A stretch of DNA of 64,000 nt, from the IMG/VR virus record IMGVR_UViG_3300020477_001008, positions 124,001 through 188,000 of that record. One strand, 5' to 3'. This document shows, piece by piece, positions 1-64,000 of this stretch. The notes beneath the pieces are model-generated. The model made no database searches. It saw only the letters and a program-made list of their open reading frames with translations, and was not told where the DNA came from. Within the stretch, counting starts at the first letter, position 1. The number at the start of each line of letters is the position of its first letter. The translations under genes were made by a program, and so were the position numbers.

Positions 1-1
1 G

Positions 2-166
2 TTTACAACTAATAATATAGGTGATAAAATTGGTATGAAATGGGGCGATCCTAAATTAGCAATAGGTTGGTTACCTGTTGGAAGAATGATAACAAATATT
101 GATTACCAAGAATTAATAGGTATTAATGAAATTAAAAAAGTTGACTATTTAGAAAAAACAAGTTAG
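2..166 (+). CDS. 3' end of a gene entering from the left edge (unknown function)
   Basis: Open frame from position 2 (FTTNNIGDKIGMKWGDPKLAIGWLPVGRM...KTS) to TAG at 164-166; not in the ORF track. Confidence 0.6.
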   Translation, partial: FTTNNIGDKIGMKWGDPKLAIGWLPVGRMITNIDYQELIGINEIKKVDYLEKTS

Positions 167-169
167 TAT
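141..169 (+). promoter_or_regulatory. sigma70-type promoter; ATG of dNMP kinase lies 5 nt after the -10
   Basis: TTGACT(141-146)-N17-TAGTAT(164-169)-N5-ATG(175). Confidence 0.55.
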
Positions 170-174
170 ATATT

Positions 175-804
175 ATGATAGTTGGATTAGTAGGTTTTAT
201 AGGTTCAGGAAAAGATTCAGTAGCAAAACATTTTGAAGAAAGTGGTTTTACAAGAGATTCTTTTGCGGCGCCATTAAAAGATGCTGTATCAAGTATATTC
301 AATTGGCCACGTGATATGTTAGAAGGCGATACAGATAAGAGTAGAGCATTTCGAGAAATGAGAGATACGTGGTGGTCTAGCAAATTAGAAGATAAAGGCT
401 TTACACCAAGATGGGCTTTACAATACATTGGTACAGAAATATTAAGAGATCAATTTAATCATAATATTTGGCTTCATAGTTTAGAAAATAGATATATGGC
501 TAAAGGTAGAAAACAAACTATTGTTAGTGATTGTAGATTTAAAAATGAAGTTGGATTAATTAAAACTTTAGGTGGATATGTAGTTAGAGTTAAAAGAGGG
601 CCAGATCCACATTGGTACGAAATGGCTAAAGAAGCCGCTTCAGGCGATAAATTTGCACAACATAGTTTATATGAAATGGGCGTACATCAAAGTGAATGGG
701 ACTGGGTTAATACTAGAGTAGATTTTGTAGTTGAAAATTCAGGATCATTAGATGATCTATCAAAAGGTGTTCAGAACATTGTCGCTCAAATTAATAAAAA
801 TTAA
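175..804 (+). CDS. deoxynucleoside monophosphate kinase (T4 gp1-like)
   Basis: N-terminal P-loop GFIGSGKD, SFAAPLK, PRWALQYIGTE and IVSDCRFKNE motifs. Confidence 0.9.
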   Translation: MIVGLVGFIGSGKDSVAKHFEESGFTRDSFAAPLKDAVSSIFNWPRDMLEGDTDKSRAFREMRDTWWSSKLEDKGFTPRWALQYIGTEILRDQFNHNIWLHSLENRYMAKGRKQTIVSDCRFKNEVGLIKTLGGYVVRVKRGPDPHWYEMAKEAASGDKFAQHSLYEMGVHQSEWDWVNTRVDFVVENSGSLDDLSKGVQNIVAQINKN

Positions 805-1095
805 TTAAAACGACAAATGCTCATCAGTTTCTAATAGTGGTAAACTTGTTGAAGCAACAGGTTCTATATCTAAAGCATCATATTCTGCTCTAGTAATATT
901 CCATTCTTCTGTTATAACTAAATCACTACCAACAATTTCAGATTTAAAATTTATTCTTCCATTTTCAGTAGCCCAAGTTTGATAGTCTTTACCATACTTG
1001 TTCTCGTAGTACTGTGAACCAGTACCATTTTCTTGTCTGCCTGCTACTAAATCTATTGCACCGGCAGAACCGTCAGTTTTCCAAGAAATTTTCAT
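805..1095 (-). CDS. hypothetical protein, tandem paralog A
   Basis: 96 aa; shares ISWKTDGS.GA, GSD.VITEEW.I.RAEYDAL and LP..ET..HLSF with the 1125..1397 protein. Confidence 0.8.
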   Translation of the reverse strand: MKISWKTDGSAGAIDLVAGRQENGTGSQYYENKYGKDYQTWATENGRINFKSEIVGSDLVITEEWNITRAEYDALDIEPVASTSLPLLETDEHLSF

Positions 1096-1124
1096 TGTTA
1101 CTTCCTTACTTTAAAAATTTAAAA

Positions 1125-1397
1125 TTACGCAAAAGATAAATGATCGCTAGTTTCAACAACTGGTAATGCACTACCATCAGCTGAATGATCAATACCTAAT
1201 GCATCATATTCTGCTCTTGAGATGGACCATTCTTCAGTAATAACGATGTCACTACCAACTTCTTCCCATCTGTAATCTGTTCTTCCGTTAGCATCGGCCC
1301 AAGATCTGTAACTAGTATGCTTATCACCGTTTTCTAACCAATTTTTTACTGTGTCAACTGCGCCTGTTGAACCATCAGTTTTCCAAGATATCATCAT
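1125..1397 (-). CDS. hypothetical protein, tandem paralog B
   Basis: 90 aa; SD AAGGAG upstream; obvious paralog of 805..1095. Confidence 0.8.
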   Translation of the reverse strand: MMISWKTDGSTGAVDTVKNWLENGDKHTSYRSWADANGRTDYRWEEVGSDIVITEEWSISRAEYDALGIDHSADGSALPVVETSDHLSFA

Positions 1398-1435
1398 AGT
1401 ATAATGCTCCTTTTTAATAATATATATTATGTTTG

Positions 1436-1443
1436 TATTTATA
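1436..1443 (-). promoter_or_regulatory. T4-type late promoter TATAAATA driving the paralog pair
   Basis: Reverse complement of tatttata at 1436-1443 is the T4 late consensus. Confidence 0.6.
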
Positions 1444-1471
1444 CAGTAATATATAAAATTTAAGTGATTTA

Positions 1472-1897
1472 CTATAATTTAACGTCTATGCCCATAGAAC
1501 GTGCCTGTCCACTTACAATTTTAACAGCGGCTTCAAGATCGTGTGCATTTAAGTCTTCCATCTTTTCTTTAGCTATATCTTCTACTTGAGCTTTAGTTAA
1601 TGTTGCAATTCTTGATCTACCAGGAGTTCTAGAACCTTTTTTCAGCTTTAATTTTTCTCTAATTAAAAAAGATGTAGGTGGTTGTTTTGTAATAAATTTA
1701 AAACTTTTATCTTTAAAAACAGTGATAATGACAGGTATAACTTTACCCATTTTATCTTTAGTTTTATCATTAAATTGTTTACAAAAGTCCATTATGTTAA
1801 CACCTTTTTGACCTAGTGCTGGACCTACTGGTGGAGCTGGATTGGCCTTGCCTGCTTCTATCTGTAATTTTAGCATTCCTGCTATTTCTTTTGCCAT
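1472..1897 (-). CDS. rplK: 50S ribosomal protein uL11
   Basis: [40 protein letters not shown] and G.ARSMGI motifs; true start MAKE at 1897 with SD AAGGA (the ORF track start at 1948 is upstream). Confidence 0.97.
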
Positions 1898-1919
1898 ATA
1901 ATCCTTTGTTGCGACAAAG

Positions 1920-1948
1920 ATAATACGAAGTTTTTTAAGTAAAGTCAA
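1920..1948 (-). promoter_or_regulatory. sigma70-type promoter of rplK
   Basis: Minus strand TTGACT(1948-1943)-N17-TATTAT(1925-1920). Confidence 0.7.
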
Positions 1949-1968
1949 ATGGTTTTTTAGCCAGTATT

Positions 1969-2355
1969 CTAAGGTTTATCAGGCATTAATCCGCCTTGCT
2001 TCCAACCTATTTCTTCTACTGCTTTTATACGACCACAGTTAGCACAAATAGTTTTTAAATTGTTCCAACTAGCATTTTTTAAATTACCATCTATATGATA
2101 AACATCCATTTGTGCAGGATGTTTAGATTTAAATGCACATTTTTCACATATAGACTTTTTTCTATAACCAGCTTTTTCCCAAGAGCTTTTAAAACCAGTC
2201 TTTAATCCTAGACCTTCTTTAATACATTGGTCACACTTACTACGATAGTAGATTTTACCTTTTCTTTTGTAGTTAAAGGCACTCGGCCTCTGTTTACATT
2301 TAGAGCATAAGGGTCTTACGTGCTTTATTTCACTGGTGTCGTTTATATCTTCCAT
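1969..2355 (-). CDS. Zn-finger / HNH-like protein
   Basis: Three CxxC pairs plus HIDGN...NL.T.CANC, HNH-like but lacking the last His; TAAATA-N6-ATG. Confidence 0.6.
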
Positions 2356-2489
2356 ATATTGTATTTAATACCTTTAAAGGCGATCTTGAATAGGGTACTT
2401 TTTGCAGAAATACAATAAATATAAGCATTAACATAGGACTAGTTTATATTATTAATATAACAGAATATAAGCAGGGAGGATAATAGATT

Positions 2490-5400
2490 ATGCCAACATT
2501 AGTATCACCAGGTGTATCAGTTTCAGTAACTGATGAATCAATGTATGCTCCAGCTGGCCAAGGTACAGTACCACTAGTAGTAGTTGCGACTGCAGAGAAT
2601 AAAACAGATCCAAGTACTAGTAATATAGCAATAGGTACAACTTCGGCAAATGCAGGAAAACCATACCTTGTAACATCACAAAGAGAACTGGTTACAACCT
2701 TTGGCGAACCTAAGTTTCAATCACTAGCTGGAGTACAGCTAAATGGTGATGAAAGAAACGAATACGGTTTGCTATCAACATATTCATATTTAGGTATCTC
2801 AAACAGAGCTTATGTAGTAAGAGCTAACGTGGATTTAGCAGAGCTAGAAGGAACATCAACAGCTCCTAAATTAGCCCCGGCAAATGGCACATATTGGTTA
2901 GATACTGCAGAGACAGATTGGGGTATATTTACAGCTAACACTACGTCAAGTGCGTGGGAAAAGCTAACACCAACAGTATTAACAGACACACCAGGAGCAG
3001 GTGGAAGTAGAGTAAACAATACAGCAGACAAAGATCCAGTAACAACATATGGTCAAGATAATGACTATGTTTTAGTTGCATCGGCATCTCCAGCCAAGTT
3101 ATGGCAGAAGATTTCAGGAACTTGGGAAGTTGTAGGTTCACCATCTTGGAAGTCAGCAACAAGTGCCAACACATATATACAGCCAGGCACAGGCACAGCG
3201 CCAACAGTAGCGGCATCAGGTGCATATAGAGACGTTTGGTTAAAATCAACACCAGGCGGACAAGGTGCTAATATAGCCGTTAAATCATACTCAACATCAA
3301 CAGCAAAATGGACTTCATTGTCAGCTAACTTGTATTCAAGAGACGACGCGGCAACAGCCACTGAAGGTTCATCATTAGCACAGAACGATGTTTATGTACA
3401 ATTTGACGACTTTGATGACGGTAATATTGCGGCACAGTTAGAAGCAACATTTACTTCTACAGCGGCAACTTTATCATCAGTAGCTTTTGGTAAAACATCA
3501 ATTGAACAATATAACACAGCGGCAAGTAAAACACCGGAAATTATGTACACTCTAAAAATTAGAGGTTCAGGAACAGAATCATCAATCACAGGTACAGCAA
3601 TGGCTTTAATTGGTGGAGTTCCAGGTGTAGATTTAGCGGCAACTAAAACAGCTATCAACTTTGAGCTTAACGGTTACGACTTTAACGTTACAGCGGCAGG
3701 TGGTGCAGGTTCACACGTTACGTTAGCAGAGATTGTTACATCAATTAATAACGGTCAAGCAAACACAGGTAACGTAGTAGCTTCAATTGATTATAGAAGT
3801 GCAACAGATCAAAGATTAAATTTAACAAGAGCAGGTGGTTACGAAATTTACTTACAAGACGGAACAGATGCAGGAACAGTAGTAGGTATTCAAACTGCTA
3901 ACCTAGGTTTTGTAGATAACACTTCAACAGGTTCAACAGCATTTAAACATTTTTCATTATGGTCAGATGCAACGTATGAAGCAAGTGATTCAACACCTAC
4001 AAGCTCACCGGTAGATGGAACATTATGGTACAAATCAACACAAGATGCAGATATCTATATTGCTGAAAACGATGGCGGAACAATGAAATGGAAAGCTTAC
4101 GTAAACAGTAAAGATGTTGCTCCAACAGGATCAACAGCATCAGGTGGTTTAAGAGACTTACAAATTGTTTCAGCAGAACCAACAAAACAATCAGATGGTA
4201 CAGCTTTAGCTAACGGCGATATTTGGATTGATTCAGATGAATTAGATTCATATCCAAAAATTTACAAATATAATTCAGGTACAAGTAAATGGGTATTGTT
4301 AGACAATACTGATCAAAGTACAGCAGACGGAGTTATTTTTGCAGACGCAGTTGGTAATCCGGGCGGTGCAGATCAAGATGCTCAAGGATGGGGATCAAAC
4401 TATACAGCTTTCCATTCAGACGCAACTGATCCAGCAACAGCACCAGCTGGTATCTTATTGTTTAATACAAGATTATCAGGTTACAATGTTAAGAAGTATA
4501 CAGTAAATTATACTTACAACAGTACAAACAACGGTAATGTATGGGTTTCAACATCTGGATTAAGAACAGATGGTAGTCCATATATGGGAAGAGCGGCACA
4601 AAGAAATACAGTAGTAACTTCAATGCAGTCAGCTCTTGCAAGTAACGAAGAAATTAGAGCAGAGTCAAGATTCTTTAATATTATAACGGCACCTGGATAT
4701 CCAGAAATGGTCGATGAGATGATTACTCTATCTACTGATAGAAAACAAACAGCTTTCGTACTTGCTGACACACCATTTAGATTAAAACCAAGCGGAACAA
4801 CAGTTCAAGCTTGGGCAACTAACTCGAACAATGCGGCTACAAACGGTGAAGATGGTTTAACATCAGCTTCTCCATATGCGGCAGTTTATTATCCATCAGG
4901 TTATTCAACTGACTTGGCAGGTAGTAACGTAGTAGTTCCACCATCGCATATTGCGTTAAGAACTCTTGCATTTAACGATCAAGTTGCTTATCCTTGGTTT
5001 GCTCCAGCAGGTTTCACTAGAGGTTTAGTAGGTAACTCAACTTCAGTTGGTTACGTTACTGGCGAAGGTGAATTCCAAGCTGTAACATTATCAGAAGGTC
5101 AAAGAGACACTATGTACGCAAACAAAGTTAATCCGATTGCGTTTATTCCAAACAGAGGATTAGTTGTATTTGGTCAAAAGACTTTAAGTTCAACTGCATC
5201 TGCAATGGATAGAATTAACGTAGCTAGATTGATTGTGTACTTAAGATATCATTTAGACTTAATTGCTAAACCGTTCTTGTTTGAACCAAATGATAGAATT
5301 ACTAGAGATCAAGTAACAGACACGTTTAACAGATTCTTAGAAGATCTAACATCGAAAAGAGCTTTGTTTGACTTCTTAGTAGTTTGTGACGAAACTAATA

Positions 5401-5525
5401 ACACTGGCACTAGAATTGATAAGAATGAATTATGGATTGATATTGCAATACAACCAGTAAAAGCAGTAGAATTCATTTACATTCCATTACGTATCAAAAA
5501 TACTGGTGAAAGTTTAACAAGTTAA
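2490..5525 (+). CDS. contractile tail sheath protein (gp18-like)
   Basis: N-terminal LVSPGVSVSVTDES; C-terminal WFAPAGFTRG, NKVNPI, VVFGQKTL, DRINVARL, FLFEPND and IQPVKAVEFIYIP. Confidence 0.97.
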   Translation: MPTLVSPGVSVSVTDESMYAPAGQGTVPLVVVATAENKTDPSTSNIAIGTTSANAGKPYLVTSQRELVTTFGEPKFQSLAGVQLNGDERNEYGLLSTYSYLGISNRAYVVRANVDLAELEGTSTAPKLAPANGTYWLDTAETDWGIFTANTTSSAWEKLTPTVLTDTPGAGGSRVNNTADKDPVTTYGQDNDYVLVASASPAKLWQKISGTWEVVGSPSWKSATSANTYIQPGTGTAPTVAASGAYRDVWLKSTPGGQGANIAVKSYSTSTAKWTSLSANLYSRDDAATATEGSSLAQNDVYVQFDDFDDGNIAAQLEATFTSTAATLSSVAFGKTSIEQYNTAASKTPEIMYTLKIRGSGTESSITGTAMALIGGVPGVDLAATKTAINFELNGYDFNVTAAGGAGSHVTLAEIVTSINNGQANTGNVVASIDYRSATDQRLNLTRAGGYEIYLQDGTDAGTVVGIQTANLGFVDNTSTGSTAFKHFSLWSDATYEASDSTPTSSPVDGTLWYKSTQDADIYIAENDGGTMKWKAYVNSKDVAPTGSTASGGLRDLQIVSAEPTKQSDGTALANGDIWIDSDELDSYPKIYKYNSGTSKWVLLDNTDQSTADGVIFADAVGNPGGADQDAQGWGSNYTAFHSDATDPATAPAGILLFNTRLSGYNVKKYTVNYTYNSTNNGNVWVSTSGLRTDGSPYMGRAAQRNTVVTSMQSALASNEEIRAESRFFNIITAPGYPEMVDEMITLSTDRKQTAFVLADTPFRLKPSGTTVQAWATNSNNAATNGEDGLTSASPYAAVYYPSGYSTDLAGSNVVVPPSHIALRTLAFNDQVAYPWFAPAGFTRGLVGNSTSVGYVTGEGEFQAVTLSEGQRDTMYANKVNPIAFIPNRGLVVFGQKTLSSTASAMDRINVARLIVYLRYHLDLIAKPFLFEPNDRITRDQVTDTFNRFLEDLTSKRALFDFLVVCDETNNTGTRIDKNELWIDIAIQPVKAVEFIYIPLRIKNTGESLTS

Positions 5526-5532
5526 TTTAACC

Positions 5533-5562
5533 TTAAAGGGGTAGTGAAAGCTATCCCTTTAA
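5533..5562 (+). terminator. 13-bp hairpin with GAAA tetraloop after the sheath gene (terminator or mRNA-processing stem)
   Basis: TTAAAGGGGTAGT-GAAA-GCTATCCCTTTAA with two G-U pairs. Confidence 0.7.
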
Positions 5563-5637
5563 ATTACCTTTAATAAATTTTTTGCCTAGGCATTAATTTA
5601 GTAAAGTTGTAAATATTAATATAAGGAGCATTTTAAA

Positions 5638-6234
5638 ATGGCAACACTTTCAAAATTTGGTGTACCGATAGACGGATCAACAGGACGTGGTGGTATCTTA
5701 CAACCTAAATTAAAATATAGATTTAGAGTTAGATTCACAGGTTTTGGATCTGTAGGACAATCTCCATTGCAACTTACACAACAAGTGATGAACATAACTA
5801 GACCTAAAGTTTCTCACGAGGAAGTACCTATTCACTCATATAACTCAATCGCTTATATGCAAGGTAAACATACTTGGGAAGCTATCAACATTACATTACG
5901 TGATGATATTAATAATAATATTTCAAAACTAGTTGGTGGACAAGTACAGAAACAAATGAACCACTTTGAACAAACTTCTGCAATATCAGGTTCAAGATAT
6001 AAATTTGGCACTAAGATTGAAATCTTAGATGGTACAAATAATACTGAACTAGAGCAGTGGGATTTAGAGGGTTGTTTCTTGCAAAACGTTGATTACTCAG
6101 ACGGTGACTACGCAGTATCAGAACCAGTTCAAGTTATCTTGACGCTGAAATATGATAATGCTATTCATACAGCACCAGGTGATACAATATTCCCATTCAG
6201 TTCGCTTTCGGCTTTTAGTGGCTCGGGAGTATAA
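5638..6234 (+). CDS. tail tube protein (gp19-like)
   Basis: Follows the sheath gene; QPKLKYRFRV, GKHTWEAINITLRDD, GCFLQNVDYS and LTLKYDNA tube-like pattern. Confidence 0.9.
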   Translation: MATLSKFGVPIDGSTGRGGILQPKLKYRFRVRFTGFGSVGQSPLQLTQQVMNITRPKVSHEEVPIHSYNSIAYMQGKHTWEAINITLRDDINNNISKLVGGQVQKQMNHFEQTSAISGSRYKFGTKIEILDGTNNTELEQWDLEGCFLQNVDYSDGDYAVSEPVQVILTLKYDNAIHTAPGDTIFPFSSLSAFSGSGV

Positions 6235-6262
6235 TCCTTATTAATTTATTAAGGAGGCTGAA

Positions 6263-7486
6263 ATGGCAACAGAACAGGATATAGCACTACATCCAGCGAA
6301 TCGTGCCGCTCATCTCTATTTGAGCGGCACTAATAACGAGACTAGACGTGCTGATCAATTTTTTATCGTTTTTAACTTATATCCAATTGACGATGATTTC
6401 CTACAAGCAAAATATTCATATCTAAAAGAGTTTAGAGATAGATTACATTTTCTTTGTCATACAGCTGAAGGACCAAAATTTCAGATTCAGCAAGATGTAA
6501 TGAATCAATACAATAGGAAAAGAGTTATTAATAGAAAAGTTGATTATGATCCTGTTAGTATAAGAATGTATGATACAGTTGATGGATTAGCTTTAAAATT
6601 TGCAAAATTATTATACGAATTTGAATTCCAAAATGCTAGATTGTATTCATCTAGACAGCAAGGACCTTCTGTAACAACAGGTTCAAAATCAGATAATTTC
6701 CAAGAATCAGTTTTAACTAATGAAAATCAATTTAAAAAAACTCATAACTTTGGTATGATTGCTCAAAAAGGTCATCAACATAGATTACTTAAAAGTATAG
6801 ATTTATATCAACTTCAAGGCAAGTTATATAGCAAAGCAAGAATGGTACATCCTAGATTATCAAGAATGGATATGGATCAATTTGATTATGCTTCAAGTGC
6901 CATAACAAATGTTTCATTAGCATTCCAATATGAAAATTTAATGTTTGATGAAGTGGCTGTTAAAATGCAAGGCTTACCAGCTAACGTAAAAACTGCATTT
7001 ACTGAATCATCTGGAAAATATGAAGATTGGGTTAGATCTACAGCTACAGAAAATACTGACGCTCCAGCTGATGACGGAATTAATTCAGTTATTGTAGAAG
7101 ACGGTATTGCAGGAAGTTATAAAAATAATGAAGTTACAGCAGATGATGGATTTGCAACAGCTGATAATGTTCAAAGTTCAGATATGCAAAAATCAGTTAC
7201 AAGTAAGTTTTCACTTCCAACAAATAATATTTTAAATAAAGTTCACCAAGCTGTATATAGAACTACAGTAACAAATCAAAATACATCTTCTGAACTAAAG
7301 GCATTGAACGCCACTTTAAGTTCAGCACAGTTAACTGCTGAAAGAGATAAAATAATTGCTAATGGTCCTACTAGTAATACATTAGATGCCAAAGCGGCAC
7401 ATAAAGAAAATATTGCAATTTACGATCAAGCAATTGCAAATAAAAAAACTGACGAAGCAAATAATAAATCAGGAACTTGGACGTAA
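6263..7486 (+). CDS. tube-fold baseplate/tail-tube initiator protein (gp19/gp48/gp54-like)
   Basis: GPKFQI..DVMNQYNRKR....KVDYDPVSIRMYD and ..VSLAFQYE tube-fold pattern, with a C-terminal extension. Confidence 0.65.
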   Translation: MATEQDIALHPANRAAHLYLSGTNNETRRADQFFIVFNLYPIDDDFLQAKYSYLKEFRDRLHFLCHTAEGPKFQIQQDVMNQYNRKRVINRKVDYDPVSIRMYDTVDGLALKFAKLLYEFEFQNARLYSSRQQGPSVTTGSKSDNFQESVLTNENQFKKTHNFGMIAQKGHQHRLLKSIDLYQLQGKLYSKARMVHPRLSRMDMDQFDYASSAITNVSLAFQYENLMFDEVAVKMQGLPANVKTAFTESSGKYEDWVRSTATENTDAPADDGINSVIVEDGIAGSYKNNEVTADDGFATADNVQSSDMQKSVTSKFSLPTNNILNKVHQAVYRTTVTNQNTSSELKALNATLSSAQLTAERDKIIANGPTSNTLDAKAAHKENIAIYDQAIANKKTDEANNKSGTWT

Positions 7487-7489
7487 GAT

Positions 7490-7930
7490 ATGGCAGTAGA
7501 TAGTACAAAAGCAGTTGAGAGTTTAGGAGCAATTAAAACCATTATAAAACAATTTGGTAAAATTACTTCTTCAATGGGAGGTGGAAACAACGTTGATATT
7601 TCTCAAACCGTTTTAGAAAACATTGGTGGCAGACCAGAATTTATTAATGGTCAACAATTTGAATTAATAAAAGGCATCTTTCAACAACATACTGATAATG
7701 AAAATTTAGCTACGGCTTATGCATTATTAACTACAGATGCTATGAAGAAATTTAATACAGAATACGAACAATTGTTTGAACAAATAAACAATGAAGATGG
7801 TAGTGTAAATTTAAGATTTAGTCAATTAGGCGTTGCATTACTTAATAATTATAGACCATCTACAAGTCAAATTGGTATAAAAGTTGCACAAAATACACAA
7901 CCTTACGTGGCACGTAATATTATCGTTTAA
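7490..7930 (+). CDS. hypothetical protein (tail cluster)
   Basis: 146 aa ORF tightly packed after the tube-like gene. Confidence 0.75.
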   Translation: MAVDSTKAVESLGAIKTIIKQFGKITSSMGGGNNVDISQTVLENIGGRPEFINGQQFELIKGIFQQHTDNENLATAYALLTTDAMKKFNTEYEQLFEQINNEDGSVNLRFSQLGVALLNNYRPSTSQIGIKVAQNTQPYVARNIIV

Positions 7931-7951
7931 TAACCCTGGTTAAATAACTGT

Positions 7952-8380
7952 ATGGCACAGTTTCATAGAGGCACATTTAAACCTAAAAATCCATCGAAGT
8001 ATGCTGGAAAGCGACTTCCAATATATAGGTCTGGTTGGGAATTAACATTTATGCGAATGTGTGATAACCATCCTGCTGTTTTAAGTTGGGCAAGTGAACC
8101 AGTAAGAATACCATATCGTAATCCTTTCACTGGAAAATATACAATGTATGTTCCAGATTTTATAATGGTATATCAAAACAAAAGTGGAAAGAAAATTGGT
8201 GAGCTTGTTGAAATAAAACCAAAAGCACAAACACTAGTTGAACAAGCTAAAACAAGAAATGATAAAATGAAAATCCTATTAAACAGAGAAAAGTGGAAAG
8301 CGGCTGGAGAATGGGCAAAAAGAAAAGGATTAAGATTTAGAATTATAAATGAAGATTCAATTTATTCAATTAAAAAATAA
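7952..8380 (+). CDS. head completion protein (T4 gp4-like, TnsA-type nuclease fold)
   Basis: G.FKPKNPSKY, YRSGWE..FM..CD, WASE...IPY, Y.PDF, VEIKP and KW.AA. Confidence 0.9.
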   Translation: MAQFHRGTFKPKNPSKYAGKRLPIYRSGWELTFMRMCDNHPAVLSWASEPVRIPYRNPFTGKYTMYVPDFIMVYQNKSGKKIGELVEIKPKAQTLVEQAKTRNDKMKILLNREKWKAAGEWAKRKGLRFRIINEDSIYSIKK

Positions 8381-8381
8381 C

Positions 8382-8410
8382 TTGTTATTGTGGATAAATT
8401 GTGTTATGAT
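8382..8410 (+). promoter_or_regulatory. sigma70-type promoter with extended -10; ATG 5 nt downstream
   Basis: TTGTTA-N17-TGn-TATGAT(8405-8410)-N5-ATG(8416). Confidence 0.55.
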
Positions 8411-8415
8411 ATGAT

Positions 8416-8976
8416 ATGAATAAAAAATTAGAAGATACATTTGATTTACCAAGTATGGAAGAAGCTTTGGAAAATGCTAAAGATAAAGAGCAAAAATCTG
8501 AAAGCAAAGAGAAAGTAGAAAAACCAGCTGACGAAAAGGTAATTGAAGAGCTTAAAATTAAAAAAGCACTAACAACAGCAGAAAAAATTGATAGAGCATT
8601 ACCACAAGTTAAAGACTTAGAAACTCACGATGAAGATATGGACGTGTATTCAGATGAAGCTATGAAGTCATATAAAGAATTAATGGATTTAGGTATGAAT
8701 TCTGAGGCTAGACACGCCGGTAAAATGTTTGAAGTTGCGGCTACTATGCTTAAAAATGCAGTAGAATCTAAGAATGCAAAAGCTGATAAAAAGCTTAGAA
8801 TGATTGAATTACAGCTTAAAAAACAGCGGGTAGATCAGTGGGATAAACGTGATGATAAGCAAGATGAAGTAATAGAAGGTGAAGGATATGTGGTTGGAGA
8901 CCGTAATAAGCTACTAGATCAGCTAATTCAGAAGGTTCAGGAAACCGACTCAGAATCCGATAAGGAGGATAAATAA
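8416..8976 (+). CDS. helical protein, possibly small terminase subunit (gp16-like)
   Basis: RHAGKMFEVAATMLK resembles the gp16 HPRAYEV..QLIK motif; remote similarity only. Confidence 0.45.
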   Translation: MNKKLEDTFDLPSMEEALENAKDKEQKSESKEKVEKPADEKVIEELKIKKALTTAEKIDRALPQVKDLETHDEDMDVYSDEAMKSYKELMDLGMNSEARHAGKMFEVAATMLKNAVESKNAKADKKLRMIELQLKKQRVDQWDKRDDKQDEVIEGEGYVVGDRNKLLDQLIQKVQETDSESDKEDK

Positions 8977-8980
8977 TTAT

Positions 8981-9640
8981 ATGAAGACATTTACACAATA
9001 TCTATCTGAAGCGGTTAAAGAAATTCCAGTAAGAATTAAACTGGCTACAGATTTATCAGACGATATGATTGACATTATTGAGTCAGAATTAGCTCGTTAT
9101 GATGTAGTTAATGTTGCAAAACCAGTAAAAACTATCGTACAAGAACATCCATTAGATTTTGGTACTAAAATTAGAAATGCTGAAGTTGTTATAATTGACG
9201 CTACAGTAAGAATGCCAATATCTCCAGAAACGTTTAGAAGAAACTTATCTGATAAGTTAGGTATACCATATGATTACGTTGTAGTCAAAGGTCCTAATGA
9301 TCCATTAGAAGCTGAGAATGAAGCTGAAGTAAAAAGACAAGGTAGTACAGGTGAAGACTATGAACCTAAAATGGGTCAAGATTATACAGAAGAAGAAAGA
9401 GGCGAATCAGGTGATAAGGTTGCTGGTGAGAAATTTAAAGCTGAGTTTTTAAAAACTTTAGCAGACAACAAATCAAAAAATCCAGACAGAGCTCAAGTAG
9501 AAGTTGATGGTCCTTTAAGTGCTGAGACACCTAAAAAGGAAGATGATACTAGTCAGCCTAAAGAAGATGACAAAAAAGCAGTATCCCCATATCAAACTAA
9601 AAAAACTATATCTTTTCCAAATCACCCAAAGAAAGGATAA
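8981..9640 (+). CDS. hypothetical protein with capsid-targeting-like N-terminus
   Basis: MKTFTQYLSE matches the T4 internal-protein CTS pattern (e.g. MKTYQEFIAE); SD GGAGG. Confidence 0.7.
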   Translation: MKTFTQYLSEAVKEIPVRIKLATDLSDDMIDIIESELARYDVVNVAKPVKTIVQEHPLDFGTKIRNAEVVIIDATVRMPISPETFRRNLSDKLGIPYDYVVVKGPNDPLEAENEAEVKRQGSTGEDYEPKMGQDYTEEERGESGDKVAGEKFKAEFLKTLADNKSKNPDRAQVEVDGPLSAETPKKEDDTSQPKEDDKKAVSPYQTKKTISFPNHPKKG

Positions 9641-10132
9641 TTGACTATGGAACCAATTACCAAGCCAAATATGCAGAGGTATTCAGTTATAGTCGATGAT
9701 CTAGGTGATTTTGATTTAGATGATGACAGATCAATTGCTCCATCTATAGCATTTTCTTTAAAGCAAGGTGGTATAAAAGATGCAGTTGTTGATCAACACG
9801 AGTTTAATAGAGCGGCTGTTGAGGTAAGTACAACAGCATCAGCTGATGAAGTTGAAAAAGCTTTAAGGATGGATGATTTACACGCAGAGGTACAAATTAT
9901 GGAAGCCAAAGAAATTGAAAACGTAAACACTGGTCCAGGTCATTTTAAACAAGACGACTTTACAAGTTCAGTTAAGAAGTCTAAGAAGTTTAAATATAAA
10001 CCTGCAGGACACGGTGATAACGGTTTAGCAGACGAAGATAAACAAACTGACGGCAAAGCTGTAAACGAAAAAGCTGAAGCTTTATTAAAAGAATATAGAA
10101 AGTTTGTTAGTGAGTCTAGCAAAACCGAGTAA
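9641..10132 (+). CDS. hypothetical protein
   Basis: 163 aa ORF; start may be the ATG at 9647. Confidence 0.7.
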   Translation: MTMEPITKPNMQRYSVIVDDLGDFDLDDDRSIAPSIAFSLKQGGIKDAVVDQHEFNRAAVEVSTTASADEVEKALRMDDLHAEVQIMEAKEIENVNTGPGHFKQDDFTSSVKKSKKFKYKPAGHGDNGLADEDKQTDGKAVNEKAEALLKEYRKFVSESSKTE

Positions 10133-10785
10133 TGAGATATAGAGAGATAACTGAAGTTGATTACACTTATGCAGGTCGTCTAAGAAGAAACGATCAGCAG
10201 ATCGCTAGAGCTCTCTTAAAAGATTACTCAGGACCATTAGCAAAATCATTACAAACATATAATTTAGCAGTAAAAGAATTAGCATTATCTCCAGAGAATA
10301 GAGGACAAAGAGTTAATACTTTTCAAACAAGAAGATTACAAGCATCAAACGTAAGCGGTGATCCAATGTTTATGGGTATGGCAACTAGTATGTTTAGAAT
10401 GGGTAGAGGTAAAAAAGATTTAGGTAAATTATTAACAACTGATGAGCCAGCTGACACGTTATCTAATATTAGAAAATATGCTGAAAAAAATTGGTTCCAA
10501 CAATTACAATCTGCAATGAGACAGGATAATCCAAATGCATCAAAAACATTTGTAACTCCTGAAAATTTAAAAAAATCATTAGCAACTGCACCAGCATCAT
10601 TGTTTGGTGGAGAAGTTGAAAATATGATTAACGATGAAGTAGATGTAGTTAAATTTTATGCTTTAGTAGACTTCTTTGAAGTTATATTAACTGATTTAAA
10701 TTTAAAAGATAAAGCTGGTAAATTTACACCTAGTAATATTGCAAAAGGCTTTAGCGATTTCGAACGTACAGTAACTGGCCAATAG
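10132..10785 (+). CDS. hypothetical protein (candidate internal head protein)
   Basis: 217 aa; N-terminus MRYREITE. Confidence 0.7.
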   Translation: MRYREITEVDYTYAGRLRRNDQQIARALLKDYSGPLAKSLQTYNLAVKELALSPENRGQRVNTFQTRRLQASNVSGDPMFMGMATSMFRMGRGKKDLGKLLTTDEPADTLSNIRKYAEKNWFQQLQSAMRQDNPNASKTFVTPENLKKSLATAPASLFGGEVENMINDEVDVVKFYALVDFFEVILTDLNLKDKAGKFTPSNIAKGFSDFERTVTGQ

Positions 10786-10801
10786 TAAATACTATTAGGT
10801 T

Positions 10802-12121
10802 ATGTCAGAAAAATTTAAGAAAACTCAGGAACGTCTAAATTCAGTTTCGCCAACATTATGTTTGGCTAAATGGCAACAAGTAACGATACATTTACAAAAT
10901 GGACATACACATAGTTGTCACCATCCACAAACACATAAAATTCCTTTAGAAGAAATTAAAGAAAATCCATCAGCATTACATAATACAAAGTTTAAAAAAG
11001 AACAACGTAAATTAATGCTAGAAGGTAAACGTCCTAGCGAATGTCATTATTGTTGGGCAGTAGAAGATTCAAAAGGAGAACATTATAGCGATAGAATTAA
11101 AAAGTCAGCAAACAAAACCTGGGCGGCACCTTATTTTGATGAAGTAAAAAATAACGATTACAATTATGATGTTATACCAAAACAAATAGAAGTAAGCTTT
11201 GGTAATGTATGTAATATGAAATGTTTATATTGTGGTCCTGTGTTTAGTAGTGATTGGTGGAGTGAAATAAAAAATCACGGACCTTATCCTACACAAGACA
11301 GTTATAATAATTTAGAATGGATAGCTGAAACAGATAGGACTCCGTATTTAAACAGAGAATTAAATCCTTATGTAGAAGCTTGGTGGAAATGGTGGCCAAC
11401 AATAAGAAGCGAACTTAAAGTATTAAGAATAACAGGTGGTGAACCTTTGTTAAACCATAACACACAGAAGCTATTAAATGACATTCAGCAGAACCCTGCC
11501 CCGGATTTACAACTGGAAATTAACTCTAATTTGGCAATATCAAATAAACTATTAAAAGATTTTGTAATTCAATTAAAAGTATTGGTACAAGAAAAGAAAA
11601 TTAAAAGTATTCTTATACACACTAGTTGTGATACACACGGAGAACAAGCAGAATATATACGTGAAGGTTTGATATATAATGAATGGTTAGACAACTGTGA
11701 ATACGTATTACAAAATGACATACCAGTACACGTAATGATTACTGCCAATCAATTATGCATTGATCGTTTTTATGTATTTTTACAAGACTTATATTCATTA
11801 AAAGAAAAGTACAAATTAACATACGGAATATCATTATTAAACAATCCACCATTTTTAGATGTGCGTAATTTACCAAAAACAGAGTATTGGAACGCAAAAT
11901 TTAATAGGGTACTTGCTTATGTAAGTGAAAACAAATTTACAAACACTAACGAGTTAAACTATATTATTAGATTAAAAAATTATTATACACAAAGTCAATT
12001 TACTGAACAGCAAATAAAGAACAATAAAGAAGACTTGATGAAGTTTGTAAGAGAAATTGACCGAAGACGTAATAAAAATTTTACTAATACATTTACTACT
12101 TTTATAAATCATATAAGCTAA
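10802..12121 (+). CDS. radical SAM protein with N-terminal twitch/SPASM-like Cys cluster
   Basis: CNMKCLYC (CxxxCxxC), ITGGEPLL; N-terminal LCLAKW...SCHH...ECHYCW. Confidence 0.9.
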   Translation: MSEKFKKTQERLNSVSPTLCLAKWQQVTIHLQNGHTHSCHHPQTHKIPLEEIKENPSALHNTKFKKEQRKLMLEGKRPSECHYCWAVEDSKGEHYSDRIKKSANKTWAAPYFDEVKNNDYNYDVIPKQIEVSFGNVCNMKCLYCGPVFSSDWWSEIKNHGPYPTQDSYNNLEWIAETDRTPYLNRELNPYVEAWWKWWPTIRSELKVLRITGGEPLLNHNTQKLLNDIQQNPAPDLQLEINSNLAISNKLLKDFVIQLKVLVQEKKIKSILIHTSCDTHGEQAEYIREGLIYNEWLDNCEYVLQNDIPVHVMITANQLCIDRFYVFLQDLYSLKEKYKLTYGISLLNNPPFLDVRNLPKTEYWNAKFNRVLAYVSENKFTNTNELNYIIRLKNYYTQSQFTEQQIKNNKEDLMKFVREIDRRRNKNFTNTFTTFINHIS

Positions 12122-12165
12122 TACACATACAAATTAGCACATACAAAAATTGCGTAAATACACTT

Positions 12166-13290
12166 ATGTTTAATATTTTAACTCTAGACAAAGTAAGAAA
12201 AATTGAAGTAGAGACTACTACCTACTGTAACGCAGGATGTCCTCATTGTGCAAGACATAAACCAAATACAAGTATATTGCAAGACAATATGGAAATGGAA
12301 CATCTTAATTCTGAGTTAATTTATAAACTTAAAGATGACTTTGGTGAACAAACATCAAAAATGGATATATGGTATGTAGGTAATTTAGGTGATTCATTAA
12401 TGCACCCTCATATGGAAAATATGTGGGATTTTACTGCTAAAAATTTTAGATATACTGAAATGGAAACTAATGGTGGTGCAAGAAAAAAAGACTTTTGGAA
12501 AAATTTAGGAAACATTAGTAAAACAAATGGTAATGCTATGATGCTTTTCTCTATTGATGGTTTAGAAGATACTAATGAAATATATAGAAAAAAAGTAAAG
12601 TGGGACGCTGTAATGGAAAATGTTCAAGCTTATATTGGTGCTGGAGGATTAGCTACTTGGAAATGGTTAATTTTTAAACACAATGAACATCAGGTAGAAG
12701 AAGGAAAAGAGTTAGCAAGAAAATTAGGATTTGCAGAATTTATACCTCAATATGCAACACGATTTGAACAAAAAACATATGATGCTACACCAAAGAATGT
12801 TAATGAAAATGTTAAAAAGAGTTTAGGAAAAGATAACCTTGTTAAGCTCCAAGAATCAGAAGTACAACACGCATCAAATATTTCTGAAGTAACTTCTAAA
12901 AAATTAAAGCAAGTTAATTTTGATAATTCAATATTAAAAGTAGATTGCAAATATATTAAAAAACAACGTATGTATTTGAATGCTAGAGGTAGAGTATGGC
13001 CTTGTTGTTGGCATTCAACTTGGGATCAATTTAATGATCATAGACATATGGATCCATTAATATTACCTCATTATAAAAGAGGATTCAATAATTATCATAC
13101 AAAATCGATGTCTGAAATATTTAATGATTCAGCTTGGAAAGAAATGACCGATGCTTGGGAAACAGAATCAGTAAATGAAAGAGGAAAACAACCAATGAGT
13201 ATATGTTATCGTAAATGTATGAATAAAAAATGGGAAGCTTTATGTAATATTAAAGATTTGGAAAATAAGGCAGTTTTTGCAAATCATTAA
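12166..13290 (+). CDS. radical SAM protein with C-terminal SPASM/twitch domain
   Basis: CNAGCPHC, FSIDGLE; C-terminal CKY...VWPCCW...CYRKC. Confidence 0.9.
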   Translation: MFNILTLDKVRKIEVETTTYCNAGCPHCARHKPNTSILQDNMEMEHLNSELIYKLKDDFGEQTSKMDIWYVGNLGDSLMHPHMENMWDFTAKNFRYTEMETNGGARKKDFWKNLGNISKTNGNAMMLFSIDGLEDTNEIYRKKVKWDAVMENVQAYIGAGGLATWKWLIFKHNEHQVEEGKELARKLGFAEFIPQYATRFEQKTYDATPKNVNENVKKSLGKDNLVKLQESEVQHASNISEVTSKKLKQVNFDNSILKVDCKYIKKQRMYLNARGRVWPCCWHSTWDQFNDHRHMDPLILPHYKRGFNNYHTKSMSEIFNDSAWKEMTDAWETESVNERGKQPMSICYRKCMNKKWEALCNIKDLENKAVFANH

Positions 13291-13310
13291 ATACGCATAT
13301 AAATACTAGT

Positions 13311-14915
13311 ATGGTACACAAAAGTCTAGACGGAAACCTAACAAAAAAAGCATATAGTAAGTCAAAATATAATGATAAGAAATTATTAGACTTAAAAAAA
13401 TGTGCTGACAAAGATACAGGTTATCTTTATTTTATGGAAAATTTTATGTGGATTCAACATCCTACTAAAGGACGTATGAAGTTTATACCATTTGAATACC
13501 AAGAAAGATTATTAAAAACATACAACGATAATAGATTTGCAATAGCGATGTGTGCCAGACAAACTGGTAAAACAACCTGTGCGGCAGGATTTTTATTATG
13601 GTATGCTATGTTCAATCCAGATGTTTTAATTTTAATTGCGGCACACAAATATCAAGGTGCTCAAGATATTATGCAACGTGTTAGATTTGCATATGAAGAA
13701 TGTCCTGATTATATTAGATGTGGTGTAACAAGTTATAATAAAGGATCAATGGATTTTGATAATGGTTCAAGGATTATGGCACAAACAACTACAGAAACAA
13801 CTGGTAGAGGTATGTCTTTATCTTTAGTGTATATGGATGAGTTTGCGTTTGTTGAACCACAACAAAAAGCTAGTGAGTTCTGGACTTCCTTATCTCCTAC
13901 ATTGTCAACAGGTGGTAAATGTATTATTACATCAACACCAAATAATGATGATGACGTTTTTGCAGGTATATGGAGAGGTGCTAATAAAAAAGTTGATGAA
14001 TACGGACAACCTAAAAGAGATGGTACAGGTATAAATGGCTTTAAAGCAATTAATGTACATTGGTCAGAACATCCTGATAGAGATGAAAAATGGGCTAATG
14101 ATGAACGTGCTAGAATTGGTGAAGAAAGATTTAGGCGTGAACACGATTGTGAATTTATTGCATTTGATGAAACACTAATTGATGGATTAAAACTTGTAAC
14201 ACTTGCAGGTAAAGATCCTTTATATAAATCAGGTCAAGTACGTTGGTATGAAAGGCCTAAAAAAGGTTCAACTTATGTTATAGCTTTAGATCCTAGTTTA
14301 GGTACAGGAGGTGATTATGCGGCAATACAAGTTTTTAGTGTACCAGAATTTAAACAAGTAGCTGAATGGCAACATAATAAAACAACTGTACAAGGGCAAG
14401 TTAGAACATTGTTAGCTATATTAAAAGATATAGATAGTCAATTAAAAGAACAAGGCACACCACAACCAGAAATATATTGGACTATTGAAAATAATACTTT
14501 AGGTGAAGCGGCTATTGTTGCAGTAGAAGAAATGGATGAAGCAAGATTTCCTGGATACTTTATGCACGAACCTAGACGTGCAGGACAGCAAAGAAGAGAT
14601 GTACATAAACGTAAAGGTTACAATACAACTCATAAAGCAAAATTATCAGCTTGTTCTAGGTTAAAAAATTGGGTAGAATCAGGAAAACTACAAGTTAATA
14701 GTAGGAACTTAATTAGAGAATTAAAAGTGTTTGTTGCAAAAGGAAATTCATTTGCGGCTAAATTAGGTGAAAATGATGATCTAGTTTCAGCAAGTTTATT
14801 ATGCTGTAGGCTAGTTGGATATCTATCAAAATATGACCCTATATTTGAGAAGAGTTTAGGTGAAAATGATACAGAAGATGGAGGCATATCTGGTCCAATG
14901 CCTATGATAATATAA
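13311..14915 (+). CDS. terminase large subunit (gp17-like)
   Basis: Walker A ARQTGKTT, Walker B YMDEFAF, ITSTPN, nuclease ALDPSLG and DDLV; no intein seen. Confidence 0.96.
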   Translation: MVHKSLDGNLTKKAYSKSKYNDKKLLDLKKCADKDTGYLYFMENFMWIQHPTKGRMKFIPFEYQERLLKTYNDNRFAIAMCARQTGKTTCAAGFLLWYAMFNPDVLILIAAHKYQGAQDIMQRVRFAYEECPDYIRCGVTSYNKGSMDFDNGSRIMAQTTTETTGRGMSLSLVYMDEFAFVEPQQKASEFWTSLSPTLSTGGKCIITSTPNNDDDVFAGIWRGANKKVDEYGQPKRDGTGINGFKAINVHWSEHPDRDEKWANDERARIGEERFRREHDCEFIAFDETLIDGLKLVTLAGKDPLYKSGQVRWYERPKKGSTYVIALDPSLGTGGDYAAIQVFSVPEFKQVAEWQHNKTTVQGQVRTLLAILKDIDSQLKEQGTPQPEIYWTIENNTLGEAAIVAVEEMDEARFPGYFMHEPRRAGQQRRDVHKRKGYNTTHKAKLSACSRLKNWVESGKLQVNSRNLIRELKVFVAKGNSFAAKLGENDDLVSASLLCCRLVGYLSKYDPIFEKSLGENDTEDGGISGPMPMII

Positions 14916-14932
14916 AACAGATAAATACTAAT

Positions 14933-16966
14933 ATGGCAGTAAATTATAGCACAGTTGCAGAAAAAATTTTTAGGGTACTTAAAGGTCACGGGTATCAAGT
15001 ACAGATGTTTGACGACACTGAAGGCAACGAAATATCAAATCCAGCTGAAGCTAGGTTTTTTTATGTTAATCAGCCTAACTTAATGGTTAATTTATCGCCA
15101 GAAAATGAAGAAGTTAAAATGCATAAAGGACCTGAAAATATTGAAAATGTTGAAAAAACCGTACAATCAGTTAAAAACTTGGCTAAAGACAACTTATTAG
15201 ACTTTGATTTGCGTGAATTTGGAAGGGAAATAAAGCCTAAAAATTATGCATTTAGGTTAAATAGTAATACTATGTCAGATGAAAATATTAAAACAGAAAG
15301 CTACAGCCAAATGGCTGGAACTGTAAAAACTTCTAATCAAAAGTTAGAAGGTGCTAAACTATTAATTAAGCATAGAAAAGCAGTAAACGAAGAAATTCCA
15401 GGTGCTAGATCAAGAAACATCAAAGCATTATATATTGAAAATGCTGACGGTGAAAGATTTAAGTATCCATTCATACATTTAAACGGTGCTAGAGCAATGA
15501 CTAGACACGTACAGGCGGGAGGAAATCCGTTTGATGAAGTAGGACAAAGTATTACAAATATCAGCGAAAGATTAAGCAAGATTAGAGAAGTACTAAACAT
15601 AATTAGACGTTCTCCAGCTATTCAAGAACAAGCGGCTTCAGTAGTAACATCATTAAATTACAATCAAGATAGATTAAGAGAAACTATTAAGAAATTAATG
15701 ACTGGTGTTGGCTATGAGTCATATGTTGAGAATTATGCAAAAGCTGAAACAAAAGAATATGATCAAAATACATTGGATTCAATGAAAGAGAAATTTACAG
15801 TAACTAACATTGAAAATAAAATTACAGATTTATTACCAATGATACAAGAAATACACGACGAAGAAATTAATGATACTGACTCTTTAAGAAAAAGAGTACA
15901 AGCTAAATTAAATGATCCAGTTGAAATTCACGCACCATCAGATAGTCAAAAAGCTTTTGGTAGTGATATTGTAAAATATAGAACTAACGCAGATGCTATA
16001 AGACATAGAATTGGTGAGTTAGCTCAATTAGTTAAAGATGATGAAATTTCAGTTTTCTTATCAAGAATGCACGATAAGTTATCTGGAATGGATGAAGAAC
16101 CAATGTCAAAAGATGACGTTGCAACTGTTAGAGCAATTTTAGATAAAGTTAAAAAAGATGAACCAAAAGCAGTTGCAAATGCAGAATCAACTGAAGTAAA
16201 AGAAGTTACAGATTTAAATGAATCTTTTAATAAAATTTTAGGTGTGTTCAATCCAGACGCAATCAACATTGATCCAACAAACATTAATGAAGAGCCAGGT
16301 GATTATAAGACTGTTATGTCTTACACAGGTAAAGATGCTAAACCAACAATGAGTTATGATGCTTGGTTAAAAAAAGAAAAAGGCATTGAAAGAGGTGCGG
16401 CAGGAATTAAAGCTGACCAACACATTAAGTTTGGTAAAGAATACAGAGATCTTAAAAAATCAGATAAAATGACTTGGGCTGATGAATCAGTTGAAGAAGC
16501 AAAACCAGACTTTTTAGATTTAGATAAAGACGGAAATAAAACAGAGCCAATGAAAAAAGCGGCAGATGATAAAGAAGCTAAAAAAGAAGATTGGACTCAA
16601 GCAGATTCAGACGCAGAAAGATTTGCTGAAATTCACGATTACGAGCAATATAGAGATGCAGTAATGGATACTATTGAAGATCCAGAAGGTTATTACAAAG
16701 GTAAGTCAACAGAAGAAATTGCAAAATCATTAAGAGATGAAGCCGCAAGTATTGATTATGCTGATGTAACAGATGGCGAAAGACATCCGTCAGAATCAGC
16801 TTGGTTAGAAAAAATTGCAGATGAACTAGATGGCTCAGCTTCAGAAGAAGTAGAAGCACCAAGTTCAGGTATGGATGCTCCAACACCAGCAGATGGTGAA
16901 ACAGTAGCACCAACAGATTTAAATAAAGTAATACTTAGAATTAAAGATTTAGCAGGTATCAAATAA
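14933..16966 (+). CDS. large acidic hypothetical (head/scaffold-like) protein
   Basis: 677 aa; TAAATA-N5-ATG; contains KPDFLDLDKDGNKTEPMKKAA and an internal TAAATA-N8-ATG at 15272. Confidence 0.75.
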   Translation: MAVNYSTVAEKIFRVLKGHGYQVQMFDDTEGNEISNPAEARFFYVNQPNLMVNLSPENEEVKMHKGPENIENVEKTVQSVKNLAKDNLLDFDLREFGREIKPKNYAFRLNSNTMSDENIKTESYSQMAGTVKTSNQKLEGAKLLIKHRKAVNEEIPGARSRNIKALYIENADGERFKYPFIHLNGARAMTRHVQAGGNPFDEVGQSITNISERLSKIREVLNIIRRSPAIQEQAASVVTSLNYNQDRLRETIKKLMTGVGYESYVENYAKAETKEYDQNTLDSMKEKFTVTNIENKITDLLPMIQEIHDEEINDTDSLRKRVQAKLNDPVEIHAPSDSQKAFGSDIVKYRTNADAIRHRIGELAQLVKDDEISVFLSRMHDKLSGMDEEPMSKDDVATVRAILDKVKKDEPKAVANAESTEVKEVTDLNESFNKILGVFNPDAINIDPTNINEEPGDYKTVMSYTGKDAKPTMSYDAWLKKEKGIERGAAGIKADQHIKFGKEYRDLKKSDKMTWADESVEEAKPDFLDLDKDGNKTEPMKKAADDKEAKKEDWTQADSDAERFAEIHDYEQYRDAVMDTIEDPEGYYKGKSTEEIAKSLRDEAASIDYADVTDGERHPSESAWLEKIADELDGSASEEVEAPSSGMDAPTPADGETVAPTDLNKVILRIKDLAGIK

Positions 16967-16981
16967 TCAAAGGGAGAGGTT

Positions 16982-17188
16982 ATGAAATTACCAAAATTTA
17001 AAATGCCAACGATTAAAATGCCAAACATTGGTGAAAAAGTTGGTAAAGCTACAGATAAAGTTAAAGGTGCTATGTCAGGTGCAACAAATAAAGCCAAAGG
17101 TGCTGTATCAGGTGCAACAGACAAAGCCAAAGGTGCTGTTTCTAGTGCAACTAACAAAATCAAAAGCTTAAATCCTTTTAAAAAATAA
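16982..17188 (+). CDS. small basic protein with 11-residue amphipathic repeats
   Basis: SD GGAGAGG; ATDKVKGAMSG / ATNKAKGAVSG / ATDKAKGAVSS. Confidence 0.75.
   Translation: MKLPKFKMPTIKMPNIGEKVGKATDKVKGAMSGATNKAKGAVSGATDKAKGAVSSATNKIKSLNPFKK
17048..17164 (+). repeat. 33-nt coding tandem repeat (about 3.5 copies)
   Basis: Units start at 17048, 17081, 17114 and 17147 (gcWacWRaYaaag...aaaggtgct). Confidence 0.85.
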
Positions 17189-17217
17189 TACTTGCTTCTT
17201 AAGAATAAGAAAGTTTT

Positions 17218-17631
17218 ATGAAGAAGCGATTAGACGTAGACGACAATACAGCAATTAGTATGCCAATCCGTAATATGATTGCCATCATTGGTGTCGTATG
17301 TATTGGTGTTTGGGGTTACTTTGGTATAACTGAAAAACTTAATCAGCACTCAACTACAATTACGTTAATGCAAAAAGATCTCAACGAAAATTCAGAATTT
17401 AGAATTAAATATCCTCGAGGCGAGTTAGGCCAATCACAAAATGATTTAGAACAATTTATGCTCATCGAAGAGCTGTATACACAAATTGAAAGAATGCAGA
17501 AGCATCTAGATGATATGGCAAACAACAAAATAAACATAGAATTTTTAAAAGAGCAAATGGAAAAAGCTCAATCAAGTATTGAAAAACTAAAAGATGCAGA
17601 CAGAGAGATTGTCTACAAGAACGGAAACTAA
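17218..17631 (+). CDS. hypothetical membrane-anchored coiled-coil protein
   Basis: One hydrophobic segment (MIAIIGVVCIGVWGYF) followed by heptad-rich region. Confidence 0.75.
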   Translation: MKKRLDVDDNTAISMPIRNMIAIIGVVCIGVWGYFGITEKLNQHSTTITLMQKDLNENSEFRIKYPRGELGQSQNDLEQFMLIEELYTQIERMQKHLDDMANNKINIEFLKEQMEKAQSSIEKLKDADREIVYKNGN

Positions 17632-17843
17632 TGATAGAAACAGTTGTAGCCTTATTGATGTTTATTAATAATGAGATCAAAGAACACAGAATACAAGACA
17701 CTATGAGTCAGTGTTTAAGAGGAAAACGTACAGCCGAAAGACAATATTCTGAAGGAGTAAAGTATCAGTGTATCAAGTCTAAAGCTGAAGTAGAACTAAA
17801 TATTGACGGAAGTAAAACAATCAAATCTTTGATACTGGAGTAA
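17631..17843 (+). CDS. hypothetical small protein
   Basis: 70 aa, translationally coupled; hydrophobic N-terminus and two Cys. Confidence 0.7.
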   Translation: MIETVVALLMFINNEIKEHRIQDTMSQCLRGKRTAERQYSEGVKYQCIKSKAEVELNIDGSKTIKSLILE

Positions 17844-17845
17844 TT

Positions 17846-18121
17846 ATGAAATTATTAGCAACTATACTATTTTTATTCGCAACTGTGGCAGTAGTCACAG
17901 ACGTTAATGCTGGTCACAAAAGAGGCAATGGTACTTGTTTTGATGACTATACGCATTGGAAAAATATGATCAACAAAAGATCTGATGCACCACTTTGGCA
18001 ACAAAGTAAGGATATGAGAGATTTAGCAATATCTCAACGTGTCCAAGGTAATACTGAAAAGTGCGAAGAATTAATGGAAGAAGCTTTACGAATGATTCGT
18101 AAACCTTATCCAACTGAATAA
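17846..18121 (+). CDS. hypothetical secreted protein
   Basis: Sec-type signal peptide MKLLATILFLFATVAVVTDVNA; two Cys. Confidence 0.7.
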   Translation: MKLLATILFLFATVAVVTDVNAGHKRGNGTCFDDYTHWKNMINKRSDAPLWQQSKDMRDLAISQRVQGNTEKCEELMEEALRMIRKPYPTE

Positions 18122-18127
18122 ATCTGC

Positions 18128-18155
18128 TTGACATCGGAGCAAAATCAAGTATAAT
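18128..18155 (+). promoter_or_regulatory. consensus sigma70 promoter of the B12 module
   Basis: TTGACA(18128-33)-N16-TATAAT(18150-55). Confidence 0.85.
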
Positions 18156-18164
18156 AAAAATTAA

Positions 18165-18341
18165 GTAGTGAATCGTGTTGGGGAATCAGTGTGAAATTCG
18201 CTGGCTCTACCAGGAACCGTAAAGTCGGAGTGCCAACCACTACAAGTCCGCTGTCGAATGAGGGCCTGGGAAAGTCTAGTTCTACAATGAAAAGTTAACA
18301 GTGGCGAGGCACGGCAACGTGTCATAAGGAAACTGTTAATG
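18165..18341 (+). ncRNA. cobalamin riboswitch (5' UTR) with RBS-sequestering expression platform
   Basis: Closing helix GTAGTG/CACTAC, GGGAA, T-loop GTGAAATTC, ACCGT, TGCCA; possible kissing pair CCAGG/CCTGG; TTAACAGT...ACTGTTAA stem encloses SD AAGGA and reaches the ATG; precedes a BtuB-like gene. Confidence 0.8.
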
Positions 18342-18848
18342 AATAAAACAACTGAAACGTTAGTATTATTTCTCTACTATATAGGTATTATAGCCTTGAG
18401 TAGAATAATACCACATCCACCAAACTTTACACCGGTTATTGCTATGGCAATTTTTATGCCATATATGACTCGCGATGTATATTTGGCTATGTTAGTTCCA
18501 ATTACGGCAATGTTTGTTTCAGATCTTTATTTGGGTTTGCACTCATTTATGATTTGGATTTATGGAACTATAATGTTATGTACACTTGTTAGTAGATATT
18601 TTAATTTAATAACAATGTCTATATTTGCACCAGTTATATTTTTTACAACAACTAATTTTGGTGTATGGTTAACAAGCACATTATATCCAAAAACACTAGA
18701 CGGTTTAATCTTATGTTACACGATGGCGATACCTTTTTTTAGAAACACATTATTGAGTACGATATTTTATATATTATTACTTGGAGCAATATATGAAATA
18801 GCAAAAAGGAGTTATACGTGGTTAAAAAAATATTACTATCTGCAATAA
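18339..18848 (+). CDS. DUF6580-like / ECF S-component-like membrane transporter (putative cobalamin)
   Basis: SRIIPHPPNFTPV.A.A.F motif, SDL.LG, NFGVW, Y..AIPFF.NT; multiple TM helices. Confidence 0.75.
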   Translation: MNKTTETLVLFLYYIGIIALSRIIPHPPNFTPVIAMAIFMPYMTRDVYLAMLVPITAMFVSDLYLGLHSFMIWIYGTIMLCTLVSRYFNLITMSIFAPVIFFTTTNFGVWLTSTLYPKTLDGLILCYTMAIPFFRNTLLSTIFYILLLGAIYEIAKRSYTWLKKYYYLQ

Positions 18849-20686
18849 TACTATTATGTTGGTGGCTTGTTATGACAAAGGTACAAGCTAATGAAACAGA
18901 ACAATTTAAATCAGAATCTTTTTATGAAGAAGATGGTGCGTTAGTTGTTGATATAACAATTTATTTGATTAGAGATCCAAGCACACTTACAACAAAATCA
19001 ATGAGTGTTGATTATGTAGACAAATACACAATTGAAAATACAAATAGTGTTGATACAATACAAGCAATACAAAGAGTAACAGGTTTAACAATAGTACAAT
19101 CAGGTCCAACAGGACAACAAACATCAATCTTTATGAGAGGAACAAATTCTAATCATACAATGGTTGCTATAAATGGAATACCAATTAAAGATAATTCAAC
19201 AACAGGCGGACTACACGATTTAGGACAAGACTTTATTAAACATATTACTGGAATACAAGTAGTAAAAGGTTCACAAGGAACACTATTTGGTCCAAATGCA
19301 GTTGGTGGTGTAATTAATTTTATTACAACAGACAGTTATGAAAATTCAATATCAACAACAATAGGATCAAACAATACTAAAGGTGTAACAGTAAAAATAC
19401 ACGAAGATATTGATAATCACTCAATAAGTTTAATTTTAGATGGTACAAAATCAGATGGTATATCAGTATATCCAAATGGTGCTGAAAAAGATGGATATGA
19501 TACTAAAAATATTACAGTAAACACAAATAGTAAATTTGAAAACTTTGATATAGGAACTACTATTATTAAAAGAAATAATAATTCAGATTTAGATGCATCA
19601 GGTTCTGATGATACAGATTACACATCAAATAACAAAATGAGTGTATATCAAATTTATACAAAAATAAAAAATGCACTAGGATTTAGTAATTTTACTTTTT
19701 CTAGAAGTGAATATGATAGAGAATATGTAAATGGTACAGAAATTGATGAATATGATTCAAATACGAACACTTATCTTTTTACAAATACTTTTATGTTTAA
19801 TGATTTTGATATAACGCCTGGTATTGAGTATGAACAATATGATGGTACGTTTAACAATAGAGGTTCATATACATCATCAGTTGATAAAGAAGGAGATAAC
19901 ACAGGAACATTTATTAATGGAAATTATCTAGTAAATGATAAACTTCTTTTTTCAATAGGTTTAAGAAATGATAACTCTAGTATGTTTAACAACTATAACA
20001 CTTATAGACTAGGTACTACATATGAACTAACTGATGACTTAACATTAAAAAGCAATTATTCAACAGCAGTAAAAACACCTACACTATACGAACTATATGG
20101 TGCAGACAGTTATGGTTATAATGGTAATCCTGACTTACAACCAGAAGAAGCAGAAACAATAGATATAGGTTTTGAATATCAAATAAATGATAAAATGGAT
20201 ATGGACCTTGTTTACTTTACTACTGACTTAGATAATATGATCACGTATGGTAATAGTACATATTCAAATGCAACAGGTACATCTAACAGACACGGTGCTG
20301 AATTAAAAATGAATAGTGCTATAGATGAAAACTTTTATGTAAGGTCAGGTACAACGTTTACTATTGCACAAGACAGTGATGATAAACAAGTTACTAGAAG
20401 ACCAAAATGGAATTGGTTTACAGGTATTGATTACAAGAAAGACAAAGTTACAAACACACTTGAATGGATTTATACTGGAAAGCATTTAGACATAGATTCA
20501 CAAACTTATGCTACTATTGAAAAACCAGCAGTTGATATAATTAATTTTCATTCAAAGTATGAGCTTAATGAAAGTTCAGAATTAATACTTTCTGTAAACA
20601 ATCTTACAGATGTAGATTATGAAAGACCAGATGGCTATTCGCAAGATGGTAGAAACTTCTTACTAACATTTAAAATTAAATACTAA
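18818..20686 (+). CDS. btuB: TonB-dependent outer-membrane receptor, BtuB-like (vitamin B12)
   Basis: Signal peptide; plug motif SIFMRGTNSNHTMVAINGIPI, GSQGTLFGPNAVGGVINFIT, NPDLQPEE; C-terminal NNLTD.DYE...GY...GR.F....K.KY; downstream of Cbl riboswitch. Confidence 0.85.
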   Translation: MVKKILLSAIILLCWWLVMTKVQANETEQFKSESFYEEDGALVVDITIYLIRDPSTLTTKSMSVDYVDKYTIENTNSVDTIQAIQRVTGLTIVQSGPTGQQTSIFMRGTNSNHTMVAINGIPIKDNSTTGGLHDLGQDFIKHITGIQVVKGSQGTLFGPNAVGGVINFITTDSYENSISTTIGSNNTKGVTVKIHEDIDNHSISLILDGTKSDGISVYPNGAEKDGYDTKNITVNTNSKFENFDIGTTIIKRNNNSDLDASGSDDTDYTSNNKMSVYQIYTKIKNALGFSNFTFSRSEYDREYVNGTEIDEYDSNTNTYLFTNTFMFNDFDITPGIEYEQYDGTFNNRGSYTSSVDKEGDNTGTFINGNYLVNDKLLFSIGLRNDNSSMFNNYNTYRLGTTYELTDDLTLKSNYSTAVKTPTLYELYGADSYGYNGNPDLQPEEAETIDIGFEYQINDKMDMDLVYFTTDLDNMITYGNSTYSNATGTSNRHGAELKMNSAIDENFYVRSGTTFTIAQDSDDKQVTRRPKWNWFTGIDYKKDKVTNTLEWIYTGKHLDIDSQTYATIEKPAVDIINFHSKYELNESSELILSVNNLTDVDYERPDGYSQDGRNFLLTFKIKY

Positions 20687-20712
20687 TATAAATATAGTTA
20701 AAGGAAATAAAA

Positions 20713-21483
20713 ATGCCATACCACAATAGTGATAAAAGGTTTGAAAAATATCAGAACATAGCATTTATGCCATTAGACATTCCATATGAAAAAATGGATT
20801 TAGAAGAGCTACAAGTATTTTCTGATAGGAACTATATATGGCCACCTGATGTACACACAAATTTGTACGGAAATAAAAAAAACAAACACGGTGAATATGT
20901 TGAAAAACATCCTCATATGATTTGGAGAATAGTTTGTTTACGTGGTCAAGGATTTGAAAAACCTGAAGATTGGATTGATGCGGCAATGGTTAGAAACTCT
21001 TGGTCAAGCAGATTAGAACGTACACAAGAAGTTAAAAACAATCCAAACTTACCAAAAGAACTACAAGGTATAATAAAGTTAATTGAACAATTACCTATAC
21101 AATGTAATCACGCAGAACTTGTACAGCAAAGAAAAGATGTTCCATTACATAATGACGCCGCAGTAGATTTAGATTCAAGTAAGCTATCTCCATATGAACC
21201 ATCAGGTTTTAGATTACTATTAAATGATGTAAGAAAACCAAGTTTTTATTTCTGTAAAGAACACAAACCAACAGAAGACAATCCATTGTTATATGTGGAT
21301 GTACCAATGGATACAAATGCGTTTGTGATTAATGAATTAGTATACCCACACGGTGCTAAAAAAATAGACGAATTAAAGTGGGTAGTAACAGCAACTGGTC
21401 CTATAGATTCTGGAAAACATTTACAATTATTGGAAAAAAGCTATAACAAATATAGTGATAAAATAATTGCATTTACAGAGTAA
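20713..21483 (+). CDS. hypothetical protein, possible 2OG/Fe(II) oxygenase-type cupin
   Basis: HxD (LHND) and distal His (YPHGA); late promoter TATAAATA at 20687-20694. Confidence 0.45.
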   Translation: MPYHNSDKRFEKYQNIAFMPLDIPYEKMDLEELQVFSDRNYIWPPDVHTNLYGNKKNKHGEYVEKHPHMIWRIVCLRGQGFEKPEDWIDAAMVRNSWSSRLERTQEVKNNPNLPKELQGIIKLIEQLPIQCNHAELVQQRKDVPLHNDAAVDLDSSKLSPYEPSGFRLLLNDVRKPSFYFCKEHKPTEDNPLLYVDVPMDTNAFVINELVYPHGAKKIDELKWVVTATGPIDSGKHLQLLEKSYNKYSDKIIAFTE

Positions 21484-21563
21484 CCAGTTGGTTTAAAAGC
21501 CCCTCCCGGGATTAAGGAACCTAAGGTGTAAAAGCTATGGTTCCTTTCTATTGAAAAAAAGAC

Positions 21564-21592
21564 TTGACTTTATCATAAAAGCTAAATATAAT
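21564..21592 (+). promoter_or_regulatory. overlapping sigma70 and late promoter of the SSB gene
   Basis: TTGACT(21564-69)-N17-TATAAT(21587-92), with TAAATA at 21583-88. Confidence 0.7.
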
Positions 21593-21626
21593 GTGTATAT
21601 AATGTTTAAGATATTTTATACATTAT

Positions 21627-21675
21627 GGCAAACAAAGGCTAATATAGGCAAACATAGGCTTAATAAAAGGAGGCA
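21627..21675 (+). repeat. 10-nt-period GGC(A/T)AA repeats in the gp32 leader
   Basis: GGC at 21627, 21637, 21647 and 21657; GGCAAACAAAGGCT / GGCAAACATAGGCT direct repeat before SD AGGAGG. Confidence 0.7.
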
Positions 21676-21681
21676 CATTAT

Positions 21682-22728
21682 ATGGCATCATTAGCAGACA
21701 TCCGTGCGAAACTGGCGGCACAAGAAAATAAAAGCTCAAACAGAGCATCAGTTTCAGATAACGCAATTTACCCATTTTGGAATATACCTGAAGGAACAAC
21801 TTCTACTATGAGGTTCTTACCTGATGGAGATAAATCCAATACTTTCTTTTGGCAAGAAAGAGCAATGATTAAATTACCATTTCCAGGAGTTAAAGGTCAA
21901 GCTGATACTAAACCAACTTTAGTACAAGTACCTTGTATGGAAATGTTTAATGAACCTTGCCCAGTACTTGCAGAAGTAAGAACTTGGTTTAAAGATTCAT
22001 CTTTAGAAGATATGGGTAGAAAATATTGGAAGAAAAGAAGTTACATCTTTCAAGGTTTTGTAGTTAATTCAACTTTAGACGAGGAAACTACACCAGAGAA
22101 TCCTATTCGAAGGTTTGTAATTAATCCATCAATATATCAAATCATCAGATCAGCATTAATGAATCCTGATATGGAAGATCTACCAACTGATATTGAAAAA
22201 GGTAGAGATTTCAAATTAACAAAAACACAAAAAGGTGGTTATGCTGATTATTCAACTTCAACTTGGTCATTTAAATCAAGAGCATTAAGTGATTCAGAAC
22301 AAGGTGCAATCAAACAATATGGTTTGCATAACTTGGCAGACTTTATGCCTAAAAAACCATCTCAAGAAGATCTTAACGTGATTCAAGAGATGTTTAAAGC
22401 ATCAGTTGATGGTGAATTGTATGATCCAGAAAGATTTGGACAATATTATAAGCCAGCTGGATTAAACACAGGATCTAAAGCAACGGCTACAACTAAATCA
22501 GTACCAGTACAAGCGGCACCAACACAGCCAGCACCTGTACAAACTGAAGCAGTAGTACAACCGTCACCTGTTCAAGCTGAAGTTAAAGTAGCAGAAACAG
22601 TAACAGCGACAGCAACAACTGAATCTCCTGCTCAAACAACAGCACCAGCAACATCTACAGCAAGTCAAAGTAAAGTATCAGCAGATGATATTTTATCAAT
22701 GATTAGAAGTAGACAAGCTAACAAATAA
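21682..22728 (+). CDS. single-stranded DNA-binding protein (T4 gp32-like)
   Basis: MASLADIRAKL, RFLPDG, VPCMEM...CPV, RKYWKK.SYIFQG, GRDFKLTK and YADYSTS. Confidence 0.93.
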   Translation: MASLADIRAKLAAQENKSSNRASVSDNAIYPFWNIPEGTTSTMRFLPDGDKSNTFFWQERAMIKLPFPGVKGQADTKPTLVQVPCMEMFNEPCPVLAEVRTWFKDSSLEDMGRKYWKKRSYIFQGFVVNSTLDEETTPENPIRRFVINPSIYQIIRSALMNPDMEDLPTDIEKGRDFKLTKTQKGGYADYSTSTWSFKSRALSDSEQGAIKQYGLHNLADFMPKKPSQEDLNVIQEMFKASVDGELYDPERFGQYYKPAGLNTGSKATATTKSVPVQAAPTQPAPVQTEAVVQPSPVQAEVKVAETVTATATTESPAQTTAPATSTASQSKVSADDILSMIRSRQANK

Positions 22729-22730
22729 TT

Positions 22731-22770
22731 TGTATAATAGAGGCTGTGGGGAAACTCACAGCCTTATACA
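22731..22770 (+). terminator. GAAA-tetraloop hairpin between the SSB and uvsX genes
   Basis: AGGCTGTGGG-GAAA-CTCACAGCCT flanked by TGTATA/TATACA; no U-tract. Confidence 0.6.
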
Positions 22771-22785
22771 AGAACAGGAGAAATT

Positions 22786-23889
22786 ATGGTAAGACCATTT
22801 GACGTAAGTAAGTTTAGATCCAGTTTAACAAAAAGTATACAGGGTATTTCTACAGGTTTTGAATCTGATCCTGATACTTGGATCTCAACAGGAAATTATA
22901 CATTAAATTATCTAATTAGTGGAGACTTTAATAAAGGTGTACCGCTAGGTAGAGTAACAATGTTAGCAGGAGAATCAGGCTCGGGTAAGAGTTTAATTGC
23001 TTCTGGTAACTTAATTAAAAATGCACAAGACCAAGGTATATTTTGTGTAGCAATAGACAGTGAAAATGCATTACACGAAGATTGGTTACAAGCATTAGGT
23101 GTAGATACATCACCTGAAAAGATGTTAAGAATAAATGTATCAATGGTAGATGATGTTGCTAAAATTATTAGTGACTTTATTTCAAGTTATAAAAAAGATT
23201 ACGAAGGTAAAGAAGACAAGCCAAAAATTCTATTTGTTGTAGATAGTTTGGGTATGTTACTAACACCAACAGATAGAGATCAATTTGAAAAAGGTGAAAT
23301 GAAAGGTGATTTAGGGAGAAAAGCTAAATCATTAACAGCACTCATTCGTAATACAGTAAATTTAATTGGTAGTTTAAATATTGGATTAGTAGCAACTAAT
23401 CATACATACGCATCGCAAGATATGTTTGATCCAGATGATAAGATATCAGGTGGACAAGGTTTTATGTATGCAAGTTCAGTAGTAGTTGCTATGAGAAAAC
23501 TTAAACTCAAAGAAGACGAAGATGGTAATAAAATAACTGATGTAACTGGTATTAGATCAGCTTGTAAAGTAATGAAATCAAGGTTTAATAAACCTTTTGA
23601 AGCAGTACAAGTAAAAATTCCATATGAAAAAGGAATGGATCCATATTCAGGATTAGTTGACTTGTTTGAAAAGAAAGAAATTTTAGTAAAACAAGGTAAT
23701 AGATTAAAGTACGTTGACAGATTTGGAAAAGAACATTTACATTATCGTAAACAATGGACGGGAGAACATTTGGATTTAGTTATGGCTGAGTTCCAGGATA
23801 ATAATGACCCGGAAAACATAAATAAAACCAAACAAACCATAGGAGCAAACAGCGATGATGAATCACTCGGAGGTAGCGATGCTACTTGA
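22786..23889 (+). CDS. uvsX: RecA-like recombinase UvsX
   Basis: WISTGNYTLNYLISG, Walker A AGESGSGKS, DSENAL, VVDSLGML and ISGGQG. Confidence 0.95.
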   Translation: MVRPFDVSKFRSSLTKSIQGISTGFESDPDTWISTGNYTLNYLISGDFNKGVPLGRVTMLAGESGSGKSLIASGNLIKNAQDQGIFCVAIDSENALHEDWLQALGVDTSPEKMLRINVSMVDDVAKIISDFISSYKKDYEGKEDKPKILFVVDSLGMLLTPTDRDQFEKGEMKGDLGRKAKSLTALIRNTVNLIGSLNIGLVATNHTYASQDMFDPDDKISGGQGFMYASSVVVAMRKLKLKEDEDGNKITDVTGIRSACKVMKSRFNKPFEAVQVKIPYEKGMDPYSGLVDLFEKKEILVKQGNRLKYVDRFGKEHLHYRKQWTGEHLDLVMAEFQDNNDPENINKTKQTIGANSDDESLGGSDAT

Positions 23890-24115
23890 AGCCTGGAATA
23901 AAATAGTTGAATACATACCACAAAAAGATAGAATGGAAGCCGCAAAAGCTTATGTAACATTATTAGATGATTACGGCATTGACGGCCAAGATTTAGAAGA
24001 GTTTAAAGGTAGTGATGACTATTTAGAAACAGCAATCTCAGAACATTATGAAGATTTAGAAGAGTATGATGATGAAGATGAAGGATCTGCGTACAACGAC
24101 GAAGAGGCTTACTAA
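23855..24115 (+). CDS. acidic hypothetical protein
   Basis: 86 aa between uvsX and uvsY; alternative start at 23879 after GGAGGT. Confidence 0.7.
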   Translation: MMNHSEVAMLLEAWNKIVEYIPQKDRMEAAKAYVTLLDDYGIDGQDLEEFKGSDDYLETAISEHYEDLEEYDDEDEGSAYNDEEAY

Positions 24116-24588
24116 TGTCAGCTAAATGGTACGGACAAGTTTCAAACAATCTTGGTAAGATTCCTGAATGTATCGAATATTACGAAAATCAATTAGAAGA
24201 AGCAAGACTAGAGTGTGGACTTACTGGTAACATTGAAAGAAATGCTAAAAATGTTCCTGGTATAGTTGAACATCGATTTAATCAATTACAAGAAATAGAA
24301 GCAATTTTAGAGTTTCTTAATATCCAACTAAGAAAAATCAGAAGTAAACATTATAAGAAGTTTTTAGAAAATTATCAAAGAGCATTAACATCAAATGATG
24401 TTAGAAACTATATTGACGGAGAAGATGACGTTGTTGATATGGCTAATTTAGTTAATGAATTTGCTTTGTTAAGAAATAAATTCTTAGGTTTACTTAAAGC
24501 CATTGATGCCAAACAATTTCAAATTAATAATATTGTAAAATTAAGGGTAGCTGGGCTAGATGATGCAGAATTATTTGCAAAAAAATAG
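24115..24588 (+). CDS. uvsY: recombination mediator UvsY-like
   Basis: Position between uvsX and uvsW; ...RALTSNDVRNYIDGEDDV...LLRNKFLG..KAID.KQFQI.NIVKLR.AG. Confidence 0.75.
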   Translation: MSAKWYGQVSNNLGKIPECIEYYENQLEEARLECGLTGNIERNAKNVPGIVEHRFNQLQEIEAILEFLNIQLRKIRSKHYKKFLENYQRALTSNDVRNYIDGEDDVVDMANLVNEFALLRNKFLGLLKAIDAKQFQINNIVKLRVAGLDDAELFAKK

Positions 24589-24603
24589 TCTCAGTTGTAT
24601 AAT
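24575..24603 (+). promoter_or_regulatory. sigma70 promoter; uvsW ATG 5 nt after the -10
   Basis: TTGCAA(24575-80)-N17-TATAAT(24598-603)-N5-ATG(24609). Confidence 0.65.
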
Positions 24604-24608
24604 AAGAA

Positions 24609-26060
24609 ATGAAAACAACAGTACTGCATATTAAAGACGAAGTAAATGTTAAGTTTGAAAACTTAGATGTAGTAACTCGTAGAAAAATTTCCGACAAGTT
24701 AAAATTTTTTGTACCATATGCATATCATTTACCAGCATATAAGCTAGGAAGATGGGATGGTAATATACGTTTCTGTGATATAGGTGGAAGAACATATTTA
24801 AATTTAATTGATAGAATACTGCCTGTTATTGAAGATCAAGATTATGATATTAAAATCAAAGATGATAGAAAAGATTATGATTTAAAATTTGAAGCTATAG
24901 ATGAAGGATATTTGTCAGAAATTACTTGGCCTAAAACTCATCCAGAAGCTGGAGAACCAATTATATTAAGAGACTATCAAGTTAAAGTTATAAATGAATT
25001 TATAAAAGCACCACAAAGTTTACAAGAAATTGCCACAGGTGCAGGTAAAACAATTATTACTGCCGCATTATCAAAAATGTGTGAGAAGTATGGTAGAACT
25101 ATTGTTATAGTACCTAATAAAAGTTTAGTAGGACAAACAGAACAAGATTATATTACTTGCGGATTAGATGTTGGTGTATATTTTGGAGACAGAAAAGAAT
25201 TAGGTCATCAACATACAATTTGTACTTGGCAAAGTTTAAATGTATTGCACAAAAAAACTAAAAAAGCAGAAGCTCCTTTTCCTTTAGATGAGTTTATAAA
25301 AGATGTTGTATGTGTAATGGTAGATGAAGTTCATATGGCAAAAGCAGATGTATTAAAAACTTTATTAACAGGACCATTTGCACACGTTCCAATGAGATGG
25401 GGATTAACAGGAACAATACCAAAAGAAGATTATGAAAAAATAAGTTTAATAGCTTCACTAGGTAAAGTAATAAATCAATTATCAGCAAGTGAATTACAAG
25501 AAAAAGGTGTGTTAGCACAATGCCACGTTAATATTATTCAAACGCAAGACTTTCAAACTTTTAGATCTTACCCAGAAGAATTAACTTATCTTACAAGTTT
25601 TAAACCAAGACTTACATTTATGGGTAAGTTAGTTGATGAAATAAGATCAGGTGGTAATACATTAATATTAGTTGATAGAATTAAAACAGGAGAACTGTTA
25701 CAAGAAGAAATACCTGGATCAGTTTTTATACAAGGTAAAACAAAATTAGAAACACGTGAAGAAGAATATTCAGAAGTAGCTACAGAACAATATAAAGTTA
25801 TTATTGCAACATACGGAGTTGCGGCAGTAGGTATTAATTTACCAAGAATTTTTAATCTAGTACTTGTGGAACCAGGAAAAAGCTTTGTAAGAGTTATACA
25901 AAGTATAGGAAGAGGTATTAGAAAAGCAGAAGACAAAGATTATGTGCAAATTTGGGATATTACATCAAGTTGCAAATATTCAAAAAGACACTTAACGGCA
26001 AGAAAAAGGTTTTACAAAGAAGCCAAATACCCGTATACTGTTAGTAAGGTAAAAATATAA
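24609..26060 (+). CDS. uvsW: SF2 DNA helicase UvsW
   Basis: LRDYQ, ATGAGKT, DEVH, GLTGT, GINLP and QSIGRGIRK. Confidence 0.93.
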   Translation: MKTTVLHIKDEVNVKFENLDVVTRRKISDKLKFFVPYAYHLPAYKLGRWDGNIRFCDIGGRTYLNLIDRILPVIEDQDYDIKIKDDRKDYDLKFEAIDEGYLSEITWPKTHPEAGEPIILRDYQVKVINEFIKAPQSLQEIATGAGKTIITAALSKMCEKYGRTIVIVPNKSLVGQTEQDYITCGLDVGVYFGDRKELGHQHTICTWQSLNVLHKKTKKAEAPFPLDEFIKDVVCVMVDEVHMAKADVLKTLLTGPFAHVPMRWGLTGTIPKEDYEKISLIASLGKVINQLSASELQEKGVLAQCHVNIIQTQDFQTFRSYPEELTYLTSFKPRLTFMGKLVDEIRSGGNTLILVDRIKTGELLQEEIPGSVFIQGKTKLETREEEYSEVATEQYKVIIATYGVAAVGINLPRIFNLVLVEPGKSFVRVIQSIGRGIRKAEDKDYVQIWDITSSCKYSKRHLTARKRFYKEAKYPYTVSKVKI

Positions 26061-26560
26061 TGAAGATATTAACAACAGAAAATTATTCGTACAATTTAGA
26101 CAAAGTTCCAGAATCAGCAGATGAAGTGCAATATTGTGTGTTGGATACTAATAATCCAAAAAATATAGACTTCTTTTTTGTGCCTTTAATTTTTATGGAA
26201 ACTTTTAATGCTCCAAGTATGATAATGGAAATAGGAAGAAACACAGTTCAAATGCCTATTGATTGGAGCGTCTTGGCTGTTGAAAGAGAATTAGGGATAT
26301 GTGAAATGGTTCCGTTAACAAGTTTAAATGATAGAGGATTTGAAGTATTAACAATTAATCCACTGACTCATAAAATGATACAAGCAAAAGAAGTTAAAAT
26401 AGTAAATGTGTTTCAAGAAGTAAAATGGTATTTTCCAAAATTAAAACACGGACATATAATTGCTGTTCCATTAAATGACCAACCAAATCCACCGTGTGTT
26501 TTCTTTGCAAAAGAAACAAATCAAATTCCAGACTCTTTTGATGCAGGGAGTATACTATGA
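26060..26560 (+). CDS. conserved hypothetical protein
   Basis: 166 aa, coupled to uvsW. Confidence 0.75.
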   Translation: MKILTTENYSYNLDKVPESADEVQYCVLDTNNPKNIDFFFVPLIFMETFNAPSMIMEIGRNTVQMPIDWSVLAVERELGICEMVPLTSLNDRGFEVLTINPLTHKMIQAKEVKIVNVFQEVKWYFPKLKHGHIIAVPLNDQPNPPCVFFAKETNQIPDSFDAGSIL

Positions 26561-27030
26561 CAAAGCCAAATATAAATTTAAATCAGATGTTGTATAATTT
26601 AGATATTGGTAAAAAGGATTGGTACGAAAATTTAGATAGTGAACTTAAAAAAACATTTTCATCATATCTTGCTATGAGATTTGCTAGTAGTATAAAAGCT
26701 AGTAAAATATTACAAGAAACATATATTCAAAATGTTAATGAGTTTTGCAATAAGGATTTTTCTACTTTACAAAAACACGCAGGTGATAGTTTATTATTTT
26801 GGAAGTTATTATGTTTATGTGGTGTAGGTAAAAAAATGTTTCACCCGTGGATTAAAGCACCAAAAGGAAAAGGTAAAAAAACTAAAAGGATTGAGTTTCT
26901 ACAATCATTATATCCTAACTATAAAAATGATGAAGTAGAGTTATTGTCAAGCATATTAGATAAAGATGCTATAAAGCAATTAGCTCGTGATGCCGGATTA
27001 GATGATAAAGAAATTAAATTATTAAAATGA
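26557..27030 (+). CDS. hypothetical protein, remotely like clamp-loader small subunit gp62
   Basis: YLAMRFASS...FHPWIKAPK...EFLQSLYP pattern; weak similarity. Confidence 0.4.
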   Translation: MTKPNINLNQMLYNLDIGKKDWYENLDSELKKTFSSYLAMRFASSIKASKILQETYIQNVNEFCNKDFSTLQKHAGDSLLFWKLLCLCGVGKKMFHPWIKAPKGKGKKTKRIEFLQSLYPNYKNDEVELLSSILDKDAIKQLARDAGLDDKEIKLLK

Positions 27031-27704
27031 TGTATGAGTGTAAGTTCTGCAAAAAAAGTTTTTCTAATGAAAGCACACTGGTTGCACATCTTTGTGAACC
27101 AAAAAGAAGATGGAACAATAGGAAAGATACAAACGTGCAATTAGCTTTAAGATGTTATCAACACTTTTTTCGTATTAGTAGTACTACTATGAAAAATGAA
27201 AGAAACTATGAAGACTTTATGGGAAGCAAATATTATACAGCATTTGTTAAATTTGCAAACTATGTAACTGGAGTTTATATTGCATCAGTAGAACATTATA
27301 TTGAATGGTTGTTAAAGAACAGAGAAAGAGTTGACAGATGGTCAAGCGATGAAGTATATGAAAAATATATTAAAGAATTTAGTCATAGAGAAAGTGTTAG
27401 TTCAGCAACAGAAAGAACTATACTATCAATACAAAAATGGGCAGAAGAAATAAATGCAGATTGGACTAAATTTTTTGAAGAAGTATCTTTACCAAGAGCA
27501 ATTCATATGATTAGATCAGGTAAAATTAGTCCGTGGGTTATCTATAACAGTGAAGGCGGAATAAACTTATTAGAAAAATTATCTTCAGAACAAATGACAA
27601 TGATTGAAGATTATATTTCACCAGGTCCTTGGGCTAAACGATTTCAAGATAGTCCTGATGATGTTAAATTTGTAATAGAAGTAACTAAGGCGGCTGGACT
27701 ATGA
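27027..27704 (+). CDS. hypothetical protein with N-terminal C2H2-like Zn finger
   Basis: YECKFCKKSFSNESTLVAHLC. Confidence 0.7.
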   Translation: MMYECKFCKKSFSNESTLVAHLCEPKRRWNNRKDTNVQLALRCYQHFFRISSTTMKNERNYEDFMGSKYYTAFVKFANYVTGVYIASVEHYIEWLLKNRERVDRWSSDEVYEKYIKEFSHRESVSSATERTILSIQKWAEEINADWTKFFEEVSLPRAIHMIRSGKISPWVIYNSEGGINLLEKLSSEQMTMIEDYISPGPWAKRFQDSPDDVKFVIEVTKAAGL

Positions 27705-27982
27705 CAAAAGAAATAACTGATTTACGATCTATAGCAACAGCAATGACTCTTACGGAAACAAATAGAAAAGAAATATTAGAAGAATGGGAAAAATTACAAG
27801 TAGTAGTACAGTTAGCTGAAAAAGAACTGTATAATAAAAATGTAGATACTGTTAAACAATCTTTAATTCAAATGAAAGATTTAGGGCAAAGAGTAAAGAT
27901 GTTAGAAACATATACAGGCTCTCTTAAAAATAGAGTAGAAGTATTAATACAACAACGAGATCCAAGGCATAATCAAGAATGA
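27701..27982 (+). CDS. hypothetical coiled-coil protein
   Basis: 93 aa, 4-nt overlaps on both sides. Confidence 0.7.
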   Translation: MTKEITDLRSIATAMTLTETNRKEILEEWEKLQVVVQLAEKELYNKNVDTVKQSLIQMKDLGQRVKMLETYTGSLKNRVEVLIQQRDPRHNQE

Positions 27983-28584
27983 ATATAGCTAAAACAGATA
28001 TAGATATAGATACAGGTAATAGAGATAAACTTTTAGAATTATTAAAGCATATACCTGCAAGTATTAAAGATAAGAATGGATTAAAAAAACATAATACAGG
28101 TGTGTATTGCACAGATATTCCAGTTAATCCAATTCTTGGTGTATCTAATATTGAGTATAAAGAAGCAGAAGAGAGAGGTTATTTTAAATTAGATATTTTA
28201 AATGTATCAATTTACAATGATGTAAAAGATGAAAAGCATTTAATAGAACTTTTAAATCAGGAGCCGTTATGGGAATTACTCACGCACAAAGAATTCAGCA
28301 GTCAATTGTTTCACGTAGGAGAACACAGTTCGATACTAAAGACAATGAATCCAACAAGCATAGAACAACTAGCGATGGTACTAGCAATTATCAGACCAGC
28401 CAAGAGGAACTTGCTAGGAAAAAGTTGGGAAGAAATAAAAAGCCAAGTTTGGGTTAAGCCAACTGACGGATCTTATTACTTTAAGAAGGCACACGCCATA
28501 GCCTATGCACACGCCATTGTCGTTCAGATGAACTTAATATGTAATGATTTTTCGGGGGTACTTACACCCCAGGTGACCACTTAA
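27979..28584 (+). CDS. miniature DNA polymerase III alpha (DnaE)-like protein
   Basis: DIDID, KHNTGVY, GYFKLDIL, L.M.LAIIRP and YYFKKAHAIAYA are family-C polymerase palm/thumb motifs in only 201 aa. Confidence 0.8.
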   Translation: MNIAKTDIDIDTGNRDKLLELLKHIPASIKDKNGLKKHNTGVYCTDIPVNPILGVSNIEYKEAEERGYFKLDILNVSIYNDVKDEKHLIELLNQEPLWELLTHKEFSSQLFHVGEHSSILKTMNPTSIEQLAMVLAIIRPAKRNLLGKSWEEIKSQVWVKPTDGSYYFKKAHAIAYAHAIVVQMNLICNDFSGVLTPQVTT

Positions 28585-28634
28585 ACCCCGCTGTATGACC
28601 CTTAAAATGCGTTTATTACCGTGGAAAATGCTAA

Positions 28635-29006
28635 TTAATCGTCTGTTTTCTTAATTAAGCTAATATTACGTCTTATAATACGTTTCTTTAAAACATTGTT
28701 TAAACTAGTGGCTGGACCAAAAACTACCTCTGTATCTTTAGTAGTGAACGTCTTAATATAACCTCTAAATTCTTCAAATTCTCTATTTAAAAATATATTA
28801 ATAGGAATGGTTCTATTAGACTCCCACCACCAAACTTCACCTAATTCTAGGAATAGTTGCTTTTTGTTATGATCTTTAATTTCATCATATACATAGATTG
28901 ATGTTACATACTGATCTTGATTGAGTAATATACCTACATATTCGTTATTACTGTGTCTAATACAGCTTAAAAACGGAAATTTTTCTTGTAACTCTGCGTA
29001 TTCCAT
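28635..29006 (-). CDS. conserved hypothetical protein
   Basis: 123 aa; one of the few minus-strand genes; WWWESNR.IPINIFL. Confidence 0.75.
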   Translation of the reverse strand: MEYAELQEKFPFLSCIRHSNNEYVGILLNQDQYVTSIYVYDEIKDHNKKQLFLELGEVWWWESNRTIPINIFLNREFEEFRGYIKTFTTKDTEVVFGPATSLNNVLKKRIIRRNISLIKKTDD

Positions 29007-29016
29007 AAATATTAAT

Positions 29017-29817
29017 ATGTCCAGTTCATATACAGTATATATCTTAGATAAAACTTATACACTAGCGGTACCAACTTCGTTAAATAGTAATATGCCAATG
29101 TATGACAAAACAATATTACTATATTCTGGTACAGATAACAAGATAAATTTTAATCTAGTTAACTCTGATAATAAACCCTACGACTTAACAAGTCAATCGG
29201 CTTATTTTAGTATGTCAGATATAGAAAACAATGAAACTGTATTAGCAAAGCAATTAACTATTAGTGATGCTACTAGGGGTATATGTCATACCACAGTTTT
29301 AGTTAGTGAATTGTATAATTTAGCACCTGGCTTATATCATTTCTCATCTTATGTTCAAAATGCCTCAGGTGCAAAAACACTAGTTCATACAGATAGAGCC
29401 GGTGATGCCGTAGGAGTAGTAGAAATCAAAGGCGATAGTTTTCCAACAGCAAGATCAACAAAAGTAGCAAACACGTGGTCAGTAAGAGGTGGATGGAATT
29501 ATAGTAATAATCTGTCAGGCTCATCTGAACAAAACCTTACATCAAGAGCTCATACAATAGCAATATACACTACAAACTTTAATGGTAATGTAGCTATTGA
29601 AGGCAATATGGATGACACAGCTAGTACCAATGATGATCATTGGTTTGTAATACCAATTCAAGGTATGGGTACAACACAAACACAATTTACGCCAGCTTCG
29701 GCTGATCCAAAAATTGATCCATATCAATTTAATACTGCCGTAAGATGGATTAGAGTAAAATGGAAAGCGGCAACTGGAAACACAGGAACCTTTGATCAAA
29801 TGCTATTAAGAAATTAA
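29017..29817 (+). CDS. putative virion structural protein (BppU-like Ig/baseplate N-domain)
   Basis: True start 29017 (TAAATA-N5-ATG); INFNLVNSDNKPYDLT and DATRG...T motifs; beta-rich. Confidence 0.6.
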   Translation: MSSSYTVYILDKTYTLAVPTSLNSNMPMYDKTILLYSGTDNKINFNLVNSDNKPYDLTSQSAYFSMSDIENNETVLAKQLTISDATRGICHTTVLVSELYNLAPGLYHFSSYVQNASGAKTLVHTDRAGDAVGVVEIKGDSFPTARSTKVANTWSVRGGWNYSNNLSGSSEQNLTSRAHTIAIYTTNFNGNVAIEGNMDDTASTNDDHWFVIPIQGMGTTQTQFTPASADPKIDPYQFNTAVRWIRVKWKAATGNTGTFDQMLLRN

Positions 29818-30776
29818 TGCTTGATCTTTTATATAGCGACATAAATCCACAAGATAAAAAATGTTATCAGGCTTACATAAGCAGTGATGCAGGATCTGAA
29901 CGTTCTAATATAGTTCGTTTATCTTTTGAAACATTTAATAGTAAAGAAGATTTTGAAACTCGTTGTTTGAATGTAGCCTTTTCAGATTACACAAAACAAG
30001 TAACATCAGGACAACCTTTTAATGGTATATCGTTAGTAGTTGCAAATGATTTTGGATTAGGTGGTAAAGCTATTGATAAGCAAATTGTATTCTTAATTAA
30101 TTTTTTAACAAAAAAATATAATTTAAAAGTTTATCCATCTGCAGGAGTCCCTCAACATATTATAAACAAATTAAAAGAAGTACAATGGCCACCTGATGTA
30201 GATATGTGTGAACCAGATTATATGAGTTTACTTCATACAATATTAGCAACAAAAAAAGCAATTGGTAGAAATTTATTATCAGTATATTTTGACTATGATT
30301 ATGAAGATAGTTTTAATCAATTTTTTAAATATTATCATATTGATGTTGTAGATGATCCAAAAGATGCAGTTCTTATTACAGACAAATATATTGATTTTGA
30401 TAGAGCAAAAGAAATAGTTAAGTTAAAACCAGAAATAGTTATTAGTTTTAATGATGCTTGTATTTGGGAAAGTAGTATTAATGATGCTCCAATGGCATTA
30501 TTAAGAGTAAACAACATAGATTTAATTCCATCTGGTATTACAAAACTTGGAAACAGCTTAATTGCTGATAATTTTGTTAATAATTTACGTTCAATTGAGC
30601 AAACTTTTAAATTAATTGAAACAACTGGATTGCGAGTAGAAAAACTTTGGAAATATGCATTGGAACAAAGAATAAATTTCAATGATGTTGTATCAGAAAT
30701 AGCCAAAGCAAAAATAGCCACAAATAGGTTCAAATTAGAAACACACGATGTTGGTGTTAATATATATAAAGCTTAA
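29817..30776 (+). CDS. hypothetical protein, possibly a degenerate Glu/Leu/Phe/Val dehydrogenase fold
   Basis: GLGGKAI and C-terminal ..IDLIP....LGN.LIA...I..T......K.A....I....V...IAK.KI pattern; no GxGxxG. Confidence 0.35.
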   Translation: MLDLLYSDINPQDKKCYQAYISSDAGSERSNIVRLSFETFNSKEDFETRCLNVAFSDYTKQVTSGQPFNGISLVVANDFGLGGKAIDKQIVFLINFLTKKYNLKVYPSAGVPQHIINKLKEVQWPPDVDMCEPDYMSLLHTILATKKAIGRNLLSVYFDYDYEDSFNQFFKYYHIDVVDDPKDAVLITDKYIDFDRAKEIVKLKPEIVISFNDACIWESSINDAPMALLRVNNIDLIPSGITKLGNSLIADNFVNNLRSIEQTFKLIETTGLRVEKLWKYALEQRINFNDVVSEIAKAKIATNRFKLETHDVGVNIYKA

Positions 30777-30781
30777 ATTAA

Positions 30782-30810
30782 TTGACTTTTAGATAGCTTT
30801 CACGTATAAT
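30782..30810 (+). promoter_or_regulatory. sigma70 promoter of the primase gene
   Basis: TTGACT-N17-TATAAT(30805-10)-N7-ATG(30818). Confidence 0.75.
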
Positions 30811-30817
30811 AACATTA

Positions 30818-31816
30818 ATGAATTTACAATCTACAATTTTAGCATTTATTGGTGGTAAACATAAAAAAACACCATCAGGTTGGCACACTATTAATTGTCC
30901 AATGTGTGTAACTCAAGGGCATTCTGCAGACAAAAGAAGACGTGGTGGATTTAAATTCAGCGAAGTTTCAAGCTATCATTGTTTTAATTGTGGATATAAA
31001 GCATCATATACAGCCGGAAGATTAATAGGACGTAAAATGCGTGACTTATTAATTAATATTGGAGTACCAGAAGCAACAGTAAAAGAATTACAATTACTTG
31101 CAATGAAAGAAAAAGACGATAATGTAATTGTTAATAAACAAACCCACTATGCAAATGATTTTGAAGAAAAACAATTACCAAAAAATTCAGTATTATTAAG
31201 TGAAATTATTAAAGGTGCAAATCCACCTGCTAGTGCTTTATTTGTTTACAAATATTTAATGGATAGAGGTTTAGATTTTTATGATAAGTTTTATTGGAGT
31301 TCAGATCCATATATGAAAATTAATGAAAGAGTTATTATACCATTTTATGCTAATGGAAAATTAGTAGGATATACAGCTAGAATTATAAGAAATTATGATA
31401 ATGTACCAAAATATTATTCAGTAGTACAACCTGGATACATTTATAATTTTGATCACTTGTATAAAGATAGAAAATATATTATAATAACAGAAGGTGTGTT
31501 AGATGCACTTGCAATAGATTCAGTAAGTTCTTTAGGAAATAAGCTTACACAAGGACAAATAGATTTAATTAATAGCATTGGCAAAACTGTCATTGTTTGT
31601 CCAGACAGAGATAAGTCTGGAGGAAATTTAATTGATGTTGCTGTTGAAAACAACTGGCTAGTAAGTTTTCCACAATGGGAAAACAATATTAAAGATTGTG
31701 CAGAAGCAGTAAATAATTATGGGAGATTATATACAGTACAGTCTGTAATAAATGGTGCTATAGGTAATATAGCAAAAATTAAAGTTTTGAAAAGAATAGG
31801 AGCCACTAATGGTTAA
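30818..31816 (+). CDS. DNA primase (gp61/DnaG-like)
   Basis: Zn ribbon CPMC...HCFNCG, RVIIPF, TOPRIM ITEGVLDA and PDRD. Confidence 0.92.
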   Translation: MNLQSTILAFIGGKHKKTPSGWHTINCPMCVTQGHSADKRRRGGFKFSEVSSYHCFNCGYKASYTAGRLIGRKMRDLLINIGVPEATVKELQLLAMKEKDDNVIVNKQTHYANDFEEKQLPKNSVLLSEIIKGANPPASALFVYKYLMDRGLDFYDKFYWSSDPYMKINERVIIPFYANGKLVGYTARIIRNYDNVPKYYSVVQPGYIYNFDHLYKDRKYIIITEGVLDALAIDSVSSLGNKLTQGQIDLINSIGKTVIVCPDRDKSGGNLIDVAVENNWLVSFPQWENNIKDCAEAVNNYGRLYTVQSVINGAIGNIAKIKVLKRIGATNG

Positions 31817-32417
31817 AGAAAGTAAGAAAGATAAAGATAAAAACGCACAACCAAAGCAACCACAACAACCAATGCAACCAGGTATGTTAATGTGGGAAGC
31901 TGGAATAATGTATTTCAGTGATGGTTTTGATAGCCAAACAACGAAGCCAGTAATTCAAGCAATTATTGAAAAGAATTTAATGCCAGATTCACAAAGGCCA
32001 AAAGAATTAACGTTGGTGGTTAATTCACCAGGTGGACAAGTACATTCAGCATTTGCATTAATAGACACAATGAAAGGATCAGCAATTCCTGTAAAGACAG
32101 TAGGACTTGGTATGATAGCAAGTTGTGGATTGCTAACTTTTATGAGTGGTCATAAAGGACGTAGGGTTATTACACCAAACACGTCTATATTATCACACCA
32201 ATACAGTTGGGGATCTGGTGGTAAAGAACACGAACTATTTGCAAGAGTAAGAGAGTTTGAATTGAGTACAGCAAGAATGTTAGAACATTATAAAAAATGT
32301 ACAGGTTTAAGCGAAAAGAAAGTTAGAGATATTTTATTACCACCTGAAGACAGATGGTTAAGTGCCAAAGAAGCAGTCAAGTATGGTATTGCAGATAAAA
32401 TTGTATCAACATATTAG
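31809..32417 (+). CDS. clpP: ATP-dependent Clp protease proteolytic subunit ClpP-like
   Basis: VNSPGG, catalytic Ser (IASCG), His (LSHQ), Asp (EDRWLSAKEA.KYGIAD). Confidence 0.9.
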   Translation: MVKESKKDKDKNAQPKQPQQPMQPGMLMWEAGIMYFSDGFDSQTTKPVIQAIIEKNLMPDSQRPKELTLVVNSPGGQVHSAFALIDTMKGSAIPVKTVGLGMIASCGLLTFMSGHKGRRVITPNTSILSHQYSWGSGGKEHELFARVREFELSTARMLEHYKKCTGLSEKKVRDILLPPEDRWLSAKEAVKYGIADKIVSTY

Positions 32418-32426
32418 GAGAATAAA

Positions 32427-33077
32427 TTGAAAGTCACATTAGTTGACAAAATGGGAACAGACTTAACGGTAGTAAATGCCGCTAGAGTAAGTTATGCAAA
32501 AACTAAAGAGAAGTTTGACGATAAAGATAAAAAGTTAATTAGCTATCTTGCAAAACACAATCATTGGTCACCATTTGCACACGCAAGTTTACAATTTAGA
32601 ATTAAGGCTCCTATTTTTGTAGCAAGGCAATTGGTTAAGCATCAAGTTGGTTTAAGTTGGAATGAAGTTAGCAGACGTTATGTTAATTATACACCTGAGT
32701 TATATGATATAGAAACTTGGAGAGGTAAGCCAGAAAATTCAAAACAAGGTTCTGGAGGTGAAATAAAACTTAATAGAAGATTAGCAAACGCAGTAGCAAT
32801 GGCTATGAAAAAATGTACAGTTGCTTATGTTGAATTAATTGAAAAAGGAGTTGCACCAGAAATGGCAAGAGCTGTTTTACCACAAAGTATGATGACTGAA
32901 TGGTATTGGAGTGGAAGTTTATATGCATTTGCTAGAGTATGTAATTTAAGATGTGCAAAAGATACACAGTTAGAAACACAAGAAGTGGCTAATAAAATTG
33001 ATAAAATTTGCAATAAAGAGTTCCCACATAGTTGGAAATACTTGCGAAACTTAGATGAAGAGGTTATAATAAAATAA
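32427..33077 (+). CDS. thyX: flavin-dependent thymidylate synthase
   Basis: VVNAARVSY, HWSPFAH, ARQLVKHQ..SWNEVSRRY, EMARAVLP; TTG start after AGGAG. Confidence 0.95.
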   Translation: MKVTLVDKMGTDLTVVNAARVSYAKTKEKFDDKDKKLISYLAKHNHWSPFAHASLQFRIKAPIFVARQLVKHQVGLSWNEVSRRYVNYTPELYDIETWRGKPENSKQGSGGEIKLNRRLANAVAMAMKKCTVAYVELIEKGVAPEMARAVLPQSMMTEWYWSGSLYAFARVCNLRCAKDTQLETQEVANKIDKICNKEFPHSWKYLRNLDEEVIIK

Positions 33078-34480
33078 TGGCAACAGTATATACAGACGAT
33101 TTACAAAAATTATTTTTAGAGTTTATGATAACTGACCCTGAGTTATTTGTAAGAGCTAGAAATATTATTAGTCCAGTTTATTTTAGTAAAAAGTATTTTG
33201 AAACAGTTTCAATGTTTGTTGAACACGCAGAGAAATATAAAACATTACCAACAATTGATCAAATTAAAGCTAAATGTGAAATAGAATTAACACCAGTACC
33301 TAATATCGATGAAACACAGAAGCAATGGTTCTTAGATGAATTTGAAACATTTTGTAGACACAAAGCATTAGAAAGAGCAATTATAGATTCAGCTGACTTG
33401 TTAGAAAAAGGTGATTACGGTCCTGTTGAAGAAAAAATTAAAGACGCAGTAAGGATCGGGCTTACAAAAGATTTAGGAACAGATTATTTTGAAGATCCAA
33501 AAGCAAGATTAATGGCACTTAAAAATAACAATGGAACAATTAAAACTGGTTGGTCTATGTTAGATAAAAAATTATATGGTGGATTTAATAAAGGTGAATT
33601 AACAATATTTGCAGGATCATCTGGAGCAGGTAAAAGTTTATTTTTACAAAATTTGGCATTAAATTGGATAGGTCAAAAATTAAATGTTTTATATTTTACA
33701 TTTGAGTTAAGTGAAGAATTAAGTGCAATGAGATTAGATGCAATGGTAACAGGAACACCAACTAATGAGATATTTAAAAAAATAGAAGATGTTGATTTAG
33801 CAGTTAGATTAGAAAAAACTAAATCAGGAAATTTCCAAGTAAAATATATGCCATCTGGTAGTACTACTAATGATTTACGTTCATTTGTTAAAGAGTATAC
33901 TATACAAAAAGGCGTAGCACCAGACGTAGTTTTAGTTGACTATTTAGATTTAATGATGCCAATTAGTAAAAGAATATCACCAACAGAATTGTTTATTAAA
34001 GATAAATTTGTGTCTGAAGAATTAAGAAATTTTGCAGTAGAACAACAAATAGTATTAGTAACAGCATCACAATTAAACAGAGGTGCAATAGAAGAAGTAG
34101 AATATGATCAAAGTCATATAGCAGGTGGTATTAGTAAAATTAATACAGCAGATAATTTAATAGGTATTTTTACAAGTAGAGCTATGCGTGAAAGAGGCAG
34201 ATATCAAATACAATTAATTAAAACTAGATCAAGTGGTGGTGTAGGAAGTAAAATTGATTTAGCATTTGATATTGATAGATTAAGAATTACTGACTTAAAT
34301 GAAGATGATGAGGAGATTTTACCAACATCATCAGACGCTTTAGTTCAGTCAATTAAGAAAAGATCATCCACAGTAACAGACAAATCAGAAGGTTCAGTAG
34401 TGGCCGAAAAGACGGAAATTACTAAAGGATTACGTGATTTATTAAAGTCACAACGTCAAACCTTTGATAATACCCAATAA
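33077..34480 (+). CDS. replicative DnaB-like helicase (gp41-like)
   Basis: GGFNKGELTIFAGSSGAGKS, FELSEE, VDYLDL and TASQLNR; TTGCGA-N17-TATAAT-N6-ATG. Confidence 0.93.
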   Translation: MATVYTDDLQKLFLEFMITDPELFVRARNIISPVYFSKKYFETVSMFVEHAEKYKTLPTIDQIKAKCEIELTPVPNIDETQKQWFLDEFETFCRHKALERAIIDSADLLEKGDYGPVEEKIKDAVRIGLTKDLGTDYFEDPKARLMALKNNNGTIKTGWSMLDKKLYGGFNKGELTIFAGSSGAGKSLFLQNLALNWIGQKLNVLYFTFELSEELSAMRLDAMVTGTPTNEIFKKIEDVDLAVRLEKTKSGNFQVKYMPSGSTTNDLRSFVKEYTIQKGVAPDVVLVDYLDLMMPISKRISPTELFIKDKFVSEELRNFAVEQQIVLVTASQLNRGAIEEVEYDQSHIAGGISKINTADNLIGIFTSRAMRERGRYQIQLIKTRSSGGVGSKIDLAFDIDRLRITDLNEDDEEILPTSSDALVQSIKKRSSTVTDKSEGSVVAEKTEITKGLRDLLKSQRQTFDNTQ

Positions 34481-34538
34481 ATGCTGTTAATTTTTTGTAA
34501 AAATGTAATAAATATTTCATAAGGCGGTAATTTAAGCT

Positions 34539-34799
34539 ATGAAGAAACATACACGTACCATATTACAAGAAATTAGCAGAGTAGTTCCTGCTACAGATAT
34601 GAATAATTTAGTTGAGACTCGTGCTGGCCACGTTATATCATCAGCAATTAATATCACTAAAATGATATATGAATCATATGATGAAGCAGTTGCTGACGAT
34701 TTAGTAAAGAGATTTGTTAATAGCATTAAGACAGCAGATCCAAAGAAATTTGAGCGTGGTATAAAAAAGTTAAATGAGTCCAATAACAATGAAAGCTAA
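34539..34799 (+). CDS. hypothetical protein
   Basis: 86 aa; TAAATA at 34509-14 upstream. Confidence 0.7.
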   Translation: MKKHTRTILQEISRVVPATDMNNLVETRAGHVISSAINITKMIYESYDEAVADDLVKRFVNSIKTADPKKFERGIKKLNESNNNES

Positions 34800-36675
34800 T
34801 GATTTATTACAAGAAAATCCAAATCTTCATCTTACACACCTTGAAGATTTAGCCTTATTTCAAGGTAAAGCAGGTGCCACTAGAGCAGTTGCATTTTTAA
34901 GAAATTTAGCCAATTTAGCCAAAACATCAAGTACTAAAAAATTTAATGTAACAATTAAATGGGACGGGTCACCAGCAATAGTATGTGGTACTGATCCTAG
35001 TGATGGAAAGTTTTTTGTTGCAACAAAAAGTGCATTTAATAAAGATGCAAAACTTAATAAGAGTATAGACGATATTAGAGTTAATCATCCTGATGCAGGG
35101 GAAACTAGCAAACAAGGATTAAGAGATAAACTAGTACAAGCATTTAATAGTTTACAAAAACTAGGTATAAAAAATGTATTACAAGGTGATTTACTTTGGA
35201 CTAAAGGAGATTTAAAAACAATAAATTACCAAGGCGAATCTTATATTGCTTTTAAACCAAATACAATAACTTATGCTGTTCCACAAAGTATGGATCTAGC
35301 AAAACAAATACAACAAGCAAATTTAGGTATTGTTTTTCATACAAGCTATTCAGGAAAAAGTTTAGATAGTATGACAGCAAGTTTTGATATTGATATAGAA
35401 GGTTTAAACAAAACACCTGATGTATGGTTTGATGATGCTTACATAAAAGATTTTACAGGAGTTGTAAATCTTACAAAAGGTGAGTATGCTAATATAACTC
35501 AAGCTATTAATGATGCTGAAAAATATATTAACTCATCAGGTAATATTTTTGATTTTTTAGAAGCTAGTGAGTTAGGAAAAAATTTTCAACAATTAGTTCA
35601 CGCCAATCATAACAATATGATTAAAGCTGGAGAAATTACACAAGACCCTTTAGCATTCTTTTATAACTTTGCAAAAGATTACGAAGCAAGAGTTGAAAAA
35701 GAAATTGCAAAATTAAAAACAGGCAGAGAAGGTCCAGCTGGGCAAAGAAAATTATTAGCATTAGAACAATGGCGAAATTATTATATGGCTAATAAGAAAA
35801 ATATTCAAAATTGGTATAGTGCTTGGTTAAAGTTAACAGCAATCAAAAACACATTATATCAAAAACTAAAAAATATAAAATCAATTGATGCTTTTGAATT
35901 ACAAGGCGATGAATATGTTGTAAGAGATCAAGAAGGATTTGTTGCAGTTGACCACGTAGGTAATGCAGTTAAAGTTGTAGATAGATTAGATTTTAGTAGA
36001 AAGAATTTTGCTAAAGAAAGTTTATCATTAGTTAATGATTTAAGTGAAAGCAGAGCTTTTAGATCTAGACAAGATTTAGGAAAAAATTCAGCATATGAAA
36101 ATGGTGAATTAGTTTATGCTTATTGTTTAGCATTACTAGTTTTAACAGGTGAATACAAATATCAAAAAATGGCAAGAAATTATATTATTAGAAGTATGAG
36201 TTATGGTAATTATGATTTTTTTAGAACTAATGGAACAGATTTATATTTGTTATTACATAGTATAGTTGGTTCAGGATCTATTGTACAATTTGACGATACA
36301 TCAAGTAAAAATTATATTGAAAGACTACAAAGACAATACACTGATATAAATCAATTATTAAGATATATTTCTAATGACAACTTTTCAAGAAAACAAACGT
36401 CAACTATGCTAATAAGGTTAGAATCACAATTAGCAATAAGATCACGTGATTTAAAAAAAATAAGAAGATTTGCATCTGATTGGGACCGTTTAAAACAAAA
36501 AGAAAAGTATAATGTTGCAATTGATATAATGCATTATATAAGAGACCATTCTCCTAAAAGTGAACTTTATGGAATATTACAAAATATGGTTAAAGAAAGA
36601 AACTTACAAGATAGGCATAATGTAAGACAAAAATCATTGCCTAGAAACGTGGCGGTAGGAGCAATAAGAAGATAA
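34789..36675 (+). CDS. protein with ligase-type nucleotidyltransferase motifs (RNA-ligase-like N-domain) plus helical C-domain
   Basis: Motif I KWDGSP, III QGDL, IV QEGFVAV, V VKVV; likely start 34789 (MKANDLLQE). Confidence 0.55.
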   Translation: MKANDLLQENPNLHLTHLEDLALFQGKAGATRAVAFLRNLANLAKTSSTKKFNVTIKWDGSPAIVCGTDPSDGKFFVATKSAFNKDAKLNKSIDDIRVNHPDAGETSKQGLRDKLVQAFNSLQKLGIKNVLQGDLLWTKGDLKTINYQGESYIAFKPNTITYAVPQSMDLAKQIQQANLGIVFHTSYSGKSLDSMTASFDIDIEGLNKTPDVWFDDAYIKDFTGVVNLTKGEYANITQAINDAEKYINSSGNIFDFLEASELGKNFQQLVHANHNNMIKAGEITQDPLAFFYNFAKDYEARVEKEIAKLKTGREGPAGQRKLLALEQWRNYYMANKKNIQNWYSAWLKLTAIKNTLYQKLKNIKSIDAFELQGDEYVVRDQEGFVAVDHVGNAVKVVDRLDFSRKNFAKESLSLVNDLSESRAFRSRQDLGKNSAYENGELVYAYCLALLVLTGEYKYQKMARNYIIRSMSYGNYDFFRTNGTDLYLLLHSIVGSGSIVQFDDTSSKNYIERLQRQYTDINQLLRYISNDNFSRKQTSTMLIRLESQLAIRSRDLKKIRRFASDWDRLKQKEKYNVAIDIMHYIRDHSPKSELYGILQNMVKERNLQDRHNVRQKSLPRNVAVGAIRR

Positions 36676-37049
36676 TGTATTCTCTAAATACTAATAAAAA
36701 TCAGTATATGCAAGTAAGTGAAGATCTTGAAGTATATAAACTAATTACAACGTTACCAATTGATTATCAAAATAACGATTTAGATCACGATAAGCAAAAA
36801 GATTTTGATCATTTACATCAAATGATTACAATGTATGGTAAAATATTATTTTTTTCAAAACCACGTAAATCTACCTATAAAGGTAAGCAAGTTTATGAGG
36901 TAACATTTGGAGTTGAGCAAAAGAATTTATTTGAGCTTGGTGTAAATCCTGTGGGAGTGCTTGAAAATCGTCTAAATAACGTCGTTTTGTTTAGTGATAC
37001 TATATGCACACAAGGAGTAAATACAAATGTATGGATTACTAAATTTTAA
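36675..37049 (+). CDS. hypothetical protein
   Basis: 124 aa, coupled to the previous gene. Confidence 0.7.
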   Translation: MYSLNTNKNQYMQVSEDLEVYKLITTLPIDYQNNDLDHDKQKDFDHLHQMITMYGKILFFSKPRKSTYKGKQVYEVTFGVEQKNLFELGVNPVGVLENRLNNVVLFSDTICTQGVNTNVWITKF

Positions 37050-37063
37050 GGAGCATAGAGAAA

Positions 37064-37324
37064 ATGGATAAAGTACCACCAAAAGTAGTTACAGCACCAA
37101 AAACGCAGGATAGTGTTGAATTTGGTAGTTTGGAAGTTCACGTAGCTTTAAGTCGTGAAAGACACGAGGAAATTAACTCAAGGTTTGATAGAGTTGAAGC
37201 ACATATGATAAAAATTGAAGAAGAAGTAGACAAAGGCTTTGAAAAGATACAAAAAGTCGTTTTATGGTCTGCTGGTACAATGTTTTTCACATTAATATCT
37301 ATGTTTGTTTCAACACTCTTATAA
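37064..37324 (+). CDS. small coiled-coil protein with C-terminal TM helix
   Basis: SD AAGGAG; hydrophobic VVLWSAGTMFFTLISMFVSTLL. Confidence 0.7.
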   Translation: MDKVPPKVVTAPKTQDSVEFGSLEVHVALSRERHEEINSRFDRVEAHMIKIEEEVDKGFEKIQKVVLWSAGTMFFTLISMFVSTLL

Positions 37325-37335
37325 AAGGAATTACG

Positions 37336-37668
37336 ATGCTAATAAAAGACATAGTAGGCGAAGGCACACCGCAAATATACGGAAAGTATAAGCAATCTCT
37401 TAAGAGAAGATATAGATGCCAAACGGGTCCAAGAAAAGGCAGAATAGTAGCTGATCCGGCCACTTGTACAGCACCAATTAATATTCAAAAAAAACAACAG
37501 ATGAAAGCCACTAGAGCAAAACGTTCTACAATTCAAGGCAAGTTATCATCATATACTAAAAAATACAACCCAACTTCAAAAATTGCTAGAAAACTTAACA
37601 CGCAAGTTAAGAAAAGAAGACAACCAAAAATGAAAGCTTTAAAACCTATTAAGTTAGGAAAAAGATAA
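37336..37668 (+). CDS. highly basic protein, tandem paralog A
   Basis: True start 37336 after AAAGGA; YRC..G..KGRIV..P..C.AP and TKKYNP shared with the next gene. Confidence 0.75.
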   Translation: MLIKDIVGEGTPQIYGKYKQSLKRRYRCQTGPRKGRIVADPATCTAPINIQKKQQMKATRAKRSTIQGKLSSYTKKYNPTSKIARKLNTQVKKRRQPKMKALKPIKLGKR

Positions 37669-37669
37669 A

Positions 37670-37963
37670 ATGTTTATTAGTGATATTATAACTGACGGTA
37701 TACAAGAAGCTAAAATGATATATGGTCGTAAAGGTAAGACCGTAGTTAAAAAATATCGTTGTACATTTGGTAGAAAAAAGGGTAGGATTGTTAGCAATCC
37801 AAGTGTTTGTAGTGCCCCATTAGATATCAAAAAACGTTTTATTATGAAAAAAATGAAAGCAAGAATGGGTGCTAGATTACAAAGAAAAATCAAGTTTACT
37901 AAAAAGTATAATCCTGCTTCACGTAGGGTTAGAGCATTAAACAAGTCATTAAGACGAAAATAA
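37670..37963 (+). CDS. highly basic protein, tandem paralog B
   Basis: KKYRCTFGRKKGRIVSNPSVCSAP...TKKYNPASR. Confidence 0.75.
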   Translation: MFISDIITDGIQEAKMIYGRKGKTVVKKYRCTFGRKKGRIVSNPSVCSAPLDIKKRFIMKKMKARMGARLQRKIKFTKKYNPASRRVRALNKSLRRK

Positions 37964-38001
37964 TACTTGATCTTTGATAATAAATTTAGTATATTATTAG
38001 T

Positions 38002-38754
38002 ATGGGTATAAACATAAACAAAAATTTACCAGACAGAAGCGGTCCAGCATATAAGAGAAATAGAGAATTTTGCGTAGCAGGTTTTCCTGACTACCCTTCA
38101 CTTAATTCAGCTATAGAGCATTTTAGATTTATTAAGATCCTTTCAAAATGGGGTCCACCAGGAACAGTTAGAGCTGACTTTTTAGATCATATGGAACTAC
38201 AATTAAAGAAATTCAAAGGTCAAAAAGATGCACATAAAAAGAAAGTCCAACACGTAAGAGAAATGTTGGATAAATTTGATCATATAACTGATAAAGTTGT
38301 TAAACGTATAGTAATAAAAAACAAAAATAATCCAAATTTTAATGAAGCAGTATCTACTAAAAAACGTAATGATGGTGTTGAAGTAGGTAATTATGTTATT
38401 CAGGTTGTAAAACAAAAGTATAAAAGCTACGATATTATAAACAAGTTAAATCAAGATAAAATTTTTACTGAGATTAGGCTTTATGAATCAGCATATCTTA
38501 TTGTAAAAGCCTTAATAAATGGGGCTACTGTAGACTCTGAAGAAGTAGAAAACTTCTTAGATGAAAATGAAGAATACAATGAAATAGCTAAAAATATATG
38601 GCTTGAATCACGTAAATTACGTGATAAATCATTATCAGACGAAGATAAAGATGCGGCTAAACAGACTATAGACCACCTTGAAGATCAGCTATTTGATATA
38701 AAAACGCATATAACGAGCAATTACAATAGCGAAATTAATGGCGAAGATGTATAA
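38002..38754 (+). CDS. hypothetical protein
   Basis: 250 aa; TTGATC-N17-TATATT-N6-ATG. Confidence 0.75.
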   Translation: MGININKNLPDRSGPAYKRNREFCVAGFPDYPSLNSAIEHFRFIKILSKWGPPGTVRADFLDHMELQLKKFKGQKDAHKKKVQHVREMLDKFDHITDKVVKRIVIKNKNNPNFNEAVSTKKRNDGVEVGNYVIQVVKQKYKSYDIINKLNQDKIFTEIRLYESAYLIVKALINGATVDSEEVENFLDENEEYNEIAKNIWLESRKLRDKSLSDEDKDAAKQTIDHLEDQLFDIKTHITSNYNSEINGEDV

Positions 38755-38765
38755 ATAACTGTACT

Positions 38766-39557
38766 ATGAAATTAAACGATCTAAAATCCACATATGAAAC
38801 GAAGATAGCGAGAGTAAATCGTTGGCTTGAAGAGACTTATGGCTTCAAAGTGTTTGATAAAGTTGATATAGAAAAGCTATATGCAACTAAAGAACAGTTA
38901 GACGTACAACGTGAAGAGCTTAAAAGAAGCTTACCTTTCAATTCGTATCACGAACATCCTGACTATGCAAAAAATATTCTTTTATCAGAAGCAATTGTTT
39001 TAATGATTGGTCAAATTGCTGATGAAGACTTACCAGCAAAACCAGATGATGATAATGAAGATGGTGAAGAAAGTCCATTAACAACTGACAATAATAGTGA
39101 TGAAGCTCCTGCAACAGAGAGCAAAGAAGCTATTAAAGAAAACGAAGATTTAGAACAAGCTGAAACAGTTTTAGCTTCTAAAAATTTAGTTGATTCATTA
39201 CAAGGTATGATTGAAGATTTAGGTAAAATGCAAAATGAAGATTTAGCGGCAATTACAGACCAAATGCAAAATCAGTTTGGTGTAGATTCAGCTAGTTCGT
39301 TTAATGCTAATGTAAACGGAATTATTGATAACTTATTAAATGCGGCAAAAGAAGCTAAAGAGAGTGTCAACAATGAAGTATTGATGCTACAAGGTGAAGC
39401 ACCAGCAACTATGTCAGACGAACCATCAATGGATGCACCAGCAGATGACGAAGGTGACTCTTTAGAAATAGAAGAACCAGTTGATGCTGAAACAGACGGT
39501 GACGATTCTGCATCAGGTCCATTGGATGAGCCTCTTGGTAGAGCCAAGAAGGCATAA
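38766..39557 (+). CDS. acidic hypothetical protein (scaffold/internal-protein-like)
   Basis: TATAAATA(38750-57)-N8-ATG; acidic linker and tail. Confidence 0.75.
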   Translation: MKLNDLKSTYETKIARVNRWLEETYGFKVFDKVDIEKLYATKEQLDVQREELKRSLPFNSYHEHPDYAKNILLSEAIVLMIGQIADEDLPAKPDDDNEDGEESPLTTDNNSDEAPATESKEAIKENEDLEQAETVLASKNLVDSLQGMIEDLGKMQNEDLAAITDQMQNQFGVDSASSFNANVNGIIDNLLNAAKEAKESVNNEVLMLQGEAPATMSDEPSMDAPADDEGDSLEIEEPVDAETDGDDSASGPLDEPLGRAKKA

Positions 39558-39880
39558 TGAGACTTAAAGAAATTTCAGAAAGCTATATATCAAAATTGCG
39601 TACTGACGCACTTAATCTTCTTGTGAGATTAGTTGCTAAAGGAGACAATGAAATTAATACAAATTCAATGTCCGATGAACTTAATAAAATGGGTCATTCA
39701 GTAAATCCTAATTCATTAGCTGATTTAGTAAAAAATATGCCAATGGTTAGAAGTATTAACCCAGATAAAATCACTTTAAAACCAAATTCGAATTTGACAC
39801 AGTTCTCAAAAGATGCTACAATGGATAATGAAAAGAAAGTTGATAAACTTGCTAAAAAAACCATTGATAAGAATCTTTAA
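39557..39880 (+). CDS. hypothetical protein
   Basis: 107 aa; N-terminus MRLKEISE. Confidence 0.7.
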   Translation: MRLKEISESYISKLRTDALNLLVRLVAKGDNEINTNSMSDELNKMGHSVNPNSLADLVKNMPMVRSINPDKITLKPNSNLTQFSKDATMDNEKKVDKLAKKTIDKNL

Positions 39881-39882
39881 TT

Positions 39883-40563
39883 GTGACCAAATTACTAATA
39901 GAAAAATTTCAATATAAAAGTTTAAAAAGAACAACAATAGACGGTAAGCGTCATTATGTTGGTGAAGATGGTAATCCTGTTCCTAGTGTTACTACAATAT
40001 TATCTCACTCTAAAGATATGACGGCTCTTAATGCTTGGAAAAAGCGAGTAGGTAAAGCTGAAGCTCAAAGAATTGTTACAGAGTCAGCAAATTTAGGTAC
40101 AGTTACACACAAACATTTAGAATCATATATTGAAGGAGTTGAGCGTCCGGGCGGTAGCAATCAAGTATATCAACAAGCAAAACAATTAAGCGATATTATT
40201 ATTGATAAAGGATTTGATAAAGTTAATGAAGTTTGGGGGATCGAGCAGGGGTTGTGTTTTCCTAACTTGTATGCCGGGACGGCAGATATGGTTTGTGTGT
40301 ATGACGGTATGCCTGTGATAGGTGACTTTAAAACAAGTCGTAAAGTTAAAAAGAAAGAGTGGATTGAAGATTATTTTGTTCAATGTGCCGCTTATGCCTT
40401 AGCACACAATGAAGTTTACGGCACAGATATACAAGCAGGGCTTATTTTTATAGTATCTCATAGTGGTGAATACCAGCAATTTTTAGTCAAAAACGGCGAA
40501 TTTAAAAAATATACAGATATGTGGCTTGACAAAGTAGAAGCTTTTTACAAAGCTACTAAATAG
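39883..40563 (+). CDS. PD-(D/E)XK exonuclease (RecB/Cas4-like superfamily)
   Basis: PSVTTIL, GTVTHKHLE, E..L......YAGTAD, IGDFKTS and Q..AYA. Confidence 0.88.
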   Translation: MTKLLIEKFQYKSLKRTTIDGKRHYVGEDGNPVPSVTTILSHSKDMTALNAWKKRVGKAEAQRIVTESANLGTVTHKHLESYIEGVERPGGSNQVYQQAKQLSDIIIDKGFDKVNEVWGIEQGLCFPNLYAGTADMVCVYDGMPVIGDFKTSRKVKKKEWIEDYFVQCAAYALAHNEVYGTDIQAGLIFIVSHSGEYQQFLVKNGEFKKYTDMWLDKVEAFYKATK

Positions 40564-40586
40564 TATTATATTAAGGTTTTAGCAAG

Positions 40587-41897
40587 ATGACAACAACATT
40601 TGTAAGATTAAAGAACAGAAGAGGAAATCGTACTGATTTACCCCAGCCATTAGCTGAAGGTGAAATTGGTCTAGCACTAGATACACGTGAGTTGTATATT
40701 GGTGGTGGTGACCAGTCAACTAAAAACAGAATGGTGCAAGTAGGTAATTTCTTAAATGCACAATCATCTGTACAAAGTTTAATTGATACAAGATTAGTTG
40801 TTTTTAAAATGGCTTCAACTGAAAGTTTTGTAGGTAATGGAACAGATACAAGTTCAACTGTATTAAACGGTGGAACAGCTTTAACATTTCCAACTGGAAA
40901 AAGTACAACTGGTTTTGGTTCAGATAAACTTGAGATATACAAATACAATGTTAACAAGTTGCCTTCAAAAGTTTCAACAGCAGGATATTCAGTTGGTGTA
41001 GCAGGTTCAGATTTAACTATTACATTTAACTCAGCAGGTAAGCCAGAAAACAATTCAGTAATTTGTGTAACAAAATGGCTTGGTACAGAAATAATTGATT
41101 ATGTTAAAAAAGCTTATGCAGATGAAATGTCAATTGCCACAACGGCTGTAACAACAGCAGTTTCAAAAACAGAAGACGTTATAACTTTTAGTGCTACTGG
41201 TAAATCAACATATACATTATACATAGATGTTTCAACTGGTACTGGATTTGTTGATATTGGAGATCAAGGTGCTAACCAAGTTGCTAAACAAAATTCATTT
41301 GCAACAGAATTAGCGGCGGAAAATGGAATTAGCTCAGCTGGTATTAATACGGCTGTGTTTATACGTGGAACAATGGCAGGATTAGGATACACAGCGGCAA
41401 AAGTATCAGTTCCAGGATCATTGTTAATTGAATTAGATAGTCCACAACAAGCAGTACTATTATCAAAATTTTTAAATTTAGCTGTTGGAACAGCAGAAGT
41501 TTCAGTAGCAAACAATATTAAAATTTATACTCAAGATAGCAAACCAGAATTTGCTAATAATCAATATGTTGGGCCAACTTTTTTAATTAAGAAAACTTTA
41601 ACCAAAGGTGGTGCAACAGCAGACGTTACAAGTTTTTCATCAACTGAAACTAATACTTACTTTTTAGACTACTCACTAAAGATAGGTAGTGCCTATGCCG
41701 TAGGTTGTATAAGAATTATTTCAGATGGAACAAACGTTCATTATATTGATGATAGAACAGAAACAGCAAGTACAAGCGATGTAGTGTTTTCTACTCCAGC
41801 AGTAAGCGGTGGATTAATTAAATTACAATACACTAATTCAAATTCTTCAACTGATGCTACATTATCTTATGTTTTAAAACGTTGGTTAACCAGTTAA
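40587..41897 (+). CDS. putative tail fibre / virion structural protein
   Basis: N-terminal RRG...L...LAEGEIGLALDTRELYIG fibre-attachment motif; Thr/Ser/Gly-rich. Confidence 0.7.
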   Translation: MTTTFVRLKNRRGNRTDLPQPLAEGEIGLALDTRELYIGGGDQSTKNRMVQVGNFLNAQSSVQSLIDTRLVVFKMASTESFVGNGTDTSSTVLNGGTALTFPTGKSTTGFGSDKLEIYKYNVNKLPSKVSTAGYSVGVAGSDLTITFNSAGKPENNSVICVTKWLGTEIIDYVKKAYADEMSIATTAVTTAVSKTEDVITFSATGKSTYTLYIDVSTGTGFVDIGDQGANQVAKQNSFATELAAENGISSAGINTAVFIRGTMAGLGYTAAKVSVPGSLLIELDSPQQAVLLSKFLNLAVGTAEVSVANNIKIYTQDSKPEFANNQYVGPTFLIKKTLTKGGATADVTSFSSTETNTYFLDYSLKIGSAYAVGCIRIISDGTNVHYIDDRTETASTSDVVFSTPAVSGGLIKLQYTNSNSSTDATLSYVLKRWLTS

Positions 41898-42006
41898 CTA
41901 TCCAGATAACTAACATTTGTCCACGATTTTATTAATATTATTATTGACAATAGACTATGTTGTCTAGTAATATTATTATTATAAAGAATTTAGAGAATAG
42001 GCAAAA

Positions 42007-44334
42007 ATGAATAAAGAAGCAGACCTGTACATTGTTAAACGAGACGGAAGAAAAGAATTACTTGATATTAATAAAGTACACAAAATGACTGAAGCGGCTT
42101 GTGAAGGCTTAACTGGAGTTTCATCATCACAAGTAGAAATGAATTCAGGTTTACAATTTTCAGATGGAATGTCAACACAAGACATTCAAGAAGTATTAAT
42201 TAAATCAGCAAACGACTTAATTACATTAGAAGCACCTAACTATCAGTACGTTGCTTCAAGACTACTTCTTTTCTCACTTCAAAAACACGTATTTGGAAAA
42301 TGGTTGCCATCAGATAATCATATTCCATTAAGATATTTGGTATCAAGAAATATTGAACGTGGTGTATACGATAAAGCAATATTAGATCAATTTAGTGATG
42401 ATGAATGGAATAAGTTAAATGGGTATATGAAGCACGAAAGAGATTGGGATTTTACATACGCAGGTTTAAGACAAGTTGTAGACAAATATCTAGTACAAGA
42501 TAGAAGTACAGGTGCAGTATACGAAACACCACAATATATGTATATGATGATTGCGGCAACACTATTTGCAAATTATCCATTAGATACAAGAATGCAATAC
42601 ATCAAAAAATATTATAATGCTATTTCTACTTTTAAAATTAATATACCTACACCAGTAATGGCAGGAGTAAGAACACCAATGAAACAATTTGCAAGTTGCG
42701 TTCTTGTAGAAGTTGATGATACACTTCCTTCTATTTTTTCTAGCGATATGGCTATTGGAAGATATATTGCACAAAGAGCCGGCATAGGTATTAATGCAGG
42801 TCGTATTAGAGGTATTAATTCTAAAATTAGAGGTGGTGAAGTAGCACACACAGGCGTTGTTCCATTCCTTAAAAAGTTTGAAGCAACTGTAAGATGTTGT
42901 ACACAAAACGGAGTACGTGGTGGTAGTGCTACAGTTCATTTCCCTATATGGCACCAAGAGATTGAAGACATTTTAGTTTTAAAAAATAATAAAGGTACAG
43001 AAGATAATAGAGTACGTAAACTAGATTATTCAATACAAATTAGTAAATTATTTTATGAGAGGCTATTAGCTAATGCCGATATAAGTCTTTTCTCGCCTCA
43101 CGAGGTGCCGGGTTTGTATGATGCATTTGGCACAACAGAATTTGATGATTTATATATTAAGTATGAAAAAAATAAATCAATTAGACGTAAAAAAGTTTCT
43201 GCACAAGATTTGTTTAATAACTTATTAAAAGAAAGAGCTGAAACAGGTCGTATCTATATTATGAATATTGACCATTGCAATAGTCACTCATCATTTAAAG
43301 ATAAAGTTAATATGAGTAACTTATGCCAAGAGATAACACTACCAACAGTACCAATTAATCACATTGATGGAAATGGTGAAATTGCACTTTGTATTCTTTC
43401 TGCTATTAATGTTGGTCAGATTAAAGATTTAGATGAATTAGAAAACTTATGTGATTTATCAGTTAGAGCTTTAGATGAAATTATTGATTATCAAAAGTAT
43501 CCTGTAAAGGCGGCTGAAATATCAACTAAAGCTAGAAGAAGTTTAGGAGTAGGTTATATTGGACTTGCACACTATCTAGCTAAAAATTATGTTGGCTATG
43601 ATGATAAAAAAGCATTAAAGATTGTACACGAATTATCAGAAGCATTTCAATATTATCTAGTTCAAGCATCTATGAATCTTGCACAAGAAAAAGGTAAATG
43701 TGAATATTTTGAAAGAACAAAATATGCAGATGGTAAAATGCCAATTGATCATTACAAAGAAGATTTAGATGATATTTGTAATACAAGACTAAAATTAAAC
43801 TGGGAAAAATTAAGAAAACAAGTAAAACAATTTGGTATGAGAAATTCAACATTATCAGCCCAAATGCCAAGTGAAAGTTCTTCCGTAGTTAGTAATGCTA
43901 CTAATGGAATTGAGCCACCACGTGGTTTTTTATCAGTAAAAAAATCTAAAAAAGGCCCACTAAAACAAATTGTTCCACAATATAAAACACTAAAAGATTA
44001 TTATACTTTGTTATGGGATATGGAATCAAATGATGGTTATATTAATATTGTTTCAGTAATGCAAAAGTTCTTTGATCAAGCTATATCAGGTAATTGGAGT
44101 TACAATCCAACGCAATTCGAAAATAATGAAGTACCAATGAGTGTTATGTTTAAAGATTTATTAACAACATACAAATTAGGTTGGAAAACAAGTTATTATC
44201 AAAACACATATGATTTCAAAACTGATGCTTCAGTAGAAGTAGAAGTACAACCAATACAACAAGCGGCACAAGATTTTGCAAAAGCAAATTTAGAAGTCCA
44301 AGCAGGTGATGACTGCGATGCTTGTAATATATAG
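42007..44334 (+). CDS. nrdA: ribonucleotide reductase class Ia alpha subunit
   Basis: ATP cone (IVKRDGRKE), PTPVMAG, SCVL, SNLCQEI, QMPSESS and C-terminal CDAC. Confidence 0.97.
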   Translation: MNKEADLYIVKRDGRKELLDINKVHKMTEAACEGLTGVSSSQVEMNSGLQFSDGMSTQDIQEVLIKSANDLITLEAPNYQYVASRLLLFSLQKHVFGKWLPSDNHIPLRYLVSRNIERGVYDKAILDQFSDDEWNKLNGYMKHERDWDFTYAGLRQVVDKYLVQDRSTGAVYETPQYMYMMIAATLFANYPLDTRMQYIKKYYNAISTFKINIPTPVMAGVRTPMKQFASCVLVEVDDTLPSIFSSDMAIGRYIAQRAGIGINAGRIRGINSKIRGGEVAHTGVVPFLKKFEATVRCCTQNGVRGGSATVHFPIWHQEIEDILVLKNNKGTEDNRVRKLDYSIQISKLFYERLLANADISLFSPHEVPGLYDAFGTTEFDDLYIKYEKNKSIRRKKVSAQDLFNNLLKERAETGRIYIMNIDHCNSHSSFKDKVNMSNLCQEITLPTVPINHIDGNGEIALCILSAINVGQIKDLDELENLCDLSVRALDEIIDYQKYPVKAAEISTKARRSLGVGYIGLAHYLAKNYVGYDDKKALKIVHELSEAFQYYLVQASMNLAQEKGKCEYFERTKYADGKMPIDHYKEDLDDICNTRLKLNWEKLRKQVKQFGMRNSTLSAQMPSESSSVVSNATNGIEPPRGFLSVKKSKKGPLKQIVPQYKTLKDYYTLLWDMESNDGYINIVSVMQKFFDQAISGNWSYNPTQFENNEVPMSVMFKDLLTTYKLGWKTSYYQNTYDFKTDASVEVEVQPIQQAAQDFAKANLEVQAGDDCDACNI

Positions 44335-44351
44335 GACAATAAATAATTTAG

Positions 44352-45452
44352 ATGGCTAAGACAATTTTTAACAGAAACGAGATCGACTTCACTAAAGAGC
44401 CAATGTTCTTTGGTGCGGATCAGAACGTGCAAAGATATGATGTATTCAAGTATCCACAGTTTGATAAACTTAACCAAACAATGTTAGGATACTTTTGGAG
44501 ACCTGAAGAAGTAAGTTTACAAAAAGATAGAGCTGATTTTTCTACATTCAGACCAGAACAAAAACATATATTCACATCTAATTTAAAATATCAAACACTA
44601 TTAGATAGTGTACAAGGTAGAGGACCATCATTGGCATTTTTACCTTATGTTTCTAATCCAGAATTGGAAGGTTGTATTGTTACTTGGGATTTCTTTGAAA
44701 CGATACACTCAAGATCATATACACACATCATTAAAAATGTTTATCCAGATCCGTCAGAAGTATTTGATACTATATTAAATGACAAAGAGATTTTAAAAAG
44801 AGCTGTAAGTGTTACAAAAAATTATGATTCATTTAGCGAAGCGGCAGAGAACTATTTTGTAAAAGGCAAAGGTGATTTATATGATGTTAAGAAAAAATTA
44901 TATCTTGCTATGCACAATGTAAACTTATTAGAAGGCTTAAGATTTTATGTATCATTTGCTTGTACCTTTGCATTTGGTGAACTTAAACTTATGGAAGGTT
45001 CAGCAAAAATTATTAGTTTAATTGCTAGAGATGAAGCAACACACTTAAACTTGTCAACACACGTAATTAAAAATTGGCAACAAGGTGATGATAAAGATTT
45101 TACAAAGATTATCAAAGAATGTGATAGTCAAGTATACGAAATGTATAAAACCTGCGTAGAAGAAGAAAAGGCGTGGGCAAAACACTTGTTCAAAGATGGA
45201 AGTATTATTGGATTAAACGATAGACTATTATTTAAATATGTTGAGTTTATTGCTAATAAAAGATTAAAAGCACTAGGTATGGAGCCAATCTTTGAACAAC
45301 CAGTAACACAAAATCCATTACCTTGGACACAGCACTGGTTATCGTCTGCCGGTCTGCAAGTTGCACCACAAGAAACTGAAGTTGAAAGTTATATTATTGG
45401 TGGTGTTAAACAAGACGTAAACAAAGATACATTTAAAGGATTTAAATTATAA
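44352..45452 (+). CDS. nrdB: ribonucleotide reductase class Ia beta subunit
   Basis: FWRPEEV, LLDSVQGR, ETIHSRSY, LEGLRFY, IARDEATH and APQETEVESY. Confidence 0.97.
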   Translation: MAKTIFNRNEIDFTKEPMFFGADQNVQRYDVFKYPQFDKLNQTMLGYFWRPEEVSLQKDRADFSTFRPEQKHIFTSNLKYQTLLDSVQGRGPSLAFLPYVSNPELEGCIVTWDFFETIHSRSYTHIIKNVYPDPSEVFDTILNDKEILKRAVSVTKNYDSFSEAAENYFVKGKGDLYDVKKKLYLAMHNVNLLEGLRFYVSFACTFAFGELKLMEGSAKIISLIARDEATHLNLSTHVIKNWQQGDDKDFTKIIKECDSQVYEMYKTCVEEEKAWAKHLFKDGSIIGLNDRLLFKYVEFIANKRLKALGMEPIFEQPVTQNPLPWTQHWLSSAGLQVAPQETEVESYIIGGVKQDVNKDTFKGFKL

Positions 45453-45772
45453 TGTTAAAAGAACCAATAACAAAAGATGATGTTATAGCTTTAAAACTTG
45501 TATCTGGAGAAGAAGTTATTGCTAAAGTTGTTACAAACGACGAAACAATGCTTACAGTTAATAAGCCATTAACACTAATTCATACACCAAAAGGTATAGC
45601 TATGAGTCAGTATATATTAATGCAAGATATGACTGTGCCAGTACAAATTGATAAAGAAAAAGTTATCGTAATGACTAAAGCCAATTCAATAGCTAGTGAT
45701 CAGTATACTCAAACTTTATCTTCAATTAAAAAGCCAACACCAGCTGAAAAATCAAGTATTATAACAAATTAA
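45452..45772 (+). CDS. hypothetical protein (Sm-like beta pattern)
   Basis: LKLVSGEEVIAKV; coupled to nrdB. Confidence 0.7.
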   Translation: MLKEPITKDDVIALKLVSGEEVIAKVVTNDETMLTVNKPLTLIHTPKGIAMSQYILMQDMTVPVQIDKEKVIVMTKANSIASDQYTQTLSSIKKPTPAEKSSIITN

Positions 45773-45792
45773 TAACAGTTAAATAGTAGTGT

Positions 45793-46998
45793 ATGGACAC
45801 TACTAATAATAAATTTTTTTGTTTTTATCCCTTTCGTGCGATTGATGTATTAGCAGATTCGTCTGTGGTACCTTGTTGTAGATTTGATGGAAGGCACGAC
45901 AAAAGCTTACAATATGTTAATGATAAAAATTCTATAACTGATGCGTTTAATTCTGATTACTTTAATAACTTAAGAAAAAAAATGTTAGCTGGTGAAAAAG
46001 TTAACGGTTGCTGGAAATGTTATAAAGAAGACGAAGCAGGTATTAAAAGTATGAGGCTTGGCTCTGATGAATTTATGGAGCAAACTACAGATGTAGGATT
46101 AGAATTTGTAGAATTAGAATCAGGTAGGTTTTGTAATTTAAAATGTAGATCGTGTAGCCCAGCAGTTTCAAGTGGATTTCATAATGAAGTTAAGTCTTCA
46201 AAATTTATGGCTGAACATTTTGGAATAGATTTAAACAATGAAATATTAGATCCTGCAAATCAATTAAACAAATCGTTTTTATATATTTCAAAAGAACAAG
46301 CACAGAAAATAAAATATATTAAAGTTACAGGTGGGGAACCTCTATTAAGTGAATATTTTTTAAAGTATATTCAAAATCTTAATGAATGGGGTTTGTCAAA
46401 AAATATCACTTTAGAAATCTATACTAATGCATCTTTTCTACCAAAACAAAAGCTCTCAGATGCGTTAAAACCTTTTAAAAAAATTTACTTGTTTATGAGT
46501 ATTGATGCTATAGGTAAAAAATCTGATTATTTAAGATCAGGTAGCAATTGGACTACAATGGAAAAAGTTGCAAAGCATTGGTATGATTTATCAACACAAA
46601 TGAATATGGAATTAAATGTTAGTACTACAATATCTATCTATAATGTTTTATATCTAAAAGAATTAATTGATTGGATACAACAAACTATTAAAATTTCTTG
46701 GCCAAGTATAAATTTTGTACATAATCCTTCGTATATGTGTGTATCAAGCTTTAATGTTGATATTAGAAATGAAATACTTAATACACTACAAAATACTTGG
46801 GACGAAAAAACATTAACAAGTAGGCAAGCCAGAGAATATAAAAAAATTATAAATTTTGTTGAAAATACTACAGAATCTATACCTCCTCACTATTTTTTTG
46901 AAACTACAGAAACAATAGATAAAATTAGAAATGAAGATTGGAAACAACTATTTCCGGAGTTATACAGCTTATTAAGTAGGTATAAAAACAGTATATAA
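45793..46998 (+). CDS. radical SAM protein with N-terminal twitch domain
   Basis: FCFYPF...PCCRF...GCWKCY; CNLKCRSC; VTGGEPLL; SIDAIG..YLR. Confidence 0.9.
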   Translation: MDTTNNKFFCFYPFRAIDVLADSSVVPCCRFDGRHDKSLQYVNDKNSITDAFNSDYFNNLRKKMLAGEKVNGCWKCYKEDEAGIKSMRLGSDEFMEQTTDVGLEFVELESGRFCNLKCRSCSPAVSSGFHNEVKSSKFMAEHFGIDLNNEILDPANQLNKSFLYISKEQAQKIKYIKVTGGEPLLSEYFLKYIQNLNEWGLSKNITLEIYTNASFLPKQKLSDALKPFKKIYLFMSIDAIGKKSDYLRSGSNWTTMEKVAKHWYDLSTQMNMELNVSTTISIYNVLYLKELIDWIQQTIKISWPSINFVHNPSYMCVSSFNVDIRNEILNTLQNTWDEKTLTSRQAREYKKIINFVENTTESIPPHYFFETTETIDKIRNEDWKQLFPELYSLLSRYKNSI

Positions 46999-47006
46999 AT
47001 ACTGTT

Positions 47007-47291
47007 ATGCCAGCGGTAACAAGATTAGGAGATGTATGTACAGGTCACGGGTGTTTTCCCTCTAGACCAAATGTGAGTGCTTCTCCGAATGTATTTGTAA
47101 ATGGAATTCCAGTTCATAGAGTAGGTGATTCCTGGGATGTTCATTGTTGTGGAGTTTGCCACTCAGGTGTATTAGCCAGTGGATCATCAACAGTATTTGC
47201 AAATGTAAAACAAGTAGGTAGAATTGGTGATGCTGTAGATTGTGGTAGCTCAGTAGCAAGTGGTTCTGGAAACGTATACGCAGGAGGATAA
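47007..47291 (+). CDS. PAAR spike-tip protein (gp5.4-like)
   Basis: MPAVTRLGD.CTGH, VFVNG.PVHRVGD..H, GS.TVF.N...GR.GD..CG. Confidence 0.93.
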   Translation: MPAVTRLGDVCTGHGCFPSRPNVSASPNVFVNGIPVHRVGDSWDVHCCGVCHSGVLASGSSTVFANVKQVGRIGDAVDCGSSVASGSGNVYAGG

Positions 47292-47293
47292 AA

Positions 47294-48229
47294 ATGTCAA
47301 CAAGAAATATATGGGGTATAGGACAAGATACATTAAACTTTCCATCTGATACTATTCCAGTATCAAGTATGATGAGTGATACACAAAAGAATTTAATTAA
47401 TAGTGGATTACTTGATCAAGTTGATTTTACGGATCCTTGGGGAAGAAAATCTAAAGCATATCCTGGTTTTCAAAATCCGCATAATGATACTTTAACACAA
47501 ATTGCTAATGGCTGGAATTCAAGATTATCAGTTATGCCAGATGGTTGGAATGATAGCAACTATGCCAATAGAGCAGTTGTTGATGGAAATGCATTAGGTA
47601 ATGGTTTCAGTGCTAGAAAGTTAACTGATACAGAAATTAAAGATATTGGTTTTGTTGAAGGTATATTAAAAGACTTTACATTTTTAACTAATAGACAATC
47701 TGGTATGGACATTATGGAATATGCAAATCCTAATAGTATGTGGTCAGCATTAGGAAATACAGGTACCTATGGTGCTATGGTTGGTTTACCTACCACAGCA
47801 AGTTTTCCAACTGGTATTGTAGTTCCAGGTGTAACAAATTATCTTGGTGTTGCTAGAACTATAAATGAAATTGGACAAATTTTAAATAATGTACCAACAG
47901 GTTATACTTCTGGTCCTTGTAAATGGATAGAAGATATAATGAAAGCTGTAATGAAAGGTGGTTCAATATTAGCAGATATATTGAATAAAGTACTTGACGT
48001 ATTAGGCATCATTGGATTAGTAAACTCAATACTTGGTATGATTAAAATGTTAATGGATATGATACTTGAAGATCTAAGAACATTAGGATCAGCTATTGAA
48101 AGAATGAAGCAGGCGGCTTTATCTGGATTGTTAGAAGCATTAATGAAAGACCCTTGTATGAGATACTTAATTACGGCAGGGTTGGCAGTAGCTGGTACAG
48201 TAGCAATATTAAAAACAACCTCTCTATAA
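47294..48229 (+). CDS. hypothetical protein downstream of PAAR, hydrophobic helical C-terminus
   Basis: 311 aa, SD AGGAGG; long amphipathic/hydrophobic C-terminal helices. Confidence 0.75.
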   Translation: MSTRNIWGIGQDTLNFPSDTIPVSSMMSDTQKNLINSGLLDQVDFTDPWGRKSKAYPGFQNPHNDTLTQIANGWNSRLSVMPDGWNDSNYANRAVVDGNALGNGFSARKLTDTEIKDIGFVEGILKDFTFLTNRQSGMDIMEYANPNSMWSALGNTGTYGAMVGLPTTASFPTGIVVPGVTNYLGVARTINEIGQILNNVPTGYTSGPCKWIEDIMKAVMKGGSILADILNKVLDVLGIIGLVNSILGMIKMLMDMILEDLRTLGSAIERMKQAALSGLLEALMKDPCMRYLITAGLAVAGTVAILKTTSL

Positions 48230-48269
48230 TTTTTTCTTGTTTTTTCTAAAAATTCGTGTATAATTAACA

Positions 48270-48514
48270 GACAACGTTGAAGTTATCGTAATAGATTATA
48301 TGGACGTGGGGGCAGTACCCACCACCTCCACCATTAAGTTAAAAAGTTTTATGGGGGTGAACTAGGATCGACAGTAATTCAAAGGGTAATGGAGTTGTCC
48401 GGATGGAAGCTCGGTTAACGCGACAAACTTATAAATGCAGATGAAAATCTAGCACTTGCGGCCTAATTCGTTAGGCTAACGGGGTCCGGGGCACCTGGCA
48501 ACAGAACGCCCCAC
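48270..48514 (+). ncRNA. ssrA: circularly permuted (two-piece) tmRNA, alphaproteobacterial type
   Basis: Acceptor piece with T-arm GTGGG-GGCAGTA-CCCAC and CACCTCCA-CCA (ends 48333); 19-nt intervening segment; coding piece starts GGGGGTG at 48353 (G3:U70 pair) with GGATCGAC; tag gca gat gaa aat cta gca ctt gcg gcc taa = ADENLALAA (48437-48466); GGCAACAGAA; 5' end approximate. Confidence 0.93.
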
Positions 48515-48521
48515 TTGTATT

Positions 48522-48800
48522 ATGATAAAAAAAATTAAAGAATTTTGGGTAACAAGTTATAAATCAGATCCGTTTGCATTTATTAATGAAATGGCTTCAA
48601 CTATTCTAATAGTTATAGGATCAGCTATTTTAACGTGGACAGTATTAGATCCAAAGCCAGAAATTTTTATTCCTTTTTATTGGGCTGGTAGTATTGCTGG
48701 ATTTATAGGAGCATATCGTAGAACTCTGCCTTGGGTAATGGTATTGACATTTTGGTTTATAATGTTAAATAGTATTGCACTTTGGAGGTTGTTTTTATAA
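48522..48800 (+). CDS. small integral membrane protein
   Basis: Three hydrophobic segments in 92 aa. Confidence 0.7.
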   Translation: MIKKIKEFWVTSYKSDPFAFINEMASTILIVIGSAILTWTVLDPKPEIFIPFYWAGSIAGFIGAYRRTLPWVMVLTFWFIMLNSIALWRLFL

Positions 48801-49180
48801 TGGCAGAAGTACATAAACATTTGATAATCAGAGCTGAAACTAACAAAACACCAACTGATCCAGCTTGGGCTCATCAGTGGTTAACAAAGTTAGTAAAGAA
48901 AATAGGAATGAAAATTTGTCAAGGTCCTATTACTGCTTATGTTAATGTACCTGGCAATAAAGGATTAACAGGTTTAGTAGTTATTGAAACAAGCCATATT
49001 GCTTTGCATTGTTGGGATGAAGATGAGCCAGGATTGTTACAACTTGATGTTTACACTTGTGGACCGTTAGATGAACAAATTATTTTTAATGAACTAAAAC
49101 AATTTGATCCTGTTTGTGTAGAATACAAATACCTTGATAGAAAAAGAAATTTAAAAGAAATAGATGTCAATAAAAAATAA
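48800..49180 (+). CDS. speD: S-adenosylmethionine decarboxylase proenzyme (SpeD/SpeH-like)
   Basis: HLII.AE, GLTGLVVIETSHIALH.W, LDVYTCG; likely start MAEVH at 48800. Confidence 0.88.
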   Translation: MAEVHKHLIIRAETNKTPTDPAWAHQWLTKLVKKIGMKICQGPITAYVNVPGNKGLTGLVVIETSHIALHCWDEDEPGLLQLDVYTCGPLDEQIIFNELKQFDPVCVEYKYLDRKRNLKEIDVNKK

Positions 49181-49568
49181 AATAGACAATTGGGGAAAAC
49201 AATTATCAGTATTAGAAGGTATAGATAGATTACAATATCTAGTTGACCTAGCAGATAAAGAAACTTCATTGGCTAGTGATAAAAGAATAAATGCAAATAT
49301 GATACCTGGATGTGTATCTCAAATTTGGGTAGATGTTAGATTAGAAGATAATAAAGTTATTGCAGATTATGATTCAGATGCAATGATAACAAAAGGAATT
49401 ACAAGTGTAGTATGTGATTGCTTTACAGGTGCTACAAAAGAAGAAGTTAGCAATATAGTTGTAGAAGACTTTGAAAATTTAAATATTAAGCAATTATTAA
49501 CAGCACAACGACAAAATGGTTTAGGAAACCTGATCAATACAGTCATAAACAAGTCCCAGAAGTTATAA
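49164..49568 (+). CDS. sufE: cysteine desulfuration protein SufE
   Basis: DRLQYLVDL, catalytic IPGCVSQIW, DSDAMITKG and R.NGL. Confidence 0.9.
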   Translation: MSIKNKIDNWGKQLSVLEGIDRLQYLVDLADKETSLASDKRINANMIPGCVSQIWVDVRLEDNKVIADYDSDAMITKGITSVVCDCFTGATKEEVSNIVVEDFENLNIKQLLTAQRQNGLGNLINTVINKSQKL

Positions 49569-49607
49569 TAGTAGTTAAGTTTCTATTAACTACCCTTTAA
49601 ATACAAA

Positions 49608-50069
49608 GTGTCAAGCAGTAAGAGAGGCATAACCGCAATCTTCGTAGCATTAATGTTACTCATTGCAACTATACCTTTGAATCTTCATTCCAAGGCTAGT
49701 GCAAGTTCTGACAATTTTATCATAGATTTTAGAATTAATGTTTCGTATGGATTAGGTTGGCGAGTAGATACTCCAGATCCAATGACAATTATACCAGGTA
49801 AAGAATACAAAGTTAATTTAATGGCAGTAAATGATATGGATTCTACTAAAATTGCTGAAATTATGTATGGGTATTTGCCCCCTGAGTTTGCAAGATATTT
49901 TTTATTAGTAGAATGTTTTTGTTATGATACTATTAAATTAAAAGCAAAAAGAATAATTGAATTGCCAGTTGTTTTTATTATTGATCCAGCTATATTAAAA
50001 GATAGAAAATTTAGGAAAGATAAAAATATAACAATAAGATTCAATTTCTACCCACAGATAAAACGTTGA
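49608..50069 (+). CDS. cytochrome c oxidase copper chaperone CtaG/Cox11-like
   Basis: N-terminal TM anchor, Cu-binding ECFCY motif, LPVVFIIDP; GTG start. Confidence 0.72.
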   Translation: MSSSKRGITAIFVALMLLIATIPLNLHSKASASSDNFIIDFRINVSYGLGWRVDTPDPMTIIPGKEYKVNLMAVNDMDSTKIAEIMYGYLPPEFARYFLLVECFCYDTIKLKAKRIIELPVVFIIDPAILKDRKFRKDKNITIRFNFYPQIKR

Positions 50070-50094
50070 CTAAAACATAATTATATCATATAAT
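50066..50094 (+). promoter_or_regulatory. sigma70 promoter of the rnpB-tRNA-Ser transcript
   Basis: TTGACT(50066-71)-N17-TATAAT(50089-94), RNA starting at about 50101. Confidence 0.8.
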
Positions 50095-50100
50095 AGTTTT

Positions 50101-50260
50101 AATGAGTGTAATCGGACTATCGCTGGTAACAGAGGAAAGTCAGGACACAGGTGGATATGTGCAAGTCCAAATAGAGTGTTAACAACCACCGGGACACAGG
50201 GTAGGACGCAAAGGTAGATGATAGTCTAAAACAGAATCCTGCTTACGGATTATACTCATT
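50101..50260 (+). ncRNA. rnpB: minimal RNase P RNA (about 160 nt)
   Basis: P1 AATGAGTGTAATC/GATTATACTCATT; P2 GGACTATC/GATAGTCT; CR-I GAGGAAAGTC; CR-IV TAGATGAT; CR-V AAACAGAATCCTGCTTA; P4 with bulged U and compensatory CAGG/CCTG. Confidence 0.88.
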
Positions 50261-50268
50261 ACTAACCC

Positions 50269-50358
50269 GGAAGGGTGGCTGAGTGGTTGAAAGCACCGGT
50301 CTTGAAAACCGGCAAAGGCGCAAGTCTTTCGTGAGTTCGAATCTCACCCCTTCCGCCA
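50269..50358 (+). tRNA. tRNA-Ser(TGA)
   Basis: Cloverleaf GGAAGGG...CCCTTCC-G-CCA, anticodon arm CCGGT-CTTGAAA-ACCGG, long variable arm, TTCGAAT. Confidence 0.97.
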
Positions 50359-50380
50359 GTTAAATGAAAGAAAAAGAAAA

Positions 50381-50620
50381 ATGGAAGATAATGATACAAA
50401 ATTAAATGATGCTTATAACGTAATTTTTAAGCAAGTAGAGAAATTAACTAAAGATGGAGTAGAGCCTGTTATTATTGCTGGAACATTATTAGCTCAAGCA
50501 CTTAGGTTATACAGAACAGTATTATCAGAACCAGATTTTGAAAAAATGATGGATAGTGTCTTTGGTAGACTTGATGAAATTGAACCATATGGTCCAACTG
50601 ATAAAACTTTGCTTCACTAA
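50381..50620 (+). CDS. hypothetical protein
   Basis: 79 aa helical ORF. Confidence 0.7.
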   Translation: MEDNDTKLNDAYNVIFKQVEKLTKDGVEPVIIAGTLLAQALRLYRTVLSEPDFEKMMDSVFGRLDEIEPYGPTDKTLLH

Positions 50621-50645
50621 ATATGTATAAAATAGAAATAAAAAT

Positions 50646-51005
50646 ATGACCTATTATGTTAATCAAGCCTGTGTAATGTGTAAACACACCGATTGCGTGG
50701 AAGTTTGTCCAGTAGATTGTTTTTACGAAGGTGAAAATTTTTTAGCAATTAATCCAGATGAATGTATAGACTGTGGAGTTTGTGAACCAGAATGCCCAGT
50801 TGATGCAATTAAACCTGACACACACGATGAACCAGACAAAGACAAATGGATAGAAATTAATAAAAAGTATTCAAGTGGACCAAACAGATGGCCAGTATTA
50901 ACAAAAATGATTGAAGCATTAGAAACAGCAGAAGAATATGCAACTAAAACAGATAAAATAAATTTATTATCAGAAAAACCTGGACCAGGAGATGAAGGAC
51001 GATGA
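50646..51005 (+). CDS. fdxA: 7Fe ferredoxin FdxA ([3Fe-4S]/[4Fe-4S])
   Basis: MTYYV...[43 protein letters not shown]. Confidence 0.95.
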
Positions 51006-52042
51006 GTAAAAAGTTTAGTGAGAAGTGGCGAGAAGAAAAAGAAGCTAAAAAGAAAAAGAAATTAGAAAAAGCTGGAGTTAAGCCTGATCCAGAAGTAGGC
51101 AAAAATCTAGATCAAGTAATGAAAAAACAAATTAAAATTGATCTTAACACTCTTAAAGATAGACATTTATTCATTGCCACACCGGCTTATGGTGGTTTAG
51201 TAGGAGAAGCATATTTAAAAGCTATGGTAAGAGTAGGTATATTGTTTAAACAATACAATTTAAACTTTACACTTTGTACAATAGCAAATGAATCATTAAT
51301 AACCAGAGGTAGAAATACACTGACAGCTATGTTTATGAGTGATCCAAAATTTACTGATATGATGTTTATTGATGCTGACATACATTTTGAAGCAGAATCA
51401 GTTATAAAGTTATGGGCTCATATAAGCAATCCAAATTTACCACAATGTGAAGTTGCCATTGGGGCATATCCAAAGAAAACTATTAATTGGGAACAGATTC
51501 ATAAAGCAGTAAGAGCCGGAGCGTCAGTTGATGATATGACTTTACATCAAGGTTCTTATGTAATGAATATTCGTATGGATAATAAAGGAAGAATACCATT
51601 AACAGATGGATTAATTCCTGTATATGATGGTGGAACTGGATTTATGATATTCAAAAGAGAAGTAATACAAACAATGATGGACAAATGGCCTGACTTGCAT
51701 TATAAAAATGATTTAAATACAAACCCTAAACACGATCCATATATGTTTGCTTTATTTGATACTATTATTGATCCTGATACAAGACGTTATTTGTCTGAAG
51801 ATTATACTTTTTGCAGACGTTATCAAGAAATAGGTGGAACAATTTGGATGGATCCTTCTATTAATTTAGATCATCAAGGAAATTATTTGTTTAAAGGTAA
51901 TATTTCTAATCAGTTTACTTACTCAGGTGAAGCAACACAAGAAGAAATGAAAACTATTAATAAAGAGATGGAACTTAATATAGCACCAACACCAAATGAA
52001 CAAAAACCACAAGGTGAATCAAGTGATGAAACAGAACTCTAA
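51002..52042 (+). CDS. GT-A-fold glycosyltransferase-like protein
   Basis: [23 protein letters not shown] (DxD), GTGFM and SEDYTFC..G..IW.D...H.G. Confidence 0.6.
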
Positions 52043-52277
52043 TACTATAAAAACTGAGATTAGTGAATTAAAGAAAGAAGTTAGAGATCAAGCAATAATT
52101 ACTAGAAGAACAATCGTAAAAACATATCAAAAAAATGAAGAAGATAGTTTAAGAAGTAAAGTAGCAAGGCAAGAAAAGAAATTAAAGCAAGAACAATACT
52201 TACGTAGAAAATATCCATCGGTAAATGAAGCATACAAACATTATTTGATGACAATGAAGTTAGTAAAATCAAAATAA
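51996..52277 (+). CDS. hypothetical basic coiled-coil protein
   Basis: RRKYPSVNEAYKHY; true start probably 52026 (MKQN). Confidence 0.6.
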   Translation: MNKNHKVNQVMKQNSNTIKTEISELKKEVRDQAIITRRTIVKTYQKNEEDSLRSKVARQEKKLKQEQYLRRKYPSVNEAYKHYLMTMKLVKSK

Positions 52278-52637
52278 ATGACAAATTGGCATAACGTAAA
52301 CGACCTTTATATAGTTTGTAATAAAAAAATAGCAAACGTACCAAAGAAGAAAGCAACAATTGATTGGGTTGGAATAGATTGTGTATATAAAATTAAAATT
52401 AATAACAAAGTAGTACACGTTGGTAGGTCTGATACTTGTAAGAAACACGGTGGTGCCGAAAAAACTAGAAAAGCTTTAGTTCAATTAATGGGTTGGGAAA
52501 CAAAAAACCCTGGAATTACAACAACAAAGCTTTGGGAAAGCATTAAAAAAACCTATAAACCAAAAATTGGCGATATTAAAATTGGAATTATAGCGACAAA
52601 CAACATAGAAAAAGTGTATAATAAAGAAGCAATATGA
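52278..52637 (+). CDS. hypothetical protein, possibly GIY-YIG-like
   Basis: CVYKI...HVGRS resembles a degenerate GIY-YIG motif. Confidence 0.4.
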   Translation: MTNWHNVNDLYIVCNKKIANVPKKKATIDWVGIDCVYKIKINNKVVHVGRSDTCKKHGGAEKTRKALVQLMGWETKNPGITTTKLWESIKKTYKPKIGDIKIGIIATNNIEKVYNKEAI

Positions 52638-53038
52638 TATTTAGAAGTAACAAAGATCACTTATTACACGAAGTTTTTAAAGGCTTAAATACTTTTGTAG
52701 AGAAAACTATGTTTAAGCAATACGAAAACGATACCCTAAAATCATTAGAATACCTAACTACAAAAACAGGCGAATTAAAACTAGAATATAAAGAATTAAT
52801 GGCTTGTTGGAAATGGTATAACATTGATCGTCCTAAAAGAGAAGCTAAAAATGATTTAGGCAATAGTATGATGTACTATGAGCAAGATACAAAAATGTTA
52901 GCAAGGGCGGTAGCATTAAGAAAATTTTCACAAAAACTTTTTAAAGGAGGAGATTATGAACCAAGAATCGGGACTTTTCAAGCGACACGCAAATCTGTCA
53001 CAAAAGGTAGAAATGTTGGAAAAGGAGAGACAGCATAA
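52634..53038 (+). CDS. hypothetical protein
   Basis: 134 aa; 3' end overlaps a 59-aa ORF. Confidence 0.6.
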   Translation: MIFRSNKDHLLHEVFKGLNTFVEKTMFKQYENDTLKSLEYLTTKTGELKLEYKELMACWKWYNIDRPKREAKNDLGNSMMYYEQDTKMLARAVALRKFSQKLFKGGDYEPRIGTFQATRKSVTKGRNVGKGETA

Positions 53039-53135
53039 TAGAACTTTTCAGCATAAAGCTGAACTACTACAACTTAAAAAAGAAAAATTGAAAATAAAAG
53101 AACAAATAGAAAGATTAAAAACAAGAACAAATTAG
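52956..53135 (+). CDS. YdcH/DUF465-like small coiled-coil protein (not in the ORF track)
   Basis: SD AAGGAGG; MNQESGLFKRHANLSQKVEMLEKER...ELLQLKKEKLKIKEQIERL; stop abuts the next ATG. Confidence 0.7.
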   Translation: MNQESGLFKRHANLSQKVEMLEKERQHNRTFQHKAELLQLKKEKLKIKEQIERLKTRTN

Positions 53136-53136
53136 T

Positions 53137-53562
53137 ATGTACGAATATAGATGTAAAATATTAAAAATCATTGACGGGGATACTGTTGATGTTGATATAG
53201 ATTTAGGTTTTGGAGTATGGATGCACAAGGAACGTGTTAGATTGTTTGGCATTGATACTCCTGAGTCTAGGACTAGAGATAAAGAAGAAAAGAAATACGG
53301 TTTACTATCCAAAAAATTTATACAAGAAAGATATCCAGTAGGATCAAATGCAATATTAATAACGCATAAAGACGCAACTGGAAAGTTTGGACGTATATTG
53401 GGTGAGCTAAAATATAATAATACTACAATTAATAAGAAAATGATACTTGAAGGTTATGCAGTTGCTTATCACGGACAATCAAAAGAAGATGTTGAAGCAG
53501 AACATTTAAAAAATAGAAAAAAGTTGGATAAAAAAATAAGCAAATTTACTAAAGTAAAATGA
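53137..53562 (+). CDS. thermonuclease (SNase-like)
   Basis: IIDGDTVDV.IDLGF, RVRLFGIDTPESRT, GKFGRILG and GYAV.Y.G. Confidence 0.92.
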   Translation: MYEYRCKILKIIDGDTVDVDIDLGFGVWMHKERVRLFGIDTPESRTRDKEEKKYGLLSKKFIQERYPVGSNAILITHKDATGKFGRILGELKYNNTTINKKMILEGYAVAYHGQSKEDVEAEHLKNRKKLDKKISKFTKVK

Positions 53563-53795
53563 GATTAGATCTTCACGGATTTACAGTACACGATGCTTGG
53601 AAAAAATTTAGTGTATGGATTCAAGACGCACAAACAAAGGAAAATGTTAAATCTGTTACAATAGTAACAGGCCAAGGAGAAATCCATAAAGAACTTCCTC
53701 GATGGTGTGATAATATGAATTTTATTAGACAAATACAACCACACTTTCATAATGGTGCTTACCAAATTTATTTTTACAAAAACAGACGTGAATAG
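53559..53795 (+). CDS. stand-alone Smr-domain protein (putative mRNA endonuclease)
   Basis: LDLHG (DxH) and IVTGQG (GxG) Smr signature motifs; 78 aa. Confidence 0.82.
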   Translation: MRLDLHGFTVHDAWKKFSVWIQDAQTKENVKSVTIVTGQGEIHKELPRWCDNMNFIRQIQPHFHNGAYQIYFYKNRRE

Positions 53796-53796
53796 A

Positions 53797-53825
53797 TTGA
53801 CAAAAATTGGATTGTATAGTATATT
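53797..53825 (+). promoter_or_regulatory. sigma70 promoter of queD
   Basis: TTGACA(53797-802)-N17-TATATT(53820-25). Confidence 0.75.
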
Positions 53826-53831
53826 AAACAA

Positions 53832-53882
53832 TGAGGACTTAACGTCAACCCTCTTTAAAAATTCTGCCGTCAATATAAGGAG
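53832..53882 (+). ncRNA. candidate preQ1-I riboswitch
   Basis: GAGG...ACCCTC stem followed by an A-rich TTTAAAAA tail at the predicted +1, upstream of queD; loop CTTA can pair with TAAG of the SD region. Confidence 0.5.
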
Positions 53883-53887
53883 AAAAT

Positions 53888-54352
53888 ATGGGTAAACATT
53901 TTAGTACAAAACATTACGGACATAATATTGGGTTGAGTGCAGTTTTTAGACAACCAAACGCAGACCATTCACATTGTCATTTTTTACACGGATATAGTTT
54001 AGCATTTACATTTACATTTGGTTGTGATGAGTTAGATAATAAAAATTGGGCAGTTGATTTTGGAGGACTAAAACCTTTAAAAAAATGGCTTGAAGACTCA
54101 TTTGATCATAAACTTTGCTTGGATAAAAACGATCCACATCTAGAAAAATTTAAAGAATTAGAAGCAATGGATCTTGCACAGATTAGAATTTTTGATGGTG
54201 TTGGAGCAGAAAAATTTGCCGAACACGCCTTTAATTTTGCAGATAATTTAATTAAAGAAGCAACAAATAATCGTTGTTATGTAGTAAAAGTAGAATGTGC
54301 AGAACACGGAGCCAATTCGGCAATATATCAAATAACTGAAAAAAACCTATAA
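53888..54352 (+). CDS. queD: 6-carboxy-5,6,7,8-tetrahydropterin synthase QueD
   Basis: FRQ..AD.SHC.FLHGY, W.VDFGGLK, FDHK, GAEKFAE and ECAEHGANSAIY. Confidence 0.9.
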   Translation: MGKHFSTKHYGHNIGLSAVFRQPNADHSHCHFLHGYSLAFTFTFGCDELDNKNWAVDFGGLKPLKKWLEDSFDHKLCLDKNDPHLEKFKELEAMDLAQIRIFDGVGAEKFAEHAFNFADNLIKEATNNRCYVVKVECAEHGANSAIYQITEKNL

Positions 54353-54360
54353 ATAGTTAT

Positions 54361-56058
54361 ATGTTATTAACTTTGCTAACATTATTGTCAGCATTATCTA
54401 TAAGTGCGGTAGCGATCTTCTATTCTATAGCAGGTCTGGCCGCGATATTTGCCGGTGCGGCTGTTCCTATTATGATAATGGGTACTGTTTTAGAAGTAGG
54501 TAAATTAGTTACCGCTTCTTGGCTATATCAGAATTGGAAGAAGTCACCATTCTTTTTAAAGTTCTATCTCACGATCGCAGTAGTAGTTTTAATGTTTATA
54601 ACGTCTATGGGTATCTTTGGTTTCTTATCTAAAGCACACGTAGAACAAACAGCACCGTCGACACTTATTACACAAAAGATAGAACAGATAGATGAAAGAC
54701 TAGTTCGTGAAAATGCTAAAGTAGAAAGATTTACATTAGATTTAGAAAGATTAAACACAGGTACTAACGTAAGAATAGATACATTAGTAGATACAGAACA
54801 AGGCAAATTAGATTCAATTTATTCACGTATTGATAAAGAGATTGCTGATATTACAGCAATTGCTAATACAAGTATTAATACGCAAAAAGAAAGAATAACT
54901 CAAGCTAAAGAAAGAGCTGATAGAGATATTGCACAATTAAATGAAGCTAGAGCAAAAACTTGGGGTAAGAAAAGAATTGATGATGAAATAGCAAAGATTA
55001 GAGATAATGAATTAGCTGTGGCGGCCGCGGCACAAAAAGAAATAATAAAAATACAAGAAAAATTAAATGTTGATATACAAGCTATTAAAGACAAATATCA
55101 AGCTAGTATTGATGCTATTACAACCAATGTAACAAAGTTAACAGGCGAAGCTGAAGCTACAACAGGTGAAATAGAAGTCAAAGCAGATGAACTTGAAGGA
55201 AAACTTACAGTTGTATATGCTAATATTGATGATTTAAATGAAGAAAAATTTGTACTACAATCACAAATTAAAGAGATAGAAGTTGAAGTAGGACCAATAA
55301 AATACATAGCAGAATTTGTATATGGTATGGAAGCAGATGCTGATCTATTAGAAAAATCAGTTAGATGGGTTATTATTATAATTATATTTGTATTTGATCC
55401 ACTTGCAGTATTATTATTGATTGCGGCAAACTTCTCTTTAAAAAGAAGATTTGGTAGTGATATGGAAGAAATGGTTGAAGCCAAATTTGGTGGCGGAAAA
55501 TTAGATGACTATTGGAAAGATAGATATCAAGATATGAAAGAAGATCTTTCAAGATTTAATAAACAAAAAGAACACCAAGATACTACACAAGAAGAACATT
55601 CAGTTAGTGCCTCATATAATTTAGGTGAAGTTAATGTTGATAATACTGATCAATCAGTTGAAGATTATTTAGATGAAGTACAATATGATATAGATCCTAA
55701 AGAATTTGAAGGTGTAGAAGAAAACGATTTAGGTCATCCAAATTATGATTTAATTAAAGATGAAGAAACAGGTAAAAAGAAATATTGGGAAGACCAAAAT
55801 AAAGAAGAACAGCTAGAAAGATTTAAACAGCGAGAAGAAGAAGAAAAACAAGCACTAGAAGAATATTCACGTAAAGCTAGGGAAGAAGATGGCTTTGATC
55901 CAGATGAAGTTGAAGGATATGAAGAATTTAATAAAAATTACGAGAATAAAGAAGATGACGAATCAGTTAGTATTGCTGAAGATGAAGTAACGCCAACTAT
56001 AATTGAAGATGTTAAGATTACAGATCTATCCGATGAGGATGTTAAAAAAAAGACTTAA
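54361..56058 (+). CDS. membrane protein with long periplasmic coiled coil and acidic tail
   Basis: N-terminal TMs (SIAGLAAIFAG..., GIFGFLSKAH), coiled coil, VGPIKY, IIFVFDPLAVLLLIAAN; ends just after A_AAA_AAG. Confidence 0.8.
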   Translation: MLLTLLTLLSALSISAVAIFYSIAGLAAIFAGAAVPIMIMGTVLEVGKLVTASWLYQNWKKSPFFLKFYLTIAVVVLMFITSMGIFGFLSKAHVEQTAPSTLITQKIEQIDERLVRENAKVERFTLDLERLNTGTNVRIDTLVDTEQGKLDSIYSRIDKEIADITAIANTSINTQKERITQAKERADRDIAQLNEARAKTWGKKRIDDEIAKIRDNELAVAAAAQKEIIKIQEKLNVDIQAIKDKYQASIDAITTNVTKLTGEAEATTGEIEVKADELEGKLTVVYANIDDLNEEKFVLQSQIKEIEVEVGPIKYIAEFVYGMEADADLLEKSVRWVIIIIIFVFDPLAVLLLIAANFSLKRRFGSDMEEMVEAKFGGGKLDDYWKDRYQDMKEDLSRFNKQKEHQDTTQEEHSVSASYNLGEVNVDNTDQSVEDYLDEVQYDIDPKEFEGVEENDLGHPNYDLIKDEETGKKKYWEDQNKEEQLERFKQREEEEKQALEEYSRKAREEDGFDPDEVEGYEEFNKNYENKEDDESVSIAEDEVTPTIIEDVKITDLSDEDVKKKT

Positions 56059-56264
56059 AAACCAGGAAAGAGAGAATAAAAAAAATTGACATCAACGATG
56101 AAATTAGTGTACAATTAAAAGAAGTAAAAAAAACTATTGATATGGAAGGCATTAATCAAAGAACTCAAAAAACACTGGCACTCAATCACGGAGCAAAAGG
56201 TGAGACAGTAATATCCAAGGCTGACAAAGAATGGTTAGATCAGAAATCAGATAATAATAAATGA
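56046..56264 (+). other. -1 frame extension of the 54361 gene (72 open codons) or small ORF 56142..56264
   Basis: Frame open from 56046 to TGA 56262-64, overlapping the clpX ATG. Confidence 0.45.
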
Positions 56265-57553
56265 GCGATAAAGAGATTAAAATGAAATGCTCGTTCTGTG
56301 AAAAGACTAGAGCCGAATCACATAAATTAATAGCAGGACCTAAAGAAACATTTATTTGCGATGAATGTGTAAAACTTTGCCACGATATTTTAAAAGAAGG
56401 AACAATTGAAAACGAAACAAAAGAGTTTGCTATTCCTGATCCAAAAAAATTACACGGATATTTAAATGAACACGTAATTGGTCAAGATAGAGCAAAGAAA
56501 ATTGTTAGTGTAGCAGTTTATAACCATTATAAAAGAATTGTTAATAATTTAATTAAAGAAGATGGGCAAGACGAAATTGAAAAATCTAATGTTATGATGT
56601 TAGGACCATCAGGTGTTGGAAAAACACTTTTAGCTAAAAAGGTTGCTGAATACGTAAATGTACCATTTGCTATTGCTGATGCAACAACAATAACAGAATC
56701 AGGTTATGTAGGTGATGACGTAGAGAATATTGTAACAAGATTATTGCAACAAGCAGACTTTAATGTTGAAAAAGCTGAACGTGGAATTATATACATTGAT
56801 GAAATAGATAAAAAAGCAAAAAAAGGTGAGAACGTATCAATTACTAGAGATGTATCTGGTGAAGGTGTACAACAAGCTTTATTAAAAATTATTGAAGGAA
56901 CAACTGTTAGAGTTCCGCCACAAGGTGGAAGAAAACATCCTGGTGCAGAAATGATTGAAGTTGATACATCAAATATATTGTTTATAGTTGGTGGAGCATT
57001 TGTTGGTATAGATAAAGTTATTAATAAAAGGGCTAATAAGTCAGCAGGTATTGGATTTAATCAACGAGTAGAAACTGTTGATACAGGATTTGATGAATGC
57101 GAACCAGATGATTTAATTAAGTATGGATTAATACCTGAACTTGTTGGAAGGTTACCAGTTATAGTAGGTTGTCATAATTTAGATAAAAAAGATTTAAAAG
57201 CAATTATGCTTGATGTAAAAAATTCATTGATTAAACAATCTCAACGTTTATTTAAAATGGAAAATGTAAATTTAATTATAACTGAAGATGCAGTAGATTA
57301 TGTAGTAGATGAAGCACACGAAAAGAAATTAGGTGCTAGAGGATTAAAATCTGTGTTAGAAAAAGGTTTATTAGAAATACAATATGACTTACCAGAATAC
57401 AGAGATGGTGGAGTTAGTGAAATTACAGTTACAGAAAAAACGCTCAAAGGAGAAAAACCGATGCTCACTTATGAGTTTGATGCTAAAGATATAAAAGCTA
57501 AAGAAACAAAAAAAGGGAAAAAGGAAGATAACGGTACAACAGGAAAAGAATGA
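56261..57553 (+). CDS. clpX: ATP-dependent Clp protease ATP-binding subunit ClpX
   Basis: Zn domain CSFC...ICDEC; Walker A GPSGVGKT; pore loop GYVG; IDEIDK; RDVSGEGVQ; RKH loop; IGF loop (AGIGF). Confidence 0.97.
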
Positions 57554-58104
57554 AACAAAGATATAGTAATTACGAGTATCAAAAAAAGAAAGCATTAATT
57601 AACGAGAATATTAGAAGTAAAGAAGTTCGTTTAATATTAGAATCATCACAAGAAATAGTAACTACACAAGAAGCATTAAGATTATCTAGAGAGCAAGATT
57701 TAGATCTAGTTTGTGTTAGCACAAAATCAAATCCACCTATATGTAAAATTATGGATTATGGGAAACATCTATATGAACAAAAAAAGAAACAAAAAATTGC
57801 TGATAAAAAACAAAGAGAAGCTATTGTGGATACAAAAGAAATCCAGTTTAGACCAGCAACTGGAATTGGAGATCTTAAAGTAAAAGCTAAAAAGGTACAA
57901 GAGTTTATAGATGATGGAGATAAGGTAAAATTAGTAATGAAATTGCGTGGCAGGGAAAATGCTATGAAGGATTTTGCTATGGAACAATTCAAAAAATTTG
58001 TTGATTTAATTGAGAATTATGACTACGATTATAGGCCAAATATACAGGGAAATAAAATACTTGCAATTTTAAAGAAAGGTGTTATAATAAAGAACAATGA
58101 GTGA
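57550..58104 (+). CDS. infC: translation initiation factor IF3
   Basis: INENIR..EVRLI, DLDLV.VS....[28 protein letters not shown]....RGRE. Confidence 0.95.
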
Positions 58105-58453
58105 TAAACCAAGGAAAAAATACGACATCAAAAATTTCTCTAATTTTGGGAAATTTGAGCAAAAGCGAGATCGAAGACCAAGACGTGAGCCAGATCCACC
58201 TGGTTTAGCAGTTACAGTTCACGGCGACGATGTAATGAAAGCTTATAGAAGGCTTAAAAAGAAACTAATGAAAGATAACCTTATGGATACAATAAGGGAT
58301 AAAAGATATTACAAAAAGCCAAGTGAAATTAGACAAGAAAAATTAAAAGTGCAAAGAAGGAATATGCAAAAAGCTCAAAGAGATAGAGCTATGCAATATG
58401 GTATAAGATATAAAAACTATGATCCTAGCACAGCCAAAACACGTGGCTATTAA
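58097..58453 (+). CDS. rpsU: 30S ribosomal protein bS21 with N- and C-terminal extensions
   Basis: VTVHGDDVMKAYRRLKKKL...RYYKKPSE.R core; own promoter TTGCAA-N16-TGn-TATAAT-N8-ATG. Confidence 0.85.
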   Translation: MSDKPRKKYDIKNFSNFGKFEQKRDRRPRREPDPPGLAVTVHGDDVMKAYRRLKKKLMKDNLMDTIRDKRYYKKPSEIRQEKLKVQRRNMQKAQRDRAMQYGIRYKNYDPSTAKTRGY

Positions 58454-58779
58454 TGTTCGACCAAATAAAGTTTCATCAGCACCCCACAGAGAATAAAGGC
58501 AAACAAGCTATAATAGATTTTGTAGATTACAAAATGAGTATAGTATGCTCACCTACATCTTATGGTGGAGATAAAGGTTTGTTTGAAATTGCAGTATTTG
58601 ATAAAGCTGGAGAGTTTGTTGATTTAAAAGGTATTAGTGATAAAGATGATCAAGTACACGGTTGGTTAAGAGAAGATGAAGTTGTATTAGTAATAGAAAA
58701 ATTGTGTGAAATAACAGATATGGATGTTAGATTAGTTTTATTGCGTTCAGCATTTAGGGAGAACAAAAATGATAGATGA
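58453..58779 (+). CDS. hypothetical phage protein
   Basis: SYGG..GLFEIAV...V.GWL pattern. Confidence 0.7.
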   Translation: MFDQIKFHQHPTENKGKQAIIDFVDYKMSIVCSPTSYGGDKGLFEIAVFDKAGEFVDLKGISDKDDQVHGWLREDEVVLVIEKLCEITDMDVRLVLLRSAFRENKNDR

Positions 58780-58921
58780 ACTTGTAGAACAAATAGCTAG
58801 AATGAACAAAGACGAAAGAAATGAATTTGTTGAAACTCTAGTTAAAAAATGGCCTGATTTATCAGAGTCAATTTATTTTTTATTAAATGTAAATTTAATG
58901 GAGAAGGAGAACATTAAATAG
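58769..58921 (+). CDS. small hypothetical protein (50 aa, not in the ORF track)
   Basis: SD AGGGAG; MIDELVEQIARMNKDERNEFVETLVKKWPDL... Confidence 0.55.
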   Translation: MIDELVEQIARMNKDERNEFVETLVKKWPDLSESIYFLLNVNLMEKENIK

Positions 58922-58934
58922 ATGTTTAATTCAA

Positions 58935-59010
58935 GGGCGGTTAGCTCAGTTGGTAGAGCATCTCGTTTACACCGAGGGGGTCAAAGGTTCGAGTCCTTTA
59001 CTGCCCACCA
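58935..59010 (+). tRNA. tRNA-Val(TAC)
   Basis: GGGCGGT...ACTGCCC-A-CCA; anticodon loop TTTACAC; TTCGAGT. Confidence 0.97.
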
Positions 59011-59014
59011 TTAC

Positions 59015-59090
59015 GGAGTATTAGTGTAGCGGTTAACACGTCGCCCTGTCACGGCGAAGACCACGGGTTCGAATCCCGTATACTCCGCCA
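59015..59090 (+). tRNA. tRNA-Asp(GTC)
   Basis: GGAGTAT...ATACTCC-G-CCA; anticodon arm TCGCC-CTGTCAC-GGCGA. Confidence 0.97.
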
Positions 59091-59108
59091 TCAACAATAA
59101 ATATTATT

Positions 59109-60314
59109 ATGCACAATATTCGAAAACAATTTCCCATATTTGATAAAACATTACCTAACGGTAAAAAATTAGTATATTTAGATAGTGCTAATTCTTCACA
59201 AAAACCGAAAAGGGTATTAGATAGATTATATGATTTTTATGCACAAGAATATAGTAGTGTTGGGAGAAGTATACACCAGTTAAGTACAGGTGCAAGTAAA
59301 TGTTTAAATGATAGTAGAGAAGCAGTTGCAAAATTTTTAAATGCTGGTTCTGTAGATGAAATTGTTTTTACTAAAAGTGCCACAGAAGCTATTAATACGA
59401 TTGCAGAAAGTTTTGGCAGAACTCAACGTGATCATTATGAAATAATTTGTTCTGAATTAGAACATAATTCAAATTATCTTCCTTGGCATTTGCAAAGAGC
59501 TCATAAAAATGCAACAATTAAATTTATTCCTTTAAAAGATGATTATACATTAGATGTAGATAAGCTAGAAAGTTTAATTACTAAAAAAACTAAAATGATA
59601 GCAATAACTCATTTATCAAATGTTACTGGAGAAGTAATTAATGTTAAAAAAATATGTGAGATAGCACACAGTAAAGGAATAGCAGTTTTTGTAGATGGTA
59701 CACAAGGTGCACCACATATGAAAGTTGATGTACAAGATATTGATTGTGATTTTTATTGTATTAGTGGTCATAAAATGTACGGACCTTCAGGCGTTGGGGC
59801 TTTGTACGCCAAAGAAAAATGGTTAGATGAATTATCGCCTTTTCAAGGTGGTGGTGGAACGGTACTTGATGCAACGCAAAGTGTTATTCAATATGCAGAT
59901 GGACCAAAAAAATGGGAAGCTGGAACACACCCAGTTGCTGAAATTGTAGCATTAAAAGAAGCAATTGATTTTTATTATGATGTTGGATTTGATAATATGT
60001 TAAATCACGAAAAACAATTAGTTGAGTATTTGTATGAAAAATTAGCATCTGATAATGATATTGAGTTACTATGTGGTAATAAGCCTAATGCTGTTTTATC
60101 ATTTAATATTAAAGGAATACATCACGAAGATATGTCAATGTTTTTAGATGAATATGGTATTGCTACAAGACCAGGTCAACATTGTGCTATGTTATTCCAT
60201 AAAAGGTACAGTTTAACTGGTTCTGTTAGAGTATCATTAGGTGTATATAATACCAAAGAAGAAATGGACTTTTTCTTACAGTCTTTGGGTGAAATTAAGA
60301 AGAGATTATCCTAA
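59109..60314 (+). CDS. sufS: SufS-type cysteine desulfurase
   Basis: VYLDSA.SSQKP, ELEHNSN, PLP lysine SGHKMYGP, catalytic RPGQHCA, R.SLG.YNT.EE. Confidence 0.93.
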   Translation: MHNIRKQFPIFDKTLPNGKKLVYLDSANSSQKPKRVLDRLYDFYAQEYSSVGRSIHQLSTGASKCLNDSREAVAKFLNAGSVDEIVFTKSATEAINTIAESFGRTQRDHYEIICSELEHNSNYLPWHLQRAHKNATIKFIPLKDDYTLDVDKLESLITKKTKMIAITHLSNVTGEVINVKKICEIAHSKGIAVFVDGTQGAPHMKVDVQDIDCDFYCISGHKMYGPSGVGALYAKEKWLDELSPFQGGGGTVLDATQSVIQYADGPKKWEAGTHPVAEIVALKEAIDFYYDVGFDNMLNHEKQLVEYLYEKLASDNDIELLCGNKPNAVLSFNIKGIHHEDMSMFLDEYGIATRPGQHCAMLFHKRYSLTGSVRVSLGVYNTKEEMDFFLQSLGEIKKRLS

Positions 60315-60319
60315 TCCTA

Positions 60320-60367
60320 TTGACTTCCTGATAAGTATTTTATATAATACTGATGTACAATTAAATA
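60320..60367 (+). promoter_or_regulatory. tandem sigma70 and late promoters for rplL-sufB
   Basis: TTGACT(60320-25)-N17-TATAAT(60343-48); TAAATA 60362-67; SD AAGGA. Confidence 0.7.
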
Positions 60368-60385
60368 TAATTAATAAGGAAAACT

Positions 60386-60856
60386 ATGTCAGAAGATGAA
60401 GTAAAAAAAGCTGAAGAAACAAAGGCAGAAGAAAAGCCAGTAGAACCAAAAGCTGAAGAAACATCTAAAACTATTACAAGAAATTTAGATGCTATTGTTG
60501 AAGAACTTGGACAATTAACAGTTATGGAAGCGGCCGATCTTGCTAAAAAATTAGCTAAAGCTTGGGATATTGATTTAGATAATATGGCGGCCGGTGTTGC
60601 ACCAGCAGGTGGTGGCGCCGCGGGAGCTCCAGCAGACGCAGATGCTCCTGTAACAGTTATATTAAAAGATTTTAAAGAAGGTACTAAAATTAATGTCTTA
60701 AAAGCAATTAAGGCAATTAAAGGTTTAGGACTAATGGAATCTAAACAATTTGTAGAAGCATTACCTAAAGAAGTTGATTCAGAAATACCAAGAGATAAAG
60801 CAGAAGAAATTAAAAAACAATTGGAAGAAGTTGGCGGTAACGTTGAAATAAAATAA
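60386..60856 (+). CDS. rplL: 50S ribosomal protein bL12 (L7/L12) with N-terminal extension
   Basis: [16 protein letters not shown], Ala/Gly hinge, [34 protein letters not shown]. Confidence 0.95.
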
Positions 60857-62280
60857 TGTTAGATGAGCATAAGGTAGGAAAAGATTATAAAGAAGGCTTT
60901 ACTACGGACATTGAAGCCTATACACTACCCCCTGGTCTAAATGAAGACGTTATTAAAAAGATATCAAGTTTTAAAAAAGAACCACAATGGCTTTTAGACT
61001 GGAGACTAAAAGCTTATAAGGTTTGGCTGAATATGAAACAGCCTGAGTGGGCAAAGTTAGATATTAAGCCAATTGACTATCAAGCAATATCATATTATTC
61101 AACACCTAATCCTAAATTAAAATCTTTAGATGAATTAGATCCTAAAATTTTAGAAACATATAATAAGTTAGGTATTCCATTACACGAACAAAAAGCATTA
61201 GCAGGTGTGGCCGTTGATGCAGTATTTGATTCTGTATCTGTAGCTACAACGTACAAAGCAGATTTAGAAAAACAAGGTATACTTTTTTGTAGCTTTAGTG
61301 AAGCAGTAGAAAAATATCCAGAAATAGTTAAAAAATATTTAGGTAGTGTAGTACCACAAGGTGATAATTTTTTTGCTTGTTTAAATTCAGCTGTATTTAC
61401 AGATGGTTCATTTGCTTATATTCCTAAAGGAGTTAGATGTCCTATGGAACTATCAACTTATTTTAGAATAAATGCGGCCAACACAGGACAATTTGAAAGA
61501 ACATTAATTATATGTGAAGATGATGCATACGTATCTTATCTAGAAGGATGTACAGCACCAATGCGTGATGAAAATCAATTACACGCCGCGGTAGTTGAAT
61601 TAGTAGCAAAAGAAAATGCAGAGATAAAATATTCAACAATACAAAATTGGTATCCAGGAGATGAAGATGGAAAAGGTGGTGTATATAATTTTGTAACTAA
61701 ACGTGGTAAATGTCAAGGACGTAAAAGTAAAATATCTTGGACACAATTAGAAACAGGTTCAGCATTAACTTGGAAGTATCCTTCTTGTGTATTAATGGGA
61801 GATTATTCAGTAGGAGAGTTTTATTCAGTAGCAGTATCAACAGGTAAACAACAAGCTGATACAGGAACTAAAATGATACATTTAGGAAAACATACAAAAT
61901 CAACAGTTATATCAAAAGGTATTTCAGCAAAACAAGGAAAGCAAACTTATAGAGGATTAGTATCAATGGGTGGTAATGCTAAAAAATCACAAAACTATAC
62001 TCAATGTGATTCGTTGCTTCTTGGAGATAAGTGTTCAGCACTTACTATACCTTATATTAAAAGTAAAACAAAATCTTCTAAATGCGAACACGAAGCGTCA
62101 ACATCAAAAGTATCTGATGAACAATTATTTTATTTAAGACAACGTGGACTTAAAGAAGAAGATGCTGTGAACTTAATTGTAAATGGTTTTGTAAAAGAAG
62201 TAACTAAACAGTTACCAATGGAGTTTGCAGTTGAGGCCAATAAACTTTTATCAGTAACATTAGAAGGATCAGTAGGATAA
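60856..62280 (+). CDS. sufB: Fe-S cluster assembly scaffold SufB
   Basis: [55 protein letters not shown] and CEHEASTSK. Confidence 0.97.
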
Positions 62281-62501
62281 TGATAGATAAATTAGATTTA
62301 AGAACGTTGCAAAAAGAATCAGCAAGAGCATTAATAGTAATGCAAAATGCTGACAATTTATCTTTATCTGAAATAAATCAAAAAGTTAGTCACGACTCAA
62401 CTATATTTTATAAAAAAGTTTTAGAAAAATATGTAGAACTGTTTGGTGACTTACCAAGTAAAACAACAGAAGGACAAAAAATAAATTTAATAATGGAGTA
62501 G
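62280..62501 (+). CDS. hypothetical protein
   Basis: 73 aa, coupled to sufB. Confidence 0.7.
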   Translation: MIDKLDLRTLQKESARALIVMQNADNLSLSEINQKVSHDSTIFYKKVLEKYVELFGDLPSKTTEGQKINLIME

Positions 62502-62505
62502 TTTT

Positions 62506-63876
62506 ATGAAAGTAGACAAATATATTAAAGTAATTGATGAGTCAATTGAAGCACAGAAAAAATGGAGAACTGTTCCTGCACCTGTACGTGGTGAGGCAAT
62601 TAGAAAGTTTGGAAATAAATTAAGAGAAAATTTAGTATCAGTTGGAAAAGGTGTTACTAGAGAAAGTAAAAAAATATTAGTAGAAGGTATAGGTGAAGTA
62701 CAAGAAGTAATTGATATGTGTGATTTTGCAGTTGGGCTATCAAGACAACTATATGGAAAAACAATGCCTTCTGAAAGACAGGATCATAGACTACAAGAAA
62801 TTTGGAATCCTATTGGAGTAGTTGGTGTAATTACAGCTTTTAATTTTCCTGTTGCACCTTGGGGTTGGAATTTTTGTTTAGCAATTGTATGTGGTAATAG
62901 TGTTATTTGGAAACCATCTCCAAAAACAATGGAAGTATCTCATTTATGTAAAAAGATTTGGGACGAAACTGTAGAAACTGATGATGAACGTAAACTTTTA
63001 GAAATTATAGATGGTGATGTAACTGAATCACGTTGGATGGCACAAGACAAAAGGATTAATTTATTAAGTGCTACAGGTTCTTGTGAAATGGGTAAAGCAT
63101 TAGCACCATTAGTATCAGAAAGAATGGGTAAAGGATTATATGAATTAGGTGGAAATAATGCAATGGTTGTGTCTAAACACGCAAATTTAGATTTGGCAGT
63201 AAGAGCTATTGTTTTTAGTGCAGTAGGAACTTGTGGACAAAGATGTACAACATTAAGAAGATTAATAGTACACGAGTCTAAATATGATGAATTATTGGAA
63301 AGATTAACAAAATCATATGCAAGTTTACCTATAGGAAATCCAATAAAAAGAGAAAATTTAGTAGGTCCATTAATAAATCAACAAGCATTAGATAAAATGC
63401 AAGGTGTATTAAAAGAATGTAAAGAAAAAGGATATACAATACACGGCGGAGAACCATTAGCAGATCTTGGAGAAGGCTTTGTTAAACCTGCTATTGTTGA
63501 AGTACCAGAACAATGCGATATTGTAAGAACAGAAACATTTGCTCCTATTTTGTATACTATGAAATATAATGAGCTAGATGAAGCAATAGCAATACAAAAT
63601 GATGTAGATCAAGGATTAAGTTCTTGTATATTTACAGACAATATTCAAGAAGCTGAAACATTTATTTCTGCACAAGGTTCAGATTGTGGAATAGTAAATA
63701 TTAACATAGGACCATCAGGTGCAGAGATTGGTGGAGCATTTGGTGGAGAAAAAGATACAGGCGGCGGAAGAGAATCAGGCTCTGATGCTTGGAAACAGTA
63801 TATGAAAAGAACTACTGTTACAACAAACTATGGTAAAGACCTACCATTAGCACAAGGAATAACATTCGATGCCTAA
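62506..63876 (+). CDS. aldehyde dehydrogenase, ALDH7 / piperideine-6-carboxylate dehydrogenase family
   Basis: GVITAFNFPVAP, ELGGNN (catalytic Glu), GTCGQRCTT (catalytic Cys), ETFAPILY, GAEIGGAFGGEK.TGGGRESGSD.WK.Y. Confidence 0.92.
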   Translation: MKVDKYIKVIDESIEAQKKWRTVPAPVRGEAIRKFGNKLRENLVSVGKGVTRESKKILVEGIGEVQEVIDMCDFAVGLSRQLYGKTMPSERQDHRLQEIWNPIGVVGVITAFNFPVAPWGWNFCLAIVCGNSVIWKPSPKTMEVSHLCKKIWDETVETDDERKLLEIIDGDVTESRWMAQDKRINLLSATGSCEMGKALAPLVSERMGKGLYELGGNNAMVVSKHANLDLAVRAIVFSAVGTCGQRCTTLRRLIVHESKYDELLERLTKSYASLPIGNPIKRENLVGPLINQQALDKMQGVLKECKEKGYTIHGGEPLADLGEGFVKPAIVEVPEQCDIVRTETFAPILYTMKYNELDEAIAIQNDVDQGLSSCIFTDNIQEAETFISAQGSDCGIVNINIGPSGAEIGGAFGGEKDTGGGRESGSDAWKQYMKRTTVTTNYGKDLPLAQGITFDA

Positions 63877-64000
63877 AGGCTTTTATAAAGATCCAGACTT
63901 AAATTTTGATATTAAGAAAATGCAATCAGCATTAAAAGAAGTTGATTCAAGAGTAGCAAGACAATCTCCGTTAGGTGAAAGAGATATTAATGCAATTTGT
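63869..64000 (+). CDS. 5' end of a gene running off the right edge
   Basis: ATG at 63869 overlapping the ALDH stop; MPKGFYKDPDLNFDIKKMQSAL... Confidence 0.6.
   Translation, partial: MPKGFYKDPDLNFDIKKMQSALKEVDSRVARQSPLGERDINAIC

What the first reader, a model, noticed from the sequence alone, without database searches (positions are those of the whole stretch)
48270..57553. Phage-encoded ribosome-rescue pathway: Smr nuclease, two-piece tmRNA and ClpXP
Seen: a stand-alone Smr protein with intact DLH/GxG motifs (53559), a permuted tmRNA with tag ADENLALAA (48270-48514), a ClpX with RKH, GYVG and IGF loops (56261) and a ClpP with an intact Ser-His-Asp triad (31809, upstream of this span). Established: SmrB-type proteins cut mRNA at collided ribosomes, tmRNA rescues the resulting non-stop complexes, and C-terminal LAA tags are read by ClpX and degraded by ClpP. 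Inference: the phage carries its own cut-tag-degrade quality-control line. It could recycle ribosomes stalled on truncated host mRNAs, or on phage mRNAs stalled by anti-tRNA defences, and might use a private tag/ClpX pair. SmpB is not in this window, so it would come from the host or from elsewhere in the genome.
Basis: partly seen in the sequence, partly recalled or inferred. Interest (0 to 1): 0.92.

Follow-up and report, generated by a model that had tools for sequence, protein, structure and literature searches.

The report
Phage translation and protein-quality-control gene kit
A giant marine phage, probably of SAR11 bacteria, carries its own tmRNA, ClpX, ClpP, chaperones, an initiation factor and four ribosomal proteins; tagging and degrading stalled proteins is plausible, but the small Smr nuclease shows no sign of feeding that route.

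Summary
There is a permuted alpha-type tmRNA (48221-48515, tag ADENLALAA), a 78-aa SMR-only protein (53559-53795), a bona fide ClpX (56261-57553) and a ClpP-family peptidase with an intact triad (31809-32417).

- The 31809 'ClpP' is a divergent paralogue. It lacks the N-terminal hairpin and the aromatic ClpX-docking pocket.
- A canonical ClpP (59% identical to E. coli ClpP) lies on the same contig, about 8.7 kb beyond the window. ClpS, DnaK and an sHSP lie near it.
- The Smr lacks the whole SmrB N-terminal ribosome hook. Published work shows that SMR-only SmrB does not bind ribosomes.
- Smr is not linked to the tmRNA outside the window's own clade.

Across 80 phage clpX loci the conserved neighbourhood is membrane protein-clpX-infC-sHSP-clpS. 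The tmRNA appears in 10, Smr in 18 and SmpB in none. No smpB was found in about 63% of the 242.6 kb contig.

The tag (…LAA) and the ClpX loops (RKH, GYVG, IGF) are canonical, so there is no 'private' pair.

Best reading: this is a broad translation and proteostasis support kit in a jumbo T4-like phage. tmRNA-to-ClpXP is a plausible biochemical axis that depends on host SmpB, and Smr is unassigned. Each component is already known from phages.

The parts
48221..48515 (+). Two-piece (permuted) alpha-type tmRNA gene. Sub-features: -10-like TATAAT 48259-48264, T-arm 48306-48322, 3' acceptor strand plus ACCA 48323-48333, 5' acceptor strand 48353-48359, tag ORF ADENLALAA plus stop 48437-48466
   Evidence: Rfam RF01849 152.8 bits and RF04321 125.6 bits; ARAGORN; sequence; covariation in 9 phage tmRNAs with G3-U70 invariant
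50269..50358 (+). tRNA-Ser(UGA)
   Evidence: conserved position in relatives L002, L004, L005, L006 and L008
53137..53562 (+). Staphylococcal-nuclease-type endonuclease. Its stop overlaps the Smr start by 4 nt
   Evidence: Pfam SNase 57.4 bits; phrog_452 endonuclease; ORF coordinates
53559..53795 (+). Stand-alone SMR-domain protein (78 aa) with DLH and TGQG motifs and no N-terminal extension
54361..56058 (+). Uncharacterised membrane/coiled-coil protein (3 TM, coiled coil, TM, acidic tail). Directly upstream of clpX in 77 of 80 phage loci
56086..56115 (+). Near-consensus sigma-70-like site (TTGACA-18-TACAAT) in the gap upstream of clpX. A consensus match only
56261..57553 (+). clpX: AAA+ unfoldase with C4 zinc finger, GYVG, RKH and IGF loops
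   Evidence: NF003745 551 against 359
57550..58104 (+). infC (IF3). Its start overlaps the clpX stop. The adjacency is conserved in 56 of 80 loci and in phages Atu_ph07 and Phosso
   Evidence: TIGR00168 152 against 60
58097..58453 (+). rpsU (bS21) with a ~38-aa N-terminal extension. Overlaps the infC stop
   Evidence: Pfam 42.3 against 27; TIGR00030 44.7 against 28.95
58935..59090 (+). tRNA-Val(UAC) and tRNA-Asp(GUC)
60386..60856 (+). rplL (bL12)
   Evidence: TIGR00855 99.6 against 84.4
31809..32417 (+). Divergent ClpP-family serine peptidase ('ClpP1'). The triad is intact but the ClpX-docking features are absent. A core gene of the lineage, sitting between primase and thyX
1472..1897 (-). rplK (uL11)
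   Evidence: Pfam on the called gene; TIGR01632 202 against 142

Best explanation
The span belongs to the auxiliary-gene region of a jumbo T4-like myophage. The IMG/VR contig is 242.6 kb, and a 311 kb assembly also exists. GC is 32%, and the DnaK is closest to SAR11. The phage carries a broad kit that props up host translation and protein quality control: a two-piece tmRNA, at least 7 tRNAs, IF3, bS21, bL12, uL11, bL33, ClpX, a canonical ClpP, ClpS, DnaK and an sHSP.

Proposed mechanism. Shown by sequence: the tmRNA has its own -10-like box, an intact tRNA-like domain with the alanine identity pair G3-U70, an encoded CCA end, and a tag ORF ending in LAA. Inferred: host RNases process it into two pieces, host AlaRS charges it, and host SmpB and EF-Tu deliver it to non-stop ribosomes, which are freed while the nascent chain receives ADENLALAA. 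The C-terminal LAA is then read by ClpX (phage or host; the RKH and GYVG loops are canonical), and the chain is degraded in canonical ClpP. The likely ClpP is the phage copy 16 kb downstream of clpX or the host's, not the 31809 paralogue. Phage ClpS would steer ClpAP away from ssrA substrates. The clpX-infC-rpsU genes overlap and probably form one transcription unit.

tmRNA-to-ClpXP is thus a biochemical consequence of carrying both genes, not a dedicated conserved module. The Smr is a minimal SMR nuclease with an unassigned substrate and is not demonstrably part of this axis.
For: Component identities. The canonical ClpP2 is on the same contig (L372, 100% identity). It is 59% identical to E. 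coli ClpP, keeps the N-terminal hairpin, and has 10 of 11 pocket positions hydrophobic or aromatic. NF001368 scores 329.8 against 249. L366 is 99.94-99.98% identical to the window and L001 where they overlap. ClpX and ClpP2 share a contig in at least 11 IMG/VR contigs. The conserved cluster around clpX is: membrane protein 77/80, infC adjacent 56/80, sHSP 71/75, ClpS 72/75. The clpX-infC adjacency is also present in Atu_ph07 and Phosso. tmRNA covariation. ClpX loops are conserved in 83 phage homologues. SmpB is absent from 2.29 Mb of related loci, from 120 tmRNA loci and from about 153 kb of this contig. Among deposited phages SmpB appears only at prophage edges or in Lak-type huge phages. DnaK is 76-79% identical to Pelagibacteraceae DnaK. 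Literature: two-piece tmRNA in marine myophages (PMC9004378); tmRNA, SmpB, IF3 and S21 in huge phages (PMC7162821); ClpX, ClpP and IF3 in jumbo phages (PMC7824862); phage G carries ssrA (PMC4131195) and a ClpX homologue.
Against: No expression, processing, charging or degradation data exist. About 37% of the 242.6 kb contig, and more of the 311 kb assembly, was not inspected, so a phage smpB or other rescue factors could lie there. Whether host SmpB and AlaRS accept the phage tmRNA is inferred. ClpP2 narrowly misses the TIGR00493 equivalog cutoff (303 against 308.6), and pocket position L189 is Glu. The overall count of promoter-like sites is not above the shuffled expectation (51 against 59.9), so the transcription-unit boundaries are only suggested. 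The conserved clpX-infC coupling itself is unexplained.
Confidence: 0.6

Rival explanations
1. One reading: a dedicated three-step line in which the phage Smr cuts mRNA at collided ribosomes, the phage tmRNA rescues the resulting non-stop complexes, and phage ClpXP degrades the tagged chains.
For: The SMR fold is complete, with DxH and GxG intact and invariant in 11 family members. All bacterial SMR clades discussed by Saito et al. are tied to ribosome collisions. Those authors also report that the SMR domain contacts S21 and that S21-SMR operons exist in bacteria. The window's clade is the only one with bS21 near clpX, and all 8 such loci also carry Smr. A second Smr subgroup carries a basic ~30-aa C-terminal tail that could act as an RNA or ribosome anchor.
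Against: There is no N-terminal hook, and SMR-only SmrB does not bind ribosomes. The SmrB equivalog scores 21 against 128. Outside the window's clade, the 7 tmRNA-bearing clpX loci have no Smr and the 10 Smr-bearing loci have no tmRNA. No Smr lies near 120 other phage tmRNAs. The Smr's position and strand vary. Smr overlaps an SNase gene, and a near-consensus promoter-like site separates it from the downstream genes.
Confidence: 0.15
2. For the Smr part only: SNase and Smr act as general nucleases on host DNA or RNA, for nucleotide scavenging or host shut-off, with no connection to ribosome rescue.
For: The Smr start overlaps the SNase stop. The two are adjacent in L003, L004 and L008. SNase, thyX and RNR are the usual neighbours of phage tmRNAs and of this region, giving a nucleotide-metabolism context. 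The SMR domain was first characterised as a DNA-nicking endonuclease in MutS2 and N4BP2 (own knowledge), and the closest sequence matches in the PDB are N4BP2 SMR domains, though weakly (E about 0.1).
Against: L002 has Smr without SNase, and in L005-L007 the two are 1.5-2.5 kb apart. Current evidence favours RNA and ribosome roles for bacterial SMR proteins. No substrate data exist.
Confidence: 0.3
3. The tmRNA and ClpX serve separate, non-quality-control ends. The tmRNA would be used to mark host proteins for amino-acid recycling or to sense and titrate the host rescue machinery. ClpX would act mainly as a remodeller or degrader of specific regulators, or together with the conserved membrane protein and IF3.
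For: Buchholz et al. proposed selective tagging of host proteins for recycling. Al-Shayeb et al. mention a role for tmRNA in sensing host state. A TLD-only phage tmRNA (DS6A) is suggested to titrate SmpB. The most conserved partners of clpX are the membrane protein and infC, not the tmRNA. Iyer et al. and the Atu_ph07 authors suggested assembly or replication roles for phage ClpX.
Against: The full coding piece with a canonical degradation tag is conserved. ClpX keeps the IGF loop in all 83 homologues and the RKH loop in 63, so it looks like a proteolytic, ssrA-competent enzyme. A canonical ClpP co-occurs with it.
Confidence: 0.15

Closest known systems
Two-piece tmRNA (ssrA) of marine myophages: Melnitz, Mosig and the pelagimyophages (Buchholz et al. 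2022, PMC9004378)
   Same: A permuted alpha-type tmRNA in a T4-like marine phage of a streamlined host. No phage SmpB. It lies in a nucleotide-metabolism and auxiliary-gene region, and expression looks promoter-proximal.
   Different: No glutamine riboswitch was detected here. The tag is short at 9 residues. The genome is a jumbo phage (243-311 kb) that also encodes ClpX, ClpP, ClpS, DnaK, an sHSP, IF3 and four ribosomal proteins.
Translation genes of huge phages (Al-Shayeb et al. 2020, PMC7162821)
   Same: tmRNA, IF3, bS21, bL12 and tRNAs are encoded by phages above 200 kb and are interpreted as redirecting or maintaining host translation.
   Different: Those phages can carry SmpB with the tmRNA. 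None was found here in 63% of the contig. Clp proteins are not discussed in that paper (0 occurrences).
Clp genes of jumbo phages Atu_ph07 and Phosso (PMC6102473; Iyer et al. 2021, PMC7824862)
   Same: clpX is immediately followed by infC on the same strand. ClpS and ClpP-family genes are present. Phosso has a 59% identical homologue of the divergent ClpP1.
   Different: The cultured relatives lack the upstream membrane protein, and no tmRNA or Smr was seen near their clpX. Their hosts are soil rhizobia.
E. coli SmrB / tmRNA-SmpB / ClpXP rescue pathway (Saito et al., bioRxiv 10.1101/2021.08.16.456513)
   Same: Homologues or analogues exist for the SMR catalytic domain (DxH, GxG), the tmRNA with an LAA-ended tag, and ClpX and ClpP.
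   Different: The phage Smr lacks the N-terminal uS2 hook needed for ribosome binding. No SmpB is encoded near any component. The genes are not co-inherited across relatives.

Membership tests
Two-piece (permuted) alphaproteobacterial tmRNA (Rfam RF01849 / RF04321) | Covariance-model score above the gathering threshold | tested here: met
   152.8 against 50 and 125.6 against 47
Two-piece (permuted) alphaproteobacterial tmRNA (Rfam RF01849 / RF04321) | Permuted order: acceptor piece (T-arm, 3' strand, CCA) upstream of the coding piece (5' strand, tag ORF) | tested here: met
   Sequence at 48306-48333, then 48353-48466
Two-piece (permuted) alphaproteobacterial tmRNA (Rfam RF01849 / RF04321) | Acceptor stem with G3-U70 (AlaRS identity) and a T-arm, maintained by compensatory change | tested here: met
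   108/108 cells paired in 9 phage tmRNAs, 6 of 12 pairs with changes on both sides, G-U invariant
Two-piece (permuted) alphaproteobacterial tmRNA (Rfam RF01849 / RF04321) | Tag reading frame starting at an Ala resume codon and ending in hydrophobic-Ala-Ala plus a stop | tested here: met
   GCA...GCG GCC TAA at 48437-48466. Relatives' tags end in LAA, MAA or IAA
Two-piece (permuted) alphaproteobacterial tmRNA (Rfam RF01849 / RF04321) | Processing into two pieces, alanylation and SmpB-dependent ribosome entry | not testable with these tools
   Needs northern blots, charging assays and tagging assays
ClpX | Full-length equivalog score; C4 zinc finger; Walker A/B; pore-1 GYVG; RKH loop; IGF ClpP-docking loop | tested here: met
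   NF003745 551 against 359 and TIGR00382 529 against 371; motifs
Canonical ClpP (ClpX/ClpA partner): gene at 31809-32417 | Ser-His-Asp triad | tested here: met
   Aligned to S97, H122 and D171; invariant in 84 homologues
Canonical ClpP (ClpX/ClpA partner): gene at 31809-32417 | Curated ClpP family score | tested here: not met
   Best is 101.8 against 228; TIGR00493 is 74.7 against 308.6
Canonical ClpP (ClpX/ClpA partner): gene at 31809-32417 | N-terminal axial hairpin and helix A, and a hydrophobic/aromatic IGF-docking pocket (E. coli Y60, Y62, F82, I90, M92, F112, L114, L189) | tested here: not met
   Hairpin and helix A cannot be aligned. Y60T, Y62V, F82G and L114T are conserved across the family. 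The residue list comes from own knowledge of the E. coli ClpP literature
Canonical ClpP: second gene, L366:16998-17585 (same contig, outside the window) | Family score, triad, N-terminal hairpin, docking pocket | tested here: met
   NF001368 329.8 against 249 (TIGR00493 303 against 308.6, a narrow miss); 59% identical to E. coli ClpP; hairpin motif present; 10 of 11 pocket positions hydrophobic or aromatic; on the window's contig
SmrB (proteobacterial collision endonuclease) | SMR catalytic domain with DxH and GxG | tested here: met
   Pfam 33.8 against 25.7; motifs invariant; fold TM 0.81 to the MutS2 SMR domain
SmrB (proteobacterial collision endonuclease) | N-terminal extension whose conserved helix hooks uS2 and is needed for ribosome binding | tested here: not met
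   All 15 aligned phage Smr proteins begin at LDLHG. The requirement is described
SmrB (proteobacterial collision endonuclease) | Equivalog score | tested here: not met
   21.3 against 128; only profile positions 97-146 of 181 are matched
SmrB (proteobacterial collision endonuclease) | Collision-dependent mRNA cleavage | not testable with these tools
   Needs a reporter or in vitro disome assay
IF3 (infC), bS21, bL12, uL11, bL33 | NCBIfam equivalog score | tested here: met
   152 against 60; 44.7 against 29; 99.6 against 84.4; 202 against 142; 27.1 against 24
SmpB | Any homologue encoded by the phage | tested here: inconclusive
   None in the window, in 37+ kb downstream and 38 kb upstream (about 63% of the contig), in 80 clpX loci or in 120 tmRNA loci. 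The rest of the genome was not read

The most novel reading that the evidence does not exclude
The hook-less phage Smr is nonetheless a ribosome-collision nuclease, and it is recruited through phage-supplied ribosomal parts. The phage bS21, with its N-terminal extension, replaces host bS21, which the SMR domain contacts in the E. coli disome. Ribosomes remodelled by the phage would then acquire their own cut-tag-degrade line (Smr, then phage tmRNA, then phage ClpX with canonical ClpP2). This would help a jumbo phage keep a small SAR11 ribosome pool turning over, or survive RNA-targeting defences.
Probability: 0.12. Interest if true: 0.8.

Novelty: new member of a known kind. Interest (0 to 1): 0.45.

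Why it matters
If the tmRNA-to-ClpXP axis works as proposed, this would be one of the most complete virus-encoded translation and proteostasis kits in a phage of the ocean's most abundant and most genome-streamlined bacteria. It combines tmRNA, ClpX, ClpP, ClpS, DnaK, an sHSP, IF3 and four ribosomal proteins. That would suggest large phages make up for the limited ribosome-rescue and protein-quality-control capacity of such hosts. The widely conserved but undescribed cluster (membrane protein-clpX-infC-sHSP-clpS) and the phage-specific SMR-only family can both be tested in laboratory systems. The specific three-enzyme 'pathway' claim should not be propagated as an annotation.

Tried and rejected
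- Near-identity DNA search of the span against deposited phages found nothing.
- PHROGs has no family for the Smr.
- I considered that the 31809 ClpP-like gene is the head-maturation protease, because its best PHROG is of that kind. I rejected this: the genome has a gp21-type Peptidase_S77 in the portal-scaffold-gp23 module, the ClpP-like gene sits among replication genes, and in Phosso it sits next to MutT and IF-1.
- I tried to show that two large contigs carrying ClpP1 (328 kb and 306 kb; L112, L157) lack clpX.
- The first contig-walk look-up failed because the ORF I chose was not the called gene.
- The promoter scan gives three 11/12 sites in intergenic gaps, but the overall count does not exceed that in shuffled sequence, so I treat it only as a hint.
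- The conserved upstream membrane protein has no Pfam, NCBIfam, PHROG or PDB relative despite at least 8,000 homologues.
- A profile of the Smr family against PDB sequences gives only weak N4BP2 hits (E about 0.1).
The phage-versus-host tag comparison was therefore not done.

Full report
WHAT THE WINDOW IS. The window lies on IMG/VR contig IMGVR_UViG_3300020477_001008, which is JGI Ga0211585_10000044 (242,646 bp). Window position 1 is about contig position 124,001. A 311,421 bp assembly of the same phage also exists. The phage is a T4-like myovirus: sheath, tail tube, T4-type terminase, gp32-like, UvsX/RecA-like, RNR, ThyX and DnaB-type helicase lie in the window, and gp23, the gp20 portal, gp13, gp15 and a gp21-type prohead protease lie just upstream. 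By terminase, the nearest named phages are PA5oct-like Pseudomonas jumbo phages and Sinorhizobium phage Phosso, at about 53%. No deposited phage shares near-identical DNA with the span. GC content is 31.9%. The phage DnaK is 76-79% identical to Pelagibacteraceae DnaK (the top 22 hits) and 71-75% identical to DnaK of other Alphaproteobacteria. A SAR11 host is therefore likely, though this is inference.

OBSERVATION CHECK.
- The tmRNA is called by ARAGORN and by two Rfam models at about three times their gathering scores.
- The tRNA-like domain can be read directly: T-arm 48306-48322, 3' acceptor strand plus ACCA 48323-48333, 5' acceptor strand 48353-48359, and tag ORF 48437-48466 encoding ADENLALAA.
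- I aligned it with eight other phage tmRNAs found upstream of clpX homologues. The 12 acceptor and T-stem pairs are paired in 108 of 108 cells, six pairs change on both sides, and the G3-U70 alanine identity pair never varies. This is a functional gene under selection, not an attachment-site remnant.
- The Smr ORF (78 aa) passes the Pfam cutoff and has DLH and TGQG. It folds with pLDDT 90 into a complete SMR domain that superposes on the MutS2 SMR domain (TM 0.81, rmsd 1.6 Å).
- ClpX passes two equivalog models by a wide margin and has the zinc finger, GYVG, RKH and IGF.
- The 31809 gene matches Pfam CLP_protease and aligns Ser, His and Asp with the E. coli triad.

THE 31809 'ClpP' IS NOT THE CLPX PARTNER; A CANONICAL ClpP LIES JUST OUTSIDE THE WINDOW.
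- The 31809 protein fails every NCBIfam ClpP cutoff (best 101.8 against 228).
- Across 84 homologues the triad is invariant. The positions that form the IGF-loop docking pocket in E. coli ClpP are consistently replaced (Y60T, Y62V, F82G, L114T), and the N-terminal hairpin and helix A cannot be aligned.
- It is a slowly evolving core gene of the lineage: 370 IMG/VR contigs carry it, and the 80 best are at least 72% identical. It sits between primase and thyX.
- It is not the head-maturation protease, because a gp21-type Peptidase_S77 occupies the canonical place between portal and gp23. Its function remains unknown.
- Walking the contig with exact-protein look-ups used DNA that is 99.94-99.98% identical to the window where the two overlap. 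Downstream of clpX this revealed infC, rpsU, two tRNAs, a SufS-like gene, rplL, SufBD, an aldehyde dehydrogenase, a hydroxylase, a porin, an sHSP, DnaK, MotA/ExbB, ClpS, SbmA, NifU and a second ClpP of 195 aa.
- That second protein is 59% identical to E. coli ClpP. It keeps the N-terminal hairpin and 10 of 11 pocket positions, and scores 329.8 against 249 on NF001368.
- It is on the window's own IMG/VR contig at 196,706-197,290 (L372, 100% identity). That is about 16.4 kb downstream of clpX and about 8.7 kb beyond the window end.
- ClpX and this ClpP share a contig in at least 11 IMG/VR contigs (compare).

WHAT IS ACTUALLY LINKED TO WHAT. I collected 80 phage loci around clpX homologues (45-100% identity, up to ±10 kb) and tallied their neighbours.
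- An uncharacterised membrane/coiled-coil protein lies directly upstream in 77 of 80.
- infC lies directly downstream in 56 of 80.
- An IbpA-like sHSP is present in 71 of the 75 loci with at least 3 kb of downstream sequence, and ClpS in 72 of those 75.
- DnaK occurs in 8 and bS21 in 8.
- A permuted tmRNA occurs in 10 of the 64 loci with at least 8 kb of upstream sequence.
- Smr occurs in 18 of 80, and in 10 of those it is on the opposite strand.
- SmpB occurs in none.
- The clpX-infC adjacency is also found in the cultured jumbo phages Atu_ph07 and Phosso.
- tmRNA and Smr coincide only in the window's own clade (L001, L002, L004). Elsewhere, seven tmRNA-bearing loci have no Smr and ten Smr-bearing loci have no tmRNA.
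- In an independent sample anchored on the tmRNA signature (more than 120 viral contigs, 1.03 Mb), the neighbours are thyX (22), SNase (16) and RNR (10). There is no clpX, Smr or SmpB.
- In a further subgroup the Smr gene lies near the divergent ClpP1 and carries a basic C-terminal tail.
- Limitation: these are neighbourhood statistics on fragments of at most 10 kb per side, not whole-genome profiles. In L005-L008 the tmRNA could lie just beyond the fetched DNA.

THE SPAN ITSELF. The 9 kb between the tmRNA and clpX holds SpeD, SufE, CtaG/Cox11, tRNA-Ser, a ferredoxin, several unknown ORFs, SNase, Smr, a QueD-like protein and the membrane protein. This is a typical mixed auxiliary-gene stretch. 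The Smr start overlaps the SNase stop. Near-consensus sigma-70-like sites lie between Smr and queD (53797-53825) and about 145 nt upstream of clpX (56086-56115). However, the total count of such sites is not above the shuffled expectation. The clpX, infC and rpsU reading frames overlap one another, which suggests one unit.

THE SMR. All aligned phage Smr proteins start at the LDLHG motif. The ~95 N-terminal residues of E. coli SmrB are absent, and the SmrB equivalog scores 21 against 128. Saito et al. report that this extension forms a hook around uS2 and that SmrB(88-183), the SMR domain alone, does not bind ribosomes. They also note that the SMR domain contacts S21 and that S21 and SMR genes are operon-linked in several bacteria. 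The catalytic potential is therefore intact, but the known recruitment device is missing. The bS21 observation leaves a speculative alternative recruitment route, which I give as the novel case. A role with the adjacent SNase in nucleic-acid breakdown is about equally defensible. I do not assign a substrate.

SMPB. tblastn with E. coli SmpB detects phage and bacterial relatives down to 34% identity in the phage collection. Those hits are prophage edges and Lak-type or other huge phages, not marine myophages or rhizobial jumbo phages. The same query finds nothing in the window, in 162 related loci (2.29 Mb), in 120 tmRNA loci or in the walked DNA. No called gene between contig positions ~86,000 and ~238,900 carries the SmpB Pfam family. 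That covers about 63% of the 242.6 kb contig, and the remainder is unread. Host supply of SmpB is the most economical reading, as proposed for other marine phage tmRNAs.

'PRIVATE' TAG/CLPX PAIR. This idea is not supported. The tag ends in LAA, and relatives' tags end in LAA, MAA or IAA. The ClpX RKH and GYVG loops are canonical here, with RKH in 63 of 83 phage homologues and GYVG in all 83, and all 83 keep an (I/M)GF loop. From established ClpX biochemistry (own knowledge), the RKH loops and the pore recognise the C-terminal LAA-COO-. Phage and host enzymes should therefore read each other's tags.

WHAT IS KNOWN.
- Two-piece tmRNAs in marine myophages, and speculation about their use, are published (PMC9004378).
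- tmRNA with SmpB, IF3, bS21 and bL12 in huge phages are published (PMC7162821).
- ClpX, ClpP, ClpS and IF3 in jumbo phages are published, with consecutive accessions for the ClpX and IF3 of Atu_ph07, but the adjacency goes unremarked (PMC7824862, PMC6102473).
- Phage G carries ssrA and a ClpX homologue.
- DnaK and sHSP occur in another jumbo lineage (PMC12619734).
- I found no paper describing the membrane protein-clpX-infC-sHSP-clpS cluster or a phage SMR-only family. One marine jumbo-phage survey discarded bins with more than one ribosomal protein (PMC9123017), which would have removed phages like this one.

VERDICT. The tag-and-degrade half is plausible, and the canonical ClpP found outside the window strengthens it. 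The 'cut' half and the idea of a dedicated, co-inherited pathway are not supported. The region is best described as part of a large translation and proteostasis support kit of a probable SAR11 jumbo phage. Novelty: a new member of a known kind. Interest is moderate at 0.45, resting mainly on the completeness of the kit, the likely host, and two undescribed but testable items: the conserved clpX cluster and the hook-less Smr.

Noticed in passing
window 18165-20686 (+): An AdoCbl-II (cobalamin) riboswitch (85 bits against 36.5) lies upstream of a small ORF and a BtuB-like TonB-dependent receptor with plug and barrel domains. The TonB-B12 model scores 228 bits, below its 600 cutoff. This looks like a phage-borne, riboswitch-controlled outer-membrane vitamin B12 receptor.
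   Followed up: partly
window 1472-1897 (-), 58097-58453 (+), 60386-60856 (+); L454:6323-6526: Four ribosomal protein genes pass NCBIfam equivalog cutoffs: uL11, bS21 (with a ~38-aa N-terminal extension), bL12 (with a ~32-aa N-terminal extension) and bL33. The bL33 gene sits between the portal and the prohead protease genes. uL11 and bL12 together form the GTPase-associated stalk.
   Followed up: partly
window 54361-56058 (+): A 565-aa protein with three N-terminal TM helices, a long coiled coil, a further TM helix and an acidic tail. Residues 1-365 are conserved directly upstream of clpX in 77 of 80 phage loci. At least 8,000 metagenomic homologues exist, all unannotated, with no Pfam, NCBIfam, PHROG or PDB relative.
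   Followed up: partly
L366:10001-17585 (same contig, 8-17 kb past clpX, beyond the window end): A proteostasis set: an IbpA-like sHSP, a full-length DnaK (NF001413 1052 against 648), ClpS and a canonical ClpP. In most related phages the sHSP and ClpS follow clpX-infC directly. In this clade, inserted genes have pushed them apart.
   Followed up: yes
window 10802-13290, 45793-46998; L368/L371/L453 (contig about 198-220 kb); L457: At least 15 radical-SAM/SPASM genes, including a near-continuous array of at least 11. The same genome also carries many Fe-S supply genes: SufE 49164-49568, SufS-like 59109-60314, SufBD 60856-62280, NifU, an FeS-assembly protein and a ferredoxin at 50646-51005.
   Followed up: no
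L366:10538-12427 against L458-L479: The phage DnaK is closest to Pelagibacteraceae DnaK (76-79%). With 31.9% GC and an alpha-type tmRNA, this points to a 243-311 kb jumbo phage of SAR11, far larger than the cultured pelagimyophages of about 140-150 kb (sizes partly and partly own knowledge).
   Followed up: partly
window 31809-32417; L081-L160: The divergent ClpP-family peptidase has an intact triad but no ClpX-docking features. It is a highly conserved core gene: 370 IMG/VR contigs carry it, and Phosso has a 59% identical homologue next to MutT and IF-1. Its function is unknown and it is not the prohead protease.
   Followed up: partly
L141, L146-L148, L153, L157, L160 (about 4.6 kb upstream of the ClpP1 homologue): A second subgroup of phage SMR-only proteins (106 aa) carries a ~30-residue basic C-terminal tail. 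These genes lie near ClpP1 rather than near clpX.
   Followed up: no
window 48782-50069: Unusual auxiliary genes lie between the tmRNA and tRNA-Ser: an S-adenosylmethionine decarboxylase (SpeD-type), SufE and the cytochrome c oxidase assembly protein CtaG/Cox11. Elsewhere on the contig are a porin, MotA/ExbB, SbmA/BacA, Fe-SOD, a fatty-acid desaturase and an APS kinase.
   Followed up: no
alignment A2 (window 48238-48557 and eight relatives): The segment between the acceptor and coding pieces of the phage tmRNAs varies from about 19 nt in the window's clade to about 100 nt in L029 and L040, while the flanking stems are conserved. A TATAAT-like box is conserved about 10-40 nt upstream of the tRNA-like part in all nine.
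   Followed up: no

What the first reader, a model, noticed from the sequence alone, without database searches (positions are those of the whole stretch)
48270..48514. Permuted two-piece tmRNA identifies an alphaproteobacterial host
Seen: the acceptor piece (T-loop GGCAGUA, CCA encoded) precedes the coding piece, with a G3:U70 alanine determinant and a short 9-codon tag. Established: this permutation with a GGCRGUA T-loop is characteristic of Alphaproteobacteria and their relatives. Together with low GC, FdxA and CtaG, it points to a streamlined alphaproteobacterial host; SAR11-like is plausible but not shown.
Basis: partly seen in the sequence, partly recalled or inferred. Interest (0 to 1): 0.6.

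Follow-up and report, generated by a model that had tools for sequence, protein, structure and literature searches.

The report
Jumbo marine phage carries two-piece tmRNA
A large marine phage carries its own working-looking copy of the bacterial ribosome-rescue RNA (a two-piece, alphaproteobacterial-type tmRNA); this kind of gene is already known in phages and does not by itself reveal which bacterium the phage infects.

Summary
Window 48271-48515 (+) is a complete permuted two-piece tmRNA: T-loop GGCAGUA, encoded CCA, G3:U70, 9-codon tag ADENLALAA. Rfam scores alpha_tmRNA 152.8 bits, against beta 69.6 and cyano 25.3, both below cut-off. The window lies in a 242.6-kb IMG/VR virus record (about 55% complete). 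The virus is a jumbo myophage related by TerL and sheath to PA5oct, Phosso and Atu_ph07.

The gene sits at a fixed place downstream of the RNR operon in over 50 marine viral contigs. It shows strong covariation (23 compensatory pairs, G3:U70 invariant) and a 30-nt tag cassette that is almost invariant. It is therefore a selected phage gene, not an attP scrap or contamination. No SmpB was found, but the phage encodes a bona fide ClpX, ClpP-like proteins, ClpS, IF3 and bS21.

The host inference is only partly supported:
- Melnitz (OM43 host) has the same T-loop.
- Close relatives of this phage carry canonical T-loops.
- No cellular two-piece tmRNA has this tag.
- CtaG and BtuB have no close cellular homologues by word search.

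SAR11 is unsupported. Phage two-piece tmRNAs are already published, so this is a new member of a known kind.

The parts
48237..48264 (+). Sigma-70-type promoter: TTGTTT (48237-48242), 16-nt spacer, TATAAT (48259-48264). The predicted transcription start is about 48271.
   Evidence: Read. The TATAAT box is conserved, and most relatives have a perfect TTGACA-N17-TATAAT. The window's weak -35 was not flagged by the consensus scan.
48271..48333 (+). Acceptor piece of the two-piece tmRNA. It holds the 5' strands of helix 2, the T arm (48306-48322, T-loop GGCAGUA 48311-48317), the acceptor 3' strand CACCUCC (48323-48329), discriminator A and the encoded CCA (48330-48333).
   Evidence: In 32 distinct relatives the T stem and acceptor stem are 100% paired, each with 3 compensatory pairs.
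48334..48352 (+). Intervening segment (19 nt), expected to be removed during processing.
   Evidence: Its length varies from 16 to about 193 nt among relatives with no sequence conservation. It is about 380 nt in phage Phosso.
48353..48515 (+). Coding piece. It holds the acceptor 5' strand GGGGGUG (48353-48359, G3 pairs with U70), the 3' strands of helix 2, a hairpin at 48399-48414, the tag ORF, the stop-codon hairpin and the 3' pseudoknot.
48437..48466 (+). Tag reading frame GCA GAU GAA AAU CUA GCA CUU GCG GCC UAA, encoding ADENLALAA plus stop.
   Evidence: The exact 30-mer occurs in 53 IMG/VR contigs, against 58 for the fully degenerate pattern.
48460..48477 (+). Hairpin GGCCUAA-UUCG-UUAGGCU that holds the stop codon.
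   Evidence: helix 7, 99% paired.
48480..48512 (+). 3' H-type pseudoknot. S1 is CGGG 48480-48483 with CCUG 48494-48497. S2 is GGGGC 48488-48492 with GCCCC 48508-48512. It encloses the conserved ACCUGGCAACAGAA motif.
   Evidence: S1 is invariant, and S2 has 4 of 5 pairs with changes on both sides (GGGGC/GCCCC versus GCAAC/GUUGC).
56261..57553 (+). Phage-encoded ClpX, the inferred downstream partner that recognises tags ending in ALAA.
   Evidence: NCBIfam equivalogs NF003745 at 550.9 bits (cut-off 359) and TIGR00382 at 529.4 (cut-off 370.75). Zn finger, Walker A, GYVG, RKH and IGF motifs are present. The functional link to the tag is inferred.
31809..32417 (+). ClpP-like peptidase, the inferred partner of ClpX. 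A second copy lies outside the window at G000:73956-74462.
   Evidence: Pfam CLP_protease 1.6e-31. It scores below the NCBIfam ClpP cut-offs. Copies located.
57550..58453 (+). Translation initiation factor IF3 (57550-58104) and ribosomal protein bS21 (58097-58453), directly downstream of ClpX.
   Evidence: TIGR00168 at 152.3 (cut-off 60) and TIGR00030 at 44.7 (cut-off 28.95). The same clpX-IF3 adjacency is reported for Sinorhizobium jumbo phage AP-J-162 (PMC11242549).

Best explanation
This is a functional ssrA gene owned by a marine jumbo myophage.

PROPOSED MECHANISM. Every step below is inferred; what is shown directly is listed after it.
1. The gene is transcribed from its own sigma-70-type promoter as one precursor.
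2. Host tRNA-processing enzymes cut the precursor: RNase P at G48353, and 3' trimming to the encoded CCA at 48333. This gives an acceptor piece of about 63 nt and a coding piece of about 163 nt, which stay paired through the acceptor stem and helix 2.
3. Host AlaRS charges it, using the G3:U70 determinant. Host SmpB and EF-Tu deliver it to ribosomes stalled on broken mRNAs, which should be plentiful during infection.
4. Translation resumes at GCA 48437 and appends (A)ADENLALAA.
5. The ALAA end sends the product to ClpXP, which the phage also encodes. This frees ribosomes and recycles amino acids for phage protein synthesis.

SHOWN DIRECTLY: the gene anatomy, its conservation at a fixed locus, the covariation, and the presence of clpX, clpP-like genes, clpS, IF3 and bS21.

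The alpha-type architecture records where the gene came from. It does not necessarily record the present host.
For: Anatomy and family scores.

The gene sits at the same locus (RNR-alpha, RNR-beta..., PAAR, DUF7217, tmRNA, small ORF, SpeD, SufE) in every relative that extends far enough.

Covariation on 32 distinct sequences: 94.6% of cells are paired against 83.2% in shuffles (0 of 500 shuffles reach it) and 27-50% when the partner is slid; 23 pairs change on both sides; G3:U70 is invariant in 32 of 32.

The promoter is conserved.

The tag cassette is invariant in 53 of 54 lineage members, although RNR-alpha falls to 66% identity.

In the sample drawn through the upstream gene, independent of the tag, all 10 contigs that reach the locus carry the tag ADENLALAA; the 30-nt cassette is identical in the nine of them aligned.

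No SmpB is found in G000 or in the three complete tmRNA-bearing phage genomes Phosso, Melnitz and HTVC008M, so host SmpB must be used.

ClpX passes its equivalog cut-offs and has the GYVG, RKH and IGF motifs. ClpP-like genes (two copies), ClpS and HSP20 are present in G000.

ClpX and ClpA recognise the C-terminal ALAA of the tag (PMC3985003).

Precedents: Melnitz and pelagimyophages (PMC9004378), huge phages (PMC7162821) and AP-J-162 (PMC11242549).
Against: G000 is only about 55% complete, so a phage SmpB or SspB could lie in the missing part. Some huge phages do carry SmpB.

No intrinsic terminator follows the gene, so how the 3' end forms is unknown.

The ClpP-like proteins score below the ClpP equivalog cut-offs.

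The link between the tag and the phage ClpXP rests on co-occurrence and motifs only.

Compatibility of an alpha-type tRNA-like domain with the unknown host's SmpB is assumed.
Confidence: 0.68

Rival explanations
1. Host marker reading: the gene was recently taken from the phage's alphaproteobacterial, SAR11-like host, and so identifies that host.
For: Alpha-type subtyping is robust. Phosso, which infects an alphaproteobacterium, has an alpha-type tmRNA. AP-J-162 likewise has a tmRNA. The clpX-IF3 arrangement is shared with rhizobial jumbo phages. RNR-beta's best cultured match is a Pelagibacter phage, but only by about 1%. GC content is 32%.
Against: Melnitz (OM43 host) has the same T-loop, while HTVC008M (SAR11 host) has UGCAAUA. 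The T-arm swaps to canonical forms within this lineage. No cellular two-piece tmRNA has this tag. The gene is old in the phage lineage and not a recent capture. BtuB and CtaG show no close cellular donor. The sheath and TerL are closest to Pseudomonas phages. I could not compare directly with labelled alphaproteobacterial ssrA genes.
Confidence: 0.45
2. attP or integration remnant: the sequence is a piece of host ssrA carried because the phage, or an ancestor, integrates into the tmRNA gene.
For: tmRNA genes are common integration sites, and prophages can carry ssrA fragments (PMC9004378; PMC11915505).
Against: The gene is complete, with both pieces, its own promoter and an intact tag ORF. It shows compensatory evolution. 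No tyrosine integrase is found in 242 kb. The phage is a jumbo myophage related to lytic phages.
Confidence: 0.03
3. Decoy or regulator: the RNA competes with host tmRNA for SmpB, or senses stalled ribosomes, in order to block or re-time host quality control rather than to rescue ribosomes for the phage.
For: A CDS-less tmRNA-like RNA of mycobacteriophage DS6A inhibits host tmRNA (PMC11915505). tmRNA has been proposed as a sensor of host physiological state (PMC7162821). No phage SmpB was found.
Against: A decoy would not need an intact resume codon, ORF, stop hairpin, G3:U70 and CCA. All of these are invariant or covarying. The same peptide tag is kept with different codons in other phage tmRNAs, which points to selection on the peptide.
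Confidence: 0.12
4. Assembly chimera or cellular contamination within the viral contig.
For: None found.
Against: The same synteny is seen in over 50 independent contigs from Tara, BATS and JGI marine metagenomes. Flanking genes are phage genes.
Confidence: 0.01

Closest known systems
ssrA of Methylophilales phage Melnitz and of pelagimyophages such as HTVC008M (Buchholz et al. 2022, PMC9004378)
   Same: These are marine myophages carrying a complete permuted alpha-type tmRNA with its own promoter and no phage SmpB. Melnitz has the identical GGCAGUA T-loop, and HTVC008M also has a short tag, ANFNEYALAA.
   Different: Those are T4-like Kyanoviridae of about 141-147 kb; this is a jumbo phage of at least 242-311 kb with PA5oct/Atu_ph07-like TerL and sheath. 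The genomic locus differs: here it lies downstream of the RNR operon. No glnA riboswitch was detected at Rfam gathering thresholds. The tag differs. blastn finds no similarity to any INPHARED phage at E<=1e-5.
tmRNA of the rhizobial jumbo phages Phosso (PV764938.1) and AP-J-162 (PMC11242549)
   Same: These are jumbo myophages related by TerL (52.7%) and ClpX (50.4%). Phosso has an alpha-type permuted tmRNA. AP-J-162 has clpX adjacent to IF-3 plus S21 and Hsp20.
   Different: Phosso's tmRNA is in a different gene context, has a GGCGGUA T-loop, an intervening segment of about 380 nt and a typical alpha tag, ANDNVSTKVALAA. Those are soil phages with 47% GC. Atu_ph07 has no tmRNA.
Cellular alphaproteobacterial two-piece tmRNA (Rfam RF01849; shown to function in Caulobacter)
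   Same: It shares the gene permutation, T-loop, G3:U70, encoded CCA, helix 2, the tag ORF between structured elements, and the conserved 3' ACCUGGCAACAGAA motif.
   Different: This one is encoded by a virus and has no adjacent or co-encoded SmpB. The tag is ADENLALAA rather than the ANDN...A(L/V)AA of the Rfam consensus. The RNA is compact, at 245 nt between the model ends.
One-piece tmRNAs of Planctomycetota, Lachnospiraceae, Cloacimonadota and Spirochaetota
   Same: They have the identical complete tag peptide ADENLALAA; 55 of the 76 ARAGORN calls in the hits give it.
   Different: They have the standard, non-permuted gene form, are cellular and belong to unrelated phyla, so the tag identity is convergence or shared optimisation, not homology of the whole gene.

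Membership tests
Alphaproteobacterial-type permuted (two-piece) tmRNA, Rfam RF01849 | Score at or above the curated gathering threshold, and higher than the other permuted subtypes | tested here: met
   152.8 bits against a cut-off of 50. Beta_tmRNA scores 69.6 (cut-off 84) and cyano_tmRNA 25.3 (cut-off 70).
Alphaproteobacterial-type permuted (two-piece) tmRNA, Rfam RF01849 | Circularly permuted gene order: the acceptor piece ending in CCA lies upstream of the coding piece | tested here: met
   CCA at 48331-48333, coding piece from 48353.
Alphaproteobacterial-type permuted (two-piece) tmRNA, Rfam RF01849 | T-loop GGCRGUA in place of the canonical UUCRANY | tested here: met
   GGCAGUA at 48311-48317, matching the RF01849 consensus GGCgGUA. 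However, syntenic relatives carry UUCGAAA, UUCAACU or a 6-nt loop.
Alphaproteobacterial-type permuted (two-piece) tmRNA, Rfam RF01849 | G3:U70 alanine identity pair in a 7-bp acceptor stem | tested here: met
   GGGGGUG pairs with CACCUCC. The pair is invariant in 32 of 32 relatives while neighbouring pairs covary.
Alphaproteobacterial-type permuted (two-piece) tmRNA, Rfam RF01849 | Tag ORF starting at an Ala resume codon and ending in a hydrophobic A(L/V)AA | tested here: met
   ADENLALAA. The N-terminal part differs from the ANDN of the family consensus.
Alphaproteobacterial-type permuted (two-piece) tmRNA, Rfam RF01849 | Residence in an alphaproteobacterial (or derived organellar) genome | tested here: not met
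   The gene lies in a virus record among phage structural and replication genes.
Alphaproteobacterial-type permuted (two-piece) tmRNA, Rfam RF01849 | Processing into two RNAs, and SmpB-dependent tagging | not testable with these tools
   No RNA data could be obtained. No SmpB gene is present in the phage.
Phage-encoded tmRNA of marine myophages (Melnitz / pelagimyophage type) | A complete, promoter-bearing permuted ssrA in a lytic marine myophage that lacks SmpB | tested here: met
Phage-encoded tmRNA of marine myophages (Melnitz / pelagimyophage type) | Glutamine (glnA) riboswitch in the 3' domain, as reported for Melnitz | tested here: not met
   No glnA RNA hit in the window at Rfam gathering thresholds.
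Phage-encoded tmRNA of marine myophages (Melnitz / pelagimyophage type) | T4-like Kyanoviridae backbone of about 140-150 kb | tested here: not met
   The record is 242.6 kb at 55% completeness, and an identical CtaG lies on a 311-kb contig. TerL and sheath are nearest to PA5oct, Phosso and Atu_ph07.

The most novel reading that the evidence does not exclude
In this group of marine phages the tmRNA gene is a modular cassette that recombines. The T-arm flips between the 'alphaproteobacterial' GGCRGUA form and canonical T-loops, possibly tracking shifts between host classes. The intervening segment expands and contracts. A minimal tag, (A)ADENLALAA, is held fixed even at the codon level, because it is matched to the phage's own ClpX/ClpP and tRNA set. 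Together these would make a largely self-contained viral system for ribosome rescue and proteolysis.
Probability: 0.2. Interest if true: 0.6.

Novelty: new member of a known kind. Interest (0 to 1): 0.4.

Why it matters
For annotation, it shows that a clade-typical tmRNA in a viral contig reports the ancestry of the gene and is not a safe host label. That matters for pipelines that predict hosts from tRNA or tmRNA similarity.

Biologically, it adds a widespread marine jumbo-phage lineage (Tara, BATS and JGI samples) to the phages that carry ribosome-rescue RNA. It also places that RNA alongside phage-encoded ClpX, ClpP-like proteins, ClpS, IF3, bS21 and tRNAs. This suggests a testable model in which the phage both rescues stalled ribosomes and disposes of the tagged products with its own protease.

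The swapping of T-arms between otherwise near-identical tmRNAs offers natural variants for asking what the unusual alpha-type T-loop is for.

Tried and rejected
1. Direct comparison with host ssrA genes was not possible. The genome search refuses 'relatives' for a virus record. I spent the single genome-contig scan on the degenerate tag pattern, which returned only non-alphaproteobacterial genomes. Genomes reached through loci show no taxonomy. So no tmRNA tree with labelled Alphaproteobacteria could be built.

3. blastn of the tmRNA against 50,697 phage records found nothing at E<=1e-5.

4. A generic alpha T-arm pattern scan of IMG/VR gave 120 loci, none of them close (at most 87% identity over at most 60 nt).

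5. AMG-based host inference failed. The BtuB homologues at about 66% identity lie on phage-like contigs. CtaG has only phage-lineage relatives by word search. The records behind L274, L275 and L277 are not held for whole-record searches.

6. I dropped the argument that SAR11 lacks TonB-dependent receptors. PMC4771312 lists a TBDT trait within its SAR11 set.

7. Papers on marine jumbo phages and on GORG-Tropics single-cell genomes gave nothing on this lineage.

8. The primary two-piece tmRNA papers PMC16621 and PMC516066 are not held.

9. ARAGORN misses Phosso's tmRNA and the reduced forms such as L222 and L233. Rfam RF04321 finds L222, but nothing reaches threshold for L233.

10. The attP reading, the chimera reading, and the beta- and cyano-type readings were all rejected.

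Full report
OBSERVATION

ARAGORN finds one tmRNA in the window. It is permuted, lies at 48238-48557 (+), and has the tag ADENLALAA*. Rfam places alpha_tmRNA (RF01849) at 48221-48515 with 152.8 bits (E 4.5e-42, cut-off 50), and the general tmRNA_permuted model (RF04321) at 48271-48466 with 125.6 bits.

- T stem GUGGG/CCCAC with T-loop GGCAGUA (48311-48317).
- Acceptor 3' strand CACCUCC, followed by the discriminator A and an encoded CCA (to 48333).
- A 19-nt intervening segment.
- Acceptor 5' strand GGGGGUG from 48353, so that G3 pairs with U70.
- A nine-codon frame from GCA 48437 to UAA 48464-48466.

The tmRNA database authors recommend scoring the three clade-specific models to subtype permuted tmRNAs (PMC11915505). 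That gives alpha 152.8, beta 69.6 (below its cut-off of 84) and cyano 25.3 (below 70).

WHERE IT SITS

The window is bases 124001-188000 of a 242,646-bp IMG/VR virus record that CheckV rates 55% complete. GC content is 32%. Nearly all genes are on one strand.

The window encodes:
- A 1011-aa tail sheath, a tail tube protein, a T4-type large terminase, a UvsW helicase and a DnaB-like helicase.
- UvsX/RecA and a gp32-like protein.
- Class Ia RNR alpha and beta.
- Many auxiliary genes.

The nearest cultured phages by TerL are the Pseudomonas PA5oct group (53.6%), Sinorhizobium phage Phosso (52.7%, 469 kb), Agrobacterium phage Atu_ph07 (50.4%, 490 kb), a 349-kb Vibrio phage, and Rak2-like coliphages. 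The sheath is also closest to PA5oct, at 40.5%. A CtaG identical over its 138 residues (90% of the window's ORF as I defined it) lies on a 311-kb contig.

So this is a jumbo myophage, not a T4-like pelagimyophage. Contigs of the same lineage come from Tara Oceans, BATS and other marine metagenomes.

IS THE GENE REAL AND SELECTED?

A search with the protein just upstream (DUF7217, 47294-48229) found 13 IMG/VR contigs. All ten that extend far enough have a permuted tmRNA at the same place with the same tag. That includes four contigs whose upstream protein is only 49% identical.

The exact 30-nt tag cassette occurs in 53 IMG/VR contigs. All of them are syntenic with the window: RNR-alpha (66-95% aa), RNR-beta, a small ORF, sometimes a radical SAM gene, a PAAR protein, DUF7217, then the tmRNA, then a 92-aa ORF, SpeD and SufE (PAAR).

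I aligned 32 distinct members and tested a structure taken from the Rfam consensus plus a 3' pseudoknot that I read from the sequences. The results were:
- 94.6% of cells form standard pairs, against 83.2% in column shuffles (0 of 500 reach it) and 27-50% when partners are slid by 1-3 columns.
- 23 of 46 pairs show changes on both sides.
- The T stem and the acceptor stem are paired in every sequence, each with three compensatory positions.
- G3:U70 is invariant.

Two caveats apply. The shuffle control does not correct for relatedness. And the structure was derived partly from one of these sequences. The slid controls and the count of double changes are the stronger evidence.

A sigma-70-type promoter precedes the gene. 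It reads TTGTTT-N16-TATAAT in the window and TTGACA-N17-TATAAT in most relatives. No intrinsic terminator follows it.

The intervening segment ranges from 16 to about 193 nt without conservation, as expected for a spacer that is removed. No tyrosine integrase is present in the 242 kb.

The gene is therefore a long-standing, selected part of the phage. It is not an attP scrap or an assembly artefact.

THE TAG

With the alanine carried by the RNA, the appended peptide would be AADENLALAA.

A fully degenerate back-translation pattern finds only 58 viral contigs, against 53 for the exact 30-mer. The five extra hits are:
- One lineage member with a single synonymous change.
- Two contigs of a different permuted phage tmRNA, with the same peptide but six synonymous differences.
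- One one-piece phage tmRNA on a 189-kb contig, with four synonymous differences.
- One ADENFALAA variant.

The same pattern scanned over one genome for each of 185,579 bacterial and archaeal species gave 80 hits. All were outside the Alphaproteobacteria: Planctomycetota, Lachnospiraceae, Cloacimonadota, Spirochaetota and others. ARAGORN one-piece tmRNAs among them, 55 with exactly this tag. The only 'permuted' call there is a spurious second hit with a different tag.

So ADENLALAA is a recurrent minimal tag that several unrelated lineages have reached. No cellular two-piece tmRNA in that collection carries it.

Sampling the wider phage group through RNR-beta, independent of the tag, shows that about 28 of 35 contigs with enough downstream sequence carry a permuted tmRNA there. 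Their tags are very diverse: ADAELVAA, ANDNFASEDYALAA, ANDNYAPEMALAA, and forms of about 30 residues. The ADENLALAA phages are one sub-lineage of a larger tmRNA-bearing group.

THE T-LOOP IS NOT STABLE IN THIS LINEAGE

Among the 53 syntenic contigs most have GGCAGUA. Some have GGCGGUA or GGCAGUG. Five have canonical UUCGAAA, two have UUCAACU, and three have a 6-nt loop.

L268 (GGCAGUA) and L272 (UUCAACU) are 88% identical over 250 columns outside the T arm, but only 47% identical within it. That looks like replacement of the arm.

Rfam still ranks alpha_tmRNA best wherever a clan family scores. The most reduced forms reach only RF04321, or no family at all.

PARTNERS

No SmpB gene is found in the record, or in the complete genomes of Phosso, Melnitz and HTVC008M, which all carry tmRNAs. 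These RNAs must use host SmpB. No SspB is found.

The phage does encode:
- A ClpX that passes both NCBIfam equivalog cut-offs and has the zinc finger, Walker A, GYVG, RKH and IGF motifs.
- Two ClpP-like proteins, which score below the ClpP equivalog cut-offs, plus ClpS and HSP20.
- IF3 and ribosomal protein bS21 immediately after clpX.
- Nine tRNAs, all with encoded CCA.

ClpX and ClpA recognise the C-terminal ALAA of tmRNA tags (PMC3985003). The same clpX-IF3 adjacency, together with S21, Hsp20, several Clp genes and one tmRNA, is reported for the 471.5-kb Sinorhizobium phage AP-J-162 (PMC11242549). Phosso has an unannotated alpha-type tmRNA with a GGCGGUA T-loop, an intervening segment of about 380 nt and the tag ANDNVSTKVALAA. 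It lies in another gene context.

MECHANISM

The best-supported reading is a working phage ssrA:
1. It is transcribed from its own promoter and cut by host tRNA-processing enzymes into two base-paired pieces. RNase P and tRNase Z are the enzymes proposed for cellular two-piece tmRNAs.
2. It is charged by host AlaRS and delivered by host SmpB and EF-Tu to ribosomes stalled on damaged mRNAs during infection.
3. It adds a short ALAA-ended tag, which ClpXP degrades. The phage supplies its own ClpXP.

The anatomy, conservation, covariation and gene inventory are shown directly. Processing, charging, tagging and the coupling to the phage protease are inferred.

HOST

The alpha-type architecture is solid, but it does not identify the host:
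- Melnitz infects OM43 yet carries an alpha-type ssrA with the same T-loop. The SAR11 phage HTVC008M has a different loop, UGCAAUA (PMC9004378).
- The T arm changes within this lineage.
- The tag has no alphaproteobacterial counterpart.
- BtuB and CtaG have no close cellular homologues by word search, so no recent donor is visible.
- Cultured relatives infect both Alpha- and Gammaproteobacteria.
- RNR-beta is marginally closest to Pelagibacter phages (65.9%), against 64.8% for a cyanophage, which does not discriminate.

I could not build a tmRNA tree with labelled alphaproteobacterial genomes. My estimate that an alphaproteobacterial host is about as likely as not is therefore a judgement, not a measurement. 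I see no evidence for SAR11 specifically. A phage genome of several hundred kilobases argues against such a small cell; that is inference from my own knowledge.

COMPARISON AND NOVELTY

The following are already published:
- Phage-borne two-piece alpha-type tmRNAs in marine myophages. ARAGORN called 53 of the 133 unique tmRNA structures found in 18,146 phage genomes two-piece, and 50 of those came from marine or aquatic phages.
- tmRNAs, IF3 and S21 in huge phages.
- A tmRNA in a rhizobial jumbo phage.

This is a new member of that kind. The less expected points are the T-arm swaps, the codon-level fixation of a minimal tag that also occurs in one-piece tmRNAs of other phyla, and the co-occurrence with a phage ClpX/ClpP set. 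These are leads rather than established findings.

Noticed in passing
window 18165-20686: An AdoCbl-II (cobalamin) riboswitch at 18165-18243 (85.1 bits) precedes a DUF6580 membrane protein (18339-18848) and a TonB-dependent, BtuB-like vitamin B12 receptor (18818-20686). This looks like a phage-encoded, riboswitch-controlled B12 uptake operon. The DUF6580-BtuB pair is conserved on related phage-like contigs (L275-L277). It implies a host with a TonB system and a use for B12.
   Followed up: partly
window 56261-58453, plus tRNA-Val and tRNA-Asp at 58935-59090: A ClpX-IF3-bS21 gene cluster followed by two tRNAs. ClpX, IF3 and bS21 all pass NCBIfam equivalog cut-offs. The same clpX-IF3 adjacency is reported in Sinorhizobium jumbo phage AP-J-162.
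   Followed up: partly
window 49164-49568, 50646-51005, 59109-62280; also 10802-13290 and 45793-46998: An Fe-S cluster toolkit: SufE, FdxA-type ferredoxin, SufS-like cysteine desulfurase, SufB/D, and three radical SAM/SPASM proteins. The phage appears to invest heavily in iron-sulfur enzyme assembly.
   Followed up: no
L268:3391-3657 versus L256:1424-1680 and L272:1358-1614: These tmRNAs are 85-88% identical outside the T arm, but the arm itself is swapped: GGCAGUA with stem AUCGG/CCGAU against UUCAACU with stem GUGGG/CCCAC. The 17-nt arm looks replaced as a unit.
   Followed up: partly
L222:4914-5131, L233:4782-4997, L230:1748-1987: Reduced forms of the lineage's tmRNA, with only 58-80 nt between the CCA and the resume codon and a shortened helix 2. 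ARAGORN misses them. Rfam finds L222 only with RF04321 (52.8 bits) and finds nothing for L233.
   Followed up: partly
L220 (PV764938.1:349553-350242, minus strand): Sinorhizobium phage Phosso has an alpha-type two-piece tmRNA (RF01849 108 bits, tag ANDNVSTKVALAA, intervening segment of about 380 nt). It is not annotated in the GenBank record, and ARAGORN misses it.
   Followed up: yes
G000 tRNAs (window 50269, 58935, 59015, and outside the window); L130-L133: The phage's nine tRNAs include Ala(tgc), Asp(gtc), Glu(ttc) and Asn(gtt), which cover four of the five amino acids in the tag. Relatives also carry tRNA-Leu(tag), which reads the tag's CUA codon. This is a post hoc observation. It may be chance, or it may relate to the codon-level fixation of the tag.
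   Followed up: no
L274 (NCBI GCA_902565185.1, contig CACFDS010000001.1, 324,190 bp): A contig deposited within a 'genome' assembly carries a gene set typical of this phage group: ClpX, bS21, HSP20, ClpS, ClpP, BtuB, ThyX, FdxA and radical SAM. It is probably a jumbo phage. If the assembly is a single-cell genome, its other contigs could name a host.
   Followed up: no
L288-L366 (downstream of RNR-beta): A permuted tmRNA within 6 kb downstream of RNR-beta is present in about 28 of 35 related marine viral contigs. The tags range from 8 residues (ADAELVAA) to about 30 (for example ANDNALNNVTFVDFG...NEDFALAA).
   Followed up: partly
window 48522-48800, 48800-49180, 49608-50069, 53137-54352, 62506-63876: The 92-aa ORF directly after the tmRNA is conserved and has no family match; it looks hydrophobic when read by eye. 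Other auxiliary genes here are SpeD (S-adenosylmethionine decarboxylase), CtaG/Cox11, a staphylococcal-type nuclease, a PTPS/QueD-like enzyme and an aldehyde dehydrogenase.
   Followed up: no

What the first reader, a model, noticed from the sequence alone, without database searches (positions are those of the whole stretch)
49164..62280. Dispersed viral SUF Fe-S biogenesis set (SufE, SufS, SufB) plus ferredoxin
Seen: SufE with its catalytic Cys (49164), a 7Fe FdxA (50646), SufS with intact K and C motifs under a late-type promoter (59109), and SufB (60856). SufC and SufD are not in the window. Inference: the phage boosts Fe-S supply for its radical-SAM enzymes (three here), or supplies sulfur for tRNA thiolation. 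A SufB working without SufC/D, or with host partners, would be unusual.
Basis: partly seen in the sequence, partly recalled or inferred. Interest (0 to 1): 0.6.

Follow-up and report, generated by a model that had tools for sequence, protein, structure and literature searches.

The report
Complete SUF Fe-S pathway in jumbo phage
A large marine bacteriophage carries, scattered around its genome, an apparently complete set of genes for building iron-sulfur clusters, including a half-size SufD, probably to supply the 22 or more radical-SAM enzymes it also encodes.

Summary
The four genes are real, intact and at the stated coordinates: SufE (Cys50), 7Fe FdxA, SufS (Lys222, Cys359) and SufB (all E. 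coli tunnel and cluster-site residues kept). The DNA is phage, not host. The window also holds tail sheath, tube, large terminase and ribonucleotide reductase, and a complete 328-kb relative with terminal repeats carries the same dispersed set.

About 34 kb before the window lie SufC and a 198-aa "mini-SufD" that keeps the Cys/His cluster ligands. About 8 kb after it lie an Nfu carrier, SufT and ClpP. The 242-kb contig has 23 radical-SAM hits, and 22 of 22 mapped ORFs carry CX3CX2C.

Seventy-two IMG/VR contigs carry related SufB. More distant jumbo phages keep a contiguous sufB-C-D-S-T cluster with full-length SufD. This lineage has scattered the genes, halved SufD, and holds a SufS that groups with SAR11.

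All Suf genes are under purifying selection (dN/dS 0.07-0.39). RNA-library contigs match L12 and SufB exactly.

The "late promoter" before SufS is not supported: two tRNA genes lie there.

I found no paper describing a virus-encoded SufBCD scaffold. I rate this a new variant of a known kind.

The parts
49164..49568 (+). SufE, sulfur acceptor for SufS (134 aa). Catalytic Cys50.
   Evidence: Pfam SufE 95 bits. Aligns to E. coli SufE 22-133 with Cys51 matched. Below the NCBIfam equivalog cut-off, 68 against 160. dN/dS 0.39 against viral relatives.
50646..51005 (+). FdxA-type 7Fe ferredoxin (119 aa). An Fe-S client and a possible electron donor.
   Evidence: NF045490 145 against cut-off 135. dN/dS 0.07-0.15.
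   Evidence: ARAGORN, Rfam tRNA, sequence.
59109..60314 (+). SufS, type II cysteine desulfurase (401 aa). PLP Lys222, persulfide Cys359.
   Evidence: TIGR01979 scores 467 against cut-off 475. Groups with Pelagibacterales SufS at 100/99 support. dN/dS 0.13 against L006.
60320..60348 (+). Sigma-70-like promoter match (TTGACT-17-TATAAT, 11 of 12) between SufS and L12-SufB.
   Evidence: This is a consensus match only, and such matches are not enriched in the region.
60386..60856 (+). Ribosomal protein L7/L12 homologue. Its stop overlaps the SufB start, so the two are probably co-transcribed.
   Evidence: Pfam. Same L12-SufB order in L006. Exact RNA-library contigs on w60358-60871.
60856..62280 (+). 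SufB scaffold subunit (474 aa). Keeps C232, Q263, W265, K282, C384 and E411-H412-E413, which match E. coli C254, Q285, W287, K303, C405 and E432-H433-E434. Its partners lie OUTSIDE the window and so cannot be listed as parts: SufC at contig 89431-90129 (-), mini-SufD at contig 88866-89462 (-), Nfu carrier at contig 195812-196372 (+), SufT at contig 196369-196674 (+). Window base 1 is contig base 124001.
   Evidence: SufB. It lies in a 52-row all-viral starred set, has dN/dS 0.12, and exact RNA-library contigs lie on w61109-61890. Partners outside the window: SufC; mini-SufD; Nfu; SufT.
10802..12121 (+). Radical-SAM enzyme (CX3CX2C at residue 137), a probable client.
12166..13290 (+). Radical-SAM/SPASM enzyme, a probable client.
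45793..46998 (+). Radical-SAM enzyme with an N-terminal SPASM domain, a probable client.

Best explanation
The window is part of a marine jumbo myophage. It is a 242.6-kb fragment of a genome of about 330 kb. The host is probably a SAR11-like alphaproteobacterium.

The phage encodes its own complete but scattered SUF pathway. The inferred mechanism, taken from the E. coli SUF system, runs as follows:
1. SufS (PLP Lys222, Cys359) takes sulfur from cysteine and passes it as a persulfide to SufE Cys50.
2. SufE passes it to SufB Cys232.
3. Sulfur travels through the conserved SufB tunnel to a cluster site at the SufB / mini-SufD interface (SufB C384 and E411-H412-E413; SufD C154 and H156).
4. The SufC ATPase drives assembly.
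5. The finished clusters go through the Nfu carrier and SufT to apo-proteins.

The main clients are most likely the phage's own 22 or more radical-SAM enzymes, several of which also carry SPASM auxiliary-cluster domains, together with FdxA. FdxA may in turn supply electrons.

Shown here: gene identities, intact catalytic residues, viral origin, conservation and purifying selection across a phage lineage, and presence in RNA libraries for L12 and SufB. Inferred: that the proteins assemble and work as in E. coli, and that phage enzymes rather than host enzymes are the main clients.
For: Gene identities and residues.

Phage context: sheath, tube, TerL, helicases and RNR are in the same window. 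The nearest TerL relatives are PA5oct, Atu_ph07 and Rak2-type jumbo phages. GC is uniform.

Relatives: the complete relative G003 has terminal repeats and shares 209 of 292 ORFs. It carries SufS, SufB, SufC, mini-SufD, SufE, SufT and FdxA, all dispersed. Seventy-two IMG/VR contigs carry SufB at 62-89% identity, and many also carry SufC, D, S, E or T. An intermediate gene order is seen in L202.

Selection: dN/dS is 0.07-0.39.

Mini-SufD: its length of 188-198 aa is conserved in this lineage, against 396-528 aa in bacteria. The family has about 55 clusters. SufB / mini-SufD binding is supported by the model: ipSAE 0.78 in three runs against a best control of 0.00. That mark was reached by 51 of 78 solved complexes and 2 of 108 mismatched pairs. 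The runs agree in 100% of their contacts and the partner pLDDT is 85-86. Because SufBCD has been solved, the pass may come from memory.

Demand side: 23 Radical_SAM hits, with 22 of 22 mapped ORFs carrying CX3CX2C. G003 has 22 hits and G001 has 11.

Expression hint: exact RNA-library contigs lie on L12 and SufB in three runs from two studies.

Host: an alpha-type permuted tmRNA, and SufS grouping with 11 Pelagibacterales at 100/99 support under a mixture model.
Against: - No biochemical or infection data exist.
- The RNA evidence comes from assembled contigs in RNA libraries, which can contain DNA. None lay on SufS.
- Mini-SufD lacks about 225 N-terminal residues and scores below the SufD equivalog cut-off, so the scaffold may differ from SufBC2D.
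- SufE, SufT and SufS also fall under NCBIfam equivalog or subfamily cut-offs.
- No A-type carrier or IscU was found in this fragment.
- No iron donor has been identified.
- The client assignment rests only on co-occurrence.
- Host assignment is indirect: SufS is only 42-52% identical to SAR11 SufS.
Confidence: 0.6

Rival explanations
1. The set mainly supports the host. The phage SUF proteins keep the host's own Fe-S proteome working (respiration, central metabolism) under iron limitation or oxidative stress during a long jumbo-phage infection, rather than serving phage enzymes. This is not exclusive of the best explanation.
For: SUF is the stress-adapted Fe-S pathway in bacteria (established knowledge). 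Single viral Fe-S genes such as sufE, sufA, iscU and nifU have been read this way in marine viromes (PMC8940887; PMC5332604). The phage also carries many other host-like housekeeping genes: ClpX, ClpP, ClpS, DnaK, HSP20, IF3, S21, L12, L33 and a tmRNA.
Against: SUF co-occurs with unusually many phage radical-SAM genes in three related genomes. The Nfu-SufT pair lies about 2 kb before a dense radical-SAM array.
Confidence: 0.25
2. SufS and SufE serve sulfur trafficking, for tRNA or DNA thiolation or for thio-cofactors, rather than Fe-S assembly.
For: Cysteine desulfurases feed several sulfur pathways (established knowledge). The phage carries tRNAs and a QueD/QueC-like set.
Against: A full scaffold, carrier and SufT are present. 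Scans for MnmA (PF03054) and TtcA/TilS (PF01171) found only NadE and a QueC-like PP-loop protein. ThiI, TusA and Dnd families were not scanned, and the contig is a fragment.
Confidence: 0.06
3. The block is host DNA misassembled into a viral contig, or the contig is cellular.
For: The genes are host-like, and bacterial SufB proteins reach 67-72% identity.
Against: Structural and packaging genes are in the same window. GC is uniform. A closed relative with terminal repeats carries the same genes. The same local order occurs in the independent contig L006. Logan contigs from another sample bridge tRNA-Asp to SufS, L12 and SufB, and SufB to Aldedh. SufB, SufC and SufT fall in viral-only clades.
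Confidence: 0.01
4. The genes are decaying relics without function. In particular, the short SufD is a truncated pseudogene.
For: SufD is half-length and falls below family cut-offs.
Against: The short length is conserved in more than 50 protein clusters and more than 12 viral contigs. dN/dS is 0.28-0.34. The ligand residues are kept. The SufB interface is predicted with confidence. All other catalytic residues are intact.
Confidence: 0.03

Closest known systems
E. coli SufABCDSE pathway and the SufBC2D scaffold (PDB 5AWF)
   Same: SufB is about 62% identical and keeps all tunnel and cluster-site residues. SufC meets the equivalog cut-off. SufS is type II with SufE as acceptor. The SufD Cys358/His360 equivalents are kept.
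   Different: The genes are spread over about 107 kb on both strands instead of forming one operon. SufD is 198 aa rather than 423 aa and lacks the N-terminal domain and roughly half of the beta-helix. SufB lacks the E. coli N-terminal CxxCxxxC insert. No SufA was found in this fragment. Nfu and SufT are present. The set is encoded by a virus.
Marine viral Fe-S auxiliary genes (sufA/A-type carrier, iscU, sufE, nifU, paaD), for example the 183-kb T4-like environmental genome with 12 radical-SAM genes (PMC5332604)
   Same: Marine phages combine Fe-S assembly genes with many radical-SAM genes, and the same supply rationale has been proposed.
   Different: Those genomes carry carriers or single accessory genes only. 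Here the whole core machine is viral (SufS, SufE, SufB, SufC, SufD), along with Nfu and SufT, and there are 22 or more radical-SAM genes.
More distant jumbo phages of the same TerL clade, for example the 340-kb IMG/VR record G001 (locus L044)
   Same: TerL is 54-56% identical. They carry SufB, SufC, SufD, SufS, SufT, ClpS and HSP20, and G001 has 11 radical-SAM hits.
   Different: There the genes form one contiguous cluster with full-length SufD (384-431 aa). They have a very divergent SufS (about 30% identity), and no SufE was found.
Minimal archaeal SufB2C2 / SmsCB scaffolds (PMC12584684; PDB 9H7Y)
   Same: They show that reduced SufBD-family scaffolds can work (abstract; weak matches).
   Different: Those systems lack SufD altogether and use one 316-aa SufBD protein. 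The phage keeps a full SufB plus a separate half-size SufD.
Microcystis phage MaAM05 (MW495066), sufB-C-D-S-iscU at the end of the record
   Same: It is the best SufB match among deposited phage records, at 64% identity.
   Different: It has a contiguous sufBCDSU block next to panB and panC at the very end of a linear record. Whether that block is viral was not tested here. Its SufS is only about 40% identical.

Membership tests
SUF Fe-S assembly system | SufB with the sulfur-acceptor Cys, the tunnel residues and the cluster-site Cys/Glu/His | tested here: met
   C232, Q263, W265, K282, C384 and E411-H412-E413 align to E. coli C254, Q285, W287, K303, C405 and E432-434. NF008773 scores 856 against cut-off 717.
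SUF Fe-S assembly system | SufC ABC-type ATPase | tested here: met
   TIGR01978 scores 245 against cut-off 213. The motifs are visible in the translation.
SUF Fe-S assembly system | Full-length SufD (about 420 aa) with the His360 ligand | tested here: inconclusive
   The C358 and H360 equivalents are kept and the SufB interface is predicted. However, the protein is 198 aa and TIGR01981 scores 134.5 against cut-off 222.
SUF Fe-S assembly system | Type II cysteine desulfurase SufS with PLP Lys and catalytic Cys, plus the SufE acceptor Cys | tested here: met
   Lys222 and Cys359; SufE Cys50. SufS is 8 bits under the TIGR01979 cut-off, and SufE is under its equivalog cut-off though above Pfam's.
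SUF Fe-S assembly system | Genes organised as one suf operon | tested here: not met
   The genes lie at contig 88.9-90.1 kb (minus strand), 173.2, 183.1-186.3 and 195.8-196.7 kb.
SUF Fe-S assembly system | Cluster assembly and transfer activity | not testable with these tools
   This needs biochemistry or complementation.
FdxA-type 7Fe ferredoxin | A [3Fe-4S] plus [4Fe-4S] cysteine pattern and the C-terminal DUF3470 extension | tested here: met
Virus-encoded auxiliary metabolic gene | Lies on a contig with viral hallmark genes, conserved in related viral genomes, not a host flank | tested here: met
Pelagiphage (phage of SAR11) | Demonstrated or strongly inferred SAR11 host | tested here: inconclusive
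   Evidence in favour: an alpha-type tmRNA, SufS grouping with Pelagibacterales, G003 SufB beside a Pelagibacteraceae SufB, and 32% GC. There is no CRISPR spacer, single-cell or culture link.

The most novel reading that the evidence does not exclude
A lineage of marine jumbo phages runs a self-contained Fe-S factory: SufS/E, then SufB-SufC with a half-size SufD, then Nfu/SufT. This factory is dedicated to maturing the phage's own two dozen radical-SAM enzymes inside a streamlined SAR11-type host. It would be the first complete virus-encoded Fe-S assembly pathway. The mini-SufD would define a new minimal architecture for the SufBCD scaffold.
Probability: 0.4. Interest if true: 0.8.

Novelty: new variant of a known kind. 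Interest (0 to 1): 0.66.

Why it matters
Viral Fe-S genes have so far been described as single accessory pieces (sufA, iscU, sufE, nifU, paaD) that must plug into host machinery. Here a virus carries the whole core machine and the downstream carriers, and the set is conserved across a widespread ocean phage lineage. This suggests cofactor supply can limit large phages that bring many Fe-S enzymes into small, iron-poor hosts.

The naturally halved SufD keeps only the SufB-facing part and the Cys/His ligands. It offers a ready-made test of which parts of SufD the scaffold needs.

The gene orders seen in relatives run from contiguous, through partly split, to fully scattered, with one component (SufS) of separate origin. 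This gives a worked example of how an acquired operon is dismantled and rebuilt inside a phage genome.

Tried and rejected
- **Late promoter before SufS:** rejected.
- **SufA/IscA (PF01521) and IscU/NifU_N (PF01592):** no match in the 242-kb contig. The contig is a fragment, and the complete relative G003 does have an A-type carrier.
- **tRNA thiolation enzymes:** PF03054 and PF01171 gave only short PP-loop matches, which turned out to be NadE and a QueC-like protein.
- **SufE in a Pelagibacteraceae single-cell genome:** not found with this query. That genome is incomplete, so this says little.
- **Deposited phage records:** most SufB and SufS matches are ends of prophage-like or unannotated records. 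They were not treated as evidence for viral SUF.
- **Literature:** eight searches found no paper describing a virus-encoded SufBCD scaffold. The marine jumbo-phage paper and a 2026 jumbo-phage review mention neither Fe-S, suf nor radical SAM. The library is limited, so this does not prove the finding is unpublished.
- They are now named in the SufB part and in the text.
- **Sigma-70 promoter scan:** matches are not enriched (62 against 80 expected). The 11-of-12 matches in intergenic gaps are only suggestive.


Full report
**1. Observation**

The window is bases 124001-188000 of a single 242,646-base IMG/VR virus record. The record is linear and CheckV puts it at 55% complete.

- SufE (w49164-49568) matches Pfam SufE at 95 bits. 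Its Cys50 aligns with the catalytic Cys51 of E. coli SufE.
- The ferredoxin (w50646-51005) passes the NCBIfam FdxA equivalog cut-off (145 against 135). It shows the 7Fe cysteine pattern.
- SufS (w59109-60314) aligns end to end with solved type II desulfurases. It keeps the PLP lysine (Lys222, in SGHK) and the persulfide cysteine (Cys359, in RPGQHCA).
- SufB (w60856-62280) is about 62% identical to E. coli SufB. It keeps the equivalents of C254, Q285, W287, K303, C405 and E432-H433-E434. It lacks only the dispensable N-terminal CxxCxxxC insert.

The one detail that fails is the 'late-type promoter' before SufS. The upstream 175 bases are tRNA-Val and tRNA-Asp genes. The only similar string is AATAAATA, ending 5 bases before the ATG. 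TATAAATA is not enriched in the window.

**2. It is phage DNA**

The same window encodes a 1011-aa tail sheath, a tail tube, a large terminase, helicases and a class I ribonucleotide reductase. The nearest terminases are those of the jumbo phages PA5oct, Atu_ph07, Phosso and the Rak2 group, at 45-54% identity. GC is flat at 0.29-0.38.

A related IMG/VR record, G003, is 328,149 bases with direct terminal repeats and is rated complete. Its TerL is 73% identical. It shares 209 of 292 ORFs with this contig at a mean identity of 56%, and it carries the same Suf genes, also dispersed.

An independent contig (L006) has the identical local order: FdxA ... ClpX-IF3-S21 ... SufS-L12-SufB. Logan contigs from another marine sample bridge the tRNA-SufS-L12-SufB junctions and the SufB-Aldedh junction. 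Host misassembly is therefore excluded.

**3. The rest of the pathway**

- SufC (232 aa, above the TIGR01978 cut-off) and a short SufD (198 aa) lie as an overlapping pair on the minus strand at contig 88,866-90,129. That is about 34 kb before the window.
- About 8 kb after the window lie an Nfu-type carrier (Nfu_N plus NifU domains, CSGC motif), SufT/DUF59 with its conserved Cys, and ClpP, at contig 195,812-197,293.
- No A-type carrier or IscU was found. The contig is a fragment, and the complete relative G003 does have an A-type carrier.

The phage therefore encodes SufS, SufE, SufB, SufC, SufD, Nfu and SufT. 'SufB without SufC/D' is an artefact of the window edge.

**4. The mini-SufD**

The short SufD aligns to E. 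coli SufD residues 263-397, and to about 225-397 in the family profile. It keeps the Cys358 and His360 equivalents (C154, H156).

Its length is not an accident. In all 80 bacterial loci examined SufD is 396-528 aa, and in the more distant phage group it is 384-431 aa. In this phage's lineage it is 188-198 aa in more than ten contigs. The word-index search, limited to proteins of 109-346 aa, found about 55 clusters of 184-213 aa at 52-93% identity. All came from marine metagenome sources, on contigs up to 328 kb. dN/dS against relatives is 0.28-0.34.

A complex prediction of SufB with mini-SufD scored ipSAE 0.78 in three runs against a best control of 0.00. That mark was reached by 51 of 78 solved complexes and 2 of 108 mismatched pairs. 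The runs agree in 100% of their contacts, and the partner pLDDT is 85-86. The interface (SufB 386-418, SufD 132-162) holds the cluster ligands. Because SufBCD has been solved, this shows likeness to that complex, not proof of binding.

A 199-aa SufD next to a SufC also occurs at 37% identity on a contig from a different metagenome (JGI sample 3300005201) whose gene context is unclear. Short SufDs may therefore not be strictly viral.

**5. Demand side**

The contig has 23 Radical_SAM matches, 17 of them above Pfam's cut-off. All 22 ORFs I could map carry a canonical CX3CX2C motif. Several also carry SPASM auxiliary-cluster domains, some of them N-terminal. Twelve sit in a dense array at contig 198.8-215.6 kb and a thirteenth at 218.9-220.1 kb. 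The array starts about 2 kb after Nfu-SufT-ClpP.

G003 has 22 matches and the more distant G001 has 11. For comparison, the richest published case I found is a 183-kb T4-like environmental genome with 12 radical-SAM genes plus an A-type carrier and PaaD (PMC5332604).

**6. Evolution**

Seventy-two IMG/VR contigs encode SufB at 62-89% identity. In a 138-row tree, 52 of 58 viral SufB proteins lie on one side of a well-supported branch, apart from the 80 best bacterial SufB proteins (a quick LG+G4 tree). SufC and SufT likewise fall in almost purely viral sets.

Three stages of gene order can be seen:
- The more distant phages (for example G001: 340 kb, 39% GC, TerL 54-56% identical) keep a contiguous HSP20-ClpS-SufB-SufC-SufD-SufS-SufT cluster.
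- A 138-kb contig (L202) is intermediate. It has ClpS-SufB, then eleven unrelated genes, then SufC, mini-SufD, SufS, SufE and SufT.
- This phage and G003 have the genes fully scattered.

SufS has a different history. The SufS of this phage, L006, L010 and G003 forms a clade that groups with 11 Pelagibacterales sequences at 100/99 support under an LG+C20 mixture model. Identity to SAR11 SufS is only 42-52%. The SufS of the distant phage group is about 30% identical to this one.

The simplest reading has four steps: an old capture of a suf operon by a jumbo-phage ancestor, then dispersal, then halving of SufD, then replacement of the sulfur-donor module by a SAR11-type SufS, with SufE present alongside it. 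The order of these events is inferred, not shown.

**7. Host**

Three indirect lines point to an alphaproteobacterial, probably SAR11-like, host:
- the SufS affinity;
- an Alphaproteobacteria-type permuted tmRNA in the window (RF01849, 153 bits);
- G003's SufB lying beside a Pelagibacteraceae SufB.

The 32% GC content fits as well. There is no direct link.

**8. Expression**

The stretch occurs in marine metagenomes from at least 11 studies. Contigs from three metatranscriptome libraries (two studies) match L12 (w60358-60871) and SufB (w61109-61890) without mismatch. None lay on SufS.

Contigs from RNA libraries can derive from DNA and cannot show strand or level, so this is a hint only. A sigma-70-like match (11 of 12 positions) lies just before L12-SufB, but such matches are not enriched in the region.

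**9. Mechanism and rivals**

I take the pathway to work as in E. coli: SufS to SufE, to SufB Cys232, to the SufB/SufD interface with SufC driving assembly, then Nfu/SufT, then apo-proteins. The phage radical-SAM/SPASM enzymes and FdxA are the main clients.

The main rival is general support of the host Fe-S proteome. It is compatible with the phage's many other housekeeping genes and is not exclusive of the best explanation. Sulfur supply for thiolation finds no partner enzymes in the two families scanned. Relic and misassembly readings are contradicted by selection, conservation and synteny.

**10. Novelty**

Single viral Fe-S genes are well known. I found no report of a virus-encoded SufBCD scaffold or of a complete viral SUF pathway. 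The jumbo-phage literature I could read does not mention it.

The components are ordinary family members. What is new is their completeness in a virus, the scattered and mosaic layout, the conserved half-size SufD, and the pairing with 22 or more radical-SAM genes. I therefore rate this a new variant of a known kind, with moderately high interest.

Noticed in passing
window 48221-48557 (+): The phage encodes an Alphaproteobacteria-type permuted (two-piece) tmRNA with tag ADENLALAA (Rfam RF01849, 153 bits). This is a host clue, and a tmRNA is an unusual gene for a phage.
   Followed up: partly
window 18165-20686 (+): An AdoCbl-II (B12) riboswitch (85 bits) lies directly upstream of a DUF6580 protein and a 622-aa TonB-dependent receptor (Plug plus beta-barrel). 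This looks like a phage-borne, riboswitch-controlled B12 uptake unit. A MotA/ExbB-like protein and an SbmA/BacA transporter lie at contig 192.7-195.8 kb.
   Followed up: partly
window 56261-60856, plus contig 111091-111294: A cluster of translation and proteostasis genes: ClpX, IF3, ribosomal S21, tRNA-Val, tRNA-Asp and L7/L12. Elsewhere on the contig are L33, tRNA-Ser, HSP20, DnaK (630 aa), ClpS and ClpP.
   Followed up: partly
contig 198815-220054 (beyond the window's end; locus L085 12815 to L086 16054): A dense array of paralogous radical-SAM ORFs of about 360-520 aa: twelve Pfam hits at contig 198.8-215.6 kb and one more at 218.9-220.1 kb. All mapped ones carry CX3CX2C (often CNLKCRMC). 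Some have a SPASM domain at the N-terminus, before the radical-SAM core. Their substrates are unknown.
   Followed up: partly
window 48782-50069 and 62506-63876: Other host-like metabolic genes flank the Suf genes: S-adenosylmethionine decarboxylase, the copper chaperone CtaG/Cox11 right after SufE, and an aldehyde dehydrogenase close to L-piperidine-6-carboxylate dehydrogenase (691 bits against a cut-off of 730).
   Followed up: no
window 13298, 20687, 38750, 46994, 54348 (+): TATAAATA is under-represented overall (6 found against 15 expected). Yet five of the six copies are on the coding strand 5-19 bases (mostly 5-8) before a start codon, at tight gene junctions, three of them overlapping the previous stop codon. 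Its meaning is unclear.
   Followed up: no
G003 (locus L063) 65079-66482: In the complete relative, SufB does not fall in the viral SufB clade. It lies beside a Pelagibacteraceae SufB (SH-aLRT 98 in a quick tree). This suggests a second, more recent replacement by a host copy.
   Followed up: partly
window 53888-54352; contig 99975-100721 and 26394-27149: QueD/PTPS-like and QueC-like genes, possibly for 7-deazaguanine chemistry, and an NAD synthase (NadE).
   Followed up: no
contig 57689-69874 (-), locus L081 3689-15874: A single ORF of about 4,060 aa. I did not examine it.
   Followed up: no
L004 (MW495066 255798-273876): The last 10 kb of the Microcystis phage MaAM05 record reads panB, panC, sufB, sufC, sufD, sufS, iscU. 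This is a bacterial-looking block at the end of a linear record. Whether it is truly viral deserves a check.
   Followed up: no
window 47007-47291: A PAAR-motif protein (94 aa), probably a tail-spike tip, lies just after a radical-SAM gene.
   Followed up: no
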